Assembly (NCBI GenBank): GCA_944392315.1
Contig: CALXWH010000002.1
Coordinates: 31,441 to 95,440, forward strand
Length of the DNA: 64,000 bases
Origin: an uncultured Alphaproteobacteria bacterium
GTDB taxonomy: Bacteria; Pseudomonadota; Alphaproteobacteria; RF32; CAG-239
Direction of reading: 5' to 3'
The position numbers and the translations under genes are program-made. Below, piece after piece: positions 1 to 64,000 of the stretch. Position 1 is the first letter of the stretch; the number at the start of each line of letters is the position of its first letter. The notes beneath the pieces were generated by a model. That model did no database searches, was not told the DNA's origin, and worked only from the letters and a program-made list of their open reading frames with translations.

Positions 1-55
1 ATAGCTTATACAGAGCTGTTTTTTACAAATACTTTATGGCCGGATTTCGGCAAAG

Positions 56-946
56 ATGAATTATGGGACATTATTAAAAAATTTTCTTCTAGGGAGAGAA
101 GATATGGCAAAAACTGAACTTACATCATTACAAAAAAGAATACTGACATCACTTGTTATGATTCCGGTAGTTATCGGAGCATTGCATTCCGGTCACCCGT
201 ATATTGATATTTTAGTATTTTTGGTTGGCTCTTTATTATCTTGGGAATGGGCTTCTATGGTTCCAAATAAGAAGAGTAGCGTTTATGTTGCAAGTTATAT
301 CTTTGCTCTAGGTTGCTCTTTATTTGTTTTTAACCGTTGGGTCTTACTTTCTACCATCATTTTAACAACACTTTTTGTTTATTTTAAAGCTAAAGACGAA
401 GGGCATAGAAAATTGTTAACCCTGGGTGTTCCGTACATTTCTATCGGCGTTGGTGCTTTATATTGGATTTATTATCTTTTTGATGCATTCGGAAGTATTC
501 CCGGTGAAAAGGGCAGTTTCGTTATGACTCTATGGTTCATTTTGATGGTTTGGGGTGTTGATATTGGCGGATTTATTCTTGGTTCTTCTTTAAAAGGTCC
601 GAAATTAGCCCCCAAAATCAGTCCTAACAAAACATGGTCAGGTTTAATCGGCGGAGTTGTTTTATCTGTTGCTGTTAGCTTCATTTATATGTTTTGCATT
701 AAAAACATTTTTGACTTGCCAATGCCATTGAGTGAACAGCTTAAGTTTGCACAACTTGGAGCACTAATTGCTGTTATTGCTCAAATTGGCGACCTTATTG
801 AATCTGCCATTAAGAGGCATCTTGGCGTTAAAGACAGTAGTGCTTTAATTCCCGGTCACGGTGGTATATTTGATAGAATTGACGGACTAATTTTTGCAGC
901 GCCTATTGTTTACTGCTTGTTTGCTTTAATTTCATTTAATTACTAA
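56..946 (+). CDS. cdsA: Phosphatidate cytidylyltransferase (CDP-diglyceride synthase). Multi-pass membrane protein with the C-terminal CTP-transferase signature region (…SAIKRHLGVKDSSALIPGHGGIFDRIDGL…).
   Basis: Translation of the ORF shows the CdsA C-terminal motif and multiple TM segments. It sits upstream of rseP-bamA, as in the conserved alphaproteobacterial uppS-cdsA-rseP-bamA cluster. The true start may be the internal Met (MAKTEL, ~104). Confidence 0.85.
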   Translation: MNYGTLLKNFLLGREDMAKTELTSLQKRILTSLVMIPVVIGALHSGHPYIDILVFLVGSLLSWEWASMVPNKKSSVYVASYIFALGCSLFVFNRWVLLSTIILTTLFVYFKAKDEGHRKLLTLGVPYISIGVGALYWIYYLFDAFGSIPGEKGSFVMTLWFILMVWGVDIGGFILGSSLKGPKLAPKISPNKTWSGLIGGVVLSVAVSFIYMFCIKNIFDLPMPLSEQLKFAQLGALIAVIAQIGDLIESAIKRHLGVKDSSALIPGHGGIFDRIDGLIFAAPIVYCLFALISFNY

Positions 947-959
947 GGAATAAAAGATT

Positions 960-2096
960 ATGGAGTGGTTGTTAAATATTATCCATTACGTCGTTCCTTT
1001 TCTTATTTTACTCGGCGTATTGGTTTTTGTACATGAGTTTGGGCATTTTATTATTGCCAGATGGACAGGGGTCAGTGTTAGCGCCTTTTCTATTGGATTT
1101 GGAAAAGAACTTTGGAGCAGAACAGATAGGAAAGGAACGGTATGGAAAATTTCTGCTATTCCTCTCGGCGGATATTGTCAATTTTTAGGAGATGCAGACG
1201 AATCTTCTTCTACATCAGAGGTTGATTTGAGTAAATATTCCGAAGAGGAACAAAAACATTTGTTTGCAACACAATCTCCCTATAAGAAATTAGCCATTTC
1301 CGTGGCGGGTCCTTTGTTTAATTATCTTTTTGCTTTCATTACATTTTTTGGCCTGTTTTATTTTATCGGCAGCTATGATATTCCTCCGATTATTTCCGAT
1401 GTTATAAAAGATAGTCCAGCACAAGCAGCAGGAATTATGAAGAATGATAAGATTTTAGAAATTAACGGAAAAAAAGTTAATGACTGGTCTGATATCAACA
1501 AAGAGGTCAGCATTGCTATTGATAGCGTTGATTTGAAAATTGAAAGAAAAGGTGAAACTATTGCTCTGCATGTTCCTTTGGTTGAAATGGACTATGCCTT
1601 TGATGAGACAGAAAAACCTATTAAACGCAGAATGATAGGAATTAAAGGAGAAACGAAGCAATTTAAGATTGTAAAAGATAATTTTCAATTTTTCCCTTCC
1701 TTAAAAAAGGCTGCCGAAGAAGTCTATAATATTACGGATATGACTTTGCGCGGTGTGGGGCAAATGATTATGGGTGAACGCTCCGGTGAAGATGTTGGCG
1801 GAATTATTCGTATTGCGGAAATGTCCGGTGATATTTCAAAAACTCGCGGGGTATTGGATTTCTTATATTTCATGGCTTTACTTTCTATCAATTTGGGACT
1901 TATCAACTTATTCCCAATTCCTGTATTAGATGGTGGACATGTTGTAATTTATCTGTTAGAAATAGTTTCAAGGCGCGAGCTTAATACAAAAATAAGAGAT
2001 GGTTTATTTAAAATTGGTCTGGGCTTTATCCTGTTTTTAATGGTATTTGCCACATGGAATGATATAAGACACCTCTTAACACGTTGGTTTTATTAA
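960..2096 (+). CDS. rseP: RIP (site-2) zinc metalloprotease RseP with a PDZ domain.
   Basis: HExxH zinc motif (HEFGHF) in the first TM segment, a central PDZ-like region and a C-terminal LDGG motif (PVLDGGH). Position between cdsA and bamA. Confidence 0.9.
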   Translation: MEWLLNIIHYVVPFLILLGVLVFVHEFGHFIIARWTGVSVSAFSIGFGKELWSRTDRKGTVWKISAIPLGGYCQFLGDADESSSTSEVDLSKYSEEEQKHLFATQSPYKKLAISVAGPLFNYLFAFITFFGLFYFIGSYDIPPIISDVIKDSPAQAAGIMKNDKILEINGKKVNDWSDINKEVSIAIDSVDLKIERKGETIALHVPLVEMDYAFDETEKPIKRRMIGIKGETKQFKIVKDNFQFFPSLKKAAEEVYNITDMTLRGVGQMIMGERSGEDVGGIIRIAEMSGDISKTRGVLDFLYFMALLSINLGLINLFPIPVLDGGHVVIYLLEIVSRRELNTKIRDGLFKIGLGFILFLMVFATWNDIRHLLTRWFY

Positions 2097-2097
2097 T

Positions 2098-4365
2098 TTG
2101 AAGGATGAAAAAATGAAGCTTAAATTAGCGGGGATTTCGTTATTGACTTTAGCTATTTGCTCAAATGCGATGGCTCAAAGTGTTATCAAAAATATTAACA
2201 TTAACGGACTACAACGTGTTGAGCGGGAAACAGCTTTGTCTTACGCCGGAATTGACACCAATAAGCAGGTTTCATCCGAGGAACTTAACCAGGCCTTAAA
2301 AAGACTTTATGATACAGGCTTATTTAGCGATGTCAGCTTTGATACAAAAGGCGATACATTAGTTATCAATGTTAAAGAGAATCCTGTTATTGGTATTATG
2401 GCTTTTGACGGTAATGATAAGATTGATGATAAAATTTTGGAATCCGAAGTTCAATCTACCTCTCGCTCTGTATTTAGCAAAACAAAAGTCCAACAAGACG
2501 TTCAGAGAATCCTTGAAGTTTATAAAAGAGCCGGTCGCTATGGCGTTTCTGTGGAACCCAAAATCATCAAAAAATCAGAGAATCGTGTGGATTTGATTTT
2601 TGAAATTGAAGAAGGTCCGGAAGCTAAAATTGATACAATTAACTTTATCGGCAACAAACACTATACGGGTGATGATTTGCAAAATGAAATTATGAGCAAA
2701 GAAAGCCGCTGGTATAGACTGTTTTCTAGTGCAGAAAATTTTGACCGCGAAAAGATGAACTATGACCAAGAACTATTAAGACGTTTTTATAATCGTCATG
2801 GTTATGCTGATTTTGCTGTTGTATCGGCTATTGCAGAGTTATCACGTGATAAAACATCCTTTATCTTAACATTTACCATTGATGAAGGTAAGCGCTATAA
2901 AGTTAATGATATTCAGATTAAATCTTCTGTTCCGGATATTGATGCCAATATGTGGTATAAGTATGTCACATTTAAGACAGATACCTGGTATAATTCCGAT
3001 GAAATAGAAAAAACAGTTAATGATTTAACAGAAGAATTGTCTCGTAAAGGTTTTGTTTTTGTAGAGGTTGTTCCAAATATCTATAAAGACCGTGAAAGCG
3101 GTAAATTAAGCGTTGTGTTTGATATTAAAGAAAATGCAAAAGTCTTTGTAAACAGAATTAACATTACCGGTAACACAAGAACTCTTGATGAAGTTATCAG
3201 ACGTGAATTCCGTATCTCTGAAGGAAATGTGTTTAATGTTGCAAAAATCAGAGAATCCAGAAGAAACGTTGAGCGTTTGAATTATTTCAGCAAGGTTGAT
3301 ATTGATACGCAACGTGTTGATTATGATAAAGCAGACATTAATGTTAATGTTGAAGAAAAATCTACAGGTTACTTTAATGTAGGTGTTGGATACTCTACTG
3401 TTAACGGGGCGTTAATCCGTGCGGGGATTACAGAAAATAACTTCCTTGGAAAAGGACAACAAGTTAGCTTGAATGCCGGCGTTTCACAACGTTCTACCGA
3501 TTATAGTTTCAGCTTTACAGAGCCGTATTTCTTAGACCGTCGTTTAAGTGCCGGTACGGATTTATTCTACCAAACAGAAGATTATCAGGATGAAAGTAAC
3601 TATGATATGGATACCATGGGTGGTAGAATTAGATTTGGTTGGGATTATACGGATGATTTGAGCCAATATATTCGTTACACCTTAAAGCAGGATAAGATTA
3701 AAAACGTTAGCAGCGCTTCTAAATATATTCAAGAAGAAGAAGGCGACGCTATAGACTCCGTTATCGGACAGACTATTGTTTATGATAAAAGAGATAATAT
3801 TCTTAAACCGCGTGAAGGTTATTACTTATCTTTCGGTAACGATGTTTCCGGTTTGGGCGGTGATGATAAATACTTAAAATTTGATGCAAAAGCCTACAAG
3901 TTCTATACACTTAATGATTACTACACCTTTAAGTTCTTCATCAACGGTGGCTATATTGCCGGATATGGTGGAGAAGATGTTCGTCTTGCTCAAAGATATT
4001 TCTTAGGCGGCAATACAATGCGCGGATTTGAAACTGGCGGTATCAGTGCAAGAGATAAAGTTACAAAAGATGCATTAGGTGGTAACTGGATGTTGTATGG
4101 TGGTGCTGAGTTAGCCTTCCCAATGGGGTTGGATGAACTTGGAATCCGCGGACGTACCTTTGTTGATATTGGTACAACCGGTAAGCCTGATAATATTAAC
4201 ACAAACGATGTTGACTACTCTTCAAGTCCTCGTGTTGCTATCGGTTTCGGTTTTGAATGGACTTCTCCAATGGGTAAGATTGATATTGACTTCGGCTTCC
4301 CGATTGTTAAAGAAGACTACGATGAAACAGAAGTATTCCGTTTGAACTTCGGTACAAGTTTGTAA
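2098..4365 (+). CDS. bamA: Outer membrane protein assembly factor BamA (Omp85), with POTRA repeats and a C-terminal beta-barrel.
   Basis: 755 aa with a signal peptide and repeated POTRA-like segments. The C-terminal barrel ends …FRLNFGTSL (aromatic-x-aromatic terminal signature). Conserved position before lpxD. Confidence 0.9.
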
Positions 4366-4384
4366 TTTTACAGAGGATATTGAG

Positions 4385-5398
4385 ATGGTTGATACTGTGT
4401 TTTATAAGCATAACGGACCTAAAACAATCAAAGAAATTGCAACGATTGCTGATGCCGTTTTGGTGACAGAAGGAAAAGAAAAAGAGCAGATAGAAAATGT
4501 CTGCTCTATCGACTCTGCTGGGAGTAATGACCTTTGTTTCTTTTATGATAAAAAAAACAAGGCAAAGGCCGCTCAGATTAAAGCAAAGGCTTGCATTACG
4601 ACTGAAGAGCTCGCTCGTTTTATTCCTGAAGGGGTGATTGTTTTAACGTGCACGAATCCGAAATTATCTTTTATTAAGTTGGTTAGCAGTTTTTATGCTG
4701 AAAATAAACCGGCTCCGCAAATTTCTCCGAATGCAACAATATCCAGTTCAGCTAAAATCGGTAAAAATTGTTCCATTGCTGCAGGCGTTGTTATTGAAGA
4801 TGATGTTGTTATCGGAGATAATTGTGTTATTGAGCCAAATGCAGTTATTGCGCATGGTTGCAAAATTGGCAACAACTGCCGAATCGGCAATAATGCGAGC
4901 ATTGCTTATTGCTTGATGGGGAATGACTGCTACATCTATACAGGCGCCAGAATCGGGCAAGATGGTTTTGGTTTCTCGGTTGTTAATGGACAGCATAAAC
5001 GTATTCCGCAAATCGGGCGTGTTATTATCGGTAATGACGTTGAAATCGGAGCTAATACTTGCGTTGACAGAGGGGCTCTGGACGATACGATTATCGGAGA
5101 TGGGTGTCGCGTTGATAATTTGGTTCAGATTGCTCATAACGATAAAATTGGGAAATGCTGTATTCTTGTTTCTCAGACAGGTATTGCAGGTAGTTGTACA
5201 TTTGGGGATTATGTTGTTTGTGGTGGACAGACTGGCTTTGCAGATCATTTGAACGTCGGTAGCGGCGCTCAAGTTGGCGCTCAATCCGGTGTTATGCGTG
5301 ATATTGAACCCGGTGCTATTGTTATGGGAACACCAACGGTTCCGTTCAAAGATTTTATGCGCCAAGTTGCGTTTTTACAAAAAAATAGTAAAAAATAA
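4385..5398 (+). CDS. lpxD: UDP-3-O-acylglucosamine N-acyltransferase (left-handed beta-helix, hexapeptide repeats).
   Basis: Long run of hexapeptide repeats (…[49 protein letters not shown]…). Located between bamA and fabZ. Confidence 0.85.
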
Positions 5399-5413
5399 AA
5401 TAGGAGACTTGTT

Positions 5414-5866
5414 ATGGCTGAAGATGTAAAAATTTATCCGATTGAAGAAATTATGAAAATGCTTCCTCACCGCTATCCTTTCTTGTTGGTTGATCGCTTG
5501 GAAGTTGAAGTTCCCGGTGAAAAAGGCGTTGGTATTAAAAACGTTACTATGAATGAGGAATTTTTCCAAGGTCATTTTCCTGGAAATCCGGTTATGCCCG
5601 GGGTTCTTCAAATTGAAGCTATGGCTCAAACCGCAGGGGCTGTTGTGATTTCTCAAGATGAAAACTATGCTGCTTCTAAGCGTAATGTGCTTTTTATGGC
5701 TGTTGACGGTGTTAAATTCAGAAAGCAGGTTAAACCTGGTGATCAACTGAGAATGCATGTTGAAAAAGTTAAAGCCCGCAGAAATATTTTTGTATTCAAA
5801 GGTACTTGCATGGTTGACGGCCAAGTTGCCTCTGAAGCTGAGCTCACGGCAATGATTCTTGAATAA
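5414..5866 (+). CDS. fabZ: 3-hydroxyacyl-ACP dehydratase FabZ (hot-dog fold).
   Basis: 150 aa with the FabZ/FabA motif …HFPGNPVMPGVLQIEAMAQ… and conserved placement after lpxD. Confidence 0.9.
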   Translation: MAEDVKIYPIEEIMKMLPHRYPFLLVDRLEVEVPGEKGVGIKNVTMNEEFFQGHFPGNPVMPGVLQIEAMAQTAGAVVISQDENYAASKRNVLFMAVDGVKFRKQVKPGDQLRMHVEKVKARRNIFVFKGTCMVDGQVASEAELTAMILE

Positions 5867-5901
5867 ATTTATTATTCAATTGATTTAAAGTTGAAAAAAT
5901 T

Positions 5902-5931
5902 AGAGATAGGATTTATCTTATCTCTAATTTT
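5902..5931 (+). terminator. Rho-independent terminator after fabZ.
   Basis: Inverted repeat agagatagg…cttatctct immediately followed by a T-run (aatttttt). Confidence 0.6.
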
Positions 5932-5943
5932 TTGAGGTGTAAA

Positions 5944-7158
5944 ATGTTTGATGCTCATATTGTCAGAAAAGATTTTCCTATTCTAAACCGCTTGATTGAC
6001 GGTAATAAGAATATTTATATGGATACTGCAGCTTCTGCTCAAAAACCATTTGTACTGATGCAAAAGTTAGAAAAAGCCTATATGGAAGAATATGCTAATG
6101 TTCATCGTGGCAGTTACTGGCTTTCAGAAGTCGCTACAGAAAATTATGAACAAGCACGAAAAATTGCTGCAAAATTTATAAATGCAAGTTCGCCTGATTC
6201 TGTTATTTTCACCAGAAGTGCGACAGAGGGTATCAATTTAGTTGCGGCCACATATGGGTTGGAAAATCTTCATGAAGGGGATGAAATTCTTCTATCGCGT
6301 GCCGAGCACCATGCAAATCTTGTAACCTGGCAGCAAACGGCCTTAAAAACAGGCGCTAGAGTTGTTTATTTTGATTTGGGTGAAGATGGCAGCTTTATTT
6401 GGGAGAATTTTGAAAAAACTTTATCTAAACGCACTAAAATTGTTGCCGTGACTGCTATGTCTAATGTTTTGGGTACAATATTCCCTGTTGAGAAAATTTG
6501 CGCTGCAGCGCATAAAATCGGGGCTAAAGTTCTTATTGATGCTTGTCAGTTTGCCGTACACAAAAAAATTGATGTTCAGAAATTTGATTGCGACTTTTTA
6601 GCTTTCTCTGGGCACAAGGTCTATGGACCAACAGGTATTGGTGTTTTATACGGCAAATATGATTTGCTAAAAGAAATGCCTCCTTACCAATATGGCGGTG
6701 ATATGATTGAAAATGTTAGCTATGAAAAGACAACGTTTACACTTCCGCCGGCACGATTTGAAGCGGGAACTCCGGCCATTGTTCAGGCAATTGGTTTAGG
6801 TGCTTCTCTTGAGTATATGATGCAATTTGATTTTAACGAAATTGAAAAGTACGAAGAGGAGTTGATTAAATATACGACAAAGCAATTACTTGATATTGAT
6901 GGATTAAAACTGTTTGGAACTGCAAACGAAAAAGGTGGTGTATTTTCTTTTGCCATAGAAGGAATACATCCGCAAGATTTGGCTTTTATTTTAGCTAAGG
7001 AGGGTGTGGCTATTCGTACCGGACATTTTTGTGCGCAACCGCTTGTTAATGCTTTAGGTTATAATTCGCTTGCACGTGCTTCTCTGGGTATTTACACAAC
7101 AAAAGAAGATATTGATGATTTTATAACGGCTTTGCGGAAAGCAAAGGACTTTTTTTGA
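5944..7158 (+). CDS. sufS: Cysteine desulfurase SufS (class V PLP aminotransferase).
   Basis: PLP-lysine region (…FSGHKVYGPTGIGVLYG…) and the active-site Cys loop (…RTGHFCAQPL…). The ORF-track start at 5932 is a TTG. ATG at 5944 preceded by GAGGTG is the likelier start. Confidence 0.85.
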   Translation: MFDAHIVRKDFPILNRLIDGNKNIYMDTAASAQKPFVLMQKLEKAYMEEYANVHRGSYWLSEVATENYEQARKIAAKFINASSPDSVIFTRSATEGINLVAATYGLENLHEGDEILLSRAEHHANLVTWQQTALKTGARVVYFDLGEDGSFIWENFEKTLSKRTKIVAVTAMSNVLGTIFPVEKICAAAHKIGAKVLIDACQFAVHKKIDVQKFDCDFLAFSGHKVYGPTGIGVLYGKYDLLKEMPPYQYGGDMIENVSYEKTTFTLPPARFEAGTPAIVQAIGLGASLEYMMQFDFNEIEKYEEELIKYTTKQLLDIDGLKLFGTANEKGGVFSFAIEGIHPQDLAFILAKEGVAIRTGHFCAQPLVNALGYNSLARASLGIYTTKEDIDDFITALRKAKDFF

Positions 7159-7168
7159 ACGAGAAATA

Positions 7169-7597
7169 ATGACTGATACAGAAAATAATGAAATAGTTGA
7201 TGAAAATGAGGCGCAGCTACTCAATGCTATGAGTGTTGACGAGTTACCTGTCTATAAAGCTTTTGCCGGAAAAGAATTAGAACCATCCTCAAAAAAAGCA
7301 AAAATGTTTGATATCGTAGAAGCTATCAAGACAGTTTGTGATCCAGAAATTCCTATTAATGTTTACGATTTAGGATTAATTTATAAAATTAACCAAGAAA
7401 ACAATGGGAACCTTCATATAGATATGTCTTTAACGGCGCCCGGTTGTCCGGTTGCTGGCGTATTACCACAACAGGTTGCAGATGCCGCTGCAAGCGTTGA
7501 TGGGGTGGGAAGAGTTGAAGTTGAAGTTGTGTGGGAGCCGGCTTGGTCTTTGGAGCGATTAAGCGATGAAGCTCGGATGATGCTAGAAATGATTTGA
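7169..7597 (+). CDS. DUF59/SufT-like Fe-S cluster assembly protein.
   Basis: 142 aa with the conserved …DPEIPINVYDLGLIY…LTAPGCP… MIP18/DUF59 signature, located between sufS and sufE. Confidence 0.7.
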   Translation: MTDTENNEIVDENEAQLLNAMSVDELPVYKAFAGKELEPSSKKAKMFDIVEAIKTVCDPEIPINVYDLGLIYKINQENNGNLHIDMSLTAPGCPVAGVLPQQVADAAASVDGVGRVEVEVVWEPAWSLERLSDEARMMLEMI

Positions 7598-7605
7598 GGT
7601 TGGTT

Positions 7606-8052
7606 ATGAGTATTGAAAATTTAATAGATGATTTTTCTTTTTTAGATAATTGGGAAGATAAATATAGATATCTTATTGAACTCGGAAATCAATTGCCTCA
7701 TTTTGATGATACTCAAAAAATTGATCAATGGAAAATTTCAGGGTGCCAATCTCAAGTGTGGATTATACCTCACTTTTCAGCCTCTACCCTATCTTTCCAA
7801 GGAGATAGTGATGCAATAATCGTACGTGGAATTATTGCTGTTGTGCTTGAAATTTTTAATGATAAATCTGCACAAGAAATTTTAGATGTTGATGTTGAAG
7901 AAATTTTTGATAAAATGGGTTTGCGGGAACATATTACCCCTAATCGGCGGAGTGGTATGCTTTCTATGGTTGATAAAATTAAATTCTACGCCAGAGAGTC
8001 ACTAGAGGGCAAGCATGAACATTCACGAGTACCAAGCGAAGAAAATCTTTAA
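7606..8052 (+). CDS. sufE: Sulfur acceptor protein SufE.
   Basis: SufE-family motifs (…WKISGCQSQVWI…) with the conserved Cys. The ORF-track start at 7594 is a TTG. The ATG at 7606 follows a GAGG RBS. The 3' end overlaps sucC by 38 nt. Confidence 0.75.
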   Translation: MSIENLIDDFSFLDNWEDKYRYLIELGNQLPHFDDTQKIDQWKISGCQSQVWIIPHFSASTLSFQGDSDAIIVRGIIAVVLEIFNDKSAQEILDVDVEEIFDKMGLREHITPNRRSGMLSMVDKIKFYARESLEGKHEHSRVPSEENL

Positions 8053-9223
8053 ACAATTCGGAATTAACGTTCCAAATGGACTTGTTGCGTATACTCCTAC
8101 CGAAGCTAAACTTGCAGCTGAAACAGTTTCTGAATTCGGCCCATGGGTTGTTAAAGCACAAATTCAAGCTGGTTCGCGTGATGTTGGTAAATTTTCTGAT
8201 AAGCGTGCCGGCAGAAAAGGTGGTATTCGTTTATCCAAAACATTAGATGAAGTTTATGATAATGCCGATGAGATGCTTGAGAATTTGCTTGTGACAAATC
8301 AAACCGGCGCTAAGGGACGTCTTGTTAGCAGAGTTTATGTGGAAGAATATATTAAAACTATTCGCAAATTTTATCTCGGGCTTGTTGTTGATTGGGTTTC
8401 TGCATCAGCTGTTTTACTTGTTGCCCCTGTTTCCGATAAAGATGATGACGATATTGTGAAACTTGCCATTGAATCTCCTGAAACAATACTTAAAATCAAC
8501 CTTGGTTTACAAAAAGAAATTAAAGCCGAGCAACTTAAACAAATTGTCTCTTTTATGAATATGCAGATTGAGTTGTCTGAATTGAAAACATTTTTGAACA
8601 GAATGCTCAAACTTTTTTATACTTATGACGCTACATTGCTTGAAATTAACCCAATAGGAATCAATAAATTTGGTAATATTTGGGCTCTTGATGCTAAAAT
8701 TGTTTTTGATGAAAATGCGTTGTACAGACATCCGGAAATTCAAAAACTTTTTGATGATTCCGAAATTGAAGAAAGAGAACTTATCGCTGCAAAATACGGC
8801 TTCCAATATAAAGAATTGGAAAGCGGGATGGGTATTATCGTTAATGGTGATGGTGTTGCTTTAAATACAATAAATCAAGCTAAGAGTATGGGGCTTGACA
8901 CAGCTTGCTTTCTTAATCTGAAAGGTGGTGTTGATAGAGATAAAATTTCGGCAAGTATTAAGCTTATTATGACGAATCCACGTGTTGATGGAATTTTTAT
9001 CAATATTCTTGGTGGTTTTTCTCGTTGCAACCTTATTGCTGATGGAATTATTACAGTTGCTGATGATTTAGGTCTGAATATCCCTCTGATTGCCCGTTTT
9101 GAAGGAACTAATAAAGATGAGGCTACTGATATTTTAAAGAAATCAGGACTTCCTCTTTCTATTGCAGAAGATACTACTCAAGGTTTGTTACTCTTAAAAG
9201 AAGCTATTGCGGAGGACTTGTAA
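8015..9223 (+). CDS. sucC: Succinyl-CoA ligase beta subunit (ATP-grasp).
   Basis: N-terminus MNIHEYQAKKIFKQFGI… is the classic SucC start. RBS AGAGGG at 8004-8009. Stop overlaps the sucD start (TAATG). Confidence 0.9.
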   Translation: MNIHEYQAKKIFKQFGINVPNGLVAYTPTEAKLAAETVSEFGPWVVKAQIQAGSRDVGKFSDKRAGRKGGIRLSKTLDEVYDNADEMLENLLVTNQTGAKGRLVSRVYVEEYIKTIRKFYLGLVVDWVSASAVLLVAPVSDKDDDDIVKLAIESPETILKINLGLQKEIKAEQLKQIVSFMNMQIELSELKTFLNRMLKLFYTYDATLLEINPIGINKFGNIWALDAKIVFDENALYRHPEIQKLFDDSEIEERELIAAKYGFQYKELESGMGIIVNGDGVALNTINQAKSMGLDTACFLNLKGGVDRDKISASIKLIMTNPRVDGIFINILGGFSRCNLIADGIITVADDLGLNIPLIARFEGTNKDEATDILKKSGLPLSIAEDTTQGLLLLKEAIAEDL

Positions 9224-10089
9224 TGTCTGTTCTTATTAATAAACATACAAAAGTGTTAGTTCAGGGTATTACTGGTGCACAGGCTTCTTTTCATGTTCAA
9301 CGCGCTATTAAATACGGAACAAATATTGTTGCAGGTGTTGCGCCTAATAAAAATGAAACATCTTATTTGGGTTTGCCCCTCTTTGGAACTGTTAAAGAAG
9401 CTAAAGAGCAAACAGGTGCTACGGCCTCTATTGTTTTTGTACCTGCTAAATATGCAAAATCAGCTATTCTAGAGGCTATTCAGGCTGAGCTTGATTTAGT
9501 TGTCGTGATTACTTCAGGTATTCCTGTACGTGATATGATGGAAATTAAGCACGAGCTCTTAAATTCATCCACCATTCTTATCGGACCAAATACTCCGGGC
9601 ATTATTACGCCGGAAGAGGCCTATATGGGTATTTTTCCGGATAATATTCACAAAAGCGGTCATGTTGGTATTATTTCTCGTTCATCTACATTAACCTATG
9701 AGGTTGTTTTAGAAATCAATAAAATTGGTATTGGCGAATCTACTGTTGTCGGATTAGGTGATGACTTTATTATCGGGACAAGCTTTGTTGACATTATCAA
9801 AAAATTTAATAATGATAAAGATACAAAAGCCATTATTTTAATTGGGGGAATCGGCGGTAATTATGAAACGGAAGCTGCTGATTTTTATGATCAATTAAAA
9901 GTAAAAAAGCCTACTCTTGCACTTATTCTTGATGACCCGACACCTTTATCTGATAATAAAGGACTTGCCCCTGAAATTATTTGCAGAGGAATTACTTCTG
10001 CTGCTGATAAAAAGCGAATCTTAGAGCAATCTGGTATGATTGTTGTTGATAATATTCAATCCCTTAAAGATGAACTCGCGCGCTTATGA
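9223..10089 (+). CDS. sucD: Succinyl-CoA ligase alpha subunit.
   Basis: CoA-binding Rossmann start (…VLVQGITGAQASFHVQRAIKYGTNIVAGV…) and the phosphohistidine region (…ISRSSTLTYE…). Confidence 0.9.
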   Translation: MSVLINKHTKVLVQGITGAQASFHVQRAIKYGTNIVAGVAPNKNETSYLGLPLFGTVKEAKEQTGATASIVFVPAKYAKSAILEAIQAELDLVVVITSGIPVRDMMEIKHELLNSSTILIGPNTPGIITPEEAYMGIFPDNIHKSGHVGIISRSSTLTYEVVLEINKIGIGESTVVGLGDDFIIGTSFVDIIKKFNNDKDTKAIILIGGIGGNYETEAADFYDQLKVKKPTLALILDDPTPLSDNKGLAPEIICRGITSAADKKRILEQSGMIVVDNIQSLKDELARL

Positions 10090-10805
10090 TTGAGTGGTTA
10101 AAATCGGTTTTTAATCTTATCCTACCGCCGAGATGCCTTATCTGTGGGAAGGAAGTCTTTTCTGACAATTCACTTTGTGCCGAGTGTTTTTCTCATATTA
10201 ATTTTATTAGTTCCCCCTTTTGCCAACGATGTGGTAAACCTTTTGATATTTCTGTACCTGATAGCAATTTGCTTTGCACTGATTGTGTTCATAAACGGTT
10301 ACCTTTCAGGTTATGTCGTTCTGCGGTTGTATATGATGAAAATTCAAAAAAATTGATTTTAGATTTTAAGTTTTTTGATCATCTGGAAAATAAATATTTA
10401 TTAGCTAATTGGTTACTATTGGCGGGTAAAGATATTTTTGATGAAGGTGTTGATTTAATCATCCCCGTACCTTTACATTTCTCTCGCTTATTAAAACGGA
10501 AATACAATCAATCCGCGGTTCTTTGTGATGCTTTATCTAAACTTACTCATATTCCCGCAAACTATAAAGCTCTCAAAAAGATTAGACATACTCTGCCTCA
10601 AGTTTCTTGTAACGGAAAACAACGATTACATAACGTGCGTGGTGCATTTGAAGTTGTTCTTCCTGAAATGATAAAGGATAAACGAATCGTTTTAGTTGAT
10701 GATGTTTTTACAACAGGATCAACCTTAAAAGAATGCGCTAAAATATTAAAAAAAGCAGGTGCCCAATCCGTTGATGCTTTAACAATTGCTCGGGTCTGCG
10801 ACTAA
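10086..10805 (+). CDS. comF: ComF-family protein: an N-terminal double zinc ribbon plus a phosphoribosyltransferase domain.
   Basis: CxxC…CxxC pairs near the N-terminus and a C-terminal PRTase motif (…IVLVDDVFTTGSTL…). Overlaps the sucD stop by 4 nt. Confidence 0.7.
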   Translation: MIEWLKSVFNLILPPRCLICGKEVFSDNSLCAECFSHINFISSPFCQRCGKPFDISVPDSNLLCTDCVHKRLPFRLCRSAVVYDENSKKLILDFKFFDHLENKYLLANWLLLAGKDIFDEGVDLIIPVPLHFSRLLKRKYNQSAVLCDALSKLTHIPANYKALKKIRHTLPQVSCNGKQRLHNVRGAFEVVLPEMIKDKRIVLVDDVFTTGSTLKECAKILKKAGAQSVDALTIARVCD

Positions 10806-10811
10806 AAAATA

Positions 10812-10840
10812 AAGCAGGTTATAAAAACCTGCTCTATTTT
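10812..10840. terminator. Hairpin terminator downstream of comF, possibly bidirectional.
   Basis: agcaggtt-ataaaa-acctgct followed by ctatttt. Confidence 0.55.
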
Positions 10841-11069
10841 ACCTTGTTACACAAAGAAGTTTCGCATATTTTCGTAAGATACACTCTGCTACTCCAGCTA
10901 GTTCCGATGATTCATTTTTATCAAAACTATGCCCTTGTATGCGCATTTCAGAAGTTAGTTCAAACACTTCTCCTGTATAATCACGAACGCAGTGTTTTTT
11001 ACTCTTTGTATCTATAACACTTTGACGAACTATCTCTGTTACATTATCCATATTTTTCTGTTCAGACAT
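10839..11069 (-). CDS. Small hypothetical protein (76 aa).
   Basis: An ORF filling the gap between comF and the TolC-like gene. No recognisable motif, so the coding status is uncertain. Confidence 0.35.
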   Translation of the reverse strand: MSEQKNMDNVTEIVRQSVIDTKSKKHCVRDYTGEVFELTSEMRIQGHSFDKNESSELAGVAECILRKYAKLLCVTR

Positions 11070-11084
11070 CTAGTATCCTTAATT

Positions 11085-12455
11085 TTAGTCAATACTCGTT
11101 GACAACCATTTTCCTGATGTTTCTTTATATTTAGCATCTGCATCATATAAATCAACATCTAATTTCAAATCTGCGGCTGTCAACTTGCCCATTGCTTGAA
11201 GTAATTGCAGGCCTGATACATAGTAATCATGGCGAGTGGTTACTTCTTCAACTTCAGAATCAAGCAAGTATTGGTATTGATTCAATACGTCTAATACCGT
11301 TCTATTACCCAGGGCTTCTTCTTCACGAACACCATTTAAGGCTACTTGATATGCTTTAATTTGAGCCTTTACGGATTTGATTTTAGCCTTGTTTGCACTT
11401 AAATATTCCCAATAGCTTGTTATATCTGCATGTAAAGCGTCTTGTGTGTTTAACACATCTTCTTGAGCTTGCCAACGATAATATTTGCTTTGGCGAATCT
11501 TGGCACGGCTGGAACCGGCATTATACAATGGAATTGAGAAGTTTACTCCTAATTCTACAGAATTATCGGTCGGATTTTTATCCATTGTATAGTCTTGACT
11601 CTTCAAACGACCGGCCGATGCATACGCGTTGATAGAAGGTAGCAGCTCACCTTGGCTTGTTTTAACATCATATTTCTTTGCTTTTAAGGTGTGTTTTGCC
11701 GCATTTAAGTCATAGTTATGCGTCTTTGCATATTCCAATGCTTCTTCTATACTTTTCGGAAACATCTTTTCTATTTCTTTTGGATCCGTCGTTTCTTTTG
11801 GTTCTTCACCGATAATTTGTTTATATATAGCTTTAGATGCTTCTAAATCTCCTTCTGCAGAGATTCTCTGTGATTGAGCAGATGCATAACTTGCTTCGGC
11901 TTGTGATACGTCTGTTGTGGTTACTTCCCCCACCTTAAAGCGTTCGCGGGTTTCTTCTAATTCTTTTTTGAGCAATTTTTCATTGTTTTTTTGAAGTCTA
12001 ACAATAGCTTCATCACGAAGAACATTTAGATATGCCGTAGCAGCATTCAATAATAAGCTTTGCTCGGTGGACATTAAACTTGCTTGAGCTGCTTTTACGG
12101 AACTTTTGGCCGAGCTTACGGAATTTACGGTTTGAAACCCACTAAAAATAGGTTGCGAAATTGTTGCGGCCAAACTTCTTTCATATCCATCTATCGGGCG
12201 TTGTGCTGTACCATGTTCACTTCTGTTTGTATTGATTTTAGAATCGCTATATCCTCCATCAATGCTCAATGTCGGACGATATCCAGATTTTGCGATGGCA
12301 ACATTTTCATCTATTGCACTTGTTGCCGCACGCGCAGCTTTGAGTGCCGGATTATATTCATAGGCTTTCGCCAAAGCTGTTTCCAATGTGTCTGCTTGTG
12401 CAGAAAGCGCTGTTGAAACAGTAAGAGCCAACGCAAGAATACTTAGCTTTTTCAT
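11085..12455 (-). CDS. TolC-family outer membrane efflux/secretion channel.
   Basis: Signal peptide, then two tandem coiled-coil/beta repeats typical of TolC/OMF proteins, 456 aa. It is not adjacent to the RND operon, so it may serve type I secretion. Confidence 0.8.
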   Translation of the reverse strand: MKKLSILALALTVSTALSAQADTLETALAKAYEYNPALKAARAATSAIDENVAIAKSGYRPTLSIDGGYSDSKINTNRSEHGTAQRPIDGYERSLAATISQPIFSGFQTVNSVSSAKSSVKAAQASLMSTEQSLLLNAATAYLNVLRDEAIVRLQKNNEKLLKKELEETRERFKVGEVTTTDVSQAEASYASAQSQRISAEGDLEASKAIYKQIIGEEPKETTDPKEIEKMFPKSIEEALEYAKTHNYDLNAAKHTLKAKKYDVKTSQGELLPSINAYASAGRLKSQDYTMDKNPTDNSVELGVNFSIPLYNAGSSRAKIRQSKYYRWQAQEDVLNTQDALHADITSYWEYLSANKAKIKSVKAQIKAYQVALNGVREEEALGNRTVLDVLNQYQYLLDSEVEEVTTRHDYYVSGLQLLQAMGKLTAADLKLDVDLYDADAKYKETSGKWLSTSID

Positions 12456-12614
12456 ATCTAAATTTCCTTTTTTTTACATTTCTATCTATGTGTTTTTTAA
12501 CACTTAATTGTTAAAAAAATACCAATCCCGTTTTTATTTTTCTAAATACTCTTATATTATTAACGAAAATTCAAACTATTTCACTTAGTTTTGTGAATAG
12601 TAAAGTATGTTTAA

Positions 12615-15137
12615 TTGGGAGATTGTGTATTGAGAAAAGGTAAATTAGAAATTAGCGATGAGATGAAAAAAGCTAGATTGAAACTTTCTATTGAGCATTA
12701 TATTAAATATTTCATCGGTAAAAGAACTTGCGAAGTTACAAAAGAAGAGGCCCTTTATGCTATCTCTTTGGCAGTTAGAGAATTTGCAATGGATGAAATG
12801 TACAAAACCATGGCTCGTTATAACGAAAAATCTGCCAAGAGAATTTATTACCTATCTATTGAATATTTGATTGGGCGCTCTTTGGAAAATAATTTACATA
12901 ACCTTGGTTTGTATGATTTATTAAAAGATATCAAGATTGACGGTTTTCCGGATATTTCATTAGAAGAAATTTTTGATACAGAATATGACCCAGCGTTGGG
13001 TAACGGCGGTTTGGGTCGTTTGGCTGCTTGTTATTTGGACTCTATGGCTTCTTTGGGATTGCCTGGGTTTGGATATGGTATAAATTATCAATTCGGCTTG
13101 TTTAAGCAAAAATTTGAAAATGGTTGGCAAGTTGAGCAGGCTGATGATTGGTTTTCTGATTTTTCACCTTGGGAATTAGCAAGACCAGACAGACAAGTTA
13201 CCGTTCCAATGTTTGGTAATGTTGAAACATATAAAGATGCTAACGGCAAAGATACTTATGTTTGGGCGAATACTCAAACGCTTTATGGCGTTCCGTATGA
13301 CTTTCCGGTTGTCGGATATGATGGGAAAGCCGTTAACTATTTACGTTTGTTCTCGGCGAAAACCGATGATGAATTTGACATAGATATTTTCAACAACGGT
13401 GGCTATATTGAAGCGGTGGAAGATAAAATCAAGACAGAAGCTATTTCTAAAGTTCTTTATCCTTCCGATGCTTTAGAATCTGGTAAAGCACTTCGTCTTT
13501 CTCAACAATATTTCTTCGTTTCTTGCGCTATTCAAGATATTTTCAGAAGATTTTTGGAAAAGAGTAACGACTTTGACAAATTGCCTGACGCTATTTGTAT
13601 CCAACTAAACGATACTCACCCGGCTTTGGCTATTGTTGAAATGATGAGACTCTTGATTGATGTTTATGGACAAGAATGGGAAACTTCTTGGAACATTGTT
13701 ACAAAAATCTTTGCTTATACAAACCACACTTTGTTGCCGGAAGCTCTGGAAACATGGCCGGTTAAATATTTTAAGCATATGTTGCCGAGACATTTGCAGA
13801 TTATTTATGAAATTAACCGTCGGTTTATTGAATTTGCAAAGACTAAATTTGGCGAGACCAGTGAGAAATTAGCTAAAGTTTCTATTGTTTCCGGTGACGG
13901 TGATGCACAAATTATCCGTATGGCTAACTTGTCTATTGTCGGCTCATTCTCTGTTAACGGTGTGGCAAAAATCCACTCTGAGCTGATTAAGACCTCGCTT
14001 GTGCCTGAATTTTATGAATTATGGCCGGAGAAATTTATTAACATCACAAATGGTATTACGCCAAGACGTTGGTTATTGCATGCAAACACGAATCTGTCTA
14101 ACTTGATTTCTGATAAAATCGGAAAAGACTGGATTTCTAACTTAGATTTGTTGACCAAGATTGCTGATTATGCCAACGATGCTGATTTTGTTAAACGGTT
14201 TAGCAAAATTAAGAAAATCAACAAAGAATTACTGCGACATGAAATCTTTAAAAAGACAAATGTTGCCGTTACGACCAATAGTATGTTTGTTATTCAAGCA
14301 AAGCGTATTCATGAATATAAGCGTCAGCTTATGGCCATTTTGCAGGTTATCGGCGATTATTTGGCAATTGTGCGCGATAATGTTCGTCCGATTTGCCCCA
14401 AAACATATATTTTTGCCGGTAAAGCTGCGCCGTCATATACCTTTGCTAAGTTAATTATCAAATTGATTAACAACGTAGCAAATGTCGTTAATAATGACCC
14501 GAAAGTCGGCGACTCGCTGAAAGTGGTATTTGTTCCGGATTATAAGGTTTCTTTGGCGGAAATTCTTATTCCGGCGGCTGATGTCAGCTTACAGATTTCC
14601 ACCGCAGGTTTTGAGGCTTCCGGTACGGGTAATATGAAATTTGCCTTAAACGGCGCTTTGACTGTTGGTACATACGACGGTGCTAATATTGAAATTCGTG
14701 AAGCCGTTGGCGAAGATAACTTCTTCCTCTTTGGATTGCGCGAAAACGAAATTCAAGAGATGCGCCCGACCTATAATCCACGCAAAATTTATGAAGATTC
14801 GGAATATGTTAAGCGTATTTTGAACACATTAACTTCTAATCTGTTTTGTGAAAAAGATGCGCCGTCATTGTTTAAGCCGATTTTTGATGAATTGCTTAAC
14901 CGCGACTACTTCTTTGTTTTGGCGGATTTGGAAGCCTTTGACAAAGCAATGGAAGAGGCTGAAAAAGCATATCTTAACAAAGAAGAATGGGCGAAAAAAG
15001 CTATTTATAACGTGGCCAGAGTTGGCTATTTCTCCAGTGACCGCGCGGTTAGAGAATATGCTGAGAAGATTTGGCACGTTCAAAGCTATGATTCGGATGA
15101 TGATTACATTGCCGAAGATGAAGCTAAATCTGCTTAA
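12615..15137 (+). CDS. glgP: Glycogen/maltodextrin phosphorylase (GT35).
   Basis: 840 aa with GT35 signatures, including the PLP-Lys region (…EASGTGNMKFALNGALTVGTYDGANIE…). The start could be a downstream Met. No glgA/glgB/glgC nearby. Confidence 0.9.
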   Translation: MGDCVLRKGKLEISDEMKKARLKLSIEHYIKYFIGKRTCEVTKEEALYAISLAVREFAMDEMYKTMARYNEKSAKRIYYLSIEYLIGRSLENNLHNLGLYDLLKDIKIDGFPDISLEEIFDTEYDPALGNGGLGRLAACYLDSMASLGLPGFGYGINYQFGLFKQKFENGWQVEQADDWFSDFSPWELARPDRQVTVPMFGNVETYKDANGKDTYVWANTQTLYGVPYDFPVVGYDGKAVNYLRLFSAKTDDEFDIDIFNNGGYIEAVEDKIKTEAISKVLYPSDALESGKALRLSQQYFFVSCAIQDIFRRFLEKSNDFDKLPDAICIQLNDTHPALAIVEMMRLLIDVYGQEWETSWNIVTKIFAYTNHTLLPEALETWPVKYFKHMLPRHLQIIYEINRRFIEFAKTKFGETSEKLAKVSIVSGDGDAQIIRMANLSIVGSFSVNGVAKIHSELIKTSLVPEFYELWPEKFINITNGITPRRWLLHANTNLSNLISDKIGKDWISNLDLLTKIADYANDADFVKRFSKIKKINKELLRHEIFKKTNVAVTTNSMFVIQAKRIHEYKRQLMAILQVIGDYLAIVRDNVRPICPKTYIFAGKAAPSYTFAKLIIKLINNVANVVNNDPKVGDSLKVVFVPDYKVSLAEILIPAADVSLQISTAGFEASGTGNMKFALNGALTVGTYDGANIEIREAVGEDNFFLFGLRENEIQEMRPTYNPRKIYEDSEYVKRILNTLTSNLFCEKDAPSLFKPIFDELLNRDYFFVLADLEAFDKAMEEAEKAYLNKEEWAKKAIYNVARVGYFSSDRAVREYAEKIWHVQSYDSDDDYIAEDEAKSA

Positions 15138-15156
15138 AAAGTACGTCTATTGACAC

Positions 15157-15190
15157 GAAGCCCGAAGCGCAAAACTTTGGGCTTTTTATT
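15157..15190 (+). terminator. Strong rho-independent terminator after glgP.
   Basis: 10-bp stem aagcccgaag/cuuugggcuu with loop cgcaaaa, followed by ttttatttatttt. Confidence 0.7.
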
Positions 15191-15243
15191 TATTTTCAAA
15201 ATATTACTCCGCAGACGACTCTAAAAAACGAATCGACAAAGGC

Positions 15244-15272
15244 TTGACGTGAAGCAAAAAATGTGGTATATT
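15244..15272 (+). promoter_or_regulatory. Near-consensus sigma-70 promoter (TTGACG, 17 nt spacer, extended TGgTATATT).
   Basis: -35 ttgacg at 15244-15249 and extended -10 tg-g-tatatt at 15264-15272 with an exact 17-nt spacer. It faces the lipoprotein gene about 310 nt downstream. Confidence 0.55.
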
Positions 15273-15583
15273 AAAGTTCTAAAGTGAATTATTCTGTTTT
15301 CTAAGTTTTATTTTTATTATTGTAAAAATTCTCTTAGTGCGGCTTAGTTCACTTAATAAAATTGAATATTAACAACGCATTTGGAAGTACAGGATCAGCA
15401 GTTTGTAAAATTTATCAATTGAAGGCTTTTTTTTATTACGACACATGCCACCGTGAGCGAAGAACAGTACCTCAGGTTAACCGATTGAAAATTTTAATGA
15501 ACTTGCCCCCAATAGCCAAATGCTATTTTAATTATAACGCGTGAGTAGACAGATGGAAACATCTTGAGGAGCGCGTGTGACGT

Positions 15584-16450
15584 ATGAAGAAAAATACATT
15601 CTTCTTTGTCGTTATTGTTTTATTAAGTGTAGTTCTCTTTTCTGCATGTGCAGGCGAGGAATTGATTCAAACCAGAGCGGAAGCTCCGGTTGTCACAGTT
15701 CCGGAAGAGGACGAAGAATATTTGGAGTGGGAGTACTCTCGCTCTGAATTGGTAACAAATGAAACTACACTGGAAAACGGTGTAGTAAATTTTGAAATTG
15801 TTGTTAAAGACATATACACAGCGGTGTATATGGGCGAAGAAGTCCATAAGGACAGCCTTCGTACTTACAATTTTAGTGACACTCAGAGCGCTGAGTGGAG
15901 ATCATTGGGAATTTCCTTCTCAAAAGGCTACAAAGCCTACCAGAAGGAATTCACCAACCACAATAACCTGTCTATGGACCCTATCGTGTCTGTAGATGAA
16001 GTTCTCTGCGAAGAGAACGGTTGGAGTATTCTTCGCTCAACGAAGGAGGTTCAATTCCACTACAATTCAACCACAAATCCAGACGTTGACTGCCTGAATC
16101 CGGTGGCTACAATTAATTCTTTCGCAGGTACATTTACCGATGAAAGATTAGGTGAAATTACATTAAAGTCCGTGACGGGAAAGATTGGTTATAATAACTA
16201 TCTTTACCACCACAAGGACCTCTCTTTCGTCTATAACGAAGAGACATCCTCTTGGGAAAATCTTCCTGCATGGGAAGATGATGCCCCGATGGGTGACGCT
16301 GTTGTAGAAAACGGAGAAAGCTATCTCCGTTATCCATTCATTTCTGAAGCGATATTTAGCGTTTCAGAATTCGGTTTTGAGGAAACTCTCAAGGCTGAAT
16401 ATGTATGGATGATCCGCTACAACAAGGCGGAATACGACGCTGAACATTAA
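15584..16450 (+). CDS. Hypothetical lipoprotein (signal peptide plus lipobox LFSAC).
   Basis: N-terminus MKKNTFFFVVIVLLSVVLFSAC fits a lipoprotein signal. The rest shows no known domain. Local GC and codon usage look higher than in the flanking genes. Confidence 0.55.
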   Translation: MKKNTFFFVVIVLLSVVLFSACAGEELIQTRAEAPVVTVPEEDEEYLEWEYSRSELVTNETTLENGVVNFEIVVKDIYTAVYMGEEVHKDSLRTYNFSDTQSAEWRSLGISFSKGYKAYQKEFTNHNNLSMDPIVSVDEVLCEENGWSILRSTKEVQFHYNSTTNPDVDCLNPVATINSFAGTFTDERLGEITLKSVTGKIGYNNYLYHHKDLSFVYNEETSSWENLPAWEDDAPMGDAVVENGESYLRYPFISEAIFSVSEFGFEETLKAEYVWMIRYNKAEYDAEH

Positions 16451-16554
16451 CACGCACTAAGATAAGGGTCCCAAGCATTTGCTTGGAACCCTTTTTTATG
16501 CTCTATTTGGGCTTTTTATCAGCTTTTTTTATCCGCGAATCTTTTTAATTTATT

Positions 16555-17499
16555 CTAGCGATAATCCCACTCTTCTTTGGCTCGTTTGTTTCGTGTTTCT
16601 ATGGATAAAGTTCTACCTTTATATTTTTGGGGCTTTTCCGTAAACTCTTTAACGCGCTCCATCGCTTTTGCATAACGGTTTTCTTCATATTCCGCTTTTT
16701 TAGAAATATCTTCATATCGTTTGGCCTGCTCCGCATTATTCGCATCTCGGCTCAAAGCAGCAGCGGTTATGCGTATCGCATAATTAAAATCTTTTTTTAG
16801 CTTAAACTTAGCGCTACGATTGTACTTTTCAGCAGGTAAACAATCCACAATGTTTAAACAGTTTTCATACAACGACAGTTTTTCTGCACAACCTTTTATT
16901 TTTCTTAGTTCCTCGTTGTTCATCACTTCTTTGAAAAAATACAATGCGTTTTTTTCATAATCTTTAGATGCTTTTTGATTTTGACGGTGCTGACGGTCAT
17001 ATCCTTTTTTCATATCCCGAATGCGCAGGGCTTGGCGATTATACTCCTCCAATAACATTTTATCATGATATTCCGGCAGATGACGTTTACAATTATACTC
17101 AAGAGCATTTAGGATATATATATTCTCCGAGTATATCTGCGGGCGAAAGTGCTCTATTCCTTTTAGTAATTTCCAATAGCGATATTCGCTTAAATTGTGT
17201 GTATTGCTCGTGTATAAATCTACAGACTGGCGATAATCTTCCAGACAATCACAAAAATCTGCCGCTCTTACGGTTTCGGTATACAATTGCGAATCGTCGG
17301 CAAAAATGCTTAACTGTCCATCATGCTTTTTATGATGAGCTATTTTGCTCTGATAGATAGAAATTTCTGTGTTTACGGGGGTGTTTTCATGATTTGTGCA
17401 GCGTGAAACGGCTCGGTTTATTATCCGATATAATTCTTGTATTTGCCCATTCTCCGCCATTATTGCACTTTCTTTGTTTGCTTTTATGTATTTTAACAT
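16555..17499 (-). CDS. Hypothetical soluble protein (314 aa), charged, without TM segments or motifs.
   Basis: Long ORF convergent with the lipoprotein gene. The start may be the internal Met (MAENGQ, ~17460). Confidence 0.5.
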   Translation of the reverse strand: MLKYIKANKESAIMAENGQIQELYRIINRAVSRCTNHENTPVNTEISIYQSKIAHHKKHDGQLSIFADDSQLYTETVRAADFCDCLEDYRQSVDLYTSNTHNLSEYRYWKLLKGIEHFRPQIYSENIYILNALEYNCKRHLPEYHDKMLLEEYNRQALRIRDMKKGYDRQHRQNQKASKDYEKNALYFFKEVMNNEELRKIKGCAEKLSLYENCLNIVDCLPAEKYNRSAKFKLKKDFNYAIRITAAALSRDANNAEQAKRYEDISKKAEYEENRYAKAMERVKEFTEKPQKYKGRTLSIETRNKRAKEEWDYR

Positions 17500-17584
17500 A
17501 CTTTATATTTGTTTGCAAAAGAAAATTATATGCAAAAAAGAGCCGCTATTACTTGCGACTCCTTATTAGTGCTTTAAACGGATA

Positions 17585-18016
17585 TTATTCGTTTTCTAAA
17601 ATGATATCGCCGGTTTTTAATAAAACTAACTTATCTAATACCCATTTGTTGATTTGTTTGATTTTTTCGTTTTCAACATTCAAACGTTCTGCAATGTCTA
17701 TAATGAAATCAATTTCATCATCATCCAAGCCACTATCTGAATTTGCTAAAAAGCAGAGTTCTTTTACCAACTGTAGGGCTTTTTTGCGTTCGGTTATTTG
17801 GCTTACCTTGGCTAAAATCTCTTCTTTATTTAGATTTTTCATTATATTTACAATTTCCGCTTCCGGAATTTCATACATCTTTCCGATATTTTTCAAAAAA
17901 TCTATTTCCTCTTTTGCTACTTTTTTATCTGAGCATACCATACAGCAAAAGCTCTCTACAAAAATTCTTTTTTCTTCCGGACTTAAAGTCGCTATGTACT
18001 CATATTCCTGGTTCAT
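17585..18016 (-). CDS. TerB-like (tellurite resistance TerB / DjlA N-terminal-type) helical domain protein.
   Basis: Paired acidic-helix segments (…EEIDFLKNIGKMYEIPEAE… / …DDDEIDFIIDIAERLNVE…) typical of the TerB fold. The likelier start is MNQEYEY at 18016 rather than 18058. Confidence 0.5.
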   Translation of the reverse strand: MNQEYEYIATLSPEEKRIFVESFCCMVCSDKKVAKEEIDFLKNIGKMYEIPEAEIVNIMKNLNKEEILAKVSQITERKKALQLVKELCFLANSDSGLDDDEIDFIIDIAERLNVENEKIKQINKWVLDKLVLLKTGDIILENE

Positions 18017-18130
18017 ATTTTTTCTCCATTGAAATTTACTGCGCATAATATACCGCAATTTATTTAAAATGCAGTAAATAAATGAAATCTGTGCATTTCT
18101 GATAATTTGCTCAAATTCTTAAAAAATATG

Positions 18131-18159
18131 TTGACGTTACTGAAAACTTAATGTAAATG
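18131..18159 (+). promoter_or_regulatory. Putative promoter for tRNA-Ser.
   Basis: ttgacg -35 at 18131-18136. After a 17-nt spacer comes a weak taaatg -10, ending about 12 nt before the tRNA 5' end. Confidence 0.35.
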
Positions 18160-18171
18160 TTCTTAAGTTAC

Positions 18172-18259
18172 GGAGTGTTGGCAGAGCGGTAATGCAGCGG
18201 ATTGCTAATCCGTCATCCCGAATAAGGATGCACAGGTTCGAGTCCTGTACACTCCGCCA
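18172..18259 (+). tRNA. tRNA-Ser (anticodon GCU), long variable arm, CCA encoded.
   Basis: 7-bp acceptor stem (GGAGTGT/ACACTCC), anticodon loop ttGCTaa, long variable arm, T-arm acagg-ttcgagt-cctgt, then discriminator G plus CCA. Confidence 0.9.
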
Positions 18260-18266
18260 TTTAAAG

Positions 18267-18295
18267 GTCTGCCTTGTTGCAGGCTTTTGTTTTAT
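18267..18295 (+). terminator. Terminator after tRNA-Ser.
   Basis: gcctg-ttg-caggc hairpin followed by ttttgtttt. Confidence 0.55.
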
Positions 18296-18488
18296 CTGGC
18301 ACTGGTATTTTGCTCACTGTTTTATCCACCATTTAGACAAAATATATCTTTTTTCTTTACTTTAATTTAAGACTTTGCTGATATATATTTATTCGTAGAT
18401 ATTTTTTACTCTATTTGTAAAAATAATTATTGACAAAAATAAAACTTCCTGTCATTTATTATGTCAATAATAAGAAAGGAAATAAATT

Positions 18489-18713
18489 ATGATTAAGGCT
18501 ACAATTAAAAACGAGACTAAAAGAAACGCTTTTGCCAAAGCCGGTGCTAAGAAAATTGCCGGTGGGCTATGCTCTACTAAAAAGAAACTTTCGTGCGGGG
18601 TAATCCTTAATCAATATAAAGTTATTGCAACAGGTGTTTGTTCTGATAGAGAAATTAAACATGAATTAAATAATGTTTTGCTTTTCAACAAAAACCAAAA
18701 AGAAGTTGCTTAA
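18489..18713 (+). CDS. Small basic hypothetical protein (74 aa), a stand-alone transcription unit.
   Basis: RBS aaggaaat 7 nt upstream, ttgaca -35 at 18430, and a strong terminator immediately downstream. No known motif. Confidence 0.45.
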   Translation: MIKATIKNETKRNAFAKAGAKKIAGGLCSTKKKLSCGVILNQYKVIATGVCSDREIKHELNNVLLFNKNQKEVA

Positions 18714-18725
18714 AAAATAAAATAT

Positions 18726-18766
18726 TTGTTGTTGCTTGAAGTCCGCTTTAAATGGCGGACTTTTTT
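18726..18766 (+). terminator. Rho-independent terminator after the small ORF.
   Basis: agtccgc-tttaaatg-gcggact followed by ttttttt. It lies inside the 5' end of the annotated 398-aa ORF, so that ORF's real start is further downstream. Confidence 0.65.
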
Positions 18767-18884
18767 TGTACTTAATAAATCAGCCTTACCGCTTCCGTTT
18801 TATTTTATCAAAAATCTCTTGCAAATATTGCGCAAATTTATATATTCATTGGTGAGATTTAATATTTATTATAAGGAGATTATA

Positions 18885-19922
18885 ATGCCTTTAGTTTCTA
18901 TGCGTCAGATTTTGGATCACGCTGCCGAAAACAACTATGGTGTTCCGGCTTTTAATGTTAATGATATGGAACAAATTATTGCTGTTTTGGAAGCTGCTAA
19001 AGAGGTTAATGCCCCTGTTATTATCCAAACTTCTACCGGTGCCAGAAAATTTGCTGGCGACCCGATGATTCGTCATATGATTGCTGCCGGAATTGAAATG
19101 TTTCCGGAATTGCCAATCTGCTTACACCAAGACCACGGTTCTTCCGTTGATATTTGCCAATCCGCTTTGGTTAACGGTTATTCTTCCGTTATGATGGATG
19201 GTTCTTTGGAATCTGATGGGAAAACACCTTCTTCTTTTGAATACAATGTTCGCGTTACTAAGGAAGTTGTTGCAAGAGCTCACGCTGTTGGCGCTTCTGT
19301 TGAAGGTGAACTTGGCGTTATCGGTTCTTTGGAAACAGGTAAAGGCGACAAGGAAGATGGTCATGGCGCAGAAGGCGTTATTGATAAAAAACGTTTGGTT
19401 ACAGACCCTGATGAAGCTGCAAAGTTTGTTGCTGAAACCAATATTGATGCTTTAGCCGTTGCTGTTGGTACTTCCCACGGTGCTTATAAATTTACTCGCA
19501 AGCCTACCGGCGATATCTTGGCTATTGATGTTATTGAAAAAATTCATGCTAAATTGCCAAATACCCACATGGTTATGCATGGTTCATCTTCCGTTCCTCA
19601 AGAATTGCAAGATTTAATTAATGCTTATGGCGGGGCTATTCCTCAGACATTCGGTGTACCGGTTGAAGAAATCGTTCGCGGCATTAAGTCCGGTGTTCGT
19701 AAGGTTAATGTTGATACTGACTGCCGTATGGCTATTACCGGTGCTATCAGAAAATTATTTGCTGAGAATCCAAAAGAATTTGATCCTCGTAAATATCTGA
19801 AACCGGCTATTGAAGAAATGAAGAAAGTTTGTATCAGCCGTTATGTTGCTTTTGGTGCGGCTGGTCATGCTGATAAAATTAAGCCTGTTCCATTGTCTGT
19901 TATGGCAAAGAAATATGCTTAA
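18885..19922 (+). CDS. fba: Fructose-bisphosphate aldolase, class II (FbaA/CbbA type).
   Basis: [26 protein letters not shown]… is the canonical class II aldolase N-terminus. RBS aaggag at 18873. The start is trimmed from the ORF-track 18726 because of the intervening terminator. Confidence 0.9.
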
Positions 19923-19935
19923 TTAAAAAATTATT

Positions 19936-19962
19936 GAGCCGTAGAAATACGGCTCTTTTTTT
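19936..19962 (+). terminator. Terminator after fba. An imperfect second hairpin follows at ~19966-19990, which may terminate infC on the opposite strand.
   Basis: gagccgta-gaaa-tacggctc followed by ttttttt. Confidence 0.6.
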
Positions 19963-20007
19963 ACAAAAAAGGCGGCCATTTGACCACCTTTTCTTTTTTT
20001 TGCTATA

Positions 20008-20562
20008 TTACTTTGCAGGAGATACTATCATAAACATCTGCTTTCCTTCTAATTTGGGAGCAGAATCTACTTTACCAATCCCTTCCAAATCTTCTATCAA
20101 TCTGTTCAGAATTTCTTTTCCCATGTCATTGGCGCTCATTTCACGACCTTTGTAACGCATTGTAAACTTTACTTTATCTCCTTGTTCAAGGAATTTTTTC
20201 GCCTGCTTTACTTTTACCTCATAATCGTGTGTATCAATCATCGGGCGCAATTTTAACTCTTTGATATTTACAACTTTTTGATTCTTTTTTGCCTCGTTCT
20301 TCTTTTTTTGCATCTCGTATTTATACTTGCCGTAATCTAATACTTTGCAAACCGGTGGAGTTACTTGGGGAGAAATTTCAATCAAATCAAGCCCTACTTC
20401 TTGAGCTATCTTTAAGGCCTCTGTAACTGAAACGACACCTAAATTTTCTCCATTATAATTGATTAAGCGAACTTCTTTTGATTTTATTTCACGATTTATG
20501 CGTGGTCCGTCACTTTCACGTACTGGCGCATTGGTATTTTCTGTAGCTATGGTTGCCTCCAA
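20008..20562 (-). CDS. infC: Translation initiation factor IF-3.
   Basis: IF-3 N- and C-domain motifs (…INREIKSKEVRLI… / …VKFTMRYKGREM…). The true start may be a non-ATG codon upstream, as is usual for infC. No rpmI-rplT downstream. Confidence 0.85.
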   Translation of the reverse strand: MEATIATENTNAPVRESDGPRINREIKSKEVRLINYNGENLGVVSVTEALKIAQEVGLDLIEISPQVTPPVCKVLDYGKYKYEMQKKKNEAKKNQKVVNIKELKLRPMIDTHDYEVKVKQAKKFLEQGDKVKFTMRYKGREMSANDMGKEILNRLIEDLEGIGKVDSAPKLEGKQMFMIVSPAK

Positions 20563-20648
20563 TTAAAATTAATGTTACTTTTTATATAATAGTTATATTT
20601 ATTATACTTCGCAACAAAAATCTTTGAAATTTTTCTAATTTATCAGCT

Positions 20649-21509
20649 TTATAGAGCTTTACTGAATCTGCTTTTTATTTGCCACAATGAGTGATTTTTG
20701 AATATTGTTTGCGCCTTTGAAGTATAGTATTGAGAGTGCGCAAATAAGACCTCCCCTTTTTCTTTATTAAAATCTATACCCACAAAGCCTTTTGATATCA
20801 TATAATCTATCATTTCTAAGCGCTCAAACGGAATTGATATCTTAGGCTTAAAACACGATAAAACACTTTCCTTATCTATCGGCTTATGCAAGAGTGATAT
20901 TTTTCCACCATCAGAGGGATCCATAGCCGTCTCAAAAAGATTAAATCTGCTGGCAAAATAAGGCGCCATATTCCAACGATTTTTTCTATCTACTATTGAA
21001 GTACAATCTGTGCATCCTAATTTTTGAGCCAACTCCAAACGATAGTTTATCATTACTGTATTTAAGGAATTACCACGATAAATCGGCAGCACAGAATCCC
21101 CACCCATTGAGCCTACTTTATTTTTTCCATAATTTCTCTTGCTATAAAAAAAATCGTATTTGCAATTTGGCAACTCCTCTTGTAACTCACTTTTGCTTTG
21201 ACAAATTCGCAAATATGACATTCCGATTAAATGATTTCCGACAAATACGCCAATATACCGAATTTGCGGATTTTCAAACACTTCATGAAAATATTCTTTT
21301 GTGTGCTTATGGATAAAACATTCTTCTCCACTTTTTAAATGTTCATAAATGTTTTCAGATAATTTTCCCATTTGCTCGGCATCTGTACAATTTAATGGAC
21401 GGATGTAGAAATTAATGGCTTTTTCTTGTTTGATATTATCAATTTTGTGGAGTTTACCGACCCAAATATTTGTACCATTAACTTCATATTTCTTTATTTC
21501 TGAACTCAT
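20649..21509 (-). CDS. Hypothetical protein (~286 aa), possibly with an acyltransferase-like fold.
   Basis: The ORF extends to 21557, but a stable hairpin with a T-run (21521-21547) lies in the first codons on the same strand. The internal Met (MSSEIKK) at 21509 is the more plausible start. No confident family assignment. Confidence 0.45.
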   Translation of the reverse strand: MSSEIKKYEVNGTNIWVGKLHKIDNIKQEKAINFYIRPLNCTDAEQMGKLSENIYEHLKSGEECFIHKHTKEYFHEVFENPQIRYIGVFVGNHLIGMSYLRICQSKSELQEELPNCKYDFFYSKRNYGKNKVGSMGGDSVLPIYRGNSLNTVMINYRLELAQKLGCTDCTSIVDRKNRWNMAPYFASRFNLFETAMDPSDGGKISLLHKPIDKESVLSCFKPKISIPFERLEMIDYMISKGFVGIDFNKEKGEVLFAHSQYYTSKAQTIFKNHSLWQIKSRFSKAL

Positions 21510-21749
21510 CTTCTTTTTCCATAAAAAATGCGGGGTAATACCCCGCCATTTATTCATCTTGTTTAATTTGAAACACAGACTTACTCAAACGACGGGATAT
21601 GCTCCTGACGTTTTATCTTCATCTGTTTTGTTGCTATTGATTGTAGCATTTTGTTGTTCCTCTTAAACATTTTGGGGGTATTCTATATTGTTCTGTGGTA
21701 ATCTGTCAATAGATTTTCTATATTTATAGAGAATCGGTTTGGAGTTTAG

Positions 21750-23825
<2,076 letters not shown>

Positions 23826-23834
23826 TTAAAACTT

Positions 23835-24566
23835 TTATATTTTTGGAGTACGTTTGCGCTTGTAAAATACCTTGTATATGTCAACAAACATAACATTGAA
23901 AAATATGGCTAAAACGGAAATAACGTATATATGGCTATTTATTTTAAAGGCTATATCAATTGCGTACGAAAGTATGCATAAACCACTCATAAATAGGCCG
24001 CATCCGACAAAATTCCAATAATTTCCTTGAGTCTTTTTATAGGCGTCAAGAATTGAACGACTCTTGCCTATAACTGATGATAACCATGCTAAATAAGGGC
24101 GACTTATTGTATATGGCGACAACAATAGCATTAAAATATAGAATAATGTTTTACCTAGCAGAGAATCGTGGCTTTGCAATATTTCCATATAATTTTCAAA
24201 AAATTCTAAGTACTTATCCCTAAACCCCATAAACAAAGGAATATATGGAGCAACAACCAGCACTAAGTAGATGCTGATGTTTATAAACATTATCTTGCTA
24301 GCTGGTATTAAGCCGTTAAAAATCCTTATGAGGGAGAAATATGGCGGATGTTGCTGAATATGGCGAATAAAGATACACCAATAAACATAATATCCCACTA
24401 ACCATAAAATACTTAAAGAATTTGTCCATCCGTTTGGAATTAAAGAAAAAGCATAAAGGAAAGCAAAATTTACTAAAGTCCAAAGAATAAAAGTTCTTTT
24501 ATAGAGCAGTACGAACTTCATACTGCTCTTGATTGAGGACAATAGAGAAAAACTTTTTGCCTCCAT
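23835..24566 (-). CDS. Polytopic inner-membrane protein (about six TM helices), last gene of the VirD4-centred operon.
   Basis: Hydrophobic helices throughout. The ORF overlaps the VirD4 stop, so the Met at MEAKSF (~24566) is the likely start. No family recognised. Confidence 0.5.
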   Translation of the reverse strand: MEAKSFSLLSSIKSSMKFVLLYKRTFILWTLVNFAFLYAFSLIPNGWTNSLSILWLVGYYVYWCIFIRHIQQHPPYFSLIRIFNGLIPASKIMFINISIYLVLVVAPYIPLFMGFRDKYLEFFENYMEILQSHDSLLGKTLFYILMLLLSPYTISRPYLAWLSSVIGKSRSILDAYKKTQGNYWNFVGCGLFMSGLCILSYAIDIAFKINSHIYVISVLAIFFNVMFVDIYKVFYKRKRTPKI

Positions 24567-24576
24567 TGCGGAAGAT

Positions 24577-26796
24577 TTACGCTTCGTCTTCTTCAAAACC
24601 TTCCTCTTCTTCTGCATTAGGATCATAATCTATACCTAATTTTGACAAGATATCTTCATTTTCATCCGTTCTTTGGGCCACAATCCAATCTGGAACCCAT
24701 GGTGAATGTGGCAATTTAGACATTGCCAACATTTTTTTATCCAGATAAAAACGAGGCGCATCTGCCATAATCGGTGTATCAATTGAGCCTTGCATCAACA
24801 CTACTTGTTTTAGCATCGGCAAGCTCAACAAGTCATTCGCGCTTATGGCTGAAACACCTTGTAGCTGATAACTTACGTTTTTAGCAAACGGATTGTACTC
24901 TTTAGCCAAACTTCCTTCTTGTCTGCTGTATGACGTTGTTTGTACCGTTTTGTTACCAATCATTTTGGAGAAACGTTGGGCTGTTTGTTCGTTGTTTTGA
25001 GACAAAATAACTTTACATGCCGTTGTTGAAATTACTGTTTCTAGGTCATCCTTTCCATATTTACCGGAAATTTGACCTAAGTCTTGTCCAATCAGCAAAT
25101 AAGATACTTTTTGACCACGACCTACCGCAGGACCATCAATTACCGCTTTCAACTTCGGCATTTGCGGAAACTCGTCTAGCACAAACAAGGCAGGAAATGG
25201 TCCCATCTTGCCATCAGTCGGGTGTACTGAGTTTGGCGGATTTGAAATCAAGTATGCACTAATTAAATCCACAAATGTTGCACTAATCGGGTTTAAGGCT
25301 TGTGCATCGGTTTGGTTAACAGACAGATATACAGAAATAGGTTTCCATTCTCCGGTTACAGGGTCTTTCATTCCGCGCAGATCTTTAAATTGAATATCGG
25401 AAAAACTTGTTCTCGCAACAACAGCAGAGTTTTTGAAAATACCGATACCCGTTAAACCGGTTGACATAACTGAGCCACGCTCTTTATCCGGCATCGCACT
25501 CAACGCACTCAACTCTGTTACGCAACGACGTGAATAGCCATAATTATTGGCTTCTTCCACCGCAGCGTCAAGCAAATCACGCATTGGATCTGCCATTGCG
25601 GCCATTTGGTCGCCTTCTTCTAAACGACGTTTAATCTCGTTTGCTTGCTCAATTTGTGAGGAGGTAATCCATTCCAAAATCATCGCCATACATGGTTCAT
25701 GATTTACCCATTTATCTGGTAATAAATTCCATGTTCCTATCGGCAAATAATTTTCTATAGTTAAATTACCGTTTTGTAAATCTTGAATCGCTCGTGCAGC
25801 ATTTGCTCGCAAGCCACCAATGCTCATATCATCATAGTATTGCATTAGCTCGGCTTTGTCTTCTGCGGTCATTGAGCCTTCATATATTTTTTGAATAAAG
25901 CGCTCATTGGCCAGAGCTCGTTCGCATTTTGATGATATAAAGTGAATAAATCCACACAACGCACTACGACCGGTTTTTGACCAGTGAGGGTCTGCACCAC
26001 CTTTTGGATCTTCCACTAACGTATTGCACATTGAGTCAACATACAAATCTCGGTCAGGACCTGGTTTTGGTAAAGCCCCCGGTGATAGAGGATTCCAGCT
26101 CGGATAGTATTCACCCGTTGCAGGGTTATCTTCTTTACCCCAGTTAATCACAAACACCGGACCTACTTTGCTTCTCGCTCCTGTTGTTTGATAACATAAC
26201 TCAGGCTTCGGGTCGTTCACGATAATACTTAATCCTTCTGAATTAAAAATTGTCGGAATTACGACACCTGCCGTTTTACCAGTTCCCGGAGGCGCACAGC
26301 ACAAAGTTGACAATGTTTCTTTCAATTTCAGCATTTTACCTTGGAATTTTCCGACCACCATGCAAAAACCGTCAAATCCAAGCAGAGGCATATTTTCAAT
26401 ATCTCGTAAGGTTGCAATATGCGCAGAACCATGAATGTTTGATTGGAATTTATATGGACACTTTATTCCGCCAACCAATAAAATGATTGGAAAAGATAAA
26501 AATGGCAGAATCGGCGGCCATAAACTTATTTTAAACTCTCCACTGTAATGGTATATTTTTCTAAACCATCTCATATACCACTCCCATAAGTATCCGAAGT
26601 CTCCTAAGGATTTTTTCAAGAATATTCCCGCAACCTCCATACTCTTTTTAGATATGCCGTTTTGCATTAAAAAAGCAATTATTGGCGATAAATAAAGAAA
26701 TGCTACGGTTACCGCTACTGATATGGCAAAAGTTATTGTCATCCAGCGCACCGCGTTATCATATTCTTCCCACTCTTTTCCTCTTTCTTTTGCCAT
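24577..26796 (-). CDS. virD4: Type IV secretion coupling protein (VirD4/TraG/TrwB family ATPase).
   Basis: Two N-terminal TM segments, Walker A CAPPGTGKTAGVVIPT, Walker B FVLDEFPQMPKL, an IGQDLGQ motif and an acidic C-terminal tail …EEEEGFEEDEA, all typical of T4 coupling proteins. 739 aa. Confidence 0.85.
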   Translation of the reverse strand: MAKERGKEWEEYDNAVRWMTITFAISVAVTVAFLYLSPIIAFLMQNGISKKSMEVAGIFLKKSLGDFGYLWEWYMRWFRKIYHYSGEFKISLWPPILPFLSFPIILLVGGIKCPYKFQSNIHGSAHIATLRDIENMPLLGFDGFCMVVGKFQGKMLKLKETLSTLCCAPPGTGKTAGVVIPTIFNSEGLSIIVNDPKPELCYQTTGARSKVGPVFVINWGKEDNPATGEYYPSWNPLSPGALPKPGPDRDLYVDSMCNTLVEDPKGGADPHWSKTGRSALCGFIHFISSKCERALANERFIQKIYEGSMTAEDKAELMQYYDDMSIGGLRANAARAIQDLQNGNLTIENYLPIGTWNLLPDKWVNHEPCMAMILEWITSSQIEQANEIKRRLEEGDQMAAMADPMRDLLDAAVEEANNYGYSRRCVTELSALSAMPDKERGSVMSTGLTGIGIFKNSAVVARTSFSDIQFKDLRGMKDPVTGEWKPISVYLSVNQTDAQALNPISATFVDLISAYLISNPPNSVHPTDGKMGPFPALFVLDEFPQMPKLKAVIDGPAVGRGQKVSYLLIGQDLGQISGKYGKDDLETVISTTACKVILSQNNEQTAQRFSKMIGNKTVQTTSYSRQEGSLAKEYNPFAKNVSYQLQGVSAISANDLLSLPMLKQVVLMQGSIDTPIMADAPRFYLDKKMLAMSKLPHSPWVPDWIVAQRTDENEDILSKLGIDYDPNAEEEEGFEEDEA

Positions 26797-26817
26797 TTAC
26801 ACCTCTAATAAACAAAA

Positions 26818-28119
26818 TTAAGCCAAACTACGTATAAGTTTTTTAAGTTTTTCAAATGTGTTTTTATCTGTTTTTTCTTCACAATTGTCTAAAGATTTGG
26901 AGAACAAACGAATCTCTTTTGGACTTCCTCTGTTGATACGTGTCACATTGATATTCATATTGTTCCAAATTTCAAACATATCTTCCGCATTTATGATGTT
27001 GCCAGATTGAATAATTACGTACGATACTATCTCAAAATTCATATCTCCAACAGCAAGTTTTGTTTTTAATATATCGCGAGCTATGTCTACTTTTCTTACC
27101 GGAGAAATGCGATGACTACTCTCTGAAAACCATAACGGTTCTTCATCATTAAATTTCTCTTCATCGGCTAACCAATCACCTATTTCTTTATCTACCAAAC
27201 ATAGAATAAGCTGATTTTTTGATACCGCAACATAATCTATTGTTGTATTTTTGATTATTGCAGAGGGAATTACATCATATCCTTTTTGATTAAGCACATC
27301 TAACACCGGTGTATGTGATTCTTTTATTGGGGCGGGTGTCTGATTGTCTTGCTGTCTGTTCTTTTGCTGATTGTCTTTCTTATTATTTGAATTTTGCCCT
27401 TTATCTTGGTGTTGAGGCTTAGAGGTAAATTCAGGTTCTTTCTCGTTAACTATTTCTGCTTCTATTGTTTCCGGTTTATCAACTACAAGGGCTGATGGAA
27501 TATCATCATCTATATCGGGCTTCTTATCTTTTTTCTCAAAATCAAAATCTAAATCAAAATCATCATCGTCAAAATTAAATAAGGCATGATTTGTCGGAAT
27601 CTCTGCATTATCTTTTTTAGCTGGGGTATACGGTGATGCAGTTCTTGAATTCAAATTGCTGTTTATATTGGATTGCAATAACGTTGCTGAAGGCAATGGG
27701 GGTCTTTTCATTGGAGCTTTTTTGATAATCGGTGTCTTTTTTACAACTTTAGGCTCTTCTGCTATTGATTTTTTCTTAACAACAACGGGAGCTTTTGTTT
27801 TTAATGTGATTTTTCTGAATGCATACAACGGACTCAAAACGACTTTTTTAACCAGTCGTTCCCATTTGACCAAACATAGCCCTACCCAACCTGCTATCCA
27901 CAAAGGAATTGAGCTCACAACAATCATAAAGAAACCTAATTCGGAATTACTTATTGGCGCTCCGCTGTTCCATTTATACCCTAGTAATCTCCAATGCTCT
28001 GCTAATAAGATATCAAAATGCCAGTTAATCAGCAACAAAACCCGAATGCCATCTATGAAGACTATACTCCATAAATAACCTACTATCAGCGTTTTTAATA
28101 TTATTATTAGCGGTTTCAA
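26818..28119 (-). CDS. Membrane-anchored protein with a Lys/Pro-rich disordered linker, an acidic DFD repeat and a C-terminal globular domain.
   Basis: N-terminal 2-3 TM helices, then KKxPxxKK repeats, then an FNFDDDDFDLDFDFEKKDKKPDIDDD acidic stretch, then a ~200-aa C-terminal domain. No motif matches VirB10, TonB or TolA C-domains. Confidence 0.5.
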   Translation of the reverse strand: MKPLIIILKTLIVGYLWSIVFIDGIRVLLLINWHFDILLAEHWRLLGYKWNSGAPISNSELGFFMIVVSSIPLWIAGWVGLCLVKWERLVKKVVLSPLYAFRKITLKTKAPVVVKKKSIAEEPKVVKKTPIIKKAPMKRPPLPSATLLQSNINSNLNSRTASPYTPAKKDNAEIPTNHALFNFDDDDFDLDFDFEKKDKKPDIDDDIPSALVVDKPETIEAEIVNEKEPEFTSKPQHQDKGQNSNNKKDNQQKNRQQDNQTPAPIKESHTPVLDVLNQKGYDVIPSAIIKNTTIDYVAVSKNQLILCLVDKEIGDWLADEEKFNDEEPLWFSESSHRISPVRKVDIARDILKTKLAVGDMNFEIVSYVIIQSGNIINAEDMFEIWNNMNINVTRINRGSPKEIRLFSKSLDNCEEKTDKNTFEKLKKLIRSLA

Positions 28120-28171
28120 GTTTTTCTCCGGTTTTATTCCTTATTGTATGTTGGTATTAGTTAATAAGTCA

Positions 28172-28684
28172 TTATTGTTTTTCATTTTCCTCTATTTTTG
28201 CAGCAATTTGTTTTCTTAAATTTGCCGCTTCATGTGATGCCCCTTTGTTTCCGCCTTCTTGTTCTATTTTATCTTTTATTATTTCATCCAATGTTTTATC
28301 CTTTGAACCTAGATTTTTTATAGATACATGTTCTATTTCCATATTTTTGGGGCGAGTTAAACGTCTATATAGCGTAATAAACGGTTTTCCGAAAAATTTG
28401 CCTAGGCCATATTTGTAGAGTTTGTAACTAAGGATCAACCATGCTATGGGTAGTAATATTAAGCACACACCTAAACTACAATCACGAAATGTATTGAAAA
28501 CGCCGCCGTTTTCCCAATATTCATACATTATTCTATATGATTGAATATTGAAAATATCAAATTTCCATAACAACTTAAAAAGAAATTGCCCAACATAGGC
28601 CAATACAACAAAAACAATTATACTGCTAGATAAAAATCTTATCATTTTACCTATTTTTTTCATATTTAGCTCCTTATCTTCCAA
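28172..28684 (-). CDS. Small two-TM membrane protein with a charged cytoplasmic tail.
   Basis: Two hydrophobic helices followed by a K/E-rich C-terminus. Overlaps the upstream gene by 11 nt. Confidence 0.45.
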   Translation of the reverse strand: MEDKELNMKKIGKMIRFLSSSIIVFVVLAYVGQFLFKLLWKFDIFNIQSYRIMYEYWENGGVFNTFRDCSLGVCLILLPIAWLILSYKLYKYGLGKFFGKPFITLYRRLTRPKNMEIEHVSIKNLGSKDKTLDEIIKDKIEQEGGNKGASHEAANLRKQIAAKIEENEKQ

Positions 28685-30287
28685 ACCTATATTCTCTTAT
28701 AGCCTTAGAAAATTGCTTTTCGGTTAACGTAAACTCATCTTTTTGGGTGGCAGCTTGTCTTTCTGATATTTTTTGGCCGTTTATTTCAAAATTATCTATT
28801 GCTTTATTTATTTTTGCAACGGCTTCTTTGGCTTGTTTGTGTTTGCTGCGGTCATTGATGTTTTTCTCAATGATTTTATCTGTTTCTACTTTTGCTGCTT
28901 TGCCGGCATTATTAACCGAGGTCAGGTATTGCTTGATATTTTCTTTTATTGTTTCTGGATTATCTCTGTTTGCCTCGTGTATTTTATCTATATTTTCCAT
29001 CAATTTTTGGTAATACTGTTGGCTGCGCTTTTGGATGTGTGCTTTTATTATTTCTTCATTATCAATAGCATCCTTGCTTGCCGTCCTTACTTCTTTGATT
29101 TTTTCAGATACTTTTTTCCTTATTTCTGCGATTTTTTTGCCGTCATTTGCAATTTTACTAATTTCTTCTAATTTCTTGTTAATTTCTTTACATGCTGTAT
29201 CATCTCCGCCTATTTCATTTTGTAATTCTACAACCTCCGTTGCAATGTTCGTTTTTAATTGACTGATATCTAAACTTTTATTTTTTATAATTTTTTCTAA
29301 ATTATCTAATTTATCTGAAAACTCTGGAGATATTACATTTTTTGCACCACTTATTACTTCTTCTATCGTGGCTAATCTGGTGGCTATCGTAAATATTTTT
29401 TCTTCTTTTGCAAAGCGGCCGGCTACAATTTCTTTATCTACACCTAAACCATACTTTTGCATGAAATCAGCTTCAGGTGATGATGGATCTGCCATAGCTT
29501 TTTCTTGGATTTCACATAATTTTCTATAAAAATCCGGCTCTCTACCCCATAACACCCATGTTGGAGCAATGCCATCTTTTGTTTTAGCAAGATTTTCATT
29601 GAGCTCTATAAGTTTTTCTTTTTCTTTTGCAAATCTATCTGCCCGTTCTTTGTAAAATTCATCACCTATCATATAGATATTTTTTTTGGCCTTTTCTTTT
29701 TTTTCTTCAACCTTACCTCCAGATTTATAAGGTGCAAATAACACCCACTCTGCAAAATCTAATGTGTTGTCCACAATGGCATCTATTCCCCATGCATAAA
29801 ATGCCATAATACAATCATTCCAGAAAACTTCCATAATATTATCACCGCCGGATTTTCCTTTTGTTCCGCCTCTGTCACGTTTTGGCGGTACAATAGAACC
29901 TTTGGATACAACATTTTTTTCTTTCTTATCTTTCGGTGCTTTGGTATCAAACCCCTCTATTGGCATTTCATCGTAAGCTCTTGATATGCCATCAGGTGTT
30001 CTTTGCGGCCTTCTCGGTTGTGGTTGAGGGGATTCTGGCTGATTTTGAGAGGTTTCGTCTTGATTATGATTATTTTCTCTATTTTCATTAGAATCTGTTT
30101 GTGTAGCCTCTGTTTCTGTGGTGGATTCGTTGGCATTTTCTGAGTTAGATTGTGTCTCAGATGTTTCTGTTTCACTACTTAAAGAATTTCCATCCATGTG
30201 GAGATTTTCTTCAATTTGTTTGTCTATCTCTTCTGACAGTTTTTTATTTTCTTTATCTAAATCATCCATCTGAGAATTGGTTACCAT
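28674..30287 (-). CDS. Large acidic protein with a low-complexity N-terminus and a coiled coil (537 aa).
   Basis: N-terminal S/T/E/N/Q-rich region (…ETETSETQSNSENANESTTETEATQTD…PQPQPRRPQRTP…), one hydrophobic segment (IMEVFWNDCIMAFYAWGIDAIV), then a long K/E heptad-like region. Confidence 0.5.
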   Translation of the reverse strand: MVTNSQMDDLDKENKKLSEEIDKQIEENLHMDGNSLSSETETSETQSNSENANESTTETEATQTDSNENRENNHNQDETSQNQPESPQPQPRRPQRTPDGISRAYDEMPIEGFDTKAPKDKKEKNVVSKGSIVPPKRDRGGTKGKSGGDNIMEVFWNDCIMAFYAWGIDAIVDNTLDFAEWVLFAPYKSGGKVEEKKEKAKKNIYMIGDEFYKERADRFAKEKEKLIELNENLAKTKDGIAPTWVLWGREPDFYRKLCEIQEKAMADPSSPEADFMQKYGLGVDKEIVAGRFAKEEKIFTIATRLATIEEVISGAKNVISPEFSDKLDNLEKIIKNKSLDISQLKTNIATEVVELQNEIGGDDTACKEINKKLEEISKIANDGKKIAEIRKKVSEKIKEVRTASKDAIDNEEIIKAHIQKRSQQYYQKLMENIDKIHEANRDNPETIKENIKQYLTSVNNAGKAAKVETDKIIEKNINDRSKHKQAKEAVAKINKAIDNFEINGQKISERQAATQKDEFTLTEKQFSKAIREYRFGR

Positions 30288-30366
30288 TTTATTTTCTCCT
30301 CTTTTATGTTTTGTTTATGGTAACATAAAAACATATTCTTGTCTACTTTAAACACTCCGTTTTTTC

Positions 30367-31458
30367 TCAGACCTTTAACTTTTTTATAAATTCTCCTATT
30401 TTTTGATTAGCTTTTATACCATCTTCAGGGGTTACTTTGATTAACCCAAAGAATTTAGGGCGAATCTTATCAAATTCTATTGGAGAAAACATTGCCGGAT
30501 TCTTGGTCAGGGCTTTATAGGCTCCTTCTGTATCTTTTTGCGCTGCCTTAAAATAATTTCCAATCAATTTTTCTGCATTGATTGGGAAATTCTTTTCTTT
30601 TAATTTTTTAATAAAAAGAGTGCGTCTTTCTTGTAATTCCATGTATTCATCGTATAGCTCTTTTTTTATTCTATTTTTCTGAACGATTTCTTTCTTTTGC
30701 TCATAACTTACTTCGCATATCTCTAAATTTATCAAAATTTCAACATAAGATATGATGGCTAACTGCATATCTGTATCATTTAAACTTTCTGCGAAAGTCA
30801 GATATTCTTCATCACCGGCATCTTTGGAAAGTCTTTTCATATTTTCAGGGTCATATTTATTTAGGATATCCCAGCAATCTAATAGATATTGTGCAATTTT
30901 TTTGCCAATGCTCGGTTTGTAGTTCGGATATAACAAGTCTTCTGTATAATCGGTATCTGGCGTTTTTAAATTCTTTTTTTCGGCCAAGGCTGTAATTCCG
31001 TCCCTAAAATTGGTTACTGCTCTGGCCAATTCTTTCTCTTCATCTTTTAATTTAGATTTTTCTTCGGGCACAACTTGTTGTTTTACAACTGTTATGTTTT
31101 GTAAATCAGACAAATTATTTATTGTTTCTTGCGGTGCGGTATTCTCTACTTTATTTTGCATTGGCTGAGAAGTTGTGCCCGGAGTATTGGTTTTAGCTTG
31201 TTGGGGCGTGTTATTCGTTGTTATAAAACTATCCAATCCGCTTCCTGCCTCAGACAAGAAACTATCTAGAGTTTCTTCTTTTGCTTCTTCATTCTGTGGT
31301 ACTGCAGTTTCTTTACTTTGATTTATAAAATCGTTTAGTAGCTTTGCAAATTCATCTTCTATTTTAACTGTTGTTGATGGTTCTTCTTTTTCTTCTGTGC
31401 TTTGTTTTTCTACGCTTTGATTCAAAAAATCATCTAATGACTTTATATCATCACTCAT
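30367..31458 (-). CDS. Acidic cytoplasmic hypothetical protein (363 aa).
   Basis: No TM segments. Disordered acidic N-terminal half and helical C-terminal half. Overlaps the upstream small gene by 8 nt. Confidence 0.5.
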   Translation of the reverse strand: MSDDIKSLDDFLNQSVEKQSTEEKEEPSTTVKIEDEFAKLLNDFINQSKETAVPQNEEAKEETLDSFLSEAGSGLDSFITTNNTPQQAKTNTPGTTSQPMQNKVENTAPQETINNLSDLQNITVVKQQVVPEEKSKLKDEEKELARAVTNFRDGITALAEKKNLKTPDTDYTEDLLYPNYKPSIGKKIAQYLLDCWDILNKYDPENMKRLSKDAGDEEYLTFAESLNDTDMQLAIISYVEILINLEICEVSYEQKKEIVQKNRIKKELYDEYMELQERRTLFIKKLKEKNFPINAEKLIGNYFKAAQKDTEGAYKALTKNPAMFSPIEFDKIRPKFFGLIKVTPEDGIKANQKIGEFIKKLKV

Positions 31459-31756
31459 CTTTGTTATCCCCCTTATTTAGGTTGATTGTTAAAATATTTT
31501 CTTTATTATCCTCATTGATGATCATTATTTTGTCTGTGATTGGTGTTGTTATCAAAATATACAGTTTTTTATTTTCTGCCCATATTTGCTTTACTTTCGC
31601 ATTTTTTGCTATATTCAAATTGATTTCTTTGTTGTTTTCTTGTGATTCTGTATGCGTTTTCTTTGCAAAAATTTTCAGAAAAATCATATATGTACATATA
31701 ACGATACATAAACTTAGTATAATCACCATGCTTTTTAGAATATTTTGTTTTGTCAT
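31451..31756 (-). CDS. Small bitopic membrane protein (101 aa), first gene of the operon.
   Basis: A single N-terminal TM helix (SMVIILSLCIVICTYMIF) then a polar extracytoplasmic region. No known family. Confidence 0.4.
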   Translation of the reverse strand: MTKQNILKSMVIILSLCIVICTYMIFLKIFAKKTHTESQENNKEINLNIAKNAKVKQIWAENKKLYILITTPITDKIMIINEDNKENILTINLNKGDNKDE

Positions 31757-31834
31757 ATTATATCCTTGATTTTATCTTTATTTGTGGTTTATTTTACACT
31801 TAAATTTGTGAATATATATTTAACGTGATTTTCC

Positions 31835-32824
31835 ATGGACACTAAAAATAATAAAGTTTTTTTTACTAATCCTGTTGATGATGAGCAAAAAGCTTTGCGG
31901 CTTGATAAGTTTATTGCGGAGCAAATTACCGAATTATCTCGTGCACAAGTGCAGAGATTAATTGAAAGTGGGTACGTTTTTGTTGATGATGAGGCTCTTA
32001 TTGATAAAAACTATAAAACTCGCGTCGGTGATATCTATCAGATTATATTGCCCGAACCGCAAGAAGCTATGCCTGTCCCTGAGGATATTCCTCTAGATAT
32101 CCTCTTTGAGGATAATGATGTTATTGTTGTCAACAAGCCTGCTGGGATGACCGTTCATCCGGCTGCTGGGGTTCATTCTGGAACTTTGGTTAATGCTTTG
32201 CTCTACCATTGTAAAGAATCTTTATCGGGAATCGGTGGTGTGGCGCGGCCCGGCATTGTTCATCGTATTGATAGAAATACCAGCGGTGTACTGGTTGTTG
32301 CAAAAAATGATTTTGCCCATAGGGGGTTGGCTGAACAATTTTATAATCACTCAATTGAACGAACCTATTATGCTGTTGTTTATGGCGCTCCTAATCCTCT
32401 TAACGGTACTATTTGCGGGAATATTGCGAGAAGTTCTTATGATAGAAAAAAGATGGCTCTGGTTAAAATTGGTGGAAAATCTGCCGTTACGCACTATCAA
32501 ACAATTGAACAATATGCCAAAGGGGCTGTTTCTTTGGTTAAGTGTAATTTAGAAACGGGGCGTACACATCAAATCAGAGTTCATTTATCTTCAATCGGAT
32601 GCAATCTGGTGGGAGATGATGTATATGAAAAAGCAAAAAAAACAATGATTAAATTGCCGCAGGACGTTAAAACTTATGTTAATTCTTTCTCAAGGCAAGC
32701 TCTTCACGCCTATTCTTTAGGGTTTATTCATCCAAGAACGCAGCAATTTCTATCTTTTCATGCAGACTTTCCGGATGATATGAAAGACTTAATTCAAATG
32801 CTAAAAGAAGTTTCTTCTTGCTAA
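31835..32824 (+). CDS. rluD: 23S rRNA pseudouridine synthase, RluD/RluA family, with an N-terminal S4 domain.
   Basis: Catalytic motif …VHRIDRNTSGVLVVAKND… and an N-terminal S4-like RNA-binding segment. Confidence 0.85.
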   Translation: MDTKNNKVFFTNPVDDEQKALRLDKFIAEQITELSRAQVQRLIESGYVFVDDEALIDKNYKTRVGDIYQIILPEPQEAMPVPEDIPLDILFEDNDVIVVNKPAGMTVHPAAGVHSGTLVNALLYHCKESLSGIGGVARPGIVHRIDRNTSGVLVVAKNDFAHRGLAEQFYNHSIERTYYAVVYGAPNPLNGTICGNIARSSYDRKKMALVKIGGKSAVTHYQTIEQYAKGAVSLVKCNLETGRTHQIRVHLSSIGCNLVGDDVYEKAKKTMIKLPQDVKTYVNSFSRQALHAYSLGFIHPRTQQFLSFHADFPDDMKDLIQMLKEVSSC

Positions 32825-32950
32825 TCTTTAGTTATATACCATATTGAATTTACTTAATATTTTGTTAACACAAAATAGAACTATTGTCTAGGTTGTGGAA
32901 AAAAATTTAGAGTTATATTCTCTTCTTAGTCAACTTTTAGGAGAAGAAAT

Positions 32951-33826
32951 ATGAAAGAACAACTTACTCTAAATGGACTTGACTTTTCACCCGAAGAAAA
33001 TTTATCTCGTTATTTACAATCTATCAAAAAATTTCCCATTCTTTCCTCTGATGAAGAATATGATTTGGCTCTGCAATATCAATCCACCAAAGACGCTAAT
33101 ATCGCTTATAAGTTGATTACTTCTCATTTGCGTTTAGTTGTTAAAGTCGTTGCCAAGTACAGAGGATATGGTTTACCTGTTGGTGAAATGATTTCTGAGG
33201 GAAATATCGGCTTGATGTATGCTATTGATAAATTTGCCCCTGAGAAGGGGTTTCGTTTTTCTACTTATGCCCTATGGTGGATTAAAGCGTCTGTACAAAA
33301 ATATATCCTTAACTCTTGGTCTCTGGTTAAACTTGGAACAACGGCTGCTCAGAAAAAATTATTTTTTAATTTACGCAAAATCAAAAACAGACTTAACTTA
33401 ATTGACGACAGAGAACTTTCTCAGCATGTTTTAAAAGATATTGCTCATTCTCTTGATGTCAGCGTTCAGGATGTTACCGATATGAATATGCGGCTAAAAT
33501 CTCATGATGGTTCACTTAATTCTGTCATAGACGGTGATTCTGACGGGACAACCGAATGGATGGATTTTATTTCTGATTCAAAGCCAAACCAAGAAGAAAT
33601 ATTGGCTCGCGCGGAAACTATAAAATATCGGAAACAGATGTTTAATCAGGCTTTGTATGTTCTAAATAAAAGAGAAAAAGATATTTTATTTAAACGTCGC
33701 CTTTATGAAAAAACAATCACTTTGGATGATTTGAGCAAAACATATCATATTTCCAAAGAACGCGTTCGTCAGATAGAACTTAATTCCATAAAAAAAATTA
33801 CTAAAGCTATAGAACTTATGCAGTAA
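32951..33826 (+). CDS. rpoH: RNA polymerase sigma-32 heat-shock factor RpoH.
   Basis: Sigma-70 regions 2 and 4, plus the RpoH box (…QKKLFFNLRKIKNRL…). Confidence 0.9.
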   Translation: MKEQLTLNGLDFSPEENLSRYLQSIKKFPILSSDEEYDLALQYQSTKDANIAYKLITSHLRLVVKVVAKYRGYGLPVGEMISEGNIGLMYAIDKFAPEKGFRFSTYALWWIKASVQKYILNSWSLVKLGTTAAQKKLFFNLRKIKNRLNLIDDRELSQHVLKDIAHSLDVSVQDVTDMNMRLKSHDGSLNSVIDGDSDGTTEWMDFISDSKPNQEEILARAETIKYRKQMFNQALYVLNKREKDILFKRRLYEKTITLDDLSKTYHISKERVRQIELNSIKKITKAIELMQ

Positions 33827-33893
33827 CCTTGAAACTTTTCCTTTGCTTATTATCTATTTTGTAAGTGAAAAACAGATTTTAAGGATAGGATTG

Positions 33894-35027
33894 ATGAATA
33901 GCTCTAAAGAACGGTTTATTTACATCTTTTTATTAATTTTTCTGTGTCTGGCTTCTTTTGGGTTAGGGGTTTATGTTTTTAAATCTGAAAACCATCTGGA
34001 AGCCAGACCATTGCCGCAATCAGATAGTATTGTTCTAAAGGCAAAGCCAATTATTCCGCAGGATAACATTGTAACTAAAAATTATGTCGGTTTTGTGGAA
34101 GCCATAAATCAGGTACAAATCATCCCCTACATTAACGGCTACTTGCAAAATATCGCCATAAACGCCGGGCAAAATGTTCAAAAGGGTGATTTATTGTTTA
34201 CTATCAATCCTGATGAATATCAGGCAAAACTTAATATTGCAAAAGCAGCTGTTTTGCAAGCTCAGGCCGATTTTGAATATAATCAAACTTACTATAACCG
34301 TGTTTTAAAATCTGGCCCTAAAGCGTTTTCAGAAACGGAAATAGATAGTGCCAAAAATAATTTTCTTCAATCTCAGGCCAATCTTGAAAACGCCAAAGCC
34401 AGTTTAGAGTTGGCGCAAGTTAATTTGAATTATACAGTTGTCAAAGCTCCTATTTCCGGTCTTATCGGCAATTTTACACTTAGCCCTGGTGACTATGTAT
34501 CCCCTTCTTCCGGTGCTTTGCTCAATATTGTACAGATGTCTCCGGTTCGTATTGTTTTTTCATTAACCGATACGGAATATTTGAATCTCAAAGAAAATAA
34601 TCATCCTTTGTTTCAGGACTGCTCTATTCGTTTAATTTTATCTAACGGAACAGCGTTTGAACATTCAGGAGATTTTAAATACACTGATAACCAGCTTGAT
34701 AAATCAACAAATTCTTTAGCTGTTTATACTTACTTCAGAAACGACAATTATCAACTTTTCCCTAATTCTTATGTCACCGTTGAAGTAAACAGACAATTTA
34801 AAAACACCGTTTTAATTTCTAAGGAACTTGTGCAGATGTTACCTAACGGTAATTTTATCACCATTGCCCGAAATAATGTTCCACAACACATTCCTGTTCA
34901 AATTTTAGCTGATACCGGAGAAAGTTATATCATTAAAAATGTTTTTCAATCCGGTGATTTATTGTTACTTGAAAATCTTCCTAATCTCTCTAAAGGCACC
35001 CTCGTTCACTTTAATATCGTTTCATAG
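33894..35027 (+). CDS. RND efflux periplasmic adaptor (membrane fusion protein, HlyD/AcrA family).
   Basis: Signal-anchor, then coiled-coil hairpin, lipoyl and beta-barrel segments (…VKAPISGLIGNFTLSPGDYV…). Immediately upstream of the RND pump. Likely start MNSSKERF. Confidence 0.8.
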   Translation: MNSSKERFIYIFLLIFLCLASFGLGVYVFKSENHLEARPLPQSDSIVLKAKPIIPQDNIVTKNYVGFVEAINQVQIIPYINGYLQNIAINAGQNVQKGDLLFTINPDEYQAKLNIAKAAVLQAQADFEYNQTYYNRVLKSGPKAFSETEIDSAKNNFLQSQANLENAKASLELAQVNLNYTVVKAPISGLIGNFTLSPGDYVSPSSGALLNIVQMSPVRIVFSLTDTEYLNLKENNHPLFQDCSIRLILSNGTAFEHSGDFKYTDNQLDKSTNSLAVYTYFRNDNYQLFPNSYVTVEVNRQFKNTVLISKELVQMLPNGNFITIARNNVPQHIPVQILADTGESYIIKNVFQSGDLLLLENLPNLSKGTLVHFNIVS

Positions 35028-35031
35028 TTAA

Positions 35032-38000
35032 TTGGGAGAAGTTCCTATGTTTTCCAAGTTTTTTATTGATAGACCTCGTTTTGCTTTGGTTATATCTATT
35101 ATTTTAATGATACTTGGTGCGCTTGCCATTAAAATATTACCTATTTCGCAATTTCCTAACATCACACCGCCGCAGGTCACTGTTCAAACAAATTATTTAG
35201 GTGCCAATGCGCAGGTTTTAACCGATACGGTTGCCGTACCTATTGAAAATCAAATCAATGGGGTTGAAAATATGCTTTATATGTCTTCAACTTCTGATGA
35301 TAACGGGAGTTATAATTTAACTGTTACTTTTGATATTGGTACTAATCCGGATATTGCCCAAGTTAAAGTTCAAAATCGCTTACAACAGGTAAACAGTGAA
35401 CTTCCTGATGAAGTTATTCAAGATGGGCTTGATGTATCAACCGAAAATGCAGATATTTTGGCGCTTATTGTTTTGCGTTCTCCTAATCATTCCTATGATG
35501 ATTTATATTTGAGCAATTATGCTTATACAAATATCAAGAACCCTCTTTCACGTTTATATGGGATTGGGCAAGTGCAAATTTTCGGCCCTCAATATAGTAT
35601 GCGAATTTGGCTTGATGTTGATAAAATTACCGCTCTTGGGCTAAGCAGCGCCGATATTATTCAGGCTGTTCAAAATCAAAACGTTCAAGCGGCCGTGGGC
35701 AGTATTGGTTCGGCTCCGAGTACTAAAGACTCTAAACTTGTTTTTACTTTAACAGCGCAGGGATTGCTCAACAGTGTTCAAGATTTCTCTAATATTGTGG
35801 TTGCCACATCTCCTAACGGTGGAGTGACTTATCTAAAAGATGTAGCAAAGATTGAGCTTGGTCGGGATTCTTATAACATTAACTCCAAATATGATAATTC
35901 TCCGGCGGTCATTATCGCGCTTAATCAAACCCCAAATACAAATGCGTTAGAAACTATGGACGACGTTCAAGCAGAAATAGATAAGTTGTCGCAAACGTTT
36001 CCGGATGATATGGAAATTAAAATTGCTTATGATTCAACAGATTATGTTCGTGCCTCTATTGCTGCCATTGTTGAAACATTATTTATCACTTTCAGTCTGG
36101 TTATTCTTGTTACCTATCTATTTTTACAAAAACTAAAAACAACACTCATCCCTTTAATTACCATTCCTGTTTCTTTAATTGCTACTTTTATTGTTATTTA
36201 TGTACTTGGATTTGATATCAATATATTAACTTTGTTTGCAATGATTCTGGTTATCGGTTTAGTGGTTGATGATGCGATTATTGTGGTGGAAAGAGTGCAA
36301 TACCTTATGCTTAATGAAAAGCTCAATGCCTATGACGCCTCTGTAAAAGCTATGTCTCAAATTGGCAGTGCTATTGTTGCGACAACTTTTGTTTTATTGG
36401 CTATTTTTGTTCCTGTTGGTTTAATGGTGGGGATTACCGGAAAAATTTATCAGCAATTTGCGGTTGCTATTGCAACGGCGGTTATATTCTCCGCTTTTAA
36501 TGCCTTGACGCTTAGTCCCGCATTGTGTGCTATTTTTCTTAATCATGAAAATGACGGGAAAAAATTTGTGTTTTTTAGAATATTTGATGATGCTCTTGAT
36601 AAATTTAAGGCTCTTTATGTAAAAATTGTCGGCTTTTTCTCACGTTTTTTACTTATAACAACCTTGGTTATTTTAGCAATAATTTCTCTTATCTTTATTG
36701 CTTTCAAAATTACTCCGACCTCTTTTATTCCGGAAGAAGATCAGGGAATTATCTTTGCAAATATACAATTAGATACCACCGCCAGCATCAATCAGACAAA
36801 TAACGTCTTATCTGATATGACAGATAAAATCTTAAAGATGGAGGGCGTAAAATATGTTATCACTGTTGCCGGATACAGCCTACTTGGTGGCGGCGGTGAA
36901 AATGTTGCCTTAGGCGTTATAGGCTTACAAAATTGGTCCGAGCGCACAACTAAGCAGTTGTCTATTGAAGGGATATCTCGTTCTTTAAGAGATAAATTTC
37001 GCTCTTATCCTAATGCGGAACTTAATTTTTTTGCGCCGCCATCTGTTCCGGGAATTGGTCAAAGTAACGGTCTTTCTCTGGAATTGATTGCCAATAATAC
37101 CAATGCAACACCTAAAGAACTTGATGATGTCTTAAAAAAATATTTGCAAGAGCTCAATCAAAACCCAAATTTGGCTTATGCTTTTAGTACTTTTACTGCC
37201 GATACACCCCATTTGTACTTAAATATTGATCGGACTAAATTGCAATCCTATAATGTTTCTGTTGCAGATTTATACAATACTTTGCAAGCAAATCTGGGGG
37301 CTACGTATATTAACAATATTACTTTAAGCGGGCAAGTTAATCGGGTTATTTTGCAAGCTGATTTTAATTACCGTCGGACAATTGATGATGTCAAAAATCT
37401 TTATGTTAAAACGAATTCTGGAAATTTGATTAAAATTGGCAGTTTTGCAGACGTTTCTACCGAATTATCTCCAACCATTATTTATCGTTATGATTTGTAT
37501 ACAGCCGCAGCCATTACTGCACAAGCTGCTGAAGGGGTGAGCAGTGGTGAAGCCATGGATGCTGTTGAAACTATCGCTCAAAAATCCTTGCCCGACGGTT
37601 TTGCTATTGATTGGACAGCTCTTTCTTTGCAAGAATCAGAAACTCGCGGACTTGTTGGTGCTTTAATTGCGCTTGCCGTTGTCTTTTGTTATTTGTTTTT
37701 AGTTGCCCTGTATGAAAGTTGGATGTTGGCCTTTTCGGTTATGTTTTCTACAGTTTTTGCCGTGTTAGGAGCCTTTATCGGTTTACACTTATTTGGCCTT
37801 CCTCTTAGTATTTATGCTCAATTAGGTGTCATTTTACTCATCGGATTAGCTGCCAAAAATGCTATTCTCATCGTGGAGTTTACTAAAGAATATCGTGAAA
37901 AAGGTAATAGTATTCTTGAGGCTGCCGAAAAAGGTGCCGGTGAAAGATTTAGAGCGGTTTTGATGACGGCTTTAACTTTTATCTTAGGGGTATTTCCAAT

Positions 38001-38202
38001 GGTTGTGGCAACAGGCCCTGGCGCAAGCTCACAAATTTCTATTGGCGTAACGGTGTTTTTCGGGATGATTATTGCTACACTTATCGGTATTATCTTTGTA
38101 CCGTCTCTCTTTGCCTTATTTGAAAGTATTAAAGAATTTTTCACACCCCAACAATCCATTTCTTGTTCTAAACACTCTTCTGAGGAGAACGATCATGCGT
38201 AA
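35032..38202 (+). CDS. RND multidrug/hydrophobe efflux transporter (AcrB/HAE1 family, 12 TM).
   Basis: 1056 aa, N-terminus [13 protein letters not shown]… (the classic AcrB start). Two large periplasmic loops and conserved TM4 aspartates (…[12 protein letters not shown]…). Confidence 0.9.
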
Positions 38203-39595
38203 TTTTGTTTTACTTGTGTTTTTGTTTTCATTGCAGGCTTGTCATGTCGGAGAAGATTATTCTTCTAATTTTCCTCTTTCTGACAATGACGTCAAAAGCA
38301 ATTTAGAACTAACCGAAACCGCAAATATTATTTCTCCTGAGTGGTATGAAATTTTTAAAGACAATGTTTTAAATACACTGATTCAAGATGCATTAAAGCA
38401 GAATTTATCTCTTGAACAAGCTAAACAACGTTTACGACAATCTCGTTATTCCTATCTTATCAACTCAACAACGACTTTGCCCATGGTAAATGCTTCCGGA
38501 GAATATGAATTTAGTAAAGCTAGCAGTAATCAAGATTATGCGTATGATATTAACGCTTTTAAAATAGGTGTTGATGCCTCGTGGGAATTGGACATTTGGG
38601 GCAAAGGGCAATATATTTCTGACCAATATTATGAAATGATGCAGGGTGCACAATATTCTATAGCAAATCTTAAAGTTTCTATTACAACTGAAATAGTCCT
38701 AAATTATGTTAATTTGCGCGCTTATCAGGAAAAACTCAGAATTACAAAGCAAAACTTAACTTTACAAAAAGAGATTCTTGATACGGTGATTAGTCAACAT
38801 AAATCTGGAATTGCTGATGATTTAGCTCTTAATCAAGCCGAGTATACAGTAGAAATAACGAAAGCCTCTATTCCAAATTTAGAGTATCAAATTGAAACTT
38901 ATAAAAATGCATTGGCTGTTCTGCTCGGATGTGCCCCTGATAAACTTCCTGTTAATTTAGATACTCCAAAAAAGAATATTGTTTCTACTGCTTTTCGTTT
39001 TGATACAAAAAAACTTAACCAATTGCCTCTTAGCGTTATCCGTTTACGTCCTGATATCCTTGTTTCTGAGGCAAATATTAGAAAACAAAATGCTGCTGTT
39101 AATGAGGCTATCACAAATTTATATCCCGATATTACCTTAAATGCTATGTTTGGCTTTATTTCTTCCAGCGGACATTCTCTTTTTAACAAAGATAGCCAGA
39201 TTTATGGATATACTCCCGGATTTACTATACCAATTTGGAATTGGAAACAACTCATCAATAATATTGAACTGCAGAAAAGTGCTAAGGAAGAGTACGTTTT
39301 AAACTACAACGAAGCTGTATTAACAGCTCTAACTGAAATTAAAAATGCTACGACTGCCGTGAAACAAACTTATAAAGCCAATCAATTTTATCTTTCTTCT
39401 GTATCTAAAATGCTACGCATCTTAGATTTGACACAAACGAAATATAAAAATGGTCTGAGCACCTTTACAGATGTTGCAACAGCTGAACAAAATTTATTAC
39501 AAGCACAATTGGAACTTATTGGTAATAATGCAGAAATATTGCAAAATTTGGCCGCTTTTTATAAAGCTGTCGGTGGTGGCTATAATTTTATCTAA
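38195..39595 (+). CDS. RND outer membrane factor lipoprotein (NodT/OprM family).
   Basis: Lipobox LFSLQAC, two OEP repeats. Start ATG 38195 with RBS gaggag, overlapping the acrB-like stop by 8 nt. This completes the tripartite pump. Confidence 0.8.
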
Positions 39596-40051
39596 TCAAG
39601 GATATGTGCTATCTAACGGAGCATCTTGGTTAACACTTTGCGGTTTGTAAACAAATAAATTTGTTGTTCCCGGAATATCTGTTGTTCTTTCAACATACCC
39701 TTTTCTTAGCATACATTTTTGGTATTTTCTTGGGCTTGCATCCGTATCATCTCTAACTGAATTTACCAATATGGGCATGGCTCCAGGGTATGGAACAAAG
39801 CTCGCCCATATTCCATGCTCCTTGTGCCATTTTACAACAATATCATATCTTTGTTCTTCTGTATAAAACCAACTCTTAAAATTCGGAAAAAACTTAAAAG
39901 CCTCAGCTTCTCTCATACATTCTGAGTGATCTCTTGCAAATTTTCCACCGCCTGTATTATATCTATCCCAATGAAAAACTACTTGCCCCTCTGTTGTGGT
40001 TGTGCAGGAGCTTAAAAAGAGAAATGATAGAATTAAATACAGTTTTTTCAT
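39596..40051 (-). CDS. Hypothetical lipoprotein (151 aa).
   Basis: MKKLYLILSFLFLSSC lipoprotein signal. No known domain. Confidence 0.5.
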   Translation of the reverse strand: MKKLYLILSFLFLSSCTTTTEGQVVFHWDRYNTGGGKFARDHSECMREAEAFKFFPNFKSWFYTEEQRYDIVVKWHKEHGIWASFVPYPGAMPILVNSVRDDTDASPRKYQKCMLRKGYVERTTDIPGTTNLFVYKPQSVNQDAPLDSTYP

Positions 40052-40053
40052 AT

Positions 40054-40726
40054 TTAAAAATCCAAATTTGCATAATTACTTGAAGGTGTTATTCCGCGAA
40101 TATTGTCTTTTAGTATTTCTTTAAAACTCGGTCTGGACTTTATCTTTGCATACCATAATTTGGCATTTTTATATTCATTCCACGGAATATCGCCCAAATA
40201 ATCTACAATTGATAGGTGGGCTGCCACGGTTAAATCTGCCAGACTCAATTCCTTTCCCGCGAGATAATTGTTTCTGTCGGCTAAATAATCTACATATTCC
40301 ATATGAAATTTGAGATTGTTTAATCCAGCTTTTAATATCTTTGAATTTGGGGCTTGTTTATACTGAAAACGTTTGATAATTTTTTCTGCCACAATATATT
40401 TGTAGACTTCATTATAAAATTTTGTATCAAACCACTCCATAATTCTTCTTACTTCTGCTCGTGAAATAGTATCCTCCGGCAATAATTTATATTGAGGATT
40501 ACTTTCTTCCAAATACTCTGTAATAGCATAGTTTCCGGCTATTACCTTACCATCAAAAACGAGTATAGGTAAATCTCCTCCGGGATTTATATCCAACATT
40601 TCTTGAGACATTTTCCACGGCTCTTCTTCTTTTAATACAAAAAGCATTTTCTTTTCGGTCATTATTAGTCTTATTTTCCGTGATTGCGGTGATATGCTGT
40701 GATGAACTAAAAGAACCATTTTACCC
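40054..40726 (-). CDS. Glutathione S-transferase family protein.
   Basis: N-terminal thioredoxin-like GST motif (…SISPQSRKIRLIM…) and a C-terminal helical domain. The start is ambiguous (40717-40773). Confidence 0.65.
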
Positions 40727-40783
40727 ATTTCTCCTTTTTTTCGTATGTTAACTTTCTCTTTTTGCTTTTGCAAGTATTATGTT

Positions 40784-41743
40784 TTATTTTACTTCAGCAG
40801 GCTGTTTCTGTATTTCTTCTGCCTTATTTTCCGAATTTGTTTCTTCCGGCTGTGATACGTTTATATATGTCGGGGGAACAATTCCTGCTGTGTTTTCTTT
40901 ATAGATATTCAATAATTCTTGCATTCCTTCTTCTTTTGCCTTTGCATATGAAGCACTTTTTAAATATTTTTTCAAATAAGATACACGCTGGTGATTTGCC
41001 ACTTCAGGTCTTACCCTCAAGAACATTGGCATTTTCCAAATCGGCATTTTGCTATATGCGACGTAATCATGTATTCCTAATTTATACAATTCTATTTGAC
41101 TGGGGTAATAGCTGCCAACAACATAATCAACTTCCCCAGTTAATAGTTTTTTATATGCTTCTGGAAAATCTTTTACCTTTGTTATTCCTAAATTTTCAAA
41201 ATCTTTTATAACAAAACTAGAGAAATAATCTTGTTCTGCATATACGCCTTTATAGTTTTTTAATTCTGCTCTTGTTTTTAAATTTAAGGTCTTTTTTGCT
41301 GATGTTATTACATGTACATTATTTTCAAAAAAAGCTGGATAGATATATTGATTTTTTGTGTATGGAATATTCTCATAGTAAGTCGCAAATAATCCTTTTA
41401 TGCTGTCATCACCTTTTTCAAATAAATCTGCACTTTGTGCGTAACTCCTCATTGGATATTTTAGAATAATAACAATATGTTCTTTTTCGGCTAAATCATT
41501 AAATATTTTTTCAAAAACTGAACCTTGGCGTCTTGATGACCATGGAAATATATCTGGATTTGCAATTAATTCAATATCAAAACGATCTTTCCAGTCGTAC
41601 CGATGCGCACTTCCCGTATATCTTGGCTCATTATACCCATTCTCTTCTTTGCCAATCATTCTTATTATACTATCTTCCGCGGCTTGAATATTTGAGCATG
41701 TTAATGTTAAAAATGCTAAAGATAAGTACAATATTTTTTTCAT
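40784..41743 (-). CDS. Periplasmic solute-binding protein-like (type 2 periplasmic binding fold, family-3-like), an orphan.
   Basis: Signal peptide then a bilobed SBP-like sequence. No permease or ATPase genes are adjacent. Confidence 0.5.
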   Translation of the reverse strand: MKKILYLSLAFLTLTCSNIQAAEDSIIRMIGKEENGYNEPRYTGSAHRYDWKDRFDIELIANPDIFPWSSRRQGSVFEKIFNDLAEKEHIVIILKYPMRSYAQSADLFEKGDDSIKGLFATYYENIPYTKNQYIYPAFFENNVHVITSAKKTLNLKTRAELKNYKGVYAEQDYFSSFVIKDFENLGITKVKDFPEAYKKLLTGEVDYVVGSYYPSQIELYKLGIHDYVAYSKMPIWKMPMFLRVRPEVANHQRVSYLKKYLKSASYAKAKEEGMQELLNIYKENTAGIVPPTYINVSQPEETNSENKAEEIQKQPAEVK

Positions 41744-41920
41744 ATTTCCCCCATGATTAAAAAAGAATCTTTAATTGTTTAAACTATACTGTTATTATGT
41801 TAAAAAATGATTTATCTGATTTGTATTTAGTCTGGTAGATTAGTTTTATAATTTTTTATAGGTGTGTCATTGACTGATAATGCAGATATAATTTACAAAA
41901 GTTTGTTCTTAAGCAACGAG

Positions 41921-42667
41921 ATGCCTCGTAATATATCTATTATTATCTCAGGGGCGGAGAGAATCGGTTCATCTTGGTGTGCTCTTAGTTTAGCTCATGC
42001 TCTGAATTTGGATAAAAAAAAGGTATTACTTGTAGATGGTAATGGCAAATTCTCCAATATTGCTTCCTATCTCATTTTGCAAAAAAATTTATTTATAGAA
42101 GATTATATTAGTGGTAAAAAAACACTTAATCAGCTTGTCATTCCGTATAGAAATAAAAATTTCCATCTTCTTACCGCACAGCAGGGAAATAACTATTTAT
42201 CTGAATTACCTTTGGGAAGAATACAAATTTTTTCGGAAGATTTACAAATTCTTGCTGAAAATTATAATCACACAATTATTGATATTGGTACAGAATTAAA
42301 CAGCAAAAATTTAAGCCTTTGCCAAATTGCAGATAATATTTTAATTATGTCTTCTGAAAATAATGCAGATTTAATTAAAACCTTTGATCTTATTAAATTT
42401 CTTAACGAAACCAATATTGATGCTAATTATAATTTAATAATTAACAAGGTAAATTCTTTTGAGGATGGATATAAAAGCTATGAAAAACTGAGTAAAGCCT
42501 CTGACCGAACAGGATTGCGATGTCCTGATTTATTAGGTATTATTCGCATTGATACAAGAATACGTGATACTATTCGTAACAAAGAGCTATTGCTATCACG
42601 CTATCCAACATCAGAGGCTGCTCTTGATATTATTCATATTGCGAAAAAATTATATCAGGGGATTTAA
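41921..42667 (+). CDS. ParA/MinD-like P-loop ATPase homolog with a deviant Walker A that lacks the lysine.
   Basis: MPRNISIIISGAERIGSSWCALSLAHAL aligns to the ParA/MinD N-terminus (…KGGVGKTT…), with KGG replaced by AER and GKT by GSS. Downstream hhhhD Walker B-like segment (KVLLVDGN). The ORF track begins at GTG 41864. Confidence 0.55.
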   Translation: MPRNISIIISGAERIGSSWCALSLAHALNLDKKKVLLVDGNGKFSNIASYLILQKNLFIEDYISGKKTLNQLVIPYRNKNFHLLTAQQGNNYLSELPLGRIQIFSEDLQILAENYNHTIIDIGTELNSKNLSLCQIADNILIMSSENNADLIKTFDLIKFLNETNIDANYNLIINKVNSFEDGYKSYEKLSKASDRTGLRCPDLLGIIRIDTRIRDTIRNKELLLSRYPTSEAALDIIHIAKKLYQGI

Positions 42668-42668
42668 T

Positions 42669-44965
<2,297 letters not shown>

Positions 44966-44986
44966 CTGCTAAAGAGGAGAACTTAT

Positions 44987-45940
44987 ATGGCCACAACAAA
45001 GAAAACTGATAAAAAAGATGATTTACTTTCTGCCTTTTTAAAAGAAAACAAAAAAGATGGTATTCGCGTTTTTGTAGCCGGAGGTTCACGAGGCGGGCAC
45101 AATCCTGTTTATGTCAAAGAGGCTTATACCCTAGGTAAAAAAATTGTAGAAATGGGCTTTAAGCTTGATTTTGGCCTTTCTAATGCTGGTATTATGGGCG
45201 CTGTTGCCAAAGGTGTTATGGATGCGTGGAATCAAAAACAGCATTCTGATACACCTGATTTTCCTATTCAAGGCATTACTACTGAAGAGTATTATAAACT
45301 TTATGATTCTGATGATGCCATGTTGAAACATATCAATGTTATTTTTGCTAAAACTTTGGAAGAGAGAAAACGCCGCTTACTTAACGCTGATTTTGTTGTT
45401 TTTGCTCCAGGAGGCGTCGGAACATTGGACGAACTTGCTTACGATTGTGTGGCCATGCAAGATGGCCTTTTGCAAAAGAAACCCTTCATCCTTTATAATA
45501 TAAGTGGTTTCTTCCACCATCTCCTTGAGTATTTAAAAGCTATTTCTAATAAGGGGTTTTCTGATCCTGTTCCTTTTGTGGTGGTTGATAATGATTTTGA
45601 ATTAGAGGTTGCGTTCAGTCTATTGAAGAATCGTTATTACAAAAGTGAAAACGATAGTGGGGTTTATGATAATACTCGCCAACTTGTTTATGAGCTGCCT
45701 TATTTTATTCAACAACGTCAGAAAACAGGTAAGGATGTTGTGGATATTATTCGTGAGGTTTGTAGTATTCGGGGCTTGGGCGATGATGAAGAAAAAGCTG
45801 CTCTTGATAATGAAATTGAAACAGCTTATTTGGAAAAAGAAATTGAAAGAATGTATGATCGCTTGGCCAAAACTGGCCGTGATACATCTGTGGTTAGTTA
45901 TAAATTGTCTCGCTTAAAGAGAAGACAAGGAAAGTTATAG
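44987..45940 (+). CDS. LOG-family (TIGR00730) nucleotide-binding protein with a ~110-aa C-terminal extension.
   Basis: Rossmann-like …VFVAGGSRGGHNPVY… and PGGVGTLDEL motifs of the LOG / lysine decarboxylase-like family. 317 aa, longer than canonical LOG. Confidence 0.65.
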   Translation: MATTKKTDKKDDLLSAFLKENKKDGIRVFVAGGSRGGHNPVYVKEAYTLGKKIVEMGFKLDFGLSNAGIMGAVAKGVMDAWNQKQHSDTPDFPIQGITTEEYYKLYDSDDAMLKHINVIFAKTLEERKRRLLNADFVVFAPGGVGTLDELAYDCVAMQDGLLQKKPFILYNISGFFHHLLEYLKAISNKGFSDPVPFVVVDNDFELEVAFSLLKNRYYKSENDSGVYDNTRQLVYELPYFIQQRQKTGKDVVDIIREVCSIRGLGDDEEKAALDNEIETAYLEKEIERMYDRLAKTGRDTSVVSYKLSRLKRRQGKL

Positions 45941-45971
45941 GTAATCTTTCTATATCTATTTTGCTTACTTT

Positions 45972-47654
45972 TCAAAATAAACTGGGATTGTTATCTTTGT
46001 TTACCAATACTTCTGCGGCGGCACGCGCTTCCCTGGTGATTTTTTCACCTGCCAGCATACGAGCTATCTCTTCAATTTTGCCGGAAGAATCTAATTTTTT
46101 CAGACTAGTGGTTGTTTGATTATCTATCGTGTGTTTTTCTACTTTAAAATGTTCATTGCTAAAGGCAGCCACTTGAGGAGAATGGGTTACAACCATTACC
46201 TGAACCTTTTCTCCCAGTCTTGCTAAACGCTCTCCAACAGCTTCCGCTGTCGCTCCTCCTATTCCTGTATCTATTTCATCAAATATAAGTGTTTCTTGGC
46301 TGGAATTTTGTGCTAAATTTACTTTTAAGGCCAGCATAAATCTGGATAATTCTCCTCCGGAGGCTATTTTATTCAAAGCTCCCATTGGGGTATTGGGATT
46401 TGTTGATACTTCAAAGCAGACTGTATCCCATCCTTTTTCTGACCATTGTGTCTCCTCTTTTGGTGTGATTACTGTTTTAAATACAGCTTTTTCCATTTTG
46501 AGAGGTGGGAGTTCTTTCATTATATTTTTATCTAGTTTTTGTGCTGTTTCTTGTCTTTTTATACTCAACTTTTGTGCCGATGAAATATACTTTTCTTTTA
46601 GTTTCTTTACTTCTTCGCGCATTTCATTCAAGTTATCTTCACCACTTTGCAACGAATGCAATGCCTCTGATAATTCATCTAATTTCTCTGGCAATAGCTC
46701 TATTTCTGTTTGGTGTTTTTTGGCAACACTACGCAATGCAAAAAGTCTTGTTTCTATATCATCTATTTCACTTTGATTAAGACTTATGTCTGCAGAACTT
46801 GCTTCAATACGTTCCACCGCGTCATTCAAGCTATACAGCGCTGTTTCTATGTTCTGCTCAATATCCGCATACTTACCATTTACTATCTCGTTTGCTCGTG
46901 ATATGGCATTTTGTGCTTTTGATATTTGATCTAATACTGAATTTCCGCCATTTAGGTATGAATAAGCTGCATTTAATTTTTCTATTATCTTTTCTGCGTT
47001 CATCAATTCACTGCGGCGATTGCGCAGAATTTCTTCTTCTCCTTTCTTGGGAGCAAGCTTTTCCAGCTCTTGAACCCAGTGTTTTAGATTATCCTCATCT
47101 TCTTTGGCTTTATTTAGTTGAGCTTCCTTTTCTTTTAATTTTTTAGAAGCTTCCTTGTAATTTATAAAATCTTCTTTTGTTGTCTGAAGTTCTGTTTCAT
47201 ATTTTCCATAGATGTCTAATATATCACAATGCGTCGCAGGGTTTAATAATCCTTGATTATCATGCTGACCGTGTATTTCTATTAAATTCTGACTTAGTTC
47301 TCTTAATAGCTTTAGCGTGATTATTTGGTCATTAAACAGTATTTTGCCTTTCCCCTCCGCTGTGATGGTTCTTTTGATGATTATATCGCCATCTATCTCT
47401 AAATCATAGTCTTTGGCGATTTCATAAATCTTGTTATTGGGTTGTACTTCAAAAACTCCTGTAACGGATAATTTATCTGTTCCGCTGCGTACTAATGATG
47501 CTTCTGAGCGATTTCCCAGTAATAATCCCAGAGAATCCAGTAAAATTGATTTACCTGCGCCGGTTTCACCACTCAAAACCGTTAGTCCTTCTTTAAAATC
47601 TATGTCTAAGCTGTCTATTAAAACGACATTTCTTATTGATAAGGTTTTGAGCAT
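45972..47654 (-). CDS. recN: DNA repair protein RecN (SMC-like ATPase).
   Basis: N-terminal Walker A (…GETGAGKSIL…), long coiled coil, C-terminal signature and Walker B (…GGELSRFMLALK… / …LIFDEIDTGIGG…). Confidence 0.9.
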   Translation of the reverse strand: MLKTLSIRNVVLIDSLDIDFKEGLTVLSGETGAGKSILLDSLGLLLGNRSEASLVRSGTDKLSVTGVFEVQPNNKIYEIAKDYDLEIDGDIIIKRTITAEGKGKILFNDQIITLKLLRELSQNLIEIHGQHDNQGLLNPATHCDILDIYGKYETELQTTKEDFINYKEASKKLKEKEAQLNKAKEDEDNLKHWVQELEKLAPKKGEEEILRNRRSELMNAEKIIEKLNAAYSYLNGGNSVLDQISKAQNAISRANEIVNGKYADIEQNIETALYSLNDAVERIEASSADISLNQSEIDDIETRLFALRSVAKKHQTEIELLPEKLDELSEALHSLQSGEDNLNEMREEVKKLKEKYISSAQKLSIKRQETAQKLDKNIMKELPPLKMEKAVFKTVITPKEETQWSEKGWDTVCFEVSTNPNTPMGALNKIASGGELSRFMLALKVNLAQNSSQETLIFDEIDTGIGGATAEAVGERLARLGEKVQVMVVTHSPQVAAFSNEHFKVEKHTIDNQTTTSLKKLDSSGKIEEIARMLAGEKITREARAAAEVLVNKDNNPSLF

Positions 47655-47663
47655 TGTTTGATA

Positions 47664-48416
47664 TTAGTCCTTTGATACTAATTTTGAAGCCATCTTTGAC
47701 CATTTACTATCAGGATAATTGCGGCGCAAGATTGCTTCTTTTTTCGTCGCTTCATCATCCAAGCCTAGCAATGTGTATATTTCTACTTCTCTGTACAAAG
47801 CTTCTTCTATTTGACTAGTTGTTTGGTAAACATCTGTTACAGTTGAAAATCTGTTGAGGGCGGAAATATATTCTTTATTTTCTAAATAATACCGACCAAC
47901 ACTCATCTCGTGGCCTGCTAAGTGATCTTCTATTAAAGCCATTTTTGCTTTTGCATCTTTGGCGTATTCGCTATCAGGGAACATAGCTATAACTTGCGAA
48001 AATGTTTCATAAGCATCTTTTGTTGAGGATTGTTCTTTTTCTGACGGTGCTATTTGGTCATAGTAGCAAACACCTTTTAGGTAAAAAGCGTAGGCAATAT
48101 CTTTGTTTCCTGGGTGTAATCTGATAAATCTATCTAGAGCAGCGATTGCGTCATCGTATTTTTCATCTTTATAGTAGGCATAAGCACTCATCAATTTAGA
48201 CTTTGTTGCCCATTTTGAGTATGGGTGCTCCATCTCTACTTTATCAAAGGTTTCAGCCGCCTTTTGATATGAAGTTTTGTTTAGATAGTCATAAGCCTCA
48301 TTATACAAAGTTTCTGCACTTTTATCTTCATCATTAATCGGTTCTTCTGTTTTTGTTGCGCATCCTCCTATGAACATCAGTCCAATTATAGGCAAAATAT
48401 ACAGAAACTTTCTCAT
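47664..48416 (-). CDS. bamD: Outer membrane assembly lipoprotein BamD (TPR).
   Basis: Lipobox (MFIGGC), TPR-like helices, and position between recN and lpxC as in many proteobacteria. Confidence 0.7.
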   Translation of the reverse strand: MRKFLYILPIIGLMFIGGCATKTEEPINDEDKSAETLYNEAYDYLNKTSYQKAAETFDKVEMEHPYSKWATKSKLMSAYAYYKDEKYDDAIAALDRFIRLHPGNKDIAYAFYLKGVCYYDQIAPSEKEQSSTKDAYETFSQVIAMFPDSEYAKDAKAKMALIEDHLAGHEMSVGRYYLENKEYISALNRFSTVTDVYQTTSQIEEALYREVEIYTLLGLDDEATKKEAILRRNYPDSKWSKMASKLVSKD

Positions 48417-48427
48417 TTTTCCCTCTC

Positions 48428-49282
48428 TTACAAAATTTCATAATTATCAGTTGACGCAAACAACCGTTTTAATACTTCGTTATTATGATAGTGTCCGCTT
48501 TTATTAGCAACAACTTTTGCTAATATATAGTATCCGGATGTATATAAATCACCTATAGTATCCATTACTTTGTGATTAACACATTCATTTTGCAGGCGAA
48601 ATCCTCCAGGATTTAATATTTTTTCTCCATCTAGAACCACCGCATTATCTAACGACCCTCCTTTTATCAGGCCGATGGACTGCAGATAGTCTACTTGATA
48701 TTTTTCACAAAATGTCCGGCAGGGAGCTATTTCTTCAGCAAACGTCTTCCCTGTTATATCTTCATCAAAATGCTGATGACCTACAATTTTTGAAGGAAAC
48801 TCAATATCAAAGCAAATATGCAATTTGTCGGCCGGATATAAGCTAACACTTCCGCCTTTTCCATCTTCAAAAGTTATTTCTTTTTTGACTTTCAAAAATT
48901 TGCTAGGGGCCTTTTGTTGTTCCAATTTCTCTTTTTGAAGGATGTTTAGAAATTCTTGCCCACTACCATCTAGAATCGGTATTTCCGGATTGTTTATTTT
49001 AATAAGAGCGTTGTCTATTCCCAAAATGTAAAACACAGACATTATATGTTCTATCGTGCTCACTATATTTTGTTTGTCTGTTCCCAAACAAGTGCAATTA
49101 CGTGTATCAACAACATGGCTATATAGAGCTGGGATTATTTCAGCATCCTTAATATCAGTTCTTTGAAAACGGATTCCATAGTTTTCAGGTGCCGGATTTA
49201 TCTCTATCACCGAAGCACAACCTGAATGTAATCCAATACCTTTAATTTCTATCGTCTTTTTTAAGGTGTGTTGATATTGCAT
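48428..49282 (-). CDS. lpxC: UDP-3-O-acyl-N-acetylglucosamine deacetylase.
   Basis: N-terminus MQYQHTLKKTIEIKGIGLHSG… and zinc-binding His/Asp motifs (…HHNNEV… near the C-terminus). Confidence 0.9.
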   Translation of the reverse strand: MQYQHTLKKTIEIKGIGLHSGCASVIEINPAPENYGIRFQRTDIKDAEIIPALYSHVVDTRNCTCLGTDKQNIVSTIEHIMSVFYILGIDNALIKINNPEIPILDGSGQEFLNILQKEKLEQQKAPSKFLKVKKEITFEDGKGGSVSLYPADKLHICFDIEFPSKIVGHQHFDEDITGKTFAEEIAPCRTFCEKYQVDYLQSIGLIKGGSLDNAVVLDGEKILNPGGFRLQNECVNHKVMDTIGDLYTSGYYILAKVVANKSGHYHNNEVLKRLFASTDNYEIL

Positions 49283-49302
49283 ATTTTTCTCCTTCTAAAA
49301 TC

Positions 49303-49692
49303 TTAGGTGGTCTGTAAGCCGAGTTCTGTTCTTATCATTTGCTTTACATATTGTAAAGATTCTAAGTGATAGCTATTCATCTAGACCAAATGTTGCCATT
49401 TGGTTCAAGCGACCTACCTCTGGAGCAGAGTGGAAACACTCCTTATAACGATTTGTATCGCCCTCCTAATTTGGTCTTGCGTCAAGCAGGGTTTACCTTG
49501 CCAAAGTATATTGCTATCTTTGCGGTGAGCTCTTACCTCGCCTTTTCAACCTTACCAAAGCCTGTTTGGCGGTAATTTTCTGTGGCACTTTCCCTTGGAT
49601 TTCTCCAGCCGGACGTTATCCGGTACCTTGTTTCCATGACGCTCGGACTTTCCTCACCAAGTATCCTTAGCGCAGCTATCCGACCACCTTGT
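49303..49692 (-). ncRNA. rnpB: RNase P RNA (bacterial type A, rnpB).
   Basis: On the minus strand the P4 5' strand GGAAAGTCCGAGC and the P4 3' strand ACAGAACTCGGCTTAC are present. Also …GGCAAGGTAAACCCTGCTTGACGCAAGACCAAATTAGGAGG… matches the conserved GGTAAACCCC…ACCAAATAGG region. The 5' AGGTGGTC pairs with the 3' GACCACCT to form P1. The ORF-track entry 49366-49575 (+) falls inside this RNA and is spurious. Confidence 0.8.
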
Positions 49693-49854
49693 TTCTAGGC
49701 TTATCACACTTTATTATAAAATCAATATTTTTAAAGCTCTTTACATATGGCAAAAAAAAATTTACCTTTTATTAACTTTTTACTTGTTTTGTTTAAATTT
49801 TGTGTTATTTTGTCCACGAATCTATTTTAGGACTATTTATCGGAGTTTTCTCTA

Positions 49855-50475
49855 ATGACAAAAAACAATAAAAATATTTTAAGTTTATTCTTAGCAATTG
49901 CGGTTACTCTTTTAACAAATTCTGCTTTTGCAGAATGCGATGGATTCTATATAGCTGGACGTGCCGGTTTTGCTAAATATGAAATTGAAGATAACAGAAG
50001 TGGGGTTACCCAAAATATTTCTGACTACGTTGTTGATAAGCAAAGATTTCTTGCAAGTGGTGCTCTTGGATATAGATATGAACATTTTAGAGCAGAAATT
50101 GAGTATGTTTGGAGAGACAGAAATAGCGGCAGCTTATCCGACTTTGCTGATGCAAAGTTTAAATCTCGTTCTTATATGTTTGTTGTTTATTACGACTTTT
50201 TCCCTTACTCTTGGTTTACTCCTTTTGTTAATGCAGGTATTGGCTGGTCTGATCATAGTCTCTCTATTGACAACAGATTAGCCCCTAAATATGAAAAAAT
50301 TGATGAAACAAACTTTACTTGGTCCTTAGGCGCTGGTATTTCTGCTAAAATTACCAACAGATGGAATCTTGATGTTGGTTATCGTTATTATGATATGGGT
50401 AGTTTGGACGCTTATAACGGCGACACAACTGTTACAGACCAAGAAGTTTATGTCGGTTTAAGATATGTTTTGTAA
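49855..50475 (+). CDS. Omp25/Omp31-family (OmpA-like 8-strand) outer membrane beta-barrel protein.
   Basis: Signal peptide, alternating amphipathic beta-strands, C-terminal …VGLRYVL. Resembles the Rhizobiales Omp25/RopB family. Confidence 0.7.
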   Translation: MTKNNKNILSLFLAIAVTLLTNSAFAECDGFYIAGRAGFAKYEIEDNRSGVTQNISDYVVDKQRFLASGALGYRYEHFRAEIEYVWRDRNSGSLSDFADAKFKSRSYMFVVYYDFFPYSWFTPFVNAGIGWSDHSLSIDNRLAPKYEKIDETNFTWSLGAGISAKITNRWNLDVGYRYYDMGSLDAYNGDTTVTDQEVYVGLRYVL

Positions 50476-50522
50476 TTCAAACGTATTTTAATATCTTTCA
50501 TAACGTAAATATTTCTTGAAAT

Positions 50523-50563
50523 AAGTATCTCTGAGTTTTATCCTTAGAGATACTTAATTTTTA
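50523..50563 (+). terminator. Terminator after the omp25-like gene.
   Basis: aagtatctct…agagatactt 10-bp stem followed by aatttttat. Confidence 0.6.
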
Positions 50564-50576
50564 TAAAGGAGCATTT

Positions 50577-51932
50577 ATGAGTAATAAATTATTCGGAACA
50601 GATGGTGTTAGAGGTGTTGTTAATACATTCCCAATGACAGCCGAATTTGCGCTTAAATTAGCTAAAATTCTTAGCAAAACAGCTTGTTTTACACATAAAA
50701 AAGTTGCTATTGGTAAAGACACTAGAGCTTCGGGTGATATGTTAGAGGCAGCTTTAAGTGCTGGATTTATGTCTTGCGGTGTTTCTGTTATTTATCTCGG
50801 AGTTGTTCCTACACCCCTTGTTACTCTTAAAACACCGCAACTTGGTGTTGATATGGCCTTGATGATTACAGCATCTCATAATCCTTATCAAGACAATGGT
50901 ATCAAACTCATAAATGCTGACGGAGATAAGTTTCCAGATAATTTTTATGCTAAAATTGAACAACTTCTTGCTGACGAATCGGAATCTAATATACAAAATT
51001 CAGCTACTTCTGTTGGTGTTTTGCAAAAAAATGATGATATAGTTGAACAGTATATTAGCGATATGCGACAAATTGCACCCAATTATAAGGCTTTGCAGGG
51101 GCTTCGTGTTGTCTTGGACTGTGCCAATGGCGCCTACTCTTATATTCTTCCACAAACATTTAAAGATTTGGGAGCAGGTGTAATTGCTATCAACAATCAA
51201 CCTAATGGTTTTAATATCAATGAAAATTGTGGTTCACAACATACAGAAAACTTATCTCATATGGTTGTGGATACACACGCTCATTTTGGCGTTGCTGTTG
51301 ATGGTGATGGGGACAGAATTATTCTTGTGGATGATAAAGGCAACATCATTGATGGTGACCAGTTACTTTGCTTTTTGGCACTTTATTTGAAAAAGCATAA
51401 CCAACTTGCTAATAATACCGTTATTAGTACGGAATGGTCTAATTTGGGTTTAGGACAGTATTTTGCTGCTCATGATTTTCTTTATTTTAAGAGCAAAGTC
51501 GGCGAGAGATATGTTATTGATTTGATGAAAGAAAAATCAGCCATCCTTGGTGGGGAAGTTGTTGGTCATATTGTTTTATCCCAATATGCCAAAACAGGCG
51601 ATGCTTTAGCAGCTGCGATAACTATTGCTTTGGCTTATCTTGAAGAGAAAAAGCCGCTTAGTGAAATCTTTCCGATTTTTACACCGTTCCCTTGTCTTAT
51701 TGAAAATATTCGTTTTTCAAACGCTCAATATATGTCTGACAGTGTTGAGCATGATGACGTTAAAAAGGCACTCATAGAGTGCAAACAGTTACTAGGTGAG
51801 CCGAGTACGCTTATTGCACGGAAATCCGGCACGGAACCAGTTATAAAATTACGGGTAGAAGGGCAGAATGCAGATATTGTTCAGCAAGTTGCCCAACGTT
51901 TGAAACAACTTATTTCCCAATATCAAAAGTAA
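50577..51932 (+). CDS. glmM: Phosphoglucosamine mutase.
   Basis: Active-site Ser loop (…ITASHNPYQDNGIK…), metal-binding DGDGDR, 451 aa. Confidence 0.9.
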   Translation: MSNKLFGTDGVRGVVNTFPMTAEFALKLAKILSKTACFTHKKVAIGKDTRASGDMLEAALSAGFMSCGVSVIYLGVVPTPLVTLKTPQLGVDMALMITASHNPYQDNGIKLINADGDKFPDNFYAKIEQLLADESESNIQNSATSVGVLQKNDDIVEQYISDMRQIAPNYKALQGLRVVLDCANGAYSYILPQTFKDLGAGVIAINNQPNGFNINENCGSQHTENLSHMVVDTHAHFGVAVDGDGDRIILVDDKGNIIDGDQLLCFLALYLKKHNQLANNTVISTEWSNLGLGQYFAAHDFLYFKSKVGERYVIDLMKEKSAILGGEVVGHIVLSQYAKTGDALAAAITIALAYLEEKKPLSEIFPIFTPFPCLIENIRFSNAQYMSDSVEHDDVKKALIECKQLLGEPSTLIARKSGTEPVIKLRVEGQNADIVQQVAQRLKQLISQYQK

Positions 51933-51935
51933 TTA

Positions 51936-51963
51936 AAGGAGCCTTAAAGGGCTCCTCTTTTTA
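51936..51963. terminator. Bidirectional terminator between glmM and the convergent TPR gene.
   Basis: ggagcc-ttaaa-gggctcc flanked by A-run and T-run. Confidence 0.6.
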
Positions 51964-53781
51964 TTCTGTTATGTTATTAAGACTATGCAGATTCTCTCTT
52001 ATTTTTGCATCTTTTATGGTTAAACTCGGTGTTTTTCTTAAACCGTTCTCTATTTTGTTTTTAACCTTTTTGACATTCAATTCTTCTTGATCATCCTTTT
52101 GGGTTAATGCTTGTTTCCACAAAAATACTGCTTCATTTTTTCTTCCACCGTACCAATAGGCATCCCCTAAGTGGTCGCTGATAATTGCATTTTGCGGATT
52201 TAATTCAGATGCTTTTTCTAAATATGTAATGGCATTATCATAATCGCCGGTTTTGAAATAAACCCAACCCAGACTATCCATAATAATTCCATCATTCGGG
52301 TCTTTTTCGTATGCCTCCAAAATCATCGCTGCTGCATTATCTGTGTTTGTATTATATTTTAACCAACTATAGCCCAAATAATTTAAAACTTGAGGATGGC
52401 GATTGCTTAACTTTAAGGCTTTTTTCAAACTCTCTTCAGCTTTGCTCCATTCATTGTTTCGGTCATAAGAAACAGCTAAAGCATAATAAACAGGCCAATA
52501 TTTTTCACTTTCGTAAAAAATTGATTGCAATGCTTCATTATAATACTTTATCGCTTCGGGCTGATTATCGCTAATACGCAATATATCACCTAGATTGAAA
52601 AGTATTTGAAAGTTATTCGGGTTATCTCTAAGCAATTTTTTCAGCACTTTAGTGGCTTCTTTGTATTTCTTTTCTGCTGCTAAATTATTTGCTTTTCTCA
52701 TTTGAGCAGGATAGTACATCTCTGAAGTTTCATTGATATCCTCATAATATTTATTTGCTTCTTTAAGCATCTGGCGTTCTTCAAAAATATCCGCCATAGC
52801 AATCTTGGTTATATCATTATCTGGATTAAAATATTCTGACATGGCCATATATATCTGAGCATAATCATACCCGACCGGTATTGATTTGAACAATAAAGCA
52901 ATTTCCAGAAACACCTCGCCGGCTCCTTTACTCGCTGTATCTATCAGTTTTGGGGTTTTAGAATCGCCATTTTCCACTTTATTTTTTAAGCAAGTCAGCA
53001 TTTCTTTTAGGTTTGCTGAGCCATAATATTTGGTCACAAGTTTTACGGCTTTTTCTTTTTCACCGGTTCTTACATAAAAATTGGATATAATTTGCAATGC
53101 ACGAAAAGACATATCACTTGCTTTATCATTGATTATAAATGAATAATACTTATCTGCCTCTTCGTTTTTATCAAAATATTCTGCTATCAGACCTCTATGC
53201 AGGCTGTATACCGTTTTCATATCTTCTTCTTTTGAAATCTTATCCAGCTCTTTTGTGGCCTCCTCATAATTATTTTCTCCGACATAGCTCCACGCGTTAA
53301 AAAGTGGTGTAATCAATTTGCGGTATGTTTTTTCTTGAATATTGTTCATTTCTGCGCGGGCAAATTTATAATTTTCGTGCTTAAAGAGTTTTACCGCGTT
53401 GATAATGTCTATAAAATTATTTTTATCCCCGTTTTGGCGGGCAATATTGGCATACTTTGCTGCTTCATCTATTTTTCCTTGTGAAGCTAAAATGATATAT
53501 GTTTTGCCTAAAATATCCTTATTAACCATTCCTTTTTCAATGGTCTTCATATAGTATCGCGCTGCACTATCATAATCTTGGCGTAAATGAGCTATTCTAC
53601 CAGCAAGATAATTGCCGTAGGCTGTTTCTTTTCTCTGCAAGTAAACTATTTCTTGTGAATACTCGGGCACACTAATAAAATTTCCCGTACAAGAATTAAA
53701 TAAACCTATTCCGCTTAGAAGGGTGATAATGTAGCTTGCTTTTAACATTTCCTTTAATTTTCCTGTTGATTGCTTAAACAT
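51961..53781 (-). CDS. Large TPR-repeat protein with an N-terminal signal or anchor (606 aa).
   Basis: Many 34-residue TPR-like repeats (…AIKYYNEALQ…, …NYLGYSWLK…). No catalytic motif. Confidence 0.65.
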   Translation of the reverse strand: MFKQSTGKLKEMLKASYIITLLSGIGLFNSCTGNFISVPEYSQEIVYLQRKETAYGNYLAGRIAHLRQDYDSAARYYMKTIEKGMVNKDILGKTYIILASQGKIDEAAKYANIARQNGDKNNFIDIINAVKLFKHENYKFARAEMNNIQEKTYRKLITPLFNAWSYVGENNYEEATKELDKISKEEDMKTVYSLHRGLIAEYFDKNEEADKYYSFIINDKASDMSFRALQIISNFYVRTGEKEKAVKLVTKYYGSANLKEMLTCLKNKVENGDSKTPKLIDTASKGAGEVFLEIALLFKSIPVGYDYAQIYMAMSEYFNPDNDITKIAMADIFEERQMLKEANKYYEDINETSEMYYPAQMRKANNLAAEKKYKEATKVLKKLLRDNPNNFQILFNLGDILRISDNQPEAIKYYNEALQSIFYESEKYWPVYYALAVSYDRNNEWSKAEESLKKALKLSNRHPQVLNYLGYSWLKYNTNTDNAAAMILEAYEKDPNDGIIMDSLGWVYFKTGDYDNAITYLEKASELNPQNAIISDHLGDAYWYGGRKNEAVFLWKQALTQKDDQEELNVKKVKNKIENGLRKTPSLTIKDAKIRENLHSLNNITE

Positions 53782-53878
53782 TTTATCATTTTGCTCTTAA
53801 CTTTAAACCAAAATTATTATATTTGTGTAAATAATTGCTTTATATTGCAATAAAAAGTGTCTTATATATAATCTGGTT

Positions 53879-54706
53879 GTGATGGATAAACAAATTAACA
53901 TACAAGAAACACTTGATTGGTATATCTGGGCGGGCGTTACGGAAACTTGCGCAGATAGCGTTTGTTTATGCAAAGAACCGGAAAATATTCCTGCTATTGT
54001 TGCCGATAAAAAGGCACCTCGTTCTGAAACACCTTTAGTTAAAGTTGTTTCTCCGGCAGTTTCTCCGGCTAAAACAACTCTTAACACCGCTTCTTTTGAT
54101 AATATTGCAAAAAATGCTCGTGAGCTATGTGCTAAGGCAAACTCTCTTGAGGAATTAAAGAATTTAGTTCAACAATTTGACGGTTGTAATTTGAAAAAGA
54201 CTGCGGCTTCTACCGTTTTTGGGGATGGTTCCGCTCAAGCTAGACTTGTTCTTATCGGAGAAGCTCCCGGAGCTGATGAAGATAGAATCGGCTCGCCTTT
54301 TGTTGGAAAATGCGGTAAATTGCTGGATAAAATGCTTGCGGCTATTCATATAAATAGAGCCGATTGTTATATTACAAATGTTTTGCCTTGGCGTCCTCCT
54401 GGGAACAGAACCCCAACTGATGAAGAAATTGCTATATGCCTGCCTTTCTTAAAGCGGCAAATAGAATTGATTCAACCAGATTTTTTACTTTTGCTTGGGG
54501 GAATTGCTCTTAAAAGTTTGTTAGATATGCCTGATTCCATTTCCAGAACTCGCGGAAAATGGTTAGAGTATGTTATTGACGAACAAAAAAACGCCCAAGT
54601 GTTGGCAACATATCACCCATCTTATTTATTGCGTTCTCCGGCTCAAAAGGCAAAGGTCTGGAGCGATTTATTGCGTTTACAGAAAAAAATGAACAATGAT
54701 GAGTGA
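53879..54706 (+). CDS. Family 4 uracil-DNA glycosylase (Fe-S type) with an N-terminal extension.
   Basis: Motif A GEAPGADEDRIGSPFVGKCG and a C-terminal HPSYLLR motif. N-terminal Cys cluster (…CADSVCLC…). Confidence 0.75.
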   Translation: MMDKQINIQETLDWYIWAGVTETCADSVCLCKEPENIPAIVADKKAPRSETPLVKVVSPAVSPAKTTLNTASFDNIAKNARELCAKANSLEELKNLVQQFDGCNLKKTAASTVFGDGSAQARLVLIGEAPGADEDRIGSPFVGKCGKLLDKMLAAIHINRADCYITNVLPWRPPGNRTPTDEEIAICLPFLKRQIELIQPDFLLLLGGIALKSLLDMPDSISRTRGKWLEYVIDEQKNAQVLATYHPSYLLRSPAQKAKVWSDLLRLQKKMNNDE

Positions 54707-54794
54707 TTTTTGTGTATTTTTATTTTAATTAATAAAAATTAAACATTCTTTTGTTTATGATACACGCAAGACATAAGAATTTATGAGGTTTGAA

Positions 54795-55559
54795 ATGAAA
54801 AAATCGATGAAATTGGTAGCTGCTTTCCTTTTAGGCGTGGCTTTTATTCTTCCAACAGCTTCTTTTGCCGCAGAAAATGCTACAAAACCTAAGACTGCTG
54901 CAAAAAAAACAGCGGAGCCAACAACTCGTCCGGATGCAGTTATTTTTAAAATTCACGATATTGATCCTGTTTTGGAAGATGGTATTGTTAAGGGGTGCAA
55001 CTATATGATTACACTCTATAACAGAACCTCTATTAACTTCCGTACTTTTACCATTAACCTTTCTTGGCCGGATACAGTTGATGAACGTTTTAAGTTTGAC
55101 CGCTATGTAGAATCTCTCTTGGGGGTTGAAGAGGCAGACAAGCAGCGCTCTTTATTTGCTAAAGAAGATCCGTCCAAACCTGTTCAAACTTCTGTTACGG
55201 TTAACGCCTTTGGTGCAGATAAACAAATCTCCTTACGTTCTTATATGGATAATGAAAAATGCTACTTAATGTTATCTGATGCTCAATATACCGTTTCTCC
55301 TTGTGATATTGCTCGGAGCATGGATACTGTCGGGAGTTTTGGTGTAAGTGCCGAACAAAGCAATTGTACAGATCTTTTCCAGTTTGTAAGTACAAAGAAT
55401 CCTGAATATTTTGGCGAGTTTAAGCGTATCTCTGCCACAGAAGAGGCCGCTGCCAGCGAATCTGAAGAGAGCCGTGAATTATCTGATATTGACATTATTA
55501 TCGGTAAAATTGTTGAAAATATGGGCACGTCAGATAAGACTTTGACGAATATGTACTAA
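54795..55559 (+). CDS. Secreted hypothetical protein (signal peptide).
   Basis: MKKSMKLVAAFLLGVAFILPTASFAA signal sequence. No known domain. Confidence 0.5.
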   Translation: MKKSMKLVAAFLLGVAFILPTASFAAENATKPKTAAKKTAEPTTRPDAVIFKIHDIDPVLEDGIVKGCNYMITLYNRTSINFRTFTINLSWPDTVDERFKFDRYVESLLGVEEADKQRSLFAKEDPSKPVQTSVTVNAFGADKQISLRSYMDNEKCYLMLSDAQYTVSPCDIARSMDTVGSFGVSAEQSNCTDLFQFVSTKNPEYFGEFKRISATEEAAASESEESRELSDIDIIIGKIVENMGTSDKTLTNMY

Positions 55560-55615
55560 AATTATAAGCCGAATTTTAGTTCGGCTTTTTTATGATACTA
55601 TAGGGAGAAATGCAT

Positions 55616-56293
55616 ATGAAAAGAATTTATACCTATTTATTGGTGGCTCTTTGTGTTGTATGTCTTTCTTATCCCGTAAAAGCGCAAATTCTTGACGAAG
55701 CTCTTGATGATTTTGCGCCTCCTTCTCCATCAATAAATAGCAATAGCTCTGTAACTCAAAGTAGTGATGACAGTGAGGAGCTTTTTAATGAAATGTTTAG
55801 CGACCACTCTATCAGCGAACGCGAACCGGACAGAGTTGAAAATTTTGATAGCGCCGTTGAAAATACTGCTCAAGCTTTACAAGAAAGTGATGACTTGAAT
55901 GTAGCAACAAGAAAGCGTCCTGCGATGGAGCCGATTACAGGTGATTTGAAAATTGGAGTTGTTAAGGGGAGTTTTAGAGTTTTTCAGAGCTATTCGGGAA
56001 AAACTCAATGTACATTTCATGTTTTGCTAAAATCTGAAATGAATCGCGACATTAAATCTATGGGTATTAGATTAATTTATCCGCACAGAGCTTTTGCGTT
56101 TGTATTTAAAAATGTTGCCGCAAACACATCTCAGGAGCGCTCTATCACAACATCCGGAAATATTTGTTACACTTTTGGCGGGGTGCCGGATATGGAAGTT
56201 AACCTTTGCCGTATTGTTAATACCATTGATACGGAATGCGCAAAACGGCTAAAGTGGGATAATAACATGGAAGCGGCAAATCCTCAAGAATAG
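55616..56293 (+). CDS. Secreted hypothetical protein (signal peptide).
   Basis: MKRIYTYLLVALCVVCLSYPVKAQ signal. Acidic N-terminal region and a Cys-containing C-domain. Confidence 0.5.
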   Translation: MKRIYTYLLVALCVVCLSYPVKAQILDEALDDFAPPSPSINSNSSVTQSSDDSEELFNEMFSDHSISEREPDRVENFDSAVENTAQALQESDDLNVATRKRPAMEPITGDLKIGVVKGSFRVFQSYSGKTQCTFHVLLKSEMNRDIKSMGIRLIYPHRAFAFVFKNVAANTSQERSITTSGNICYTFGGVPDMEVNLCRIVNTIDTECAKRLKWDNNMEAANPQE

Positions 56294-56421
56294 CTTTTGC
56301 GATAAATTTTTATCTTTTTTCACTTATGGGGGCGGTTTTCGCTCCTTTTTTGTTCTAAAACTCTTGAAAAATGCTGCGAAATATGGTATAATTTTGTCTA
56401 GAAACATATAATTATTATATT

Positions 56422-56745
56422 ATGAAAGAAAACATTTTTTCGTTCATTTGGGCTGGCATTTGCGCCCTTTTGAGCGTCTTGCTGTTAATATACCTTGATG
56501 GCAAGTTAAATTTTTCTTCTGACTACTTTTTTCCAGCTATTGTGGATACCATCCACGGTTGGGGATTATCTGTCAGAAAGGTGCTGTTTTTCGCTTTGTA
56601 TCTCTTGTACTGGTTAACGGGGATACACAAGTTGTTCGGTAATGGCATTCTTGCCCTTATCGGCTGGACAGCTCTTTTAGTTATTATTTGTGTAGTAGTT
56701 GTTTTCGGCTATTGGTTTGTCACCTGGCTGATGACATTTATCTAA
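56422..56745 (+). CDS. Small three-TM membrane protein (107 aa), immediately upstream of tolQ.
   Basis: Three hydrophobic helices. Followed by a terminator, so probably not co-transcribed with tolQ. Confidence 0.45.
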   Translation: MKENIFSFIWAGICALLSVLLLIYLDGKLNFSSDYFFPAIVDTIHGWGLSVRKVLFFALYLLYWLTGIHKLFGNGILALIGWTALLVIICVVVVFGYWFVTWLMTFI

Positions 56746-56750
56746 GAGAG

Positions 56751-56794
56751 AGAGTTGTTTTTTGGGGTTAATCCTTAAAAACAACTCTTTTTTG
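56751..56794 (+). terminator. Rho-independent terminator.
   Basis: agagttgtttt…aaaacaactct 11-bp stem followed by tttttgttt. Confidence 0.65.
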
Positions 56795-56873
56795 TTTGAT
56801 TAGTTAAATTTTTACAATTATATGTTAATGCTAATTTGAATAATTGGAAACTGTCAAGATAACGAGGATTAAA

Positions 56874-57608
56874 ATGGATACACAAGTTGCTACCGAGGTT
56901 GTTAATCAACTCTCTATGTGGGATATGGTTTGGTCTTCCGACTTAATTACCAAGGCGGTTATGATTGGATTGATTGCTGCTTCGGTTTGGTCGTGGGCTA
57001 TTATTTTTGAAAAAATCAATACATTACGGCAAGTTAAGCGCTTGTCTAAACATTTTGAAGAGCGCTTTTGGTCCGGTGGTTCTTTGGATAAACTCTATGA
57101 TTCTATCGGGAATCCACAAGACCCCATGTCTGCTATGTTTGTTGCCGCAATGAAAGAGTGGCGCAGAACGAATATTATGAAGTCTAAAACGGATAGAGGT
57201 TTGCGGGGCGTTTCTCTTCAACAGCGAATCGAAAAAGCTATGATGGTTTCTATGGATAAAGAATTGGATGAATTAGATAACCATATGGGATTTTTGGCTT
57301 CTACCGGTTCGGTTGCTCCTTTGGTTGGCTTGTTTGGAACCGTTTGGGGTATTATTTCTTGCTTTAACGCTATTGCCGTTACACAAAGCAACTCCTTAAC
57401 GTCTATCGCGCCGGGTATTGCAGAAGCTCTGTTTACCACCGCTTTTGGTTTGATTGCCGCTATTCCTGCCTATATTGCGTACAATATGATTACTTCGGAT
57501 ATTGACAGATATGCAAAAAAACTTGAAAACTTTATGGCTGAATTTTCTAGTATCTTATCTCGCGAAATTGACGATACCACAATTAAAGCCGAAATGGCCG
57601 GAGAATAA
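56874..57608 (+). CDS. tolQ: Tol-Pal system protein TolQ (MotA/TolQ/ExbB proton channel).
   Basis: Three TM helices and the conserved …TSIAPGIAEALFTTAFGL… segment. The likelier start is MDTQVATE rather than 56844. Confidence 0.85.
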   Translation: MDTQVATEVVNQLSMWDMVWSSDLITKAVMIGLIAASVWSWAIIFEKINTLRQVKRLSKHFEERFWSGGSLDKLYDSIGNPQDPMSAMFVAAMKEWRRTNIMKSKTDRGLRGVSLQQRIEKAMMVSMDKELDELDNHMGFLASTGSVAPLVGLFGTVWGIISCFNAIAVTQSNSLTSIAPGIAEALFTTAFGLIAAIPAYIAYNMITSDIDRYAKKLENFMAEFSSILSREIDDTTIKAEMAGE

Positions 57609-57610
57609 AT

Positions 57611-58039
57611 ATGGTAATGATTAACGGAAGAATCCAAAGACGCGGCAGCCGTCGTAATGCTGATATCAATATGACAAACCTTATGGATGTTATGATGGTG
57701 CTTTTGGTTGTATTTATGGTTGCAGCACCTTTGATGACATCTGGTATTCCTTTGGATTTGCCTAAAGTCGGCGGCGGCACTCTAAACGGAAAAGATACCT
57801 CTATTAATATCAGCGTTGATAAAGATGGTTTTTATTATATCGGGCAAAGCCAGATTAATCCTGACACTATTGTTGATAAAATCATGGCTATTAAAGGGGA
57901 AAATAAAGATGTTACTATCACCATTTCCGGTGATGCATCTTCTTCTTATGGTAGTGTTATCGGCTTGATGGCGCTGCTTAAAGATGCCGGATTTAGCAAA
58001 GTTGGCCTAAAGACAGAAGCTCGTCGCGATAAAAAATAA
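57611..58039 (+). CDS. tolR: TolR (ExbD/TolR family).
   Basis: 142 aa with …NLMDVMMVLLVVFMV… TM and a periplasmic domain. Directly follows tolQ. Confidence 0.85.
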   Translation: MVMINGRIQRRGSRRNADINMTNLMDVMMVLLVVFMVAAPLMTSGIPLDLPKVGGGTLNGKDTSINISVDKDGFYYIGQSQINPDTIVDKIMAIKGENKDVTITISGDASSSYGSVIGLMALLKDAGFSKVGLKTEARRDKK

Positions 58040-58059
58040 TATAATAGAAAGCTGTTTTT

Positions 58060-59088
58060 ATGATGAAAAAAAGTTACGTTTATAAATCGGTAGCGCTACA
58101 CATTGCAGTTGTTCTGCTTTGTGTCTTTGATGTACCGTTTTTAAGTCATAAGCGGACTTTTGATGAACAGCCGCCTATTATTGTAGATTTGGAAAATATT
58201 AAAATTACCGACACAACTAACTTGCCTGAAAAAGCGGTGCGCGGTAAAGAAAGAAAACCGGCAACTCGTAAAGAAAAACCAATTGAAGAAAACTTTACTC
58301 AAAAAACAGCTACCCCAAAACCGGAGGTAAAGCCTGCTGAAACAAAACCCGAACCGGAAGTTAAAGCGCCGGAAATCAAATCTCCTTCTTTGATAGAAGA
58401 AGCTCCAAAAGAAGAAATTACTAAAGAAGAACCCAAAAAAGAATCTAAAGAACCGCTCAAGGAAAAGAAAAAGCCGGCGCCTATCCCGCAAAAGAAGCCG
58501 CAGGTAAAACCAAAGCAAAAACCGACACAACCCAAAAAGACAGATGACAGCGCAGCAAATAGCTCACCAGCGTCTTCTGCAAAATCTAAAAAGCCTGCTT
58601 TGCGTAGCGCGAATCCGTTACAAAGTTTGATGAACTCTGTTGATGATTTACAAAAACAAATCGGTGAGGAAGATGCTCCGGCGCAAGTGCCTGAAGACGA
58701 GCCTGTAAACAATCTTGGTGTTGAGGGCGGAAACAGCAAAGGTTCTTATTTCAGTGAACTGTCTGTTTCTGGTATTGATTTTGTAAAATCTAAAATTCAA
58801 GAATCTTGGAAAACAATTGCCGGTGGTAAAGATGACCGCAATATTGAAGTTATCATTAACGTCAAACTAACCAAAGAAGGACTGATTCAATCTGTTGATA
58901 TTGAAGATATGTCCAGATATCGCTCCGACAGATATTTTCAAGCTCTGGCTGACAGTGCAGAAAGAGCTATTTATATCGCACAAGAAGTGCACAATGTCTT
59001 TAAGGTTTTATCTGCACAAAATGGCTCAAATTACAACGAGTGGAAAGAGATACGCTTCACATTTACGCCTTTGGGATTAACCAAATAA
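58060..59088 (+). CDS. tolA: TolA-like protein: N-terminal TM, K/P/E-rich domain II, C-terminal TolA/TonB-type domain.
   Basis: Architecture and position after tolQR. The low-complexity KPE-rich middle region produces long antisense shadow ORFs. Confidence 0.75.
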   Translation: MMKKSYVYKSVALHIAVVLLCVFDVPFLSHKRTFDEQPPIIVDLENIKITDTTNLPEKAVRGKERKPATRKEKPIEENFTQKTATPKPEVKPAETKPEPEVKAPEIKSPSLIEEAPKEEITKEEPKKESKEPLKEKKKPAPIPQKKPQVKPKQKPTQPKKTDDSAANSSPASSAKSKKPALRSANPLQSLMNSVDDLQKQIGEEDAPAQVPEDEPVNNLGVEGGNSKGSYFSELSVSGIDFVKSKIQESWKTIAGGKDDRNIEVIINVKLTKEGLIQSVDIEDMSRYRSDRYFQALADSAERAIYIAQEVHNVFKVLSAQNGSNYNEWKEIRFTFTPLGLTK

Positions 59089-59092
59089 TCTC

Positions 59093-59704
59093 TTAAATAT
59101 TCAGGCGATATCCGTTGTTTTCTGTTAAAATCAATTGACTACCACCCTCTTGTTCTACTTTTTGGCGGAGGCGGTATATATGGGTTTCTATGGTGTGCGT
59201 CGTTACGTCTGAGCAATATTCCCAAACGTCCTCTAGCAAATCTTCTTTACTCACACACTTGGGAGCATTTTGGTATAGATATTTCAGAATTATCACTTCT
59301 TTTTCGGTTAATTTTATGATTTTTCCCGAGGGGTGTATTTCTATTTCCTTTTTAGCCGGATAGAGATTGTATTCTTTGAAGCTAATACACTCTTTTCTCC
59401 GGATTTTCGGAAGCAATGTCCCTTCTTTAAAATCATGCAAAAACTTATCTAGTCTAAAGGGCTTTTTTATCACTATATCGGCTTGTTCTAATGTATCTAA
59501 ATGAGCTGAAAATAGTATTATCGGGGTTTCTTTATTCTCGGCGCGCATAGATTTTACTAAATCTTTGTCTTCATCTATGAGGATGAAGGATGTATCTTTA
59601 TCCGGTGTATCTTGAATTTCCGTTTCAGGTACACTGATTTCTATCTGACCTTTTATATCTTCTAAAAACGCGCTGTCTTTTGAGTAAATACATATTTTGT
59701 TCAT
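59093..59704 (-). CDS. OmpR/PhoB-family response regulator (receiver plus winged-helix), an orphan.
   Basis: C-terminal winged-helix (…YRLRQKV…GYRL). The receiver has the phospho-Asp (FILIDED), Ser (ILFSAH) and Lys (KKPF) positions. The N-terminal acidic pair is replaced by SKDS. Confidence 0.65.
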   Translation of the reverse strand: MNKICIYSKDSAFLEDIKGQIEISVPETEIQDTPDKDTSFILIDEDKDLVKSMRAENKETPIILFSAHLDTLEQADIVIKKPFRLDKFLHDFKEGTLLPKIRRKECISFKEYNLYPAKKEIEIHPSGKIIKLTEKEVIILKYLYQNAPKCVSKEDLLEDVWEYCSDVTTHTIETHIYRLRQKVEQEGGSQLILTENNGYRLNI

Positions 59705-60804
59705 ATCGCCAACTCCACTCCGAAAATAAAAGCATATCCTTTACTGTTATTGGTTATATCATTGTTTTCGCCATCCGCTTTTAGGTGTGCGGCCGTGAAT
59801 GACAGGGTAACATATTTGTTATATTGGTAACTGTTAGAAAAACTAATGATTTCATTTTTATTATCTGTCTTTTTCGCTTTTGATACGAAATATGATATGC
59901 CGGTTGTAAAAGGTCCGATTTCATAGCTTAAACCGATATTATAGGCATCTCCTTCTCGGTACGAATCGTAAAGATTTTCTTTATTCAGAGCATAATGCTT
60001 TGTATCAGCCTCTGTTTTGCGATATGAACCACCTAAAGTCCACCCTTTGCGATAAATGCTCATACCGGCCGAATACTCTTGGTCATTGTTTTTGTAATCT
60101 GCATATCCTAGTGAGCTTTCTAATTCATATCCCCGTATATTCCATAGGCCGTATGCGCCGAAAATATAGGCCTCATCATCTTTATATGGCGCATCTTTAG
60201 CAACCAGACCTGTTTGGCTATATGTTTTCGGAACATAGGTAGCTCCTAATTTTATTCCGTAAAATGAAGGGGTTACATAACTTATTTTAGAAGATACACC
60301 ATCCGTATTTATATATGTTGAATTTAGAGTTTTGTATTGTGCATCATGCCCTTTTTTATACCAGTTCGGATTTGTGATAAAATTAACTAAATCCGTATTA
60401 TTCGTACGGTAGAAACCTATATTCGGTGCACCCACCGCCATCTCGTAGGCTACGTTATTCTTTTGTCCGACAGATATTTCACCATATGGGGTTTCCGTTA
60501 GTAAATAAACTTCTTCTCCCCAGATACCTTGATTGTAATTCTCTATTTCTTTAGCTGTGTCTGACATTAAATATCCTATCAGCGATACGGCATAATCCTT
60601 ATTAAACTCATAGGTCATTCGCCCATAAAAATTAAAGGATGAGTTTATATTATTCTGTTTATACAGTTTGTTGTATGGTTTGGCATAATCTGTATATCCA
60701 TAAAAAGTGTTTACAGATGCAGAATAATCTGTTTCTAATCCTTTGGCCATAACGTCGGGAGACAAAAATAGGGTGCTTAGCAAAAATAGTGGGGAAATTT
60801 TCAT
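59701..60804 (-). CDS. Outer membrane porin-like beta-barrel protein.
   Basis: Signal peptide from MKISPLFLLSTLFLSPDVMA, then alternating beta-strand pattern rich in Tyr/Gly. The 4-nt overlap with the downstream response regulator suggests co-transcription. Confidence 0.55.
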   Translation of the reverse strand: MKISPLFLLSTLFLSPDVMAKGLETDYSASVNTFYGYTDYAKPYNKLYKQNNINSSFNFYGRMTYEFNKDYAVSLIGYLMSDTAKEIENYNQGIWGEEVYLLTETPYGEISVGQKNNVAYEMAVGAPNIGFYRTNNTDLVNFITNPNWYKKGHDAQYKTLNSTYINTDGVSSKISYVTPSFYGIKLGATYVPKTYSQTGLVAKDAPYKDDEAYIFGAYGLWNIRGYELESSLGYADYKNNDQEYSAGMSIYRKGWTLGGSYRKTEADTKHYALNKENLYDSYREGDAYNIGLSYEIGPFTTGISYFVSKAKKTDNKNEIISFSNSYQYNKYVTLSFTAAHLKADGENNDITNNSKGYAFIFGVELAI

Positions 60805-60976
60805 TCGGTATTCCTCAAAATATTCTCTCTTTTGCTTGAATATAAAACTATCTTTCTGTCTTAACAAGACTAATATTGTTTATAACCTAAAAAATTCTGG
60901 ATAAATATAATGCTTTTTGCTTTAACTTGACTTATATGATATATAGAACGAAATGAAAATTTATGGAGTAAATATA

Positions 60977-62506
60977 ATGCAGAAACCTGTTATGCTTTTA
61001 ATTTTGGATGGTTGGGGATACCGTAAAAATATTACTAAAGATAACGCTATTGAACAAGGTCATACACCTAATTGGCACTCTTTATTGGAAACTTGCCCAC
61101 ATTGTTTTGTAGAAACTTCCGGATATGATGTTGGTCTTCCGGATGGGCAAATGGGTAATTCTGAAGTTGGACACACAAATTTAGGTGCCGGTCGTGTTGT
61201 TATGCAAGATTTGCCTAAAATTGATTTGGCTATTAAAGATGGCTCTCTGGAGAAAAACCCTACTTTGGTTGAAATGATAAATAAATTAAAAGAAACTAAA
61301 GGTACTTGTCATTTGATGGGATTGATGTCTCCAGGTGGTGTTCACTCTCACCAGAAACATATTGAGGCTATGTGTGCAATTTTACACAAAAATAATATTC
61401 CAGTTTGTGTTCATGCATTTTTGGATGGGCGAGATACTCCTCCTCAATCTGCAAAAGAGTTTTTAGCGGAATTTGAGCAAAATATTCATAACTTTACTGG
61501 GGCTAAAGTTGCAACCATTTCCGGTCGTTTCTATGCAATGGATAGAGATAAGCGTTGGGATAGAGTTGAAAAAGCATACAACAATATCGTTTTAGCAGAC
61601 GGACAACGTTATGCTTCTTCCCAAGAAGCTATTGTCGCTTCTTATAACAATGGCGTTACCGACGAGTTTGTTGTTCCGGCTGTTATTGGCGATTATCAAG
61701 GAGCAAAAGACGGCGATGCTGTTCTTATGATTAACTTTAGAGCTGACAGAGCAAGAGAAATTCTTTATGCTTTAGGTGATAAAGATTTTACTGGATTTGA
61801 GAGAAAGAAAATTGTTCACTTTGTTGAACTCGTTGGAATGGTTGAATATTCCGTTGACCACAATCGCTTTATGAAAACTATTTTTGCACCTGAAGCATTA
61901 AAAAATATTTTTGGTGAAGTTGTTGCAAATCATGGCCTCACTCAGTTGCGAATCGCCGAAACGGAAAAATATGCGCATGTTACGTTTTTCTTTAATGGCG
62001 GTGAAGAAAAAGAATTTAAAGGTGAAGACCGTATTCTTATAAACAGTCCTAAAGTTGCCACTTATGACTTAAAGCCTGAAATGAGTGTTTATGAAGTTAC
62101 AGCCGCCCTTACGGATGCTATTGAAAAGCAAAAATATGACGTCATTATTTGTAACTTTGCTAACGGAGATATGGTTGGCCACACAGGTATTATGGACGCT
62201 GCCCTTAAAGCTGTTGCCGCTGTTGATGATTGCTTAGGTAAAGTTATGAAAGCTATTAAAGATGTTAACGGGGTACTCTTTGTTACTGCAGACCATGGCA
62301 ACGTTGAAAAAATGGTTGATGAAAAAACGGGAGAACCCTATACCGCACATACTGTTGGAAAGGTTCAAGCTGTTTTGTATAATGCAGAACCGCCTATTAA
62401 AGGATTAAATGACGGCAGATTAGCGGATGTTTCTCCGACACTTCTTGATTTGATGGGAATTGAAAAACCTCAAGAAATGACCGGAAAATCCCTCATTATT
62501 AAATAG
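60977..62506 (+). CDS. gpmI: 2,3-bisphosphoglycerate-independent phosphoglycerate mutase.
   Basis: MQKPVMLLILDGWGYR… canonical iPGM N-terminus with the catalytic Ser loop (…GNSEVGHTNLGAGR…). The ORF track begins 8 codons upstream. Confidence 0.9.
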   Translation: MQKPVMLLILDGWGYRKNITKDNAIEQGHTPNWHSLLETCPHCFVETSGYDVGLPDGQMGNSEVGHTNLGAGRVVMQDLPKIDLAIKDGSLEKNPTLVEMINKLKETKGTCHLMGLMSPGGVHSHQKHIEAMCAILHKNNIPVCVHAFLDGRDTPPQSAKEFLAEFEQNIHNFTGAKVATISGRFYAMDRDKRWDRVEKAYNNIVLADGQRYASSQEAIVASYNNGVTDEFVVPAVIGDYQGAKDGDAVLMINFRADRAREILYALGDKDFTGFERKKIVHFVELVGMVEYSVDHNRFMKTIFAPEALKNIFGEVVANHGLTQLRIAETEKYAHVTFFFNGGEEKEFKGEDRILINSPKVATYDLKPEMSVYEVTAALTDAIEKQKYDVIICNFANGDMVGHTGIMDAALKAVAAVDDCLGKVMKAIKDVNGVLFVTADHGNVEKMVDEKTGEPYTAHTVGKVQAVLYNAEPPIKGLNDGRLADVSPTLLDLMGIEKPQEMTGKSLIIK

Positions 62507-62513
62507 GTCTTAT

Positions 62514-63764
62514 ATGAAGCGGATATGTGTCTTTAGCATAGTTTTATCTCTGTTGGGAGTAAATTGTTTTTCTTACAATTTATGCTATGCTAAAGACGTA
62601 TCCGAAACAGATGTTAAAAGAATTGAGGCCGAAGCCAGAAAAAAAAGCATTGAATCAAGACAGCTGCAAGCTCAAGCTTTGCAGTTAAATCTTGAACTCT
62701 CCAAAATTGATAAGACTGTTATAGGTCTTGCTCAAGAGATTCAAAATAATGAAGATAAGATATCTAGTCTTGAAAATAAATTGCTTGCTCTTAAGGAAAA
62801 TTTGGCAATTAAAGAAGCAGCCTTTGCTAAAGAAAATCAATCTTTGGTTCAGACTTTGGCTTCTTTACAAAATATGTCTTTGAACCCCTCAGAAGCTGTT
62901 ATTTTGCAACCATTTTCTCCTGTTGATGTGATTAGAAGTGCCATTTTACTCCGTGAAACTGTTCCTTTTTTGAATAATAAATCTTCAAAACTCAAAACAG
63001 ACTTAGATGCTATTTATGCTCAAAAGAAACAAATAGAGACAACTGTTGAAGAAACAAAAAATAGTCAAAAGAACTTGGAAAAGCAGCAAAAAGAAATGCG
63101 CTCGCTTATGCAAAAAAAAGCAGGCATGCGGCAGGTTTTAGAAACAAAAGGAGCTCAAACACAAAAAGAAGCTGAAGAACTGGCTTCTAAGGCTAAAGAC
63201 TTAAGAGATTTATTGATAAAACTGGAAAAACAGAAAGAACTTGCTCGGAAAAAGCAGGAAGAAGCAGAACGTTTGGCAGCTTTGAAAAGACAAGAAGAAA
63301 TGAAAAAATTAAACGCACAACAGCAGCATACCGTTTCTCAAAAAGAACACGCATCCATAAAACAACAAGTTAAAGGAGGGCGTTTTGCTAAAGCAAAGGG
63401 AACTCTTTCTCGCCCAGTTAGGGGAACAATTATAACAGAATATGGTCAACCTCTCTCTAAAGGGGTTACCTCAAAGGGGATTGTTTATAAGACCCGTCCA
63501 AATGCTCAAGTTATCTCTCTTTATGACGGAACTGTTATTTTTTCTGGTCCTTTTAAAGGATATGGTAATATTATTATTGTAGAACATGGTGATGGATATC
63601 TGTCTCTTCTTGCCGGTTTAGGTGTTATTGACTGTGAGTTGGGGCAGATGCTGTTAGCGGGAGAACCTGTCGGCACTATGCCTGATTCTTCTAATGCTAA
63701 ACTTTATGTTGAGATTAGAAAAGACAGACACCCAATTAATCCGGCTCCATGGATTGCCAGTTAA
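62514..63764 (+). CDS. Peptidase M23 family protein (EnvC-like): coiled coil plus a C-terminal LytM domain.
   Basis: Signal peptide, long Q/K/E coiled coil, C-terminal …GYGNIIIVEHGDGYLS… M23 motif. The gpmI-M23-ctpA order is conserved. Confidence 0.8.
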   Translation: MKRICVFSIVLSLLGVNCFSYNLCYAKDVSETDVKRIEAEARKKSIESRQLQAQALQLNLELSKIDKTVIGLAQEIQNNEDKISSLENKLLALKENLAIKEAAFAKENQSLVQTLASLQNMSLNPSEAVILQPFSPVDVIRSAILLRETVPFLNNKSSKLKTDLDAIYAQKKQIETTVEETKNSQKNLEKQQKEMRSLMQKKAGMRQVLETKGAQTQKEAEELASKAKDLRDLLIKLEKQKELARKKQEEAERLAALKRQEEMKKLNAQQQHTVSQKEHASIKQQVKGGRFAKAKGTLSRPVRGTIITEYGQPLSKGVTSKGIVYKTRPNAQVISLYDGTVIFSGPFKGYGNIIIVEHGDGYLSLLAGLGVIDCELGQMLLAGEPVGTMPDSSNAKLYVEIRKDRHPINPAPWIAS

Positions 63765-63785
63765 TTTTATTTGATAGGAATGATT

Positions 63786-64000
63786 ATGAAAAAAAATAAA
63801 TTATTGTTTATCGCTTTATTTGCGGGGCTGTTCTTAAGCATTGCAGATGTCCAAGCGGCAAAAAAAGAAGATGACGAAGCCAATACCTATGAGTTACTTA
63901 ACTTGTTTGGTGAAGTTATGGAAAGAGCTAAGCTTAATTATGTTGAAGAAGTGAGTGACAAGAAACTTATTGAATCCGCTATTAATGGAATGTTAACCTC
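63786..64000 (+). CDS. ctpA: Carboxy-terminal processing protease (S41) N-terminal fragment, running off the window.
   Basis: Signal peptide plus …LLNLFGEVMERAKLNYVEEVSDKKLIESAINGML… typical CtpA N-terminus. Truncated by the window end. Confidence 0.7.
   Translation, partial: MKKNKLLFIALFAGLFLSIADVQAAKKEDDEANTYELLNLFGEVMERAKLNYVEEVSDKKLIESAINGMLT

Follow-up and report, generated by a model that had tools for sequence, protein, structure and literature searches.

A VirD4-family coupling ATPase and a candidate membrane-tethered, nuclease-fold partner in a core chromosomal locus of uncultured Alphaproteobacteria

Type IV coupling proteins (T4CPs) are commonly encoded apart from the channel genes of their secretion systems, as the plasmids RP4 and Ti exemplify, and on many plasmids the coupling protein is encoded together with DNA-processing genes rather than with those of the channel. 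Substrate recruitment by such proteins may involve an adaptor, for which the interaction between the tail of TraD and TraM of the F plasmid is the precedent. Mobilisable elements that have a T4CP but lack a channel also exist, namely, those of the CloDF13 type, and the MOBC relaxases belong to the PD-(D/E)XK superfamily (PMC12857230). The operon described here, found in a stretch of 64 kb of alphaproteobacterial DNA (the window), would mirror the plasmid layout in which a coupling protein accompanies putative substrate-processing genes. It consists of seven co-directional open reading frames on the minus strand, all of them present at exactly the coordinates listed in the earlier note, which are given below together with the two flanking genes and the evidence used.

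21753-23825, plus strand: ligA, flanking the seven-gene run
23835-24626, minus strand: 263-aa multi-pass membrane protein, overlapping the stop codon of the T4CP gene
24577-26796, minus strand: 739-aa VirD4/TraG-family T4CP (Pfam, hydropathy, conservation in 81 species)
26818-28119, minus strand: 433-aa putative T4CP partner with membrane hairpin, disordered tether and NERD-like nuclease-fold domain (synteny, AlphaFold model m58ec4ed98231)
28172-28684, minus strand: 170-aa two-TM protein with a short helical cytoplasmic tail (BLASTP, HMMs, alignment)
28674-30287, minus strand: 537-aa hypervariable protein (slot synteny, identity, motif conservation)
30367-31458, minus strand: 363-aa acidic cytoplasmic protein
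31451-31756, minus strand: 101-aa bitopic protein of the DUF6476 family, first gene of the co-directional run
31835-32824, plus strand: rluD-type pseudouridine synthase, on the other flank

The overlaps of 8, 11 and 50 nt reported previously are consistent with these coordinates, although the 11-nt one is probably a short gap, because orthologues of the 170-aa protein start at the position of its Met-8 and the overlap would need a TTG start; the true start of this gene is probably the ATG at 28663. None of the six neighbours of the T4CP in the window has a significant family match in Pfam or NCBIfam.

This order of genes is more than chance, being found again in 85 related loci, each from a different species-level genome. 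Wherever the contig allows, all 85 show the 363-aa gene, a variable slot occupied in the window by the 537-aa gene, the 170-aa gene, the 433-aa gene and the T4CP gene, in this order. These five genes are the constant core, and not seven lineage-specific genes, as had been proposed. Upstream, rluD is found in 71-72 loci and rpoH in 69, while the downstream flank differs between lineages and ligA is found there in 19 loci only. The rluD side alone being constant, and the G+C content of the block being equal to that of its flanks, the idea of a block inserted between ligA and rluD gives way to that of a vertically inherited core locus with no inserted island. The operon belongs to the chromosomal core of a large alphaproteobacterial clade of uncultured bacteria from gut and rumen, and proteins related to the 433-aa one are encoded in the genomes of 178 species.

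This distribution bears on two readings of the locus. The reading of the block as the remnant, now in decay, of a mobilisable or integrative conjugative element that landed by chance between ligA and rluD could appeal to the channel-less CloDF13-type elements (PMC12857230) and to the variable downstream flank. However, the block occupies the same rluD-rpoH position in 71-72 species, strong purifying selection acts on its T4CP, whose motifs are intact, and its G+C content does not depart from that of the flanks. Moreover, neither flanking direct repeats nor a tRNA target were found at the block, no relaxase or integrase was found in the window or within 10 kb in related loci, and searches of plasmids and viral contigs gave no match to the 433-aa protein. 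Shared synteny, purifying selection and the lack of mobility genes largely refute this reading, which we regard as extremely improbable. The second reading is an anti-phage or anti-plasmid defence system, made up of a membrane ATPase plus a nuclease, but PADLOC returned no model at a meaningful score and PHROG no matches, the block is found throughout the clade in conserved synteny rather than as part of a variable island, and its neighbours are housekeeping and not defence genes, which makes this option very unlikely.

To judge by its domains, the 739-aa protein is unambiguously a true VirD4/TraG-family coupling protein, as the earlier note held: the Pfam families T4SS-DNA_transf (7e-53), TraG-D_C (2e-22) and TrwB_AAD_bind (3.5e-17) all exceed their gathering scores, and the nearest solved structures are those of Helicobacter pylori Cag5 (3e-9) and TrwB. 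Two N-terminal TM helices (hydrophobic residues 16-34 and 90-108 by hydropathy) are followed by a nucleotide-binding domain, into which an all-alpha segment is inserted, and the protein ends in an acidic tail. The helices had been noted before, as had both Walker motifs and the tail; the latter three are present and conserved, and lie as follows.

26266-26295, minus strand: Walker A, APPGTGKTAG, residues 168-177
25168-25182, minus strand: Walker B, VLDEF, residues 539-543
24580-24612, minus strand: C-terminal tail, EEEEGFEEDEA, acidic and aromatic-containing

Among 81 species, CCAPPGTGKTA is at least 98% invariant, and G173 and K174 are invariant even when compared with plasmid VirD4s; in the wider family, D541 never varies, and the conservation of E542 and F543 is 90% or more. 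In the tail it is charge and not sequence that is kept, the last 20 residues having a median net charge of -10 (range -14 to -4, 81 species) with variable letters. Overall, 42% of the T4CP columns are at least 98% invariant and identities span 67-100% (81 species). Median identity to the window is 71% for the T4CP (minimum 67%), 76% for RpoH, 61% for RluD and 42% for the 433-aa protein, so that conservation of the T4CP is comparable to that of the heat-shock sigma factor encoded beside it. With its Walker motifs intact and invariant, the protein would be an active ATPase in the reading that we prefer.

The 433-aa gene lies directly upstream of the T4CP gene in 85/85 related loci, with a median gap of 15 nt. 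What had been described as a C-terminal globular domain exists, and is more exactly a NERD-like PD-(D/E)XK nuclease fold, held by a tether to a membrane hairpin.

27835-28119, minus strand: two-helix membrane hairpin, residues 1-95 (hydropathy and model)
27538-27579, minus strand: acidic-aromatic motif FNFDDDDFDLDFDF in the tether (alignment and regular expression)
26821-27312, minus strand: NERD-like PD-(D/E)XK nuclease-fold domain, residues 270-433

The hairpin is hydrophobic at residues 4-22 and 66-84, with helices at 2-52 and 58-94 in the AlphaFold model, and its conserved connecting loop is rich in W, H and D (N32, W33, F35, D36, H42, W43, W50, G53 and E60 are invariant). The tether, of about 170 residues, is disordered, first basic and then acidic; in the region of FNFDDDDFDLDFDF, H178, L180, F181, D184, D186, D187, F188, D189 and D193 are invariant in a six-sequence alignment, and a strict regular expression finds the F-x-F-D...DDFD pattern in 52/89 family members. 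The nuclease-fold domain has a triad, D295 / D310-(K/R)311-E312, and an invariant block, GDWLADEE..FNDEEPLWFSESSHRISPV; D295, D310 and E312 are present in 87/87 sequences, of which 86 have K or R at position 311. The domain could, however, be a protein-binding module and not a DNA enzyme, since the position of the canonical ExK lysine is an invariant glutamate, the domain is acidic (median pI 4.9) and its invariant block, of 32 residues, is acidic and modelled with low confidence. MOBC relaxases provide a precedent for a relaxase of the PD-(D/E)XK superfamily, yet the 433-aa protein has no sequence similarity to any protein of 72,556 plasmids, MOBC relaxases included. The literature and the reference libraries that were consulted gave no example of a T4CP paired with a tethered nuclease-like protein.

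As for the remaining core genes, the 170-aa protein is a paralogue of the 433-aa hairpin: the N-terminus of the 433-aa protein matches the 170-aa orthologue of locus L001 by BLASTP (33% identity over 79 aa, E 4e-12), and HMMs of the two cross-hit in most of the 85 loci. The 363-aa protein has an N-terminal EDEFxKLLNDFI motif and, beyond a disordered central region, a conserved C-terminal domain that is entirely helical (residues ~139-362) and forms a generic bundle, not a DotM-like one; the analogy with DotL-DotM-DotN drawn earlier fails at the level of fold. The 537-aa protein combines a low-complexity N-terminus, one conserved motif, a Lys/Glu-rich remainder (a putative coiled coil) and a positive C-terminus. 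Its slot holds a single ORF of 440-1069 aa in every locus, with a median identity of 28%, mostly undetectable by BLAST, and DI(I/M)..x..ND..W (residues ~150-166) as the sole conserved stretch.

Based on these results, our preferred reading, to which we give a probability of roughly 40%, is that the operon encodes that half of a type IV pathway which processes and recruits substrates, with the 433-aa protein as a previously undescribed obligate partner of the coupling ATPase. First, the hairpins of the 433-aa and 170-aa proteins would assemble in the inner membrane with the TM domain of the T4CP hexamer. Second, the tether would keep the nuclease-fold domain at the cytoplasmic opening of the T4CP, where it would cut or hold the substrate, most likely DNA, as a functional analogue of restriction-endonuclease-like MOBC relaxases. 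Third, the helical 363-aa protein may act as adaptor for the acidic-aromatic tails and motifs, and the T4CP would power the passage of the substrate through the inner membrane to a type IV channel, assumed to be encoded elsewhere in the genome. We infer complex formation solely from gene neighbourhood. Across the clade, a coupling ATPase is core-encoded and always paired with a membrane-tethered nuclease-like protein.

No VirB2-B11 genes were found in the window, nor within 10 kb of the T4CP at 91 loci, and a HUH or Tyr relaxase or integrase gene was likewise absent from the window, with no VirB, relaxase or integrase within 10 kb in related loci. The earlier claim that there is no secretion apparatus therefore stands for that local scope, and the claim that there is no relaxase stands for the HUH and Tyr types only, given the PD-(D/E)XK fold of the 433-aa domain and because MOBC relaxases share this superfamily (PMC12857230). 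The locus likewise yielded neither a conserved DNA hairpin nor an oriT-like element, which together with the lack of local channel genes counts against the preferred reading.

Another reading is a channel-independent inner-membrane machine, namely, a T4CP lineage that lost its link to secretion and became a housekeeping DNA translocase and processor with a tethered partner; it might move DNA out or in through the inner membrane, or clear or process DNA at that membrane. The T4CP stands alone among housekeeping genes, with no VirB within 10 kb, at 85/85 clade loci and at 7/7 loci (six proteins) of non-clade relatives of 36-54% identity, and is itself conserved at housekeeping level. By contrast, the nearest plasmid T4CPs, 32-35% identical over full length, are the last genes of ordinary virB2-B11/virD4 operons on alphaproteobacterial megaplasmids; they branch as sister to the clade T4CPs, a placement that suggests descent of the latter from channel-linked T4CPs and speaks for the preferred reading. 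So does the persistence of the pair outside the clade: the outgroup loci L092/L093 lack the 363-aa, slot and 170-aa genes and encode a T4CP of 54% identity, whose gene overlaps by 4 nt that of a partner detected by HMM (E 3.7e-53). More distant chromosomal T4CPs each have a pentapeptide-repeat protein ahead, and proteins of this kind are known DNA mimics (MfpA/Qnr), so the partners of both orphan groups are DNA-related. However, we know of no T4CP that works without a type IV secretion system, the genomic view covers 10 kb on either side of the T4CP, unlinked T4CP genes are common on plasmids (RP4, Ti), and the protein keeps an acidic tail of the kind typical for T4CPs that bind substrates or adaptors. 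We consider such a machine rather unlikely.

The nature of the substrate raises another alternative, doubtful but to be taken seriously, in which the T4CP works for a protein-translocating type IV system that is unlinked and vertically inherited, as in Rickettsiales, and the neighbours of the T4CP are adaptors and substrates: the 537-aa protein a secreted effector recognised by its positive C-terminus, the 363-aa protein a chaperone or adaptor, and the NERD-like domain a non-catalytic docking module. The slot protein is always present, evolves very fast and has no strongly hydrophobic segment, so nothing in it is Sec-signal-like by hydropathy. A positive C-terminus, for which the earlier note proposed a check, is there, with a median net charge of +2 in the last 20 residues and R or K at the end in 47/74 species, but the signal is weak (median rank 0.2 among internal 20-mers). 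In 17 sister species and in outgroup L092, two genes come after that of the T4CP, one for a ~200-aa protein whose H..N..H..H motif is invariant, the other for an immunity-like protein of the SUKH type, and they recall the toxin/immunity pairs of bacteria-killing type IV systems; this pair, however, is missing from the lineage of the window. Both the C-terminus and the pair point to protein substrates. The pentapeptide-repeat proteins ahead of distant T4CPs find a parallel in Rickettsia typhi, whose coupling protein co-precipitates such a protein (PMC11077975), and the acidity of the NERD-like domain and its lack of the canonical lysine would suit docking. Against this, channel genes were not found locally at any locus, and an acidic triad invariant in 87/87 sequences on the catalytic strands is hard to square with a mere docking module.

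Outside the constant core, the 101-aa protein is only uncertainly linked in function to the T4CP. At least 49 loci have a gene of its type in the interval from rluD to the 363-aa gene, and its orthologues in loci L001, L007 and L008 score 29.4, 27.9 and 24.9 bits for DUF6476, against a Pfam gathering score of 24. The 263-aa gene is accessory, being present in 22/85 loci, each time directly after the T4CP. Its product, without a family match in Pfam or NCBIfam and previously counted as having six TM segments, shows four strong hydrophobic ones at the threshold used, six not being clear, and has the conserved motifs PYF, PLxMGF..KY..FE.YM and SP....RP.

The block of seven minus-strand ORFs (101, 363, 537, 170, 433, 739 and 263 aa) was confirmed at 23835-31756, as claimed in the earlier note, between ligA (21753-23825, plus strand) and an rluD-type gene (31835-32824, plus strand). 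The 739-aa protein (24577-26796) is the coupling ATPase, or T4CP, and the gene of the 433-aa partner lies directly upstream of it. A scan with an alignment of the 433-aa protein, using one genome per species, found relatives in 178 genomes, and every one of the best 80 of these 178 belongs to uncultured gut or rumen Alphaproteobacteria. Across 85 loci of this clade, HMM searches recovered a single gene order as far as the contigs permit, namely the 363-aa gene, a large ORF, the 170-aa gene, the 433-aa gene and the T4CP gene; the slot between the 363-aa and 170-aa genes always holds one ORF, of 440 to 1069 aa. Upstream, the block is flanked by the divergent genes rluD (71-72 loci) and that of an rpoH-type sigma factor (69 loci). 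The downstream flank varies: the 263-aa gene follows in 22 loci, 19 loci have ligA there, and 17 have a pair of genes of about 200 and 149 aa. One locus with a complete alphaproteobacterial block, L078 (JAISVX010000003.1, 829 kb), is titled 'Lactobacillaceae bacterium', and is probably a mislabelled or mis-binned metagenome-assembled genome (MAG).

The description of all seven genes as a lineage-specific unit stands for the fixed order of five genes, and had to be abandoned for the other two. First, orthologues of the 101-aa protein in three related loci clear the gathering score of 24 for DUF6476 (PF20082), with 29.4 in L001, 27.9 in L007 and 24.9 in L008, so the gene is not lineage-specific; the window copy is more diverged, with no Pfam match at E ≤ 1, yet is homologous to these orthologues. 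A functional tie of this gene to the T4CP is doubtful. Second, the 263-aa membrane gene, present in those 22 loci only, is accessory.

It had also been proposed that the block was inserted between housekeeping genes. Its position is, however, constant in 71-72 species, its G+C is that of the flanks, and the search for att-like flanking repeats gave only short AT-rich chance matches. The constant upstream flank and the absence of att-like repeats show that the block is no island but a core locus passed on vertically, and the same observations, with the flank-like G+C, make it hardly credible that we are dealing with the remnant of an integrative conjugative element. A role in defence is very unlikely, as the PADLOC matches of all seven proteins (best E 0.0045-0.38, low scores, partial coverage) are not meaningful; PHROGs likewise returned nothing meaningful for any of the seven.

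The remainder of the window is of housekeeping character, with cdsA, rseP, bamA, lpxD, fabZ, suf genes, sucCD, glgP, fbaA, infC, an RND pump, tgt, recN, bamD, lpxC, glmM, exbB and others; its sole tRNA gene, for tRNA-Ser, lies 5.5 kb away from the block, and the window also encodes the RNase P RNA. Beyond rpoH, an RND efflux set (33843-39595) comprises a membrane-fusion protein, a 1056-aa pump and an outer-membrane OEP-domain protein, and in L005 and L006, which are closer relatives, genes for the membrane-fusion protein and the pump likewise adjoin rpoH. Eight window ORFs, 151-342 aa long, remain without a Pfam match at E ≤ 1e-5: 15584-16450 (+), 16555-17499 (-), 20649-21557 (-), 39596-40051 (-), 40784-41743 (-), 54783-55559 (+), 55610-56293 (+) and 58060-59088 (+). 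In L005 and L006 an uncharacterised gene of 280-284 aa between ligA and infC is similar in size to the ORF at 20649-21557, and in L006, a relative from a bovine metagenome, the start of a 2830-aa protein without Pfam match is found downstream of infC (17083-22226).

Among the seven block proteins of the window, only the T4CP matches known families in Pfam and NCBIfam. The Pfam matches are T4SS-DNA_transf (E 7e-53, 180.5 bits, cut-off 20.1), TraG-D_C (2e-22, 79.9 bits, cut-off 22) and TrwB_AAD_bind (3.5e-17, 62.8 bits, cut-off 20.5); the NCBIfam VirD4/TraG equivalog models match too, every one under its own cut-off, and the protein is therefore a divergent member of the family. As a phmmer query against the PDB the T4CP alone retrieved nothing at 1e-3, and a wider T4CP profile retrieved Cag5 and TrwB. 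Hydropathy places two N-terminal transmembrane helices at residues 16-34 and 90-108. Walker A (168-177) and Walker B (539-543) are kept in 81 species, and both fall among the 42% of columns that are at least 98% invariant in the 81 T4CPs aligned. Identity across at least 81 species is 67-100%, and a strongly acidic tail is present in all of them (median charge -10 over the last 20 residues). Judged by these sequence features, the ATPase looks active; its constraint is of housekeeping level. Homologues of 72-94% identity are plentiful in gut metagenomes, in MAGs titled 'Azospirillum sp. CAG:260', 'Acetobacter sp.' and 'Alphaproteobacteria bacterium'; a single T4CP orthologue has entries in as many as 7,040 blocks of the assembly collection, and an exhaustive HMMER search gave 5,252 T4CP relatives.

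Median identities to the window proteins across the loci are 76% for RpoH, 71% for the T4CP (minimum 67%), 61% for RluD, 45% for the 363-aa, 42% for the 433-aa and 28% for the 170-aa protein. For the slot protein, the product of the ORF between the 363-aa and 170-aa genes, the median is 28% and similarity to the window copy is mostly undetectable; conserved only in a short motif near residues 150-166, it is an extremely fast-evolving partner. The C-terminus of the slot protein has a mild positive charge, with a median of +2 for the final 20 residues, and 47 of 74 copies end in R or K. The 363-aa protein is helical and carries an EDEFxKLLNDFI motif.

The 433-aa protein, an obligate partner encoded translationally close to the T4CP, was modelled with AlphaFold on the basis of 80 sequences. 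The model comprises a long hairpin of two helices (residues 2-52 and 58-94), disorder from 113 to 264 and a confident alpha/beta domain (270-433, pLDDT about 90), predicted to have a restriction-endonuclease-like fold. All 87 family members have D295, D310 and E312, and residue 311 is K or R in 86. Of three consecutive strands in the model, D295 lies in the second and D310 ends the third; we equate these with the nuclease core's strands 2 and 3, and on this assignment the usual E-x-K would read D-(K/R)-E. The lysine position of D...(D/E)-x-K is then occupied by glutamate throughout the family, with K/R between the acidic residues; a D...E-x-E variant is active in BamHI. With NERD (PF08378) the domain shares the PD-(D/E)XK core, in which strand 2 bears an aspartate and strand 3 an acidic residue, and it differs from NERD in the replacement of E-x-K by D-(K/R)-E and in a unique, invariant acidic insert, GDWLADEE..FNDEEPLWFSESSH. 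Matches to the Pfam NERD model are weak: 42 of 80 homologues reach E ≤ 0.1, the best of them 3.4e-5. The window copy itself has none at E ≤ 1. The acidic block GDWLADEE..FNDEEPLWFSESSHRISPV, of 32 residues, is nearly invariant and is modelled with low confidence.

The nuclease-fold domain is acidic (median pI 4.9), and the tether that precedes it is first basic (pI 11.0) and then acidic, with a conserved FNFDDDDFDLDFDF-type motif; by the positive-inside rule, tether and domain would be cytoplasmic. The N-terminal hairpin and the 170-aa protein are paralogues: they share 33% identity over 79 aa (E 4e-12), and HMMs of the two match reciprocally in most of the 85 loci. Sequence and profile searches of the PDB with the partner families gave only noise, and the literature searched holds no NERD-T4CP pairing and nothing on the 433-aa partner.

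The earlier claims on missing components were borne out locally. No T4SS apparatus, relaxase or integrase gene was found elsewhere in the 64-kb window, and VirB2-B11 homologues are absent from it and from within 10 kb in 91 loci. Family HMMs for VirB/Trb components matched none of the block neighbours. A phmmer search in which the VirB2-B11 proteins of the nearest two plasmid systems were compared with 7,056 ORFs (window plus 88 loci) returned VirD4 only, with limited sensitivity for small components. As the searches covered the window and the surroundings of the loci, 'no T4SS' is a local statement. Relaxases of the HUH, Tyr, HD and Rep_trans families are absent from all window ORFs, and the only relaxase candidate in the window is the 433-aa protein with its PD-(D/E)XK fold. 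No conserved hairpin or repeat that could serve as oriT was found at the block. A terminator scan had offered an oriT-like 12-bp perfect inverted repeat (30557-30588, in the 3' part of the 363-aa gene), which was rejected: orthologues are without it (ranked within each gene, folding energy has a median of 0.52), so we take it as chance. Promoter-like sites are not more frequent than in shuffled sequence. Literature searches on RF32/CAG-239 secretion, on NERD with coupling proteins or T4SS, and on orphan T4CPs yielded nothing relevant.

What is new here is a T4CP of the core genome whose partners form a fixed and novel set, at its centre a NERD-like protein of nuclease fold that is tethered to the membrane. 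Coupling proteins are gatekeepers of conjugation and effector secretion, and normally reside on mobile elements or beside their own channel, in contrast to the window T4CP, a slowly evolving core gene of very widespread gut bacteria that is locked to a nuclease-fold membrane partner. Our preferred reading, to which we tentatively assign a probability of about 0.4, is that the operon is a DNA-processing and recruitment module: the partners would surround the T4CP hexamer as a complex in the inner membrane, the nuclease-fold subunit would stand in for a relaxase, and the operon would feed a channel encoded elsewhere. The DNA-processing reading draws on two points. First, plasmid T4CP genes usually travel with DNA-processing genes and not with channel genes (RP4, R388, F, Ti). 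Second, MOBC relaxases are restriction-endonuclease-like, PD-(D/E)XK enzymes (PMC12857230). If a channel exists elsewhere, the operon would represent, in commensals that abound in the human gut, a substrate-processing or adaptor set of a new type, and perhaps also a new means, other than HUH, by which DNA is made ready for transfer.

The closest parallels bear on this reading to different degrees. The Dtr (DNA-processing) operons of conjugative and mobilisable plasmids, above all those of MOBC type (CloDF13, with MobB as T4CP and MobC as relaxase; pAD1 TraX), likewise combine a T4CP, a PD-(D/E)XK-superfamily protein and accessories, with the T4CP gene away from channel genes. Unlike them, the block has a nuclease-fold protein anchored in the membrane by a hairpin and a long tether, with Glu at the active-site lysine position; the locus is not mobile, and an oriT was not found. 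Moreover, tblastn (E ≤ 0.01) found no relative of the 433-aa protein, MOBC relaxases included, encoded on 72,556 plasmids, nor was one seen on the viral contigs scanned. VirD4/TraG/TrwB proteins of VirB-type (MPF-T) systems share with the window T4CP the family, two N-terminal transmembrane helices, the Walker motifs, the TraG-D_C region and the acidic C-terminus. The nearest plasmid T4CPs, among them the VirD4 proteins of Sphingosinicella p1 and of a megaplasmid of Erythrobacter aureus, are 32-35% identical over their full length and close ordinary virB2-B11/virD4 operons of Sphingomonadales megaplasmids; unlike these, the window T4CP is core chromosomal, has no channel gene nearby and comes with other upstream partners, which form a fixed set. 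The interpretation of the earlier note is, as a whole, partly supported and is sharpened here. It had envisaged a receptor or recruitment complex loosely analogous to DotL-DotM-DotN. As in the Legionella type IVB complex DotL-DotM-DotN-IcmSW-LvgA, a T4CP has partners of its own in the inner membrane and the cytoplasm, with their genes beside its own, and the 433-aa partner, encoded upstream, resembles DotM in having N-terminal transmembrane helices and a presumably cytoplasmic C-terminal domain. No homology to DotM, DotN, IcmS/IcmW or LvgA was found among the partners, nor any fold likeness in the two that were modelled, the 433-aa and 363-aa proteins, for which a DotM-like identity was ruled out by fold.

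T4CP genes related to that of the window also occur outside the clade, the closest of them in the following contexts.

T4CP loci outside the clade (T4CP protein, identity, context).
L092 and L093: P0361, 54%; a clear homologue of the 433-aa protein (HMM E 3.7e-53), whose gene runs 4 nt into the start of the T4CP gene.
L094: P0362, 51%, from a 'Rickettsiales' MAG; lone T4CP amid housekeeping genes.
L098 and L099: P0365, 54%; lone T4CP amid housekeeping genes.
L095, L096 and L097: P0374, P0364 and P0372, 36-40%; pentapeptide-repeat gene at the T4CP start, housekeeping surroundings.

No VirB genes lie within 10 kb of the non-clade T4CPs examined. In L092 and L093 the T4CP gene is followed by a pair of about 212 and 144 aa, and the 363-aa, slot and 170-aa genes are missing. 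The pentapeptide-repeat genes encode 330-437 aa (L095 9006-9998, L096 8772-10001, L097 8691-10004); the first abuts the T4CP start codon, and the others overlap it by 1 nt in L096 and 4 nt in L097. In a rough neighbour-joining tree without support values, the plasmid genes are sister to the gut group plus L092, L094, P0365 and P0366, and the T4CPs of the pentapeptide group fall outside that clade. These contexts indicate that the pair of T4CP and NERD-like protein is the ancient core of the locus and that orphan chromosomal T4CPs are a wider phenomenon, of which the pentapeptide-repeat gene with its T4CP is a second kind of orphan T4CP and partner module.

The same contexts lend some credit to a rather unlikely alternative, that of VirD4-type ATPases of uncultured Alphaproteobacteria freed of T4SS channels altogether and acting as a core, housekeeping inner-membrane motor with DNA-related partners. 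There are no linked channel genes in the 85 clade loci or in seven further loci (six outgroup proteins), and pentapeptide-repeat proteins are DNA mimics. The partner may then be a tethered NERD-like protein in the gut clade and a pentapeptide-repeat protein in distant lineages. If there is no channel, a coupling protein would for the first time have a function independent of a T4SS.

Finally, a platform that recruits protein effectors is possible, if doubtful. It would accommodate the fast evolution of the slot protein, and also a gene pair found 14-18 nt after the T4CP gene in 17 sister species and in the outgroup L092 (12265-12903 and 12900-13334). The 17 are L001 (12237-12851 and 12835-13284), L007, L027, L029, L030, L032-L034, L037-L041, L044, L047, L050 and L054. 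Its first gene encodes about 200 aa with a conserved MWEWS N-terminus and invariant H142..N157..H167..H171 (H-N-H-like), and its second about 149 aa resembling SUKH_5/SMI1-KNR4; from their sequences the two look like a toxin/immunity pair. The window lacks it and has the 263-aa membrane gene instead. A further link is to the Rickettsiales rvh T4SS: RvhD4 is bound by a pentapeptide-repeat protein (PMC11077975), and the related orphan T4CPs have genes for such proteins just before them. The VirD4 of the rvh system is likewise alphaproteobacterial, vertically inherited and slow-evolving, in host-associated bacteria with scattered T4SS genes. Rickettsiales virD4 remains beside virB8-B11, unlike the window T4CP, none of whose partners is known to belong to an rvh system.

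Two observations on non-clade loci may be added. In L092, a co-directional gene for a 92-aa RHH_4 (ribbon-helix-helix) protein (8483-8761) lies directly upstream of the NERD-like partner and the T4CP; RHH proteins are the usual auxiliary proteins of relaxosomes. In L096, a Cas9-like gene (1-2444; RuvC_III, faint HNH_4) and cas1 are found about 8 kb from the pentapeptide-repeat/T4CP pair.

Follow-up and report, generated by a model that had tools for sequence, protein, structure and literature searches.

A gene on the reverse strand of a 64-kb (64,000 nucleotides) stretch of DNA from an uncultured alphaproteobacterium of the RF32 lineage (hereafter the window) encodes a 433-residue protein, t433 (26818..28119), which belongs to a previously undescribed family of inner-membrane proteins of uncultured gut Alphaproteobacteria. 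In every gene-linked lineage that we sampled, the t433 gene lies directly before a gene for a VirD4-type coupling ATPase, and t433 is thus most likely the dedicated partner of this ATPase. The reading that we favour, with a probability of roughly 0.5, is that t433 is a DotM-like membrane adaptor or regulator that serves, as its dedicated inner-membrane partner, a chromosomally fixed VirD4-type ATPase, and that it is built from unrelated parts.

A protein family paired with a VirD4-type ATPase

The t433 reading frame opens with a TTG codon, has a GGAG element upstream of this start, and ends 21 nt before the gene for a 739-residue VirD4-family type IV coupling ATPase (T4CP; 24577..26796, reverse strand); the gap between the t433 stop codon and the ATPase reading frame is exactly that reported in a preliminary description of this DNA. 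The ATPase matches the Pfam models T4SS-DNA_transf (7e-53), TraG-D_C (2e-22) and TrwB_AAD_bind, contains a P-loop (PPGTGKT) and a Walker B motif (VLDEF), and has N-terminal transmembrane (TM) helices at about residues 16-43 and 90-108. Since it falls below the NCBIfam equivalog cut-offs and matches no PDB sequence, whether one sequence or a profile is used as the query, it represents a divergent VirD4/TraG clade.

The T4CP gene directly follows t433 in 81 of the 82 loci of the window's own clade, with T4CP identities of 62-100%. The same pairing is found in five deeper lineages (L085, L088, L090, L093/L094 and L096), where t433 identity is only 24-33% and the T4CP, at 51-58%, is the more conserved of the two partners. 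The paired genes are co-oriented, and in most of the lineages checked they are -8 to 23 nt apart; in L096 the distance is 163 nt. As the flanking genes vary among the lineages that carry the pair, it is the pair as such that is conserved.

The other genes of the operon lie on the same strand as t433. A 170-residue protein (u170; 28172..28684), present in 72 of the 82 loci, is a paralogue of the t433 membrane hairpin that has, in addition, a short cytoplasmic tail with charged residues; its N-terminus aligns with the t433 hairpin with an hhalign probability of 99.2% (E 2e-19). It is accompanied by a 537-residue acidic, coiled-coil-like protein (u537; 28674..30287), conserved only in the closer subclade, and by a 363-residue protein (u363; 30367..31458), the product of the conserved operon's first large gene, which has an invariant N-terminal EDEFxxLLNDFI motif and for which a comparison with PDB sequences gave nothing usable. 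On the other side, the gene for a 263-residue multi-TM protein (23835..24626) overlaps the T4CP stop codon and occurs only in the window's subclade. A scan for promoters and terminators gave no more than the shuffled expectation, and the operon is not defined by it. In L096, there are two tandem full-length t433 paralogues, which, taken together with the neighbouring hairpin paralogue, suggest that several copies of the hairpin may assemble around an oligomeric ATPase.

The family has no Pfam model. We found 1010 homologues at E<=1e-3, collected 371 representatives of clusters at 50% identity, and detected the family in 383 GTDB species; all named matches are MAGs of uncultured gut Alphaproteobacteria. 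In contrast to the accessory proteins of conjugative systems, t433 is without a plasmid homologue in a tblastn search of 72,556 plasmids. The nearest plasmid T4CPs (32-35% identity) are located in virB8-11/virD4 clusters and lack a t433-like partner. A small ORF upstream of plasmid virD4 was considered as a hairpin paralogue, and was rejected upon comparison.

A C-terminal domain with a predicted nuclease-like fold

The C-terminal globular domain of t433 (residues 267-433; 26821..27321, reverse strand) comprises about 165 residues, rather than the approximately 200 first supposed, and carries the signature GDWLADEE.FNDE.PLWFSE..HR.SPV…G.IINAEDM..W. Structure prediction and a Foldseek search, both of which the preliminary description had proposed, yielded a fold that it had not foreseen: AF2 models the domain with high confidence (pLDDT 93.5, pTM 0.88), and the model, the Pfam results and the weak Foldseek matches together lead us to predict a diverged NERD or restriction-endonuclease-like alpha-beta fold. 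Pfam NERD is matched at E<=1 by 15 of 27 orthologues, at sub-threshold to weak scores (best 3.4e-5), but not by t433 itself, and one further homologue has a precomputed PF08378 match. The Foldseek matches (Nt.BspD6I, EndoMS, R2 RLE, Card1 and AF1548; best E 0.02, TM <=0.47) include no close solved structure, and PD-(D/E)xK nucleases are the only consistent group among them. A search of PDB sequences with the t433 profile returned nothing usable. In the literature, we found no connection between NERD domains and coupling proteins.

The t433 domain, as modelled, shows the order alpha-beta-beta-beta…alpha-beta, which would agree with NERD (PF08378) and PD-(D/E)xK domains, and its sequence fits the pattern GY.V…ID…(h)4-D-x-E-x-G. 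It differs from them in having E312 at the canonical lysine site, a correspondence that comes from reading the pattern and not from an HMM alignment. The canonical catalytic D…(D/E)xK triad is not present: t433 has D295, D310 and E312 and, among 102 cluster representatives, D295 is found in 72, D/E310 in 84 and E312 in 55, with no conserved lysine and a conservation of only 70-80% at the Asp positions. Catalytic variants of the BamHI type, with a D…ExE arrangement, exist, and the E312-bearing site could conceivably be one of these. The residues that are invariant in the domain lie elsewhere, namely W316, A318, E320, P328 and W330 in an inserted beta-hairpin or loop, and S339-P340 and N377 at the starts of helices.

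Readings suggested by the genomic context

Genes resembling those for VirB4, VirB8, VirB9, VirB10 or VirB11 are absent from the window and from the +/-10 kb around approximately 90 loci, and tblastn searches with VirB8-11, a probable VirB4 and the other genes of two plasmid T4SS clusters likewise found none there. In the literature, we found no description of a T4SS in RF32-type gut Alphaproteobacteria. The module occupies a syntenic site of the core chromosome, with rluD/rpoH on one side and ligA on the other, and seems to have been inherited vertically. This site and the lack of VirB-like genes nearby would fit a device that is independent of any T4SS: a VirD4-type ATPase would have been adopted by the core genome as part of an inner-membrane machine that handles DNA or a toxin, so that a hexameric translocase works with a membrane-tethered nuclease-fold protein, and t433 is not an adaptor to a VirB channel. 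Such a machine could serve in defence or DNA handling, by capturing, degrading or processing DNA at the membrane. The greater conservation of the T4CP than of its partner across clades is in agreement with this, as are several features of related loci and proteins: downstream of the T4CP, sister clades encode an HNH-like protein (presumptively a DNase) and a SUKH-like protein (presumptively an inhibitor), both of which would be parts of the machine there, in clade 2 a ribbon-helix-helix gene lies just upstream, and the WLADEE domain also occurs, by our reading of the sequences, in soluble proteins with AAA+ or TPR/GTPase/TIR regions. However, we consider the proposal unlikely. PADLOC and PHROGs gave no credible match for the seven operon proteins, and a fixed position in the core genome with universal presence in the clade is atypical for defence islands. 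The NERD-like triad is eroded, as described above. Moreover, the absence of VirB-like genes concerns only the +/-10 kb around the loci and not the whole genome. In Rickettsiales, T4SS genes are scattered across the genome.

Some remote members of the family have no adjacent T4CP. In two lineages they directly follow atpI-a-c-b'-b, which encode the ATP synthase F0, another solitary group adjoins secG and the CTP synthase gene, and others are found elsewhere; the fold family is therefore not intrinsically specific to T4CPs. Such housekeeping contexts could indicate that these proteins are inner-membrane scaffolds to the nucleoid or to the envelope or division machinery, and that adjacency to a T4CP is secondary in some lineages. 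A parallel is offered by SmdA of Staphylococcus aureus, a membrane-anchored protein whose cytoplasmic domain has partial similarity to NERD and lacks those NERD residues that are most conserved (PMC9040797). The described architecture of SmdA, consisting of an N-terminal anchor, a long helical or tether region and a diverged NERD-like domain, resembles the TM anchor, long tether and cytoplasmic domain predicted for t433. However, the parallel rests on architecture, and SmdA differs in having one TM helix, in being monocistronic without a T4CP partner, and in being a protein of Staphylococcaceae that is tied to septal peptidoglycan synthesis. In the subfamily to which t433 belongs, linkage to the T4CP is old and practically without exception. 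The six members tested that have a C-terminal domain score of at least 186 are all T4CP-linked, and the solitary members form a low-scoring, divergent fringe. A scaffold role of this kind thus seems decidedly improbable for t433.

An acidic/aromatic motif under purifying selection

The arm of t433 carries a bipartite acidic/aromatic SLiM (27472..27588, reverse strand), which consists of HALFNFDDDDFDLDFDF at residues 178-194, as recognized in the preliminary description, and IPSALVVDKP at residues 207-216, the IPSAL portion of which spans residues 207-211. Thirteen positions (H178, A179, L180, F181, N182, F183, D187, F188, D189, D191, F192, P208 and L211) do not vary among 27 orthologues with identities down to 58%, so the concern that the repeat might be absent or variable in orthologues does not apply. 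Comparison of the 17 motif codons in 34 orthologous loci with those of the window gives 142 differences that are synonymous and 26 that are non-synonymous, and 17 loci with an identical motif peptide encode it in 16 DNA versions. The motif peptide is therefore under purifying selection, well beyond chance. Tandem Repeats Finder (TRF) also recovers the DNA micro-repeat noted earlier (TCAAAA, period 6, 4.5 copies, 27536..27562), which is simply a codon-level echo of the (Asp-Phe)n run. Clade 2 has a shorter equivalent of the motif, P(A/S)F(L/M)-DDEDF-..IP.L.DI..PE. In the AF2 model of t433, the motif is disordered and does not dock onto the protein's own end domain.

By eye, the motif resembles three known peptides, namely the C-terminal peptide of FtsZ (compare PAFL in clade 2 and IPSAL in t433), the tail of SSB, whose tip is DFDDDIPF (compare DIDDDIPS in t433), and the FxDxF motif of AP2 interactions. 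We claim no mimicry of any of these, since the motif does not lie at the C-terminus but within the protein, and conservation in the IPSAL stretch is confined to (D/E)x-IPSAL.

The motif could alternatively be a recognition signal that marks t433 as a membrane substrate of the coupling ATPase. Coupling complexes do recognize acidic signals (PMC5802825), TM effectors can be exported by the T4BSS (PMC11602083), and u363 likewise has an invariant acidic/aromatic motif at its N-terminus. Nevertheless, the internal position of the t433 motif does not match a C-terminal signal, effectors usually differ between lineages, and the one-to-one coupling of the genes, the existence of a hairpin paralogue and the deep conservation are better explained by a subunit of the machine. 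It is therefore very unlikely that t433 is cargo.

Membrane anchor, basic segment and topology

Hydropathy and AF2 agree on a two-helix membrane hairpin at the N-terminus (residues 1-94; 27838..28119, reverse strand), with TM1 at about residues 4-29 and TM2 at about residues 66-84; the AF2 model has a single helical hairpin (helices 2-52 and 58-107, pLDDT 75-86). Of the two or three TM helices previously suggested, two are thus upheld and the third is not. The periplasmic turn between them (residues 30-65) is short, aromatic-rich and highly conserved, including W33, H34, F35, D36, H42, W43, W50 and G53. Beyond TM2 is a basic juxtamembrane segment rich in lysine and proline (residues 85-143; 27691..27867, reverse strand), in which 18 lysines and arginines stand against 3 aspartates and glutamates, for a net charge of +15. 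The Lys/Pro repeats that had been seen here take the form of a degenerate xP(V/I)(V/I)KK repeat; the segment is kept across orthologues, and a KKKSxKxxRP element within it is found family-wide. The sole poorly conserved part of the protein is a variable, low-complexity linker rich in Lys, Asn, Gln and Glu (residues 217-266; 27322..27471, reverse strand). AF2 assigns a pLDDT of <50 to residues 111-269, and so the idea of a membrane-tethered flexible arm that presents an acidic patch agrees with the prediction of a long disordered arm and with the strong conservation of the patch.

With two TM helices and a net charge of +15 after TM2, the positive-inside rule predicts that the whole tail after TM2, including the linker, is cytoplasmic, and thus on the same side of the membrane as the ATPase domains of the T4CP. 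Given this topology, the Lys/Pro stretch would not be a periplasmic spacer of the TolA/TonB type, as had been thought. The features of TonB and TolA, i.e. a single anchor, a periplasmic spacer, and a TonB_C domain or TolA domain III, were not found, and t433 has no Pfam match to TonB_C, to TolA or to the C-terminal beta-barrel of TrbI/VirB10. The view that t433 is a spacer protein of the periplasm, resembling TolA, TonB or VirB10, or that a low-complexity sequence has expanded neutrally, owes its appeal to a superficially repeat-like, Lys/Pro-rich sequence and is already contradicted by the topology and the lack of these matches, by the nuclease fold predicted for the end domain, and by the conservation of the motif and basic segment under purifying selection.

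A model for t433 as a partner of the coupling ATPase

Because the t433 gene is so tightly linked to that of the ATPase (81 of 82 loci, and five lineages that branch more deeply), a role in a coupling complex is the best reading of the data. The preliminary description had reached a related interpretation, of which the tether, the acidic patch and the linkage to the ATPase stand, the periplasmic spacer does not, and the nuclease-like end domain had been missed; the docking of effectors and the regulation of the ATPase, which it suggested, are candidate roles. According to our model, the hairpin of t433 would lie alongside the transmembrane domain at the N-terminus of the hexameric ATPase, probably together with the hairpin-only paralogue u170. 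The acidic/aromatic motif may dock on a basic or hydrophobic surface, for which the candidates are the soluble domains of the ATPase, the Lys-rich segment of the tail itself, or another protein of the operon. The nuclease-fold domain would bind cargo, whether nucleic acid or protein, or gate the ATPase, rather than act as a canonical nuclease. In this way t433 would match the role of DotM for DotL, or that of relaxosome accessory proteins for conjugative coupling proteins.

The closest analogue is DotM (IcmP) of the Legionella Dot/Icm system. The dotM gene lies directly upstream of dotL and encodes a protein that combines a membrane region at the N-terminus with a cytoplasmic domain; deletion of DotM destabilizes DotL (PMC5802825). 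The t433 gene has the same position relative to its coupling ATPase gene, and hydropathy and the positive-inside rule predict a corresponding layout for the protein. Recognition at the Dot/Icm coupling complex is based on charge (PMC5802825, PMC7280309). However, the cytoplasmic domain of DotM is all-alpha and binds acidic effector tails through basic patches, whereas t433 has a predicted alpha/beta nuclease-fold domain, an acidic/aromatic motif of its own and a Lys-rich segment that is disordered. Homology of t433 to DotM is not indicated by any Pfam, NCBIfam or PDB sequence match, and its partner ATPase, unlike DotL, is VirD4/TraG-like (type IVA-like).

Dedicated proteins that dock on a coupling ATPase, as we propose for t433, are also known from relaxosome/T4CP pairs (TraM-TraD) and from the XVIPCD-VirD4 pairs of X-T4SSs, and some of the contacts known for T4CPs involve acidic/aromatic tails. 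In the F plasmid, the C-terminal …DDF tail of TraD binds TraM. Partner domains are known to dock on the all-alpha domain of VirD4, to which XVIPCD binds (PMC8740702). Those partners differ from t433 in being soluble and encoded by plasmids or as part of effectors, whereas t433 is an integral membrane protein encoded in a core chromosomal operon.

Implications

Coupling ATPases determine the cargo of type IV systems, and few of their partners are understood (DotM/DotN/IcmSW and those of the TraM type). The present results add an unannotated family that is paired one-to-one with a VirD4-type ATPase in widespread uncultured Alphaproteobacteria of animal guts, and that would represent a new solution to the partner problem, in which a membrane hairpin is combined with an acidic/Phe linear motif under selection and with a domain derived from a nuclease. 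For mutagenesis, the 17-residue motif and the invariant E320, S339 and N377 offer ready targets. The findings also raise the question of whether a T4CP encoded in a core chromosomal operon can work when no VirB channel is encoded next to it. Should there be a channel, the HNH-like/SUKH-like pair of the sister clades would indicate interbacterial delivery of a DNase in the gut. If, on the other hand, the machine is truly VirB-independent, it would constitute a system of a new kind and not an accessory of a T4SS.

The t433 gene and the adjacent coupling ATPase

The t433 gene (26818..28119, minus strand; TTG start, GGAG upstream) encodes a protein of 433 aa, and the preliminary description of its features was confirmed. 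As described there, 21 nt separate it from the next gene downstream (24577..26796, minus strand), which encodes a VirD4/TraG-family coupling ATPase (T4CP) that matches the Pfam families T4SS-DNA_transf (7e-53), TraG-D_C (2e-22) and TrwB_AAD_bind (3.5e-17). This ATPase carries a P-loop (PPGTGKT) and a Walker B motif (VLDEF) behind two hydrophobic helices at its N terminus. The T4CP C terminus (24577-24700, minus strand) is a conserved acidic tail with Phe, …DYDPNAEEEEGFEEDEA, resembling in character the acidic/aromatic motif of t433; the two could compete for one basic surface, such as the +15 segment of t433. A 263-aa multi-TM protein with no family match is encoded by a gene (23835-24626, minus strand) that overlaps the T4CP stop by ~50 nt.

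Hydropathy places two hydrophobic helices in t433 (~4-29 and ~66-84), so that of the proposed bundle of two or three TM helices the third is missing. There follow a Lys/Pro-rich basic segment (residues 85-143; 18 K+R vs 3 D+E), a polar stretch, the acidic/aromatic motif HALFNFDDDDFDLDFDF (residues 178-194) continued by EKKDKKPDIDDD and IPSALVVD, a variable linker rich in Lys, Asn and Gln (residues 217-266), and a C-terminal domain, which is present as proposed and measures ~165 aa in our analysis, not ~200. AF2 models the N terminus as a single helical hairpin (2-52 and 58-107, pLDDT 75-86) and residues 111-269 as disordered (pLDDT <50). With two TM helices, both ends of t433 share one side of the membrane. 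Since the net charge is +15 after TM2 vs -1 in the 29-residue turn, the positive-inside rule predicts a cytoplasmic location for Lys-rich segment, acidic motif and end domain alike, on the same side as the ATPase domains of T4CP. This predicted cytoplasmic tail rules out the TolA/TonB-type periplasmic spacer that had been suggested. Likewise, the C-terminal domain is neither a VirB10 domain nor a TonB C terminus, as TonB_C, TolA and VirB10/TrbI gave zero matches to t433 (Pfam, NCBIfam) or its orthologues (Pfam). The most conserved N-terminal residues sit in the short periplasmic turn (W33, H34, F35, D36, H42, W43, W50, G53), which is suggestive of a specific contact there, at the interface with membrane or periplasm.

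The acidic/aromatic motif is under selection

Among 27 orthologues, with identities down to 58%, H178-F183, D187-D189, D191, F192, P208 and L211 are invariant; free variation is confined to residues ~212-265. At 34 orthologous loci we compared the 17 motif codons with those of the window and counted 142 synonymous and only 26 non-synonymous differences, and the identical motif peptide, found at 17 loci, is encoded by 16 different DNA versions. The motif is thus selected and not neutral. A DNA micro-repeat had also been noticed, and Tandem Repeats Finder does detect it (27536-27562; period 6, TCAAAA, 4.5 copies), as a mere echo of GAT-TTT codons. Distant relatives carry a shortened motif, P(A/S)F(L/M)-DDEDF-..IP.L.DI.(V/L)PE, immediately before the C-terminal domain, and the long FDFDF run is confined to t433's own clade, so the expansion alone is lineage-specific, and the motif is neither absent nor variable in orthologues.

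t433 and T4CP form a conserved unit

Searches recovered 1010 homologues of t433 at E<=1e-3 (public protein search), 371 representatives of 50%-identity clusters (exhaustive profile search) and family members in 383 species (GTDB species scan). Named hosts are uncultured Alphaproteobacteria/Proteobacteria MAGs from animal guts (for example 'CAG:495', 'Acetobacter sp. 46_36', 'Azospirillum sp.' bins and UMGS1453), with a single exception labelled Lactobacillales.

At the 82 loci of the t433 clade, which have housekeeping flanks such as ligA, rluD and rpoH, the gene order is rpoH <- rluD <- | u363 - (u537) - u170 - t433 - T4CP. T4CP is present at 81 of them, the exception being a contig end, and its identity (62-100%) can be set beside that of t433 (38-96%). 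In deeper lineages (loci L085, L088, L090, L093, L094 and L096) the t433-like gene is 24-33% identical and the flanks are different, yet T4CP still comes next, after -8 to 23 nt (163 nt in L096 alone). Because T4CP is retained despite the different flanks, the pair is a conserved unit; T4CP in these lineages is 51-58% identical to that of the window, which makes the ATPase, judged by sequence identity, the more constrained member.

Two further operon genes are widely conserved. Directly upstream of t433, u170 (28172-28684, minus strand; 170 aa; 72/82 loci) encodes a two-helix membrane hairpin paralogous to that of t433 (hhalign probability 99.2%, E 2e-19), followed only by a short charged cytoplasmic tail. 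The first large gene, u363 (30367-31458, minus strand; 363 aa; 73/82 loci), has no Pfam or PDB relative, and in the N-terminal part of its product lies an invariant acidic/aromatic motif, EDEFxxLLNDFI (D35, E36, F37, L40, L41, F44, I45). In the high-GC lineage L096, two full-length tandem t433 paralogues precede T4CP (L096:5177-7500), and an ORF upstream of them (4292-5155) resembles, by eye, a hairpin-only copy.

Other neighbours differ between clades. In clade 2 the pair is closely preceded by a gene for a ribbon-helix-helix protein of 93 aa (PF13467, 2e-17) and by a DnaJ-domain gene in divergent orientation (L085:95-376, L093:9400-9678, L094:9578-9859); proteins of the ribbon-helix-helix type are typical accessory factors of relaxosomes. 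On one clade-2 contig a block of T7-like phage structural genes (head-tail connector, capsid, nozzle; L093:1282-7022) is found a few kb upstream of the pair, probably incidentally. Two conserved genes, dsA and dsB, follow T4CP in clade 1b, clade 2, L090 and L096 (L036-L075 ~14000-15100; L085:4278-5451; L090:3826-5110; L093:13535-14676; L094:13369-14513; L096:9846-11372). The window lacks both, and the 263-aa multi-TM protein, restricted to its subclade, stands in their place. The dsA product combines an N-terminal MWEWS with an HNH-like motif at the C-terminal end in which H…N…H..H is invariant, PENxN(V/T)H(L/I)K.P…GG…N(L/M).L…H..(I/L)H; in the PDB profile search it matches the HNH DNase domain of pyocin AP41 best, in a weak alignment (E 0.11) that falls exactly on this motif. 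dsB gives sub-threshold SUKH/SMI1_KNR4 matches (2.4e-4 to 1.6e-2). From these matches dsA and dsB look like a DNase toxin and its immunity protein beside the coupling ATPase, a lead and no finding; if true, this would fit an antibacterial T4SS (for comparison, PMC8740702) or a membrane nuclease device.

The window contains no VirB-type channel genes, and tblastn with VirB8-11 and a probable VirB4 from two plasmid clusters detected none within +/-10 kb of the pair at ~90 loci. The closest plasmid T4CPs (Sphingosinicella, Erythrobacter, Microvirga) are 32-35% identical, and in the two contexts inspected (Sphingosinicella and Microvirga) they belong to ordinary virB8-9-10-11-virD4 clusters with no t433-like partner. 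No t433 homologue was found on 72,556 plasmids, and PADLOC and PHROGs gave no match. That the operon encodes a VirB-independent machine for DNA handling or defence we consider unlikely.

The C-terminal domain, a probable diverged NERD-like module

t433 itself has no Pfam or NCBIfam match. With a cut-off of E<=1, NERD (PF08378), a domain of restriction-endonuclease-like fold, is matched by 15 of 27 orthologues (3.4e-5 at best); a precomputed NERD match exists for one homologue. AF2 modelled the domain alone with confidence (58 diverse sequences; pLDDT 93.5, pTM 0.88), in the order alpha, four beta strands, small beta hairpin, alpha, two beta strands, alpha, beta. The matches that Foldseek found in the PDB are uniformly weak (best E 0.02, TM <=0.47), and every coherent one is a restriction-endonuclease-like nuclease (Nt.BspD6I, EndoMS, the R2 RLE domain, Card1 and AF1548), a fold that the preliminary description had not foreseen. 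The candidate triad is D295, D310 and E312, the last at the canonical Lys position by pattern reading against the NERD motif; a BamHI-type D…ExE site in the end domain is conceivable. Among 102 cluster representatives the triad is eroded (D295 72/102, D/E310 84/102, E312 55/102) and no Lys is conserved, while S339, N377, E320, P340, W385, W330, A318 and P328 are 95-100% conserved; the family signature reads GDWLADEE.FNDE.PLWFSE..HR.SPV…G.IINAEDM..W. This pattern points to a diverged NERD-like module of doubtful catalytic competence, and any relationship of t433 to NERD is distant at best and probably non-canonical.

The WLADEE…PLWFSE…SP domain is also embedded in large soluble proteins (homologues P0190, P0206, P0240, P0253, P0259 and P0262), with AAA+ ATPase or TPR/GTPase/TIR-like regions by sequence reading only. 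Its presence there lends support to a portable function, in binding or sensing, and suggests a sensor or effector module.

The lowest-scoring family members stand alone, with no T4CP neighbour: at domain scores of >=186 all six members tested were linked to T4CP, and at <=134 none of four. In each of two lineages (L089:7429-11284, L095:7497-11086) a divergent solitary subfamily (2TM plus WxADE domain) is encoded directly behind, and co-oriented with, the ATP synthase F0 genes atpI-atpB-atpE-atpF'-atpF; another member adjoins secG and a CTP synthase gene, and one lies elsewhere. That t433 is a general membrane scaffold like SmdA, the membrane-anchored NERD-like protein of Staphylococcus aureus (PMC9040797), with the T4CP linkage secondary, seems quite improbable to us.

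A proposed role beside the ATPase

Architecture, selection on the motif and ancient gene coupling with T4CP are established for t433, and the best-supported reading, to which we give a probability of roughly 0.5, is that it is a dedicated membrane partner of T4CP. In substance this is the coupling-complex element of the preliminary description, which went wrong in the TolA/TonB analogy and missed the nuclease fold. The hairpin, with u170, would pack against the T4CP transmembrane domain, and the cytoplasmic tail would tether a nuclease-derived recognition module close to the ATPase. The acidic/Phe motif may dock on a surface that is basic or hydrophobic and could belong to the soluble domains of T4CP, to the +15 segment of the same tail (for auto-inhibition) or to a further protein of the operon.

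In a known system, dotM lies upstream of dotL, and DotM combines a membrane region with a cytoplasmic domain in a complex with charge-based recognition (PMC5802825, PMC7280309). t433 would be to T4CP as DotM is to DotL in gene position, membrane region and cytoplasmic domain; however, its fold is unrelated and its charge logic inverted. Membership of t433 in the DotM, TonB/TolA or VirB10 families was rejected. t433 could instead be cargo of the ATPase, though we regard this as highly improbable, and a periplasmic spacer or neutral repeat, contradicted by the predicted cytoplasmic tail and the selected motif, can be dismissed. It is unlikely, in our estimate, that the module as a whole is something categorically new; as a dedicated partner of T4CP, t433 would be a coupling-ATPase partner protein of new make.
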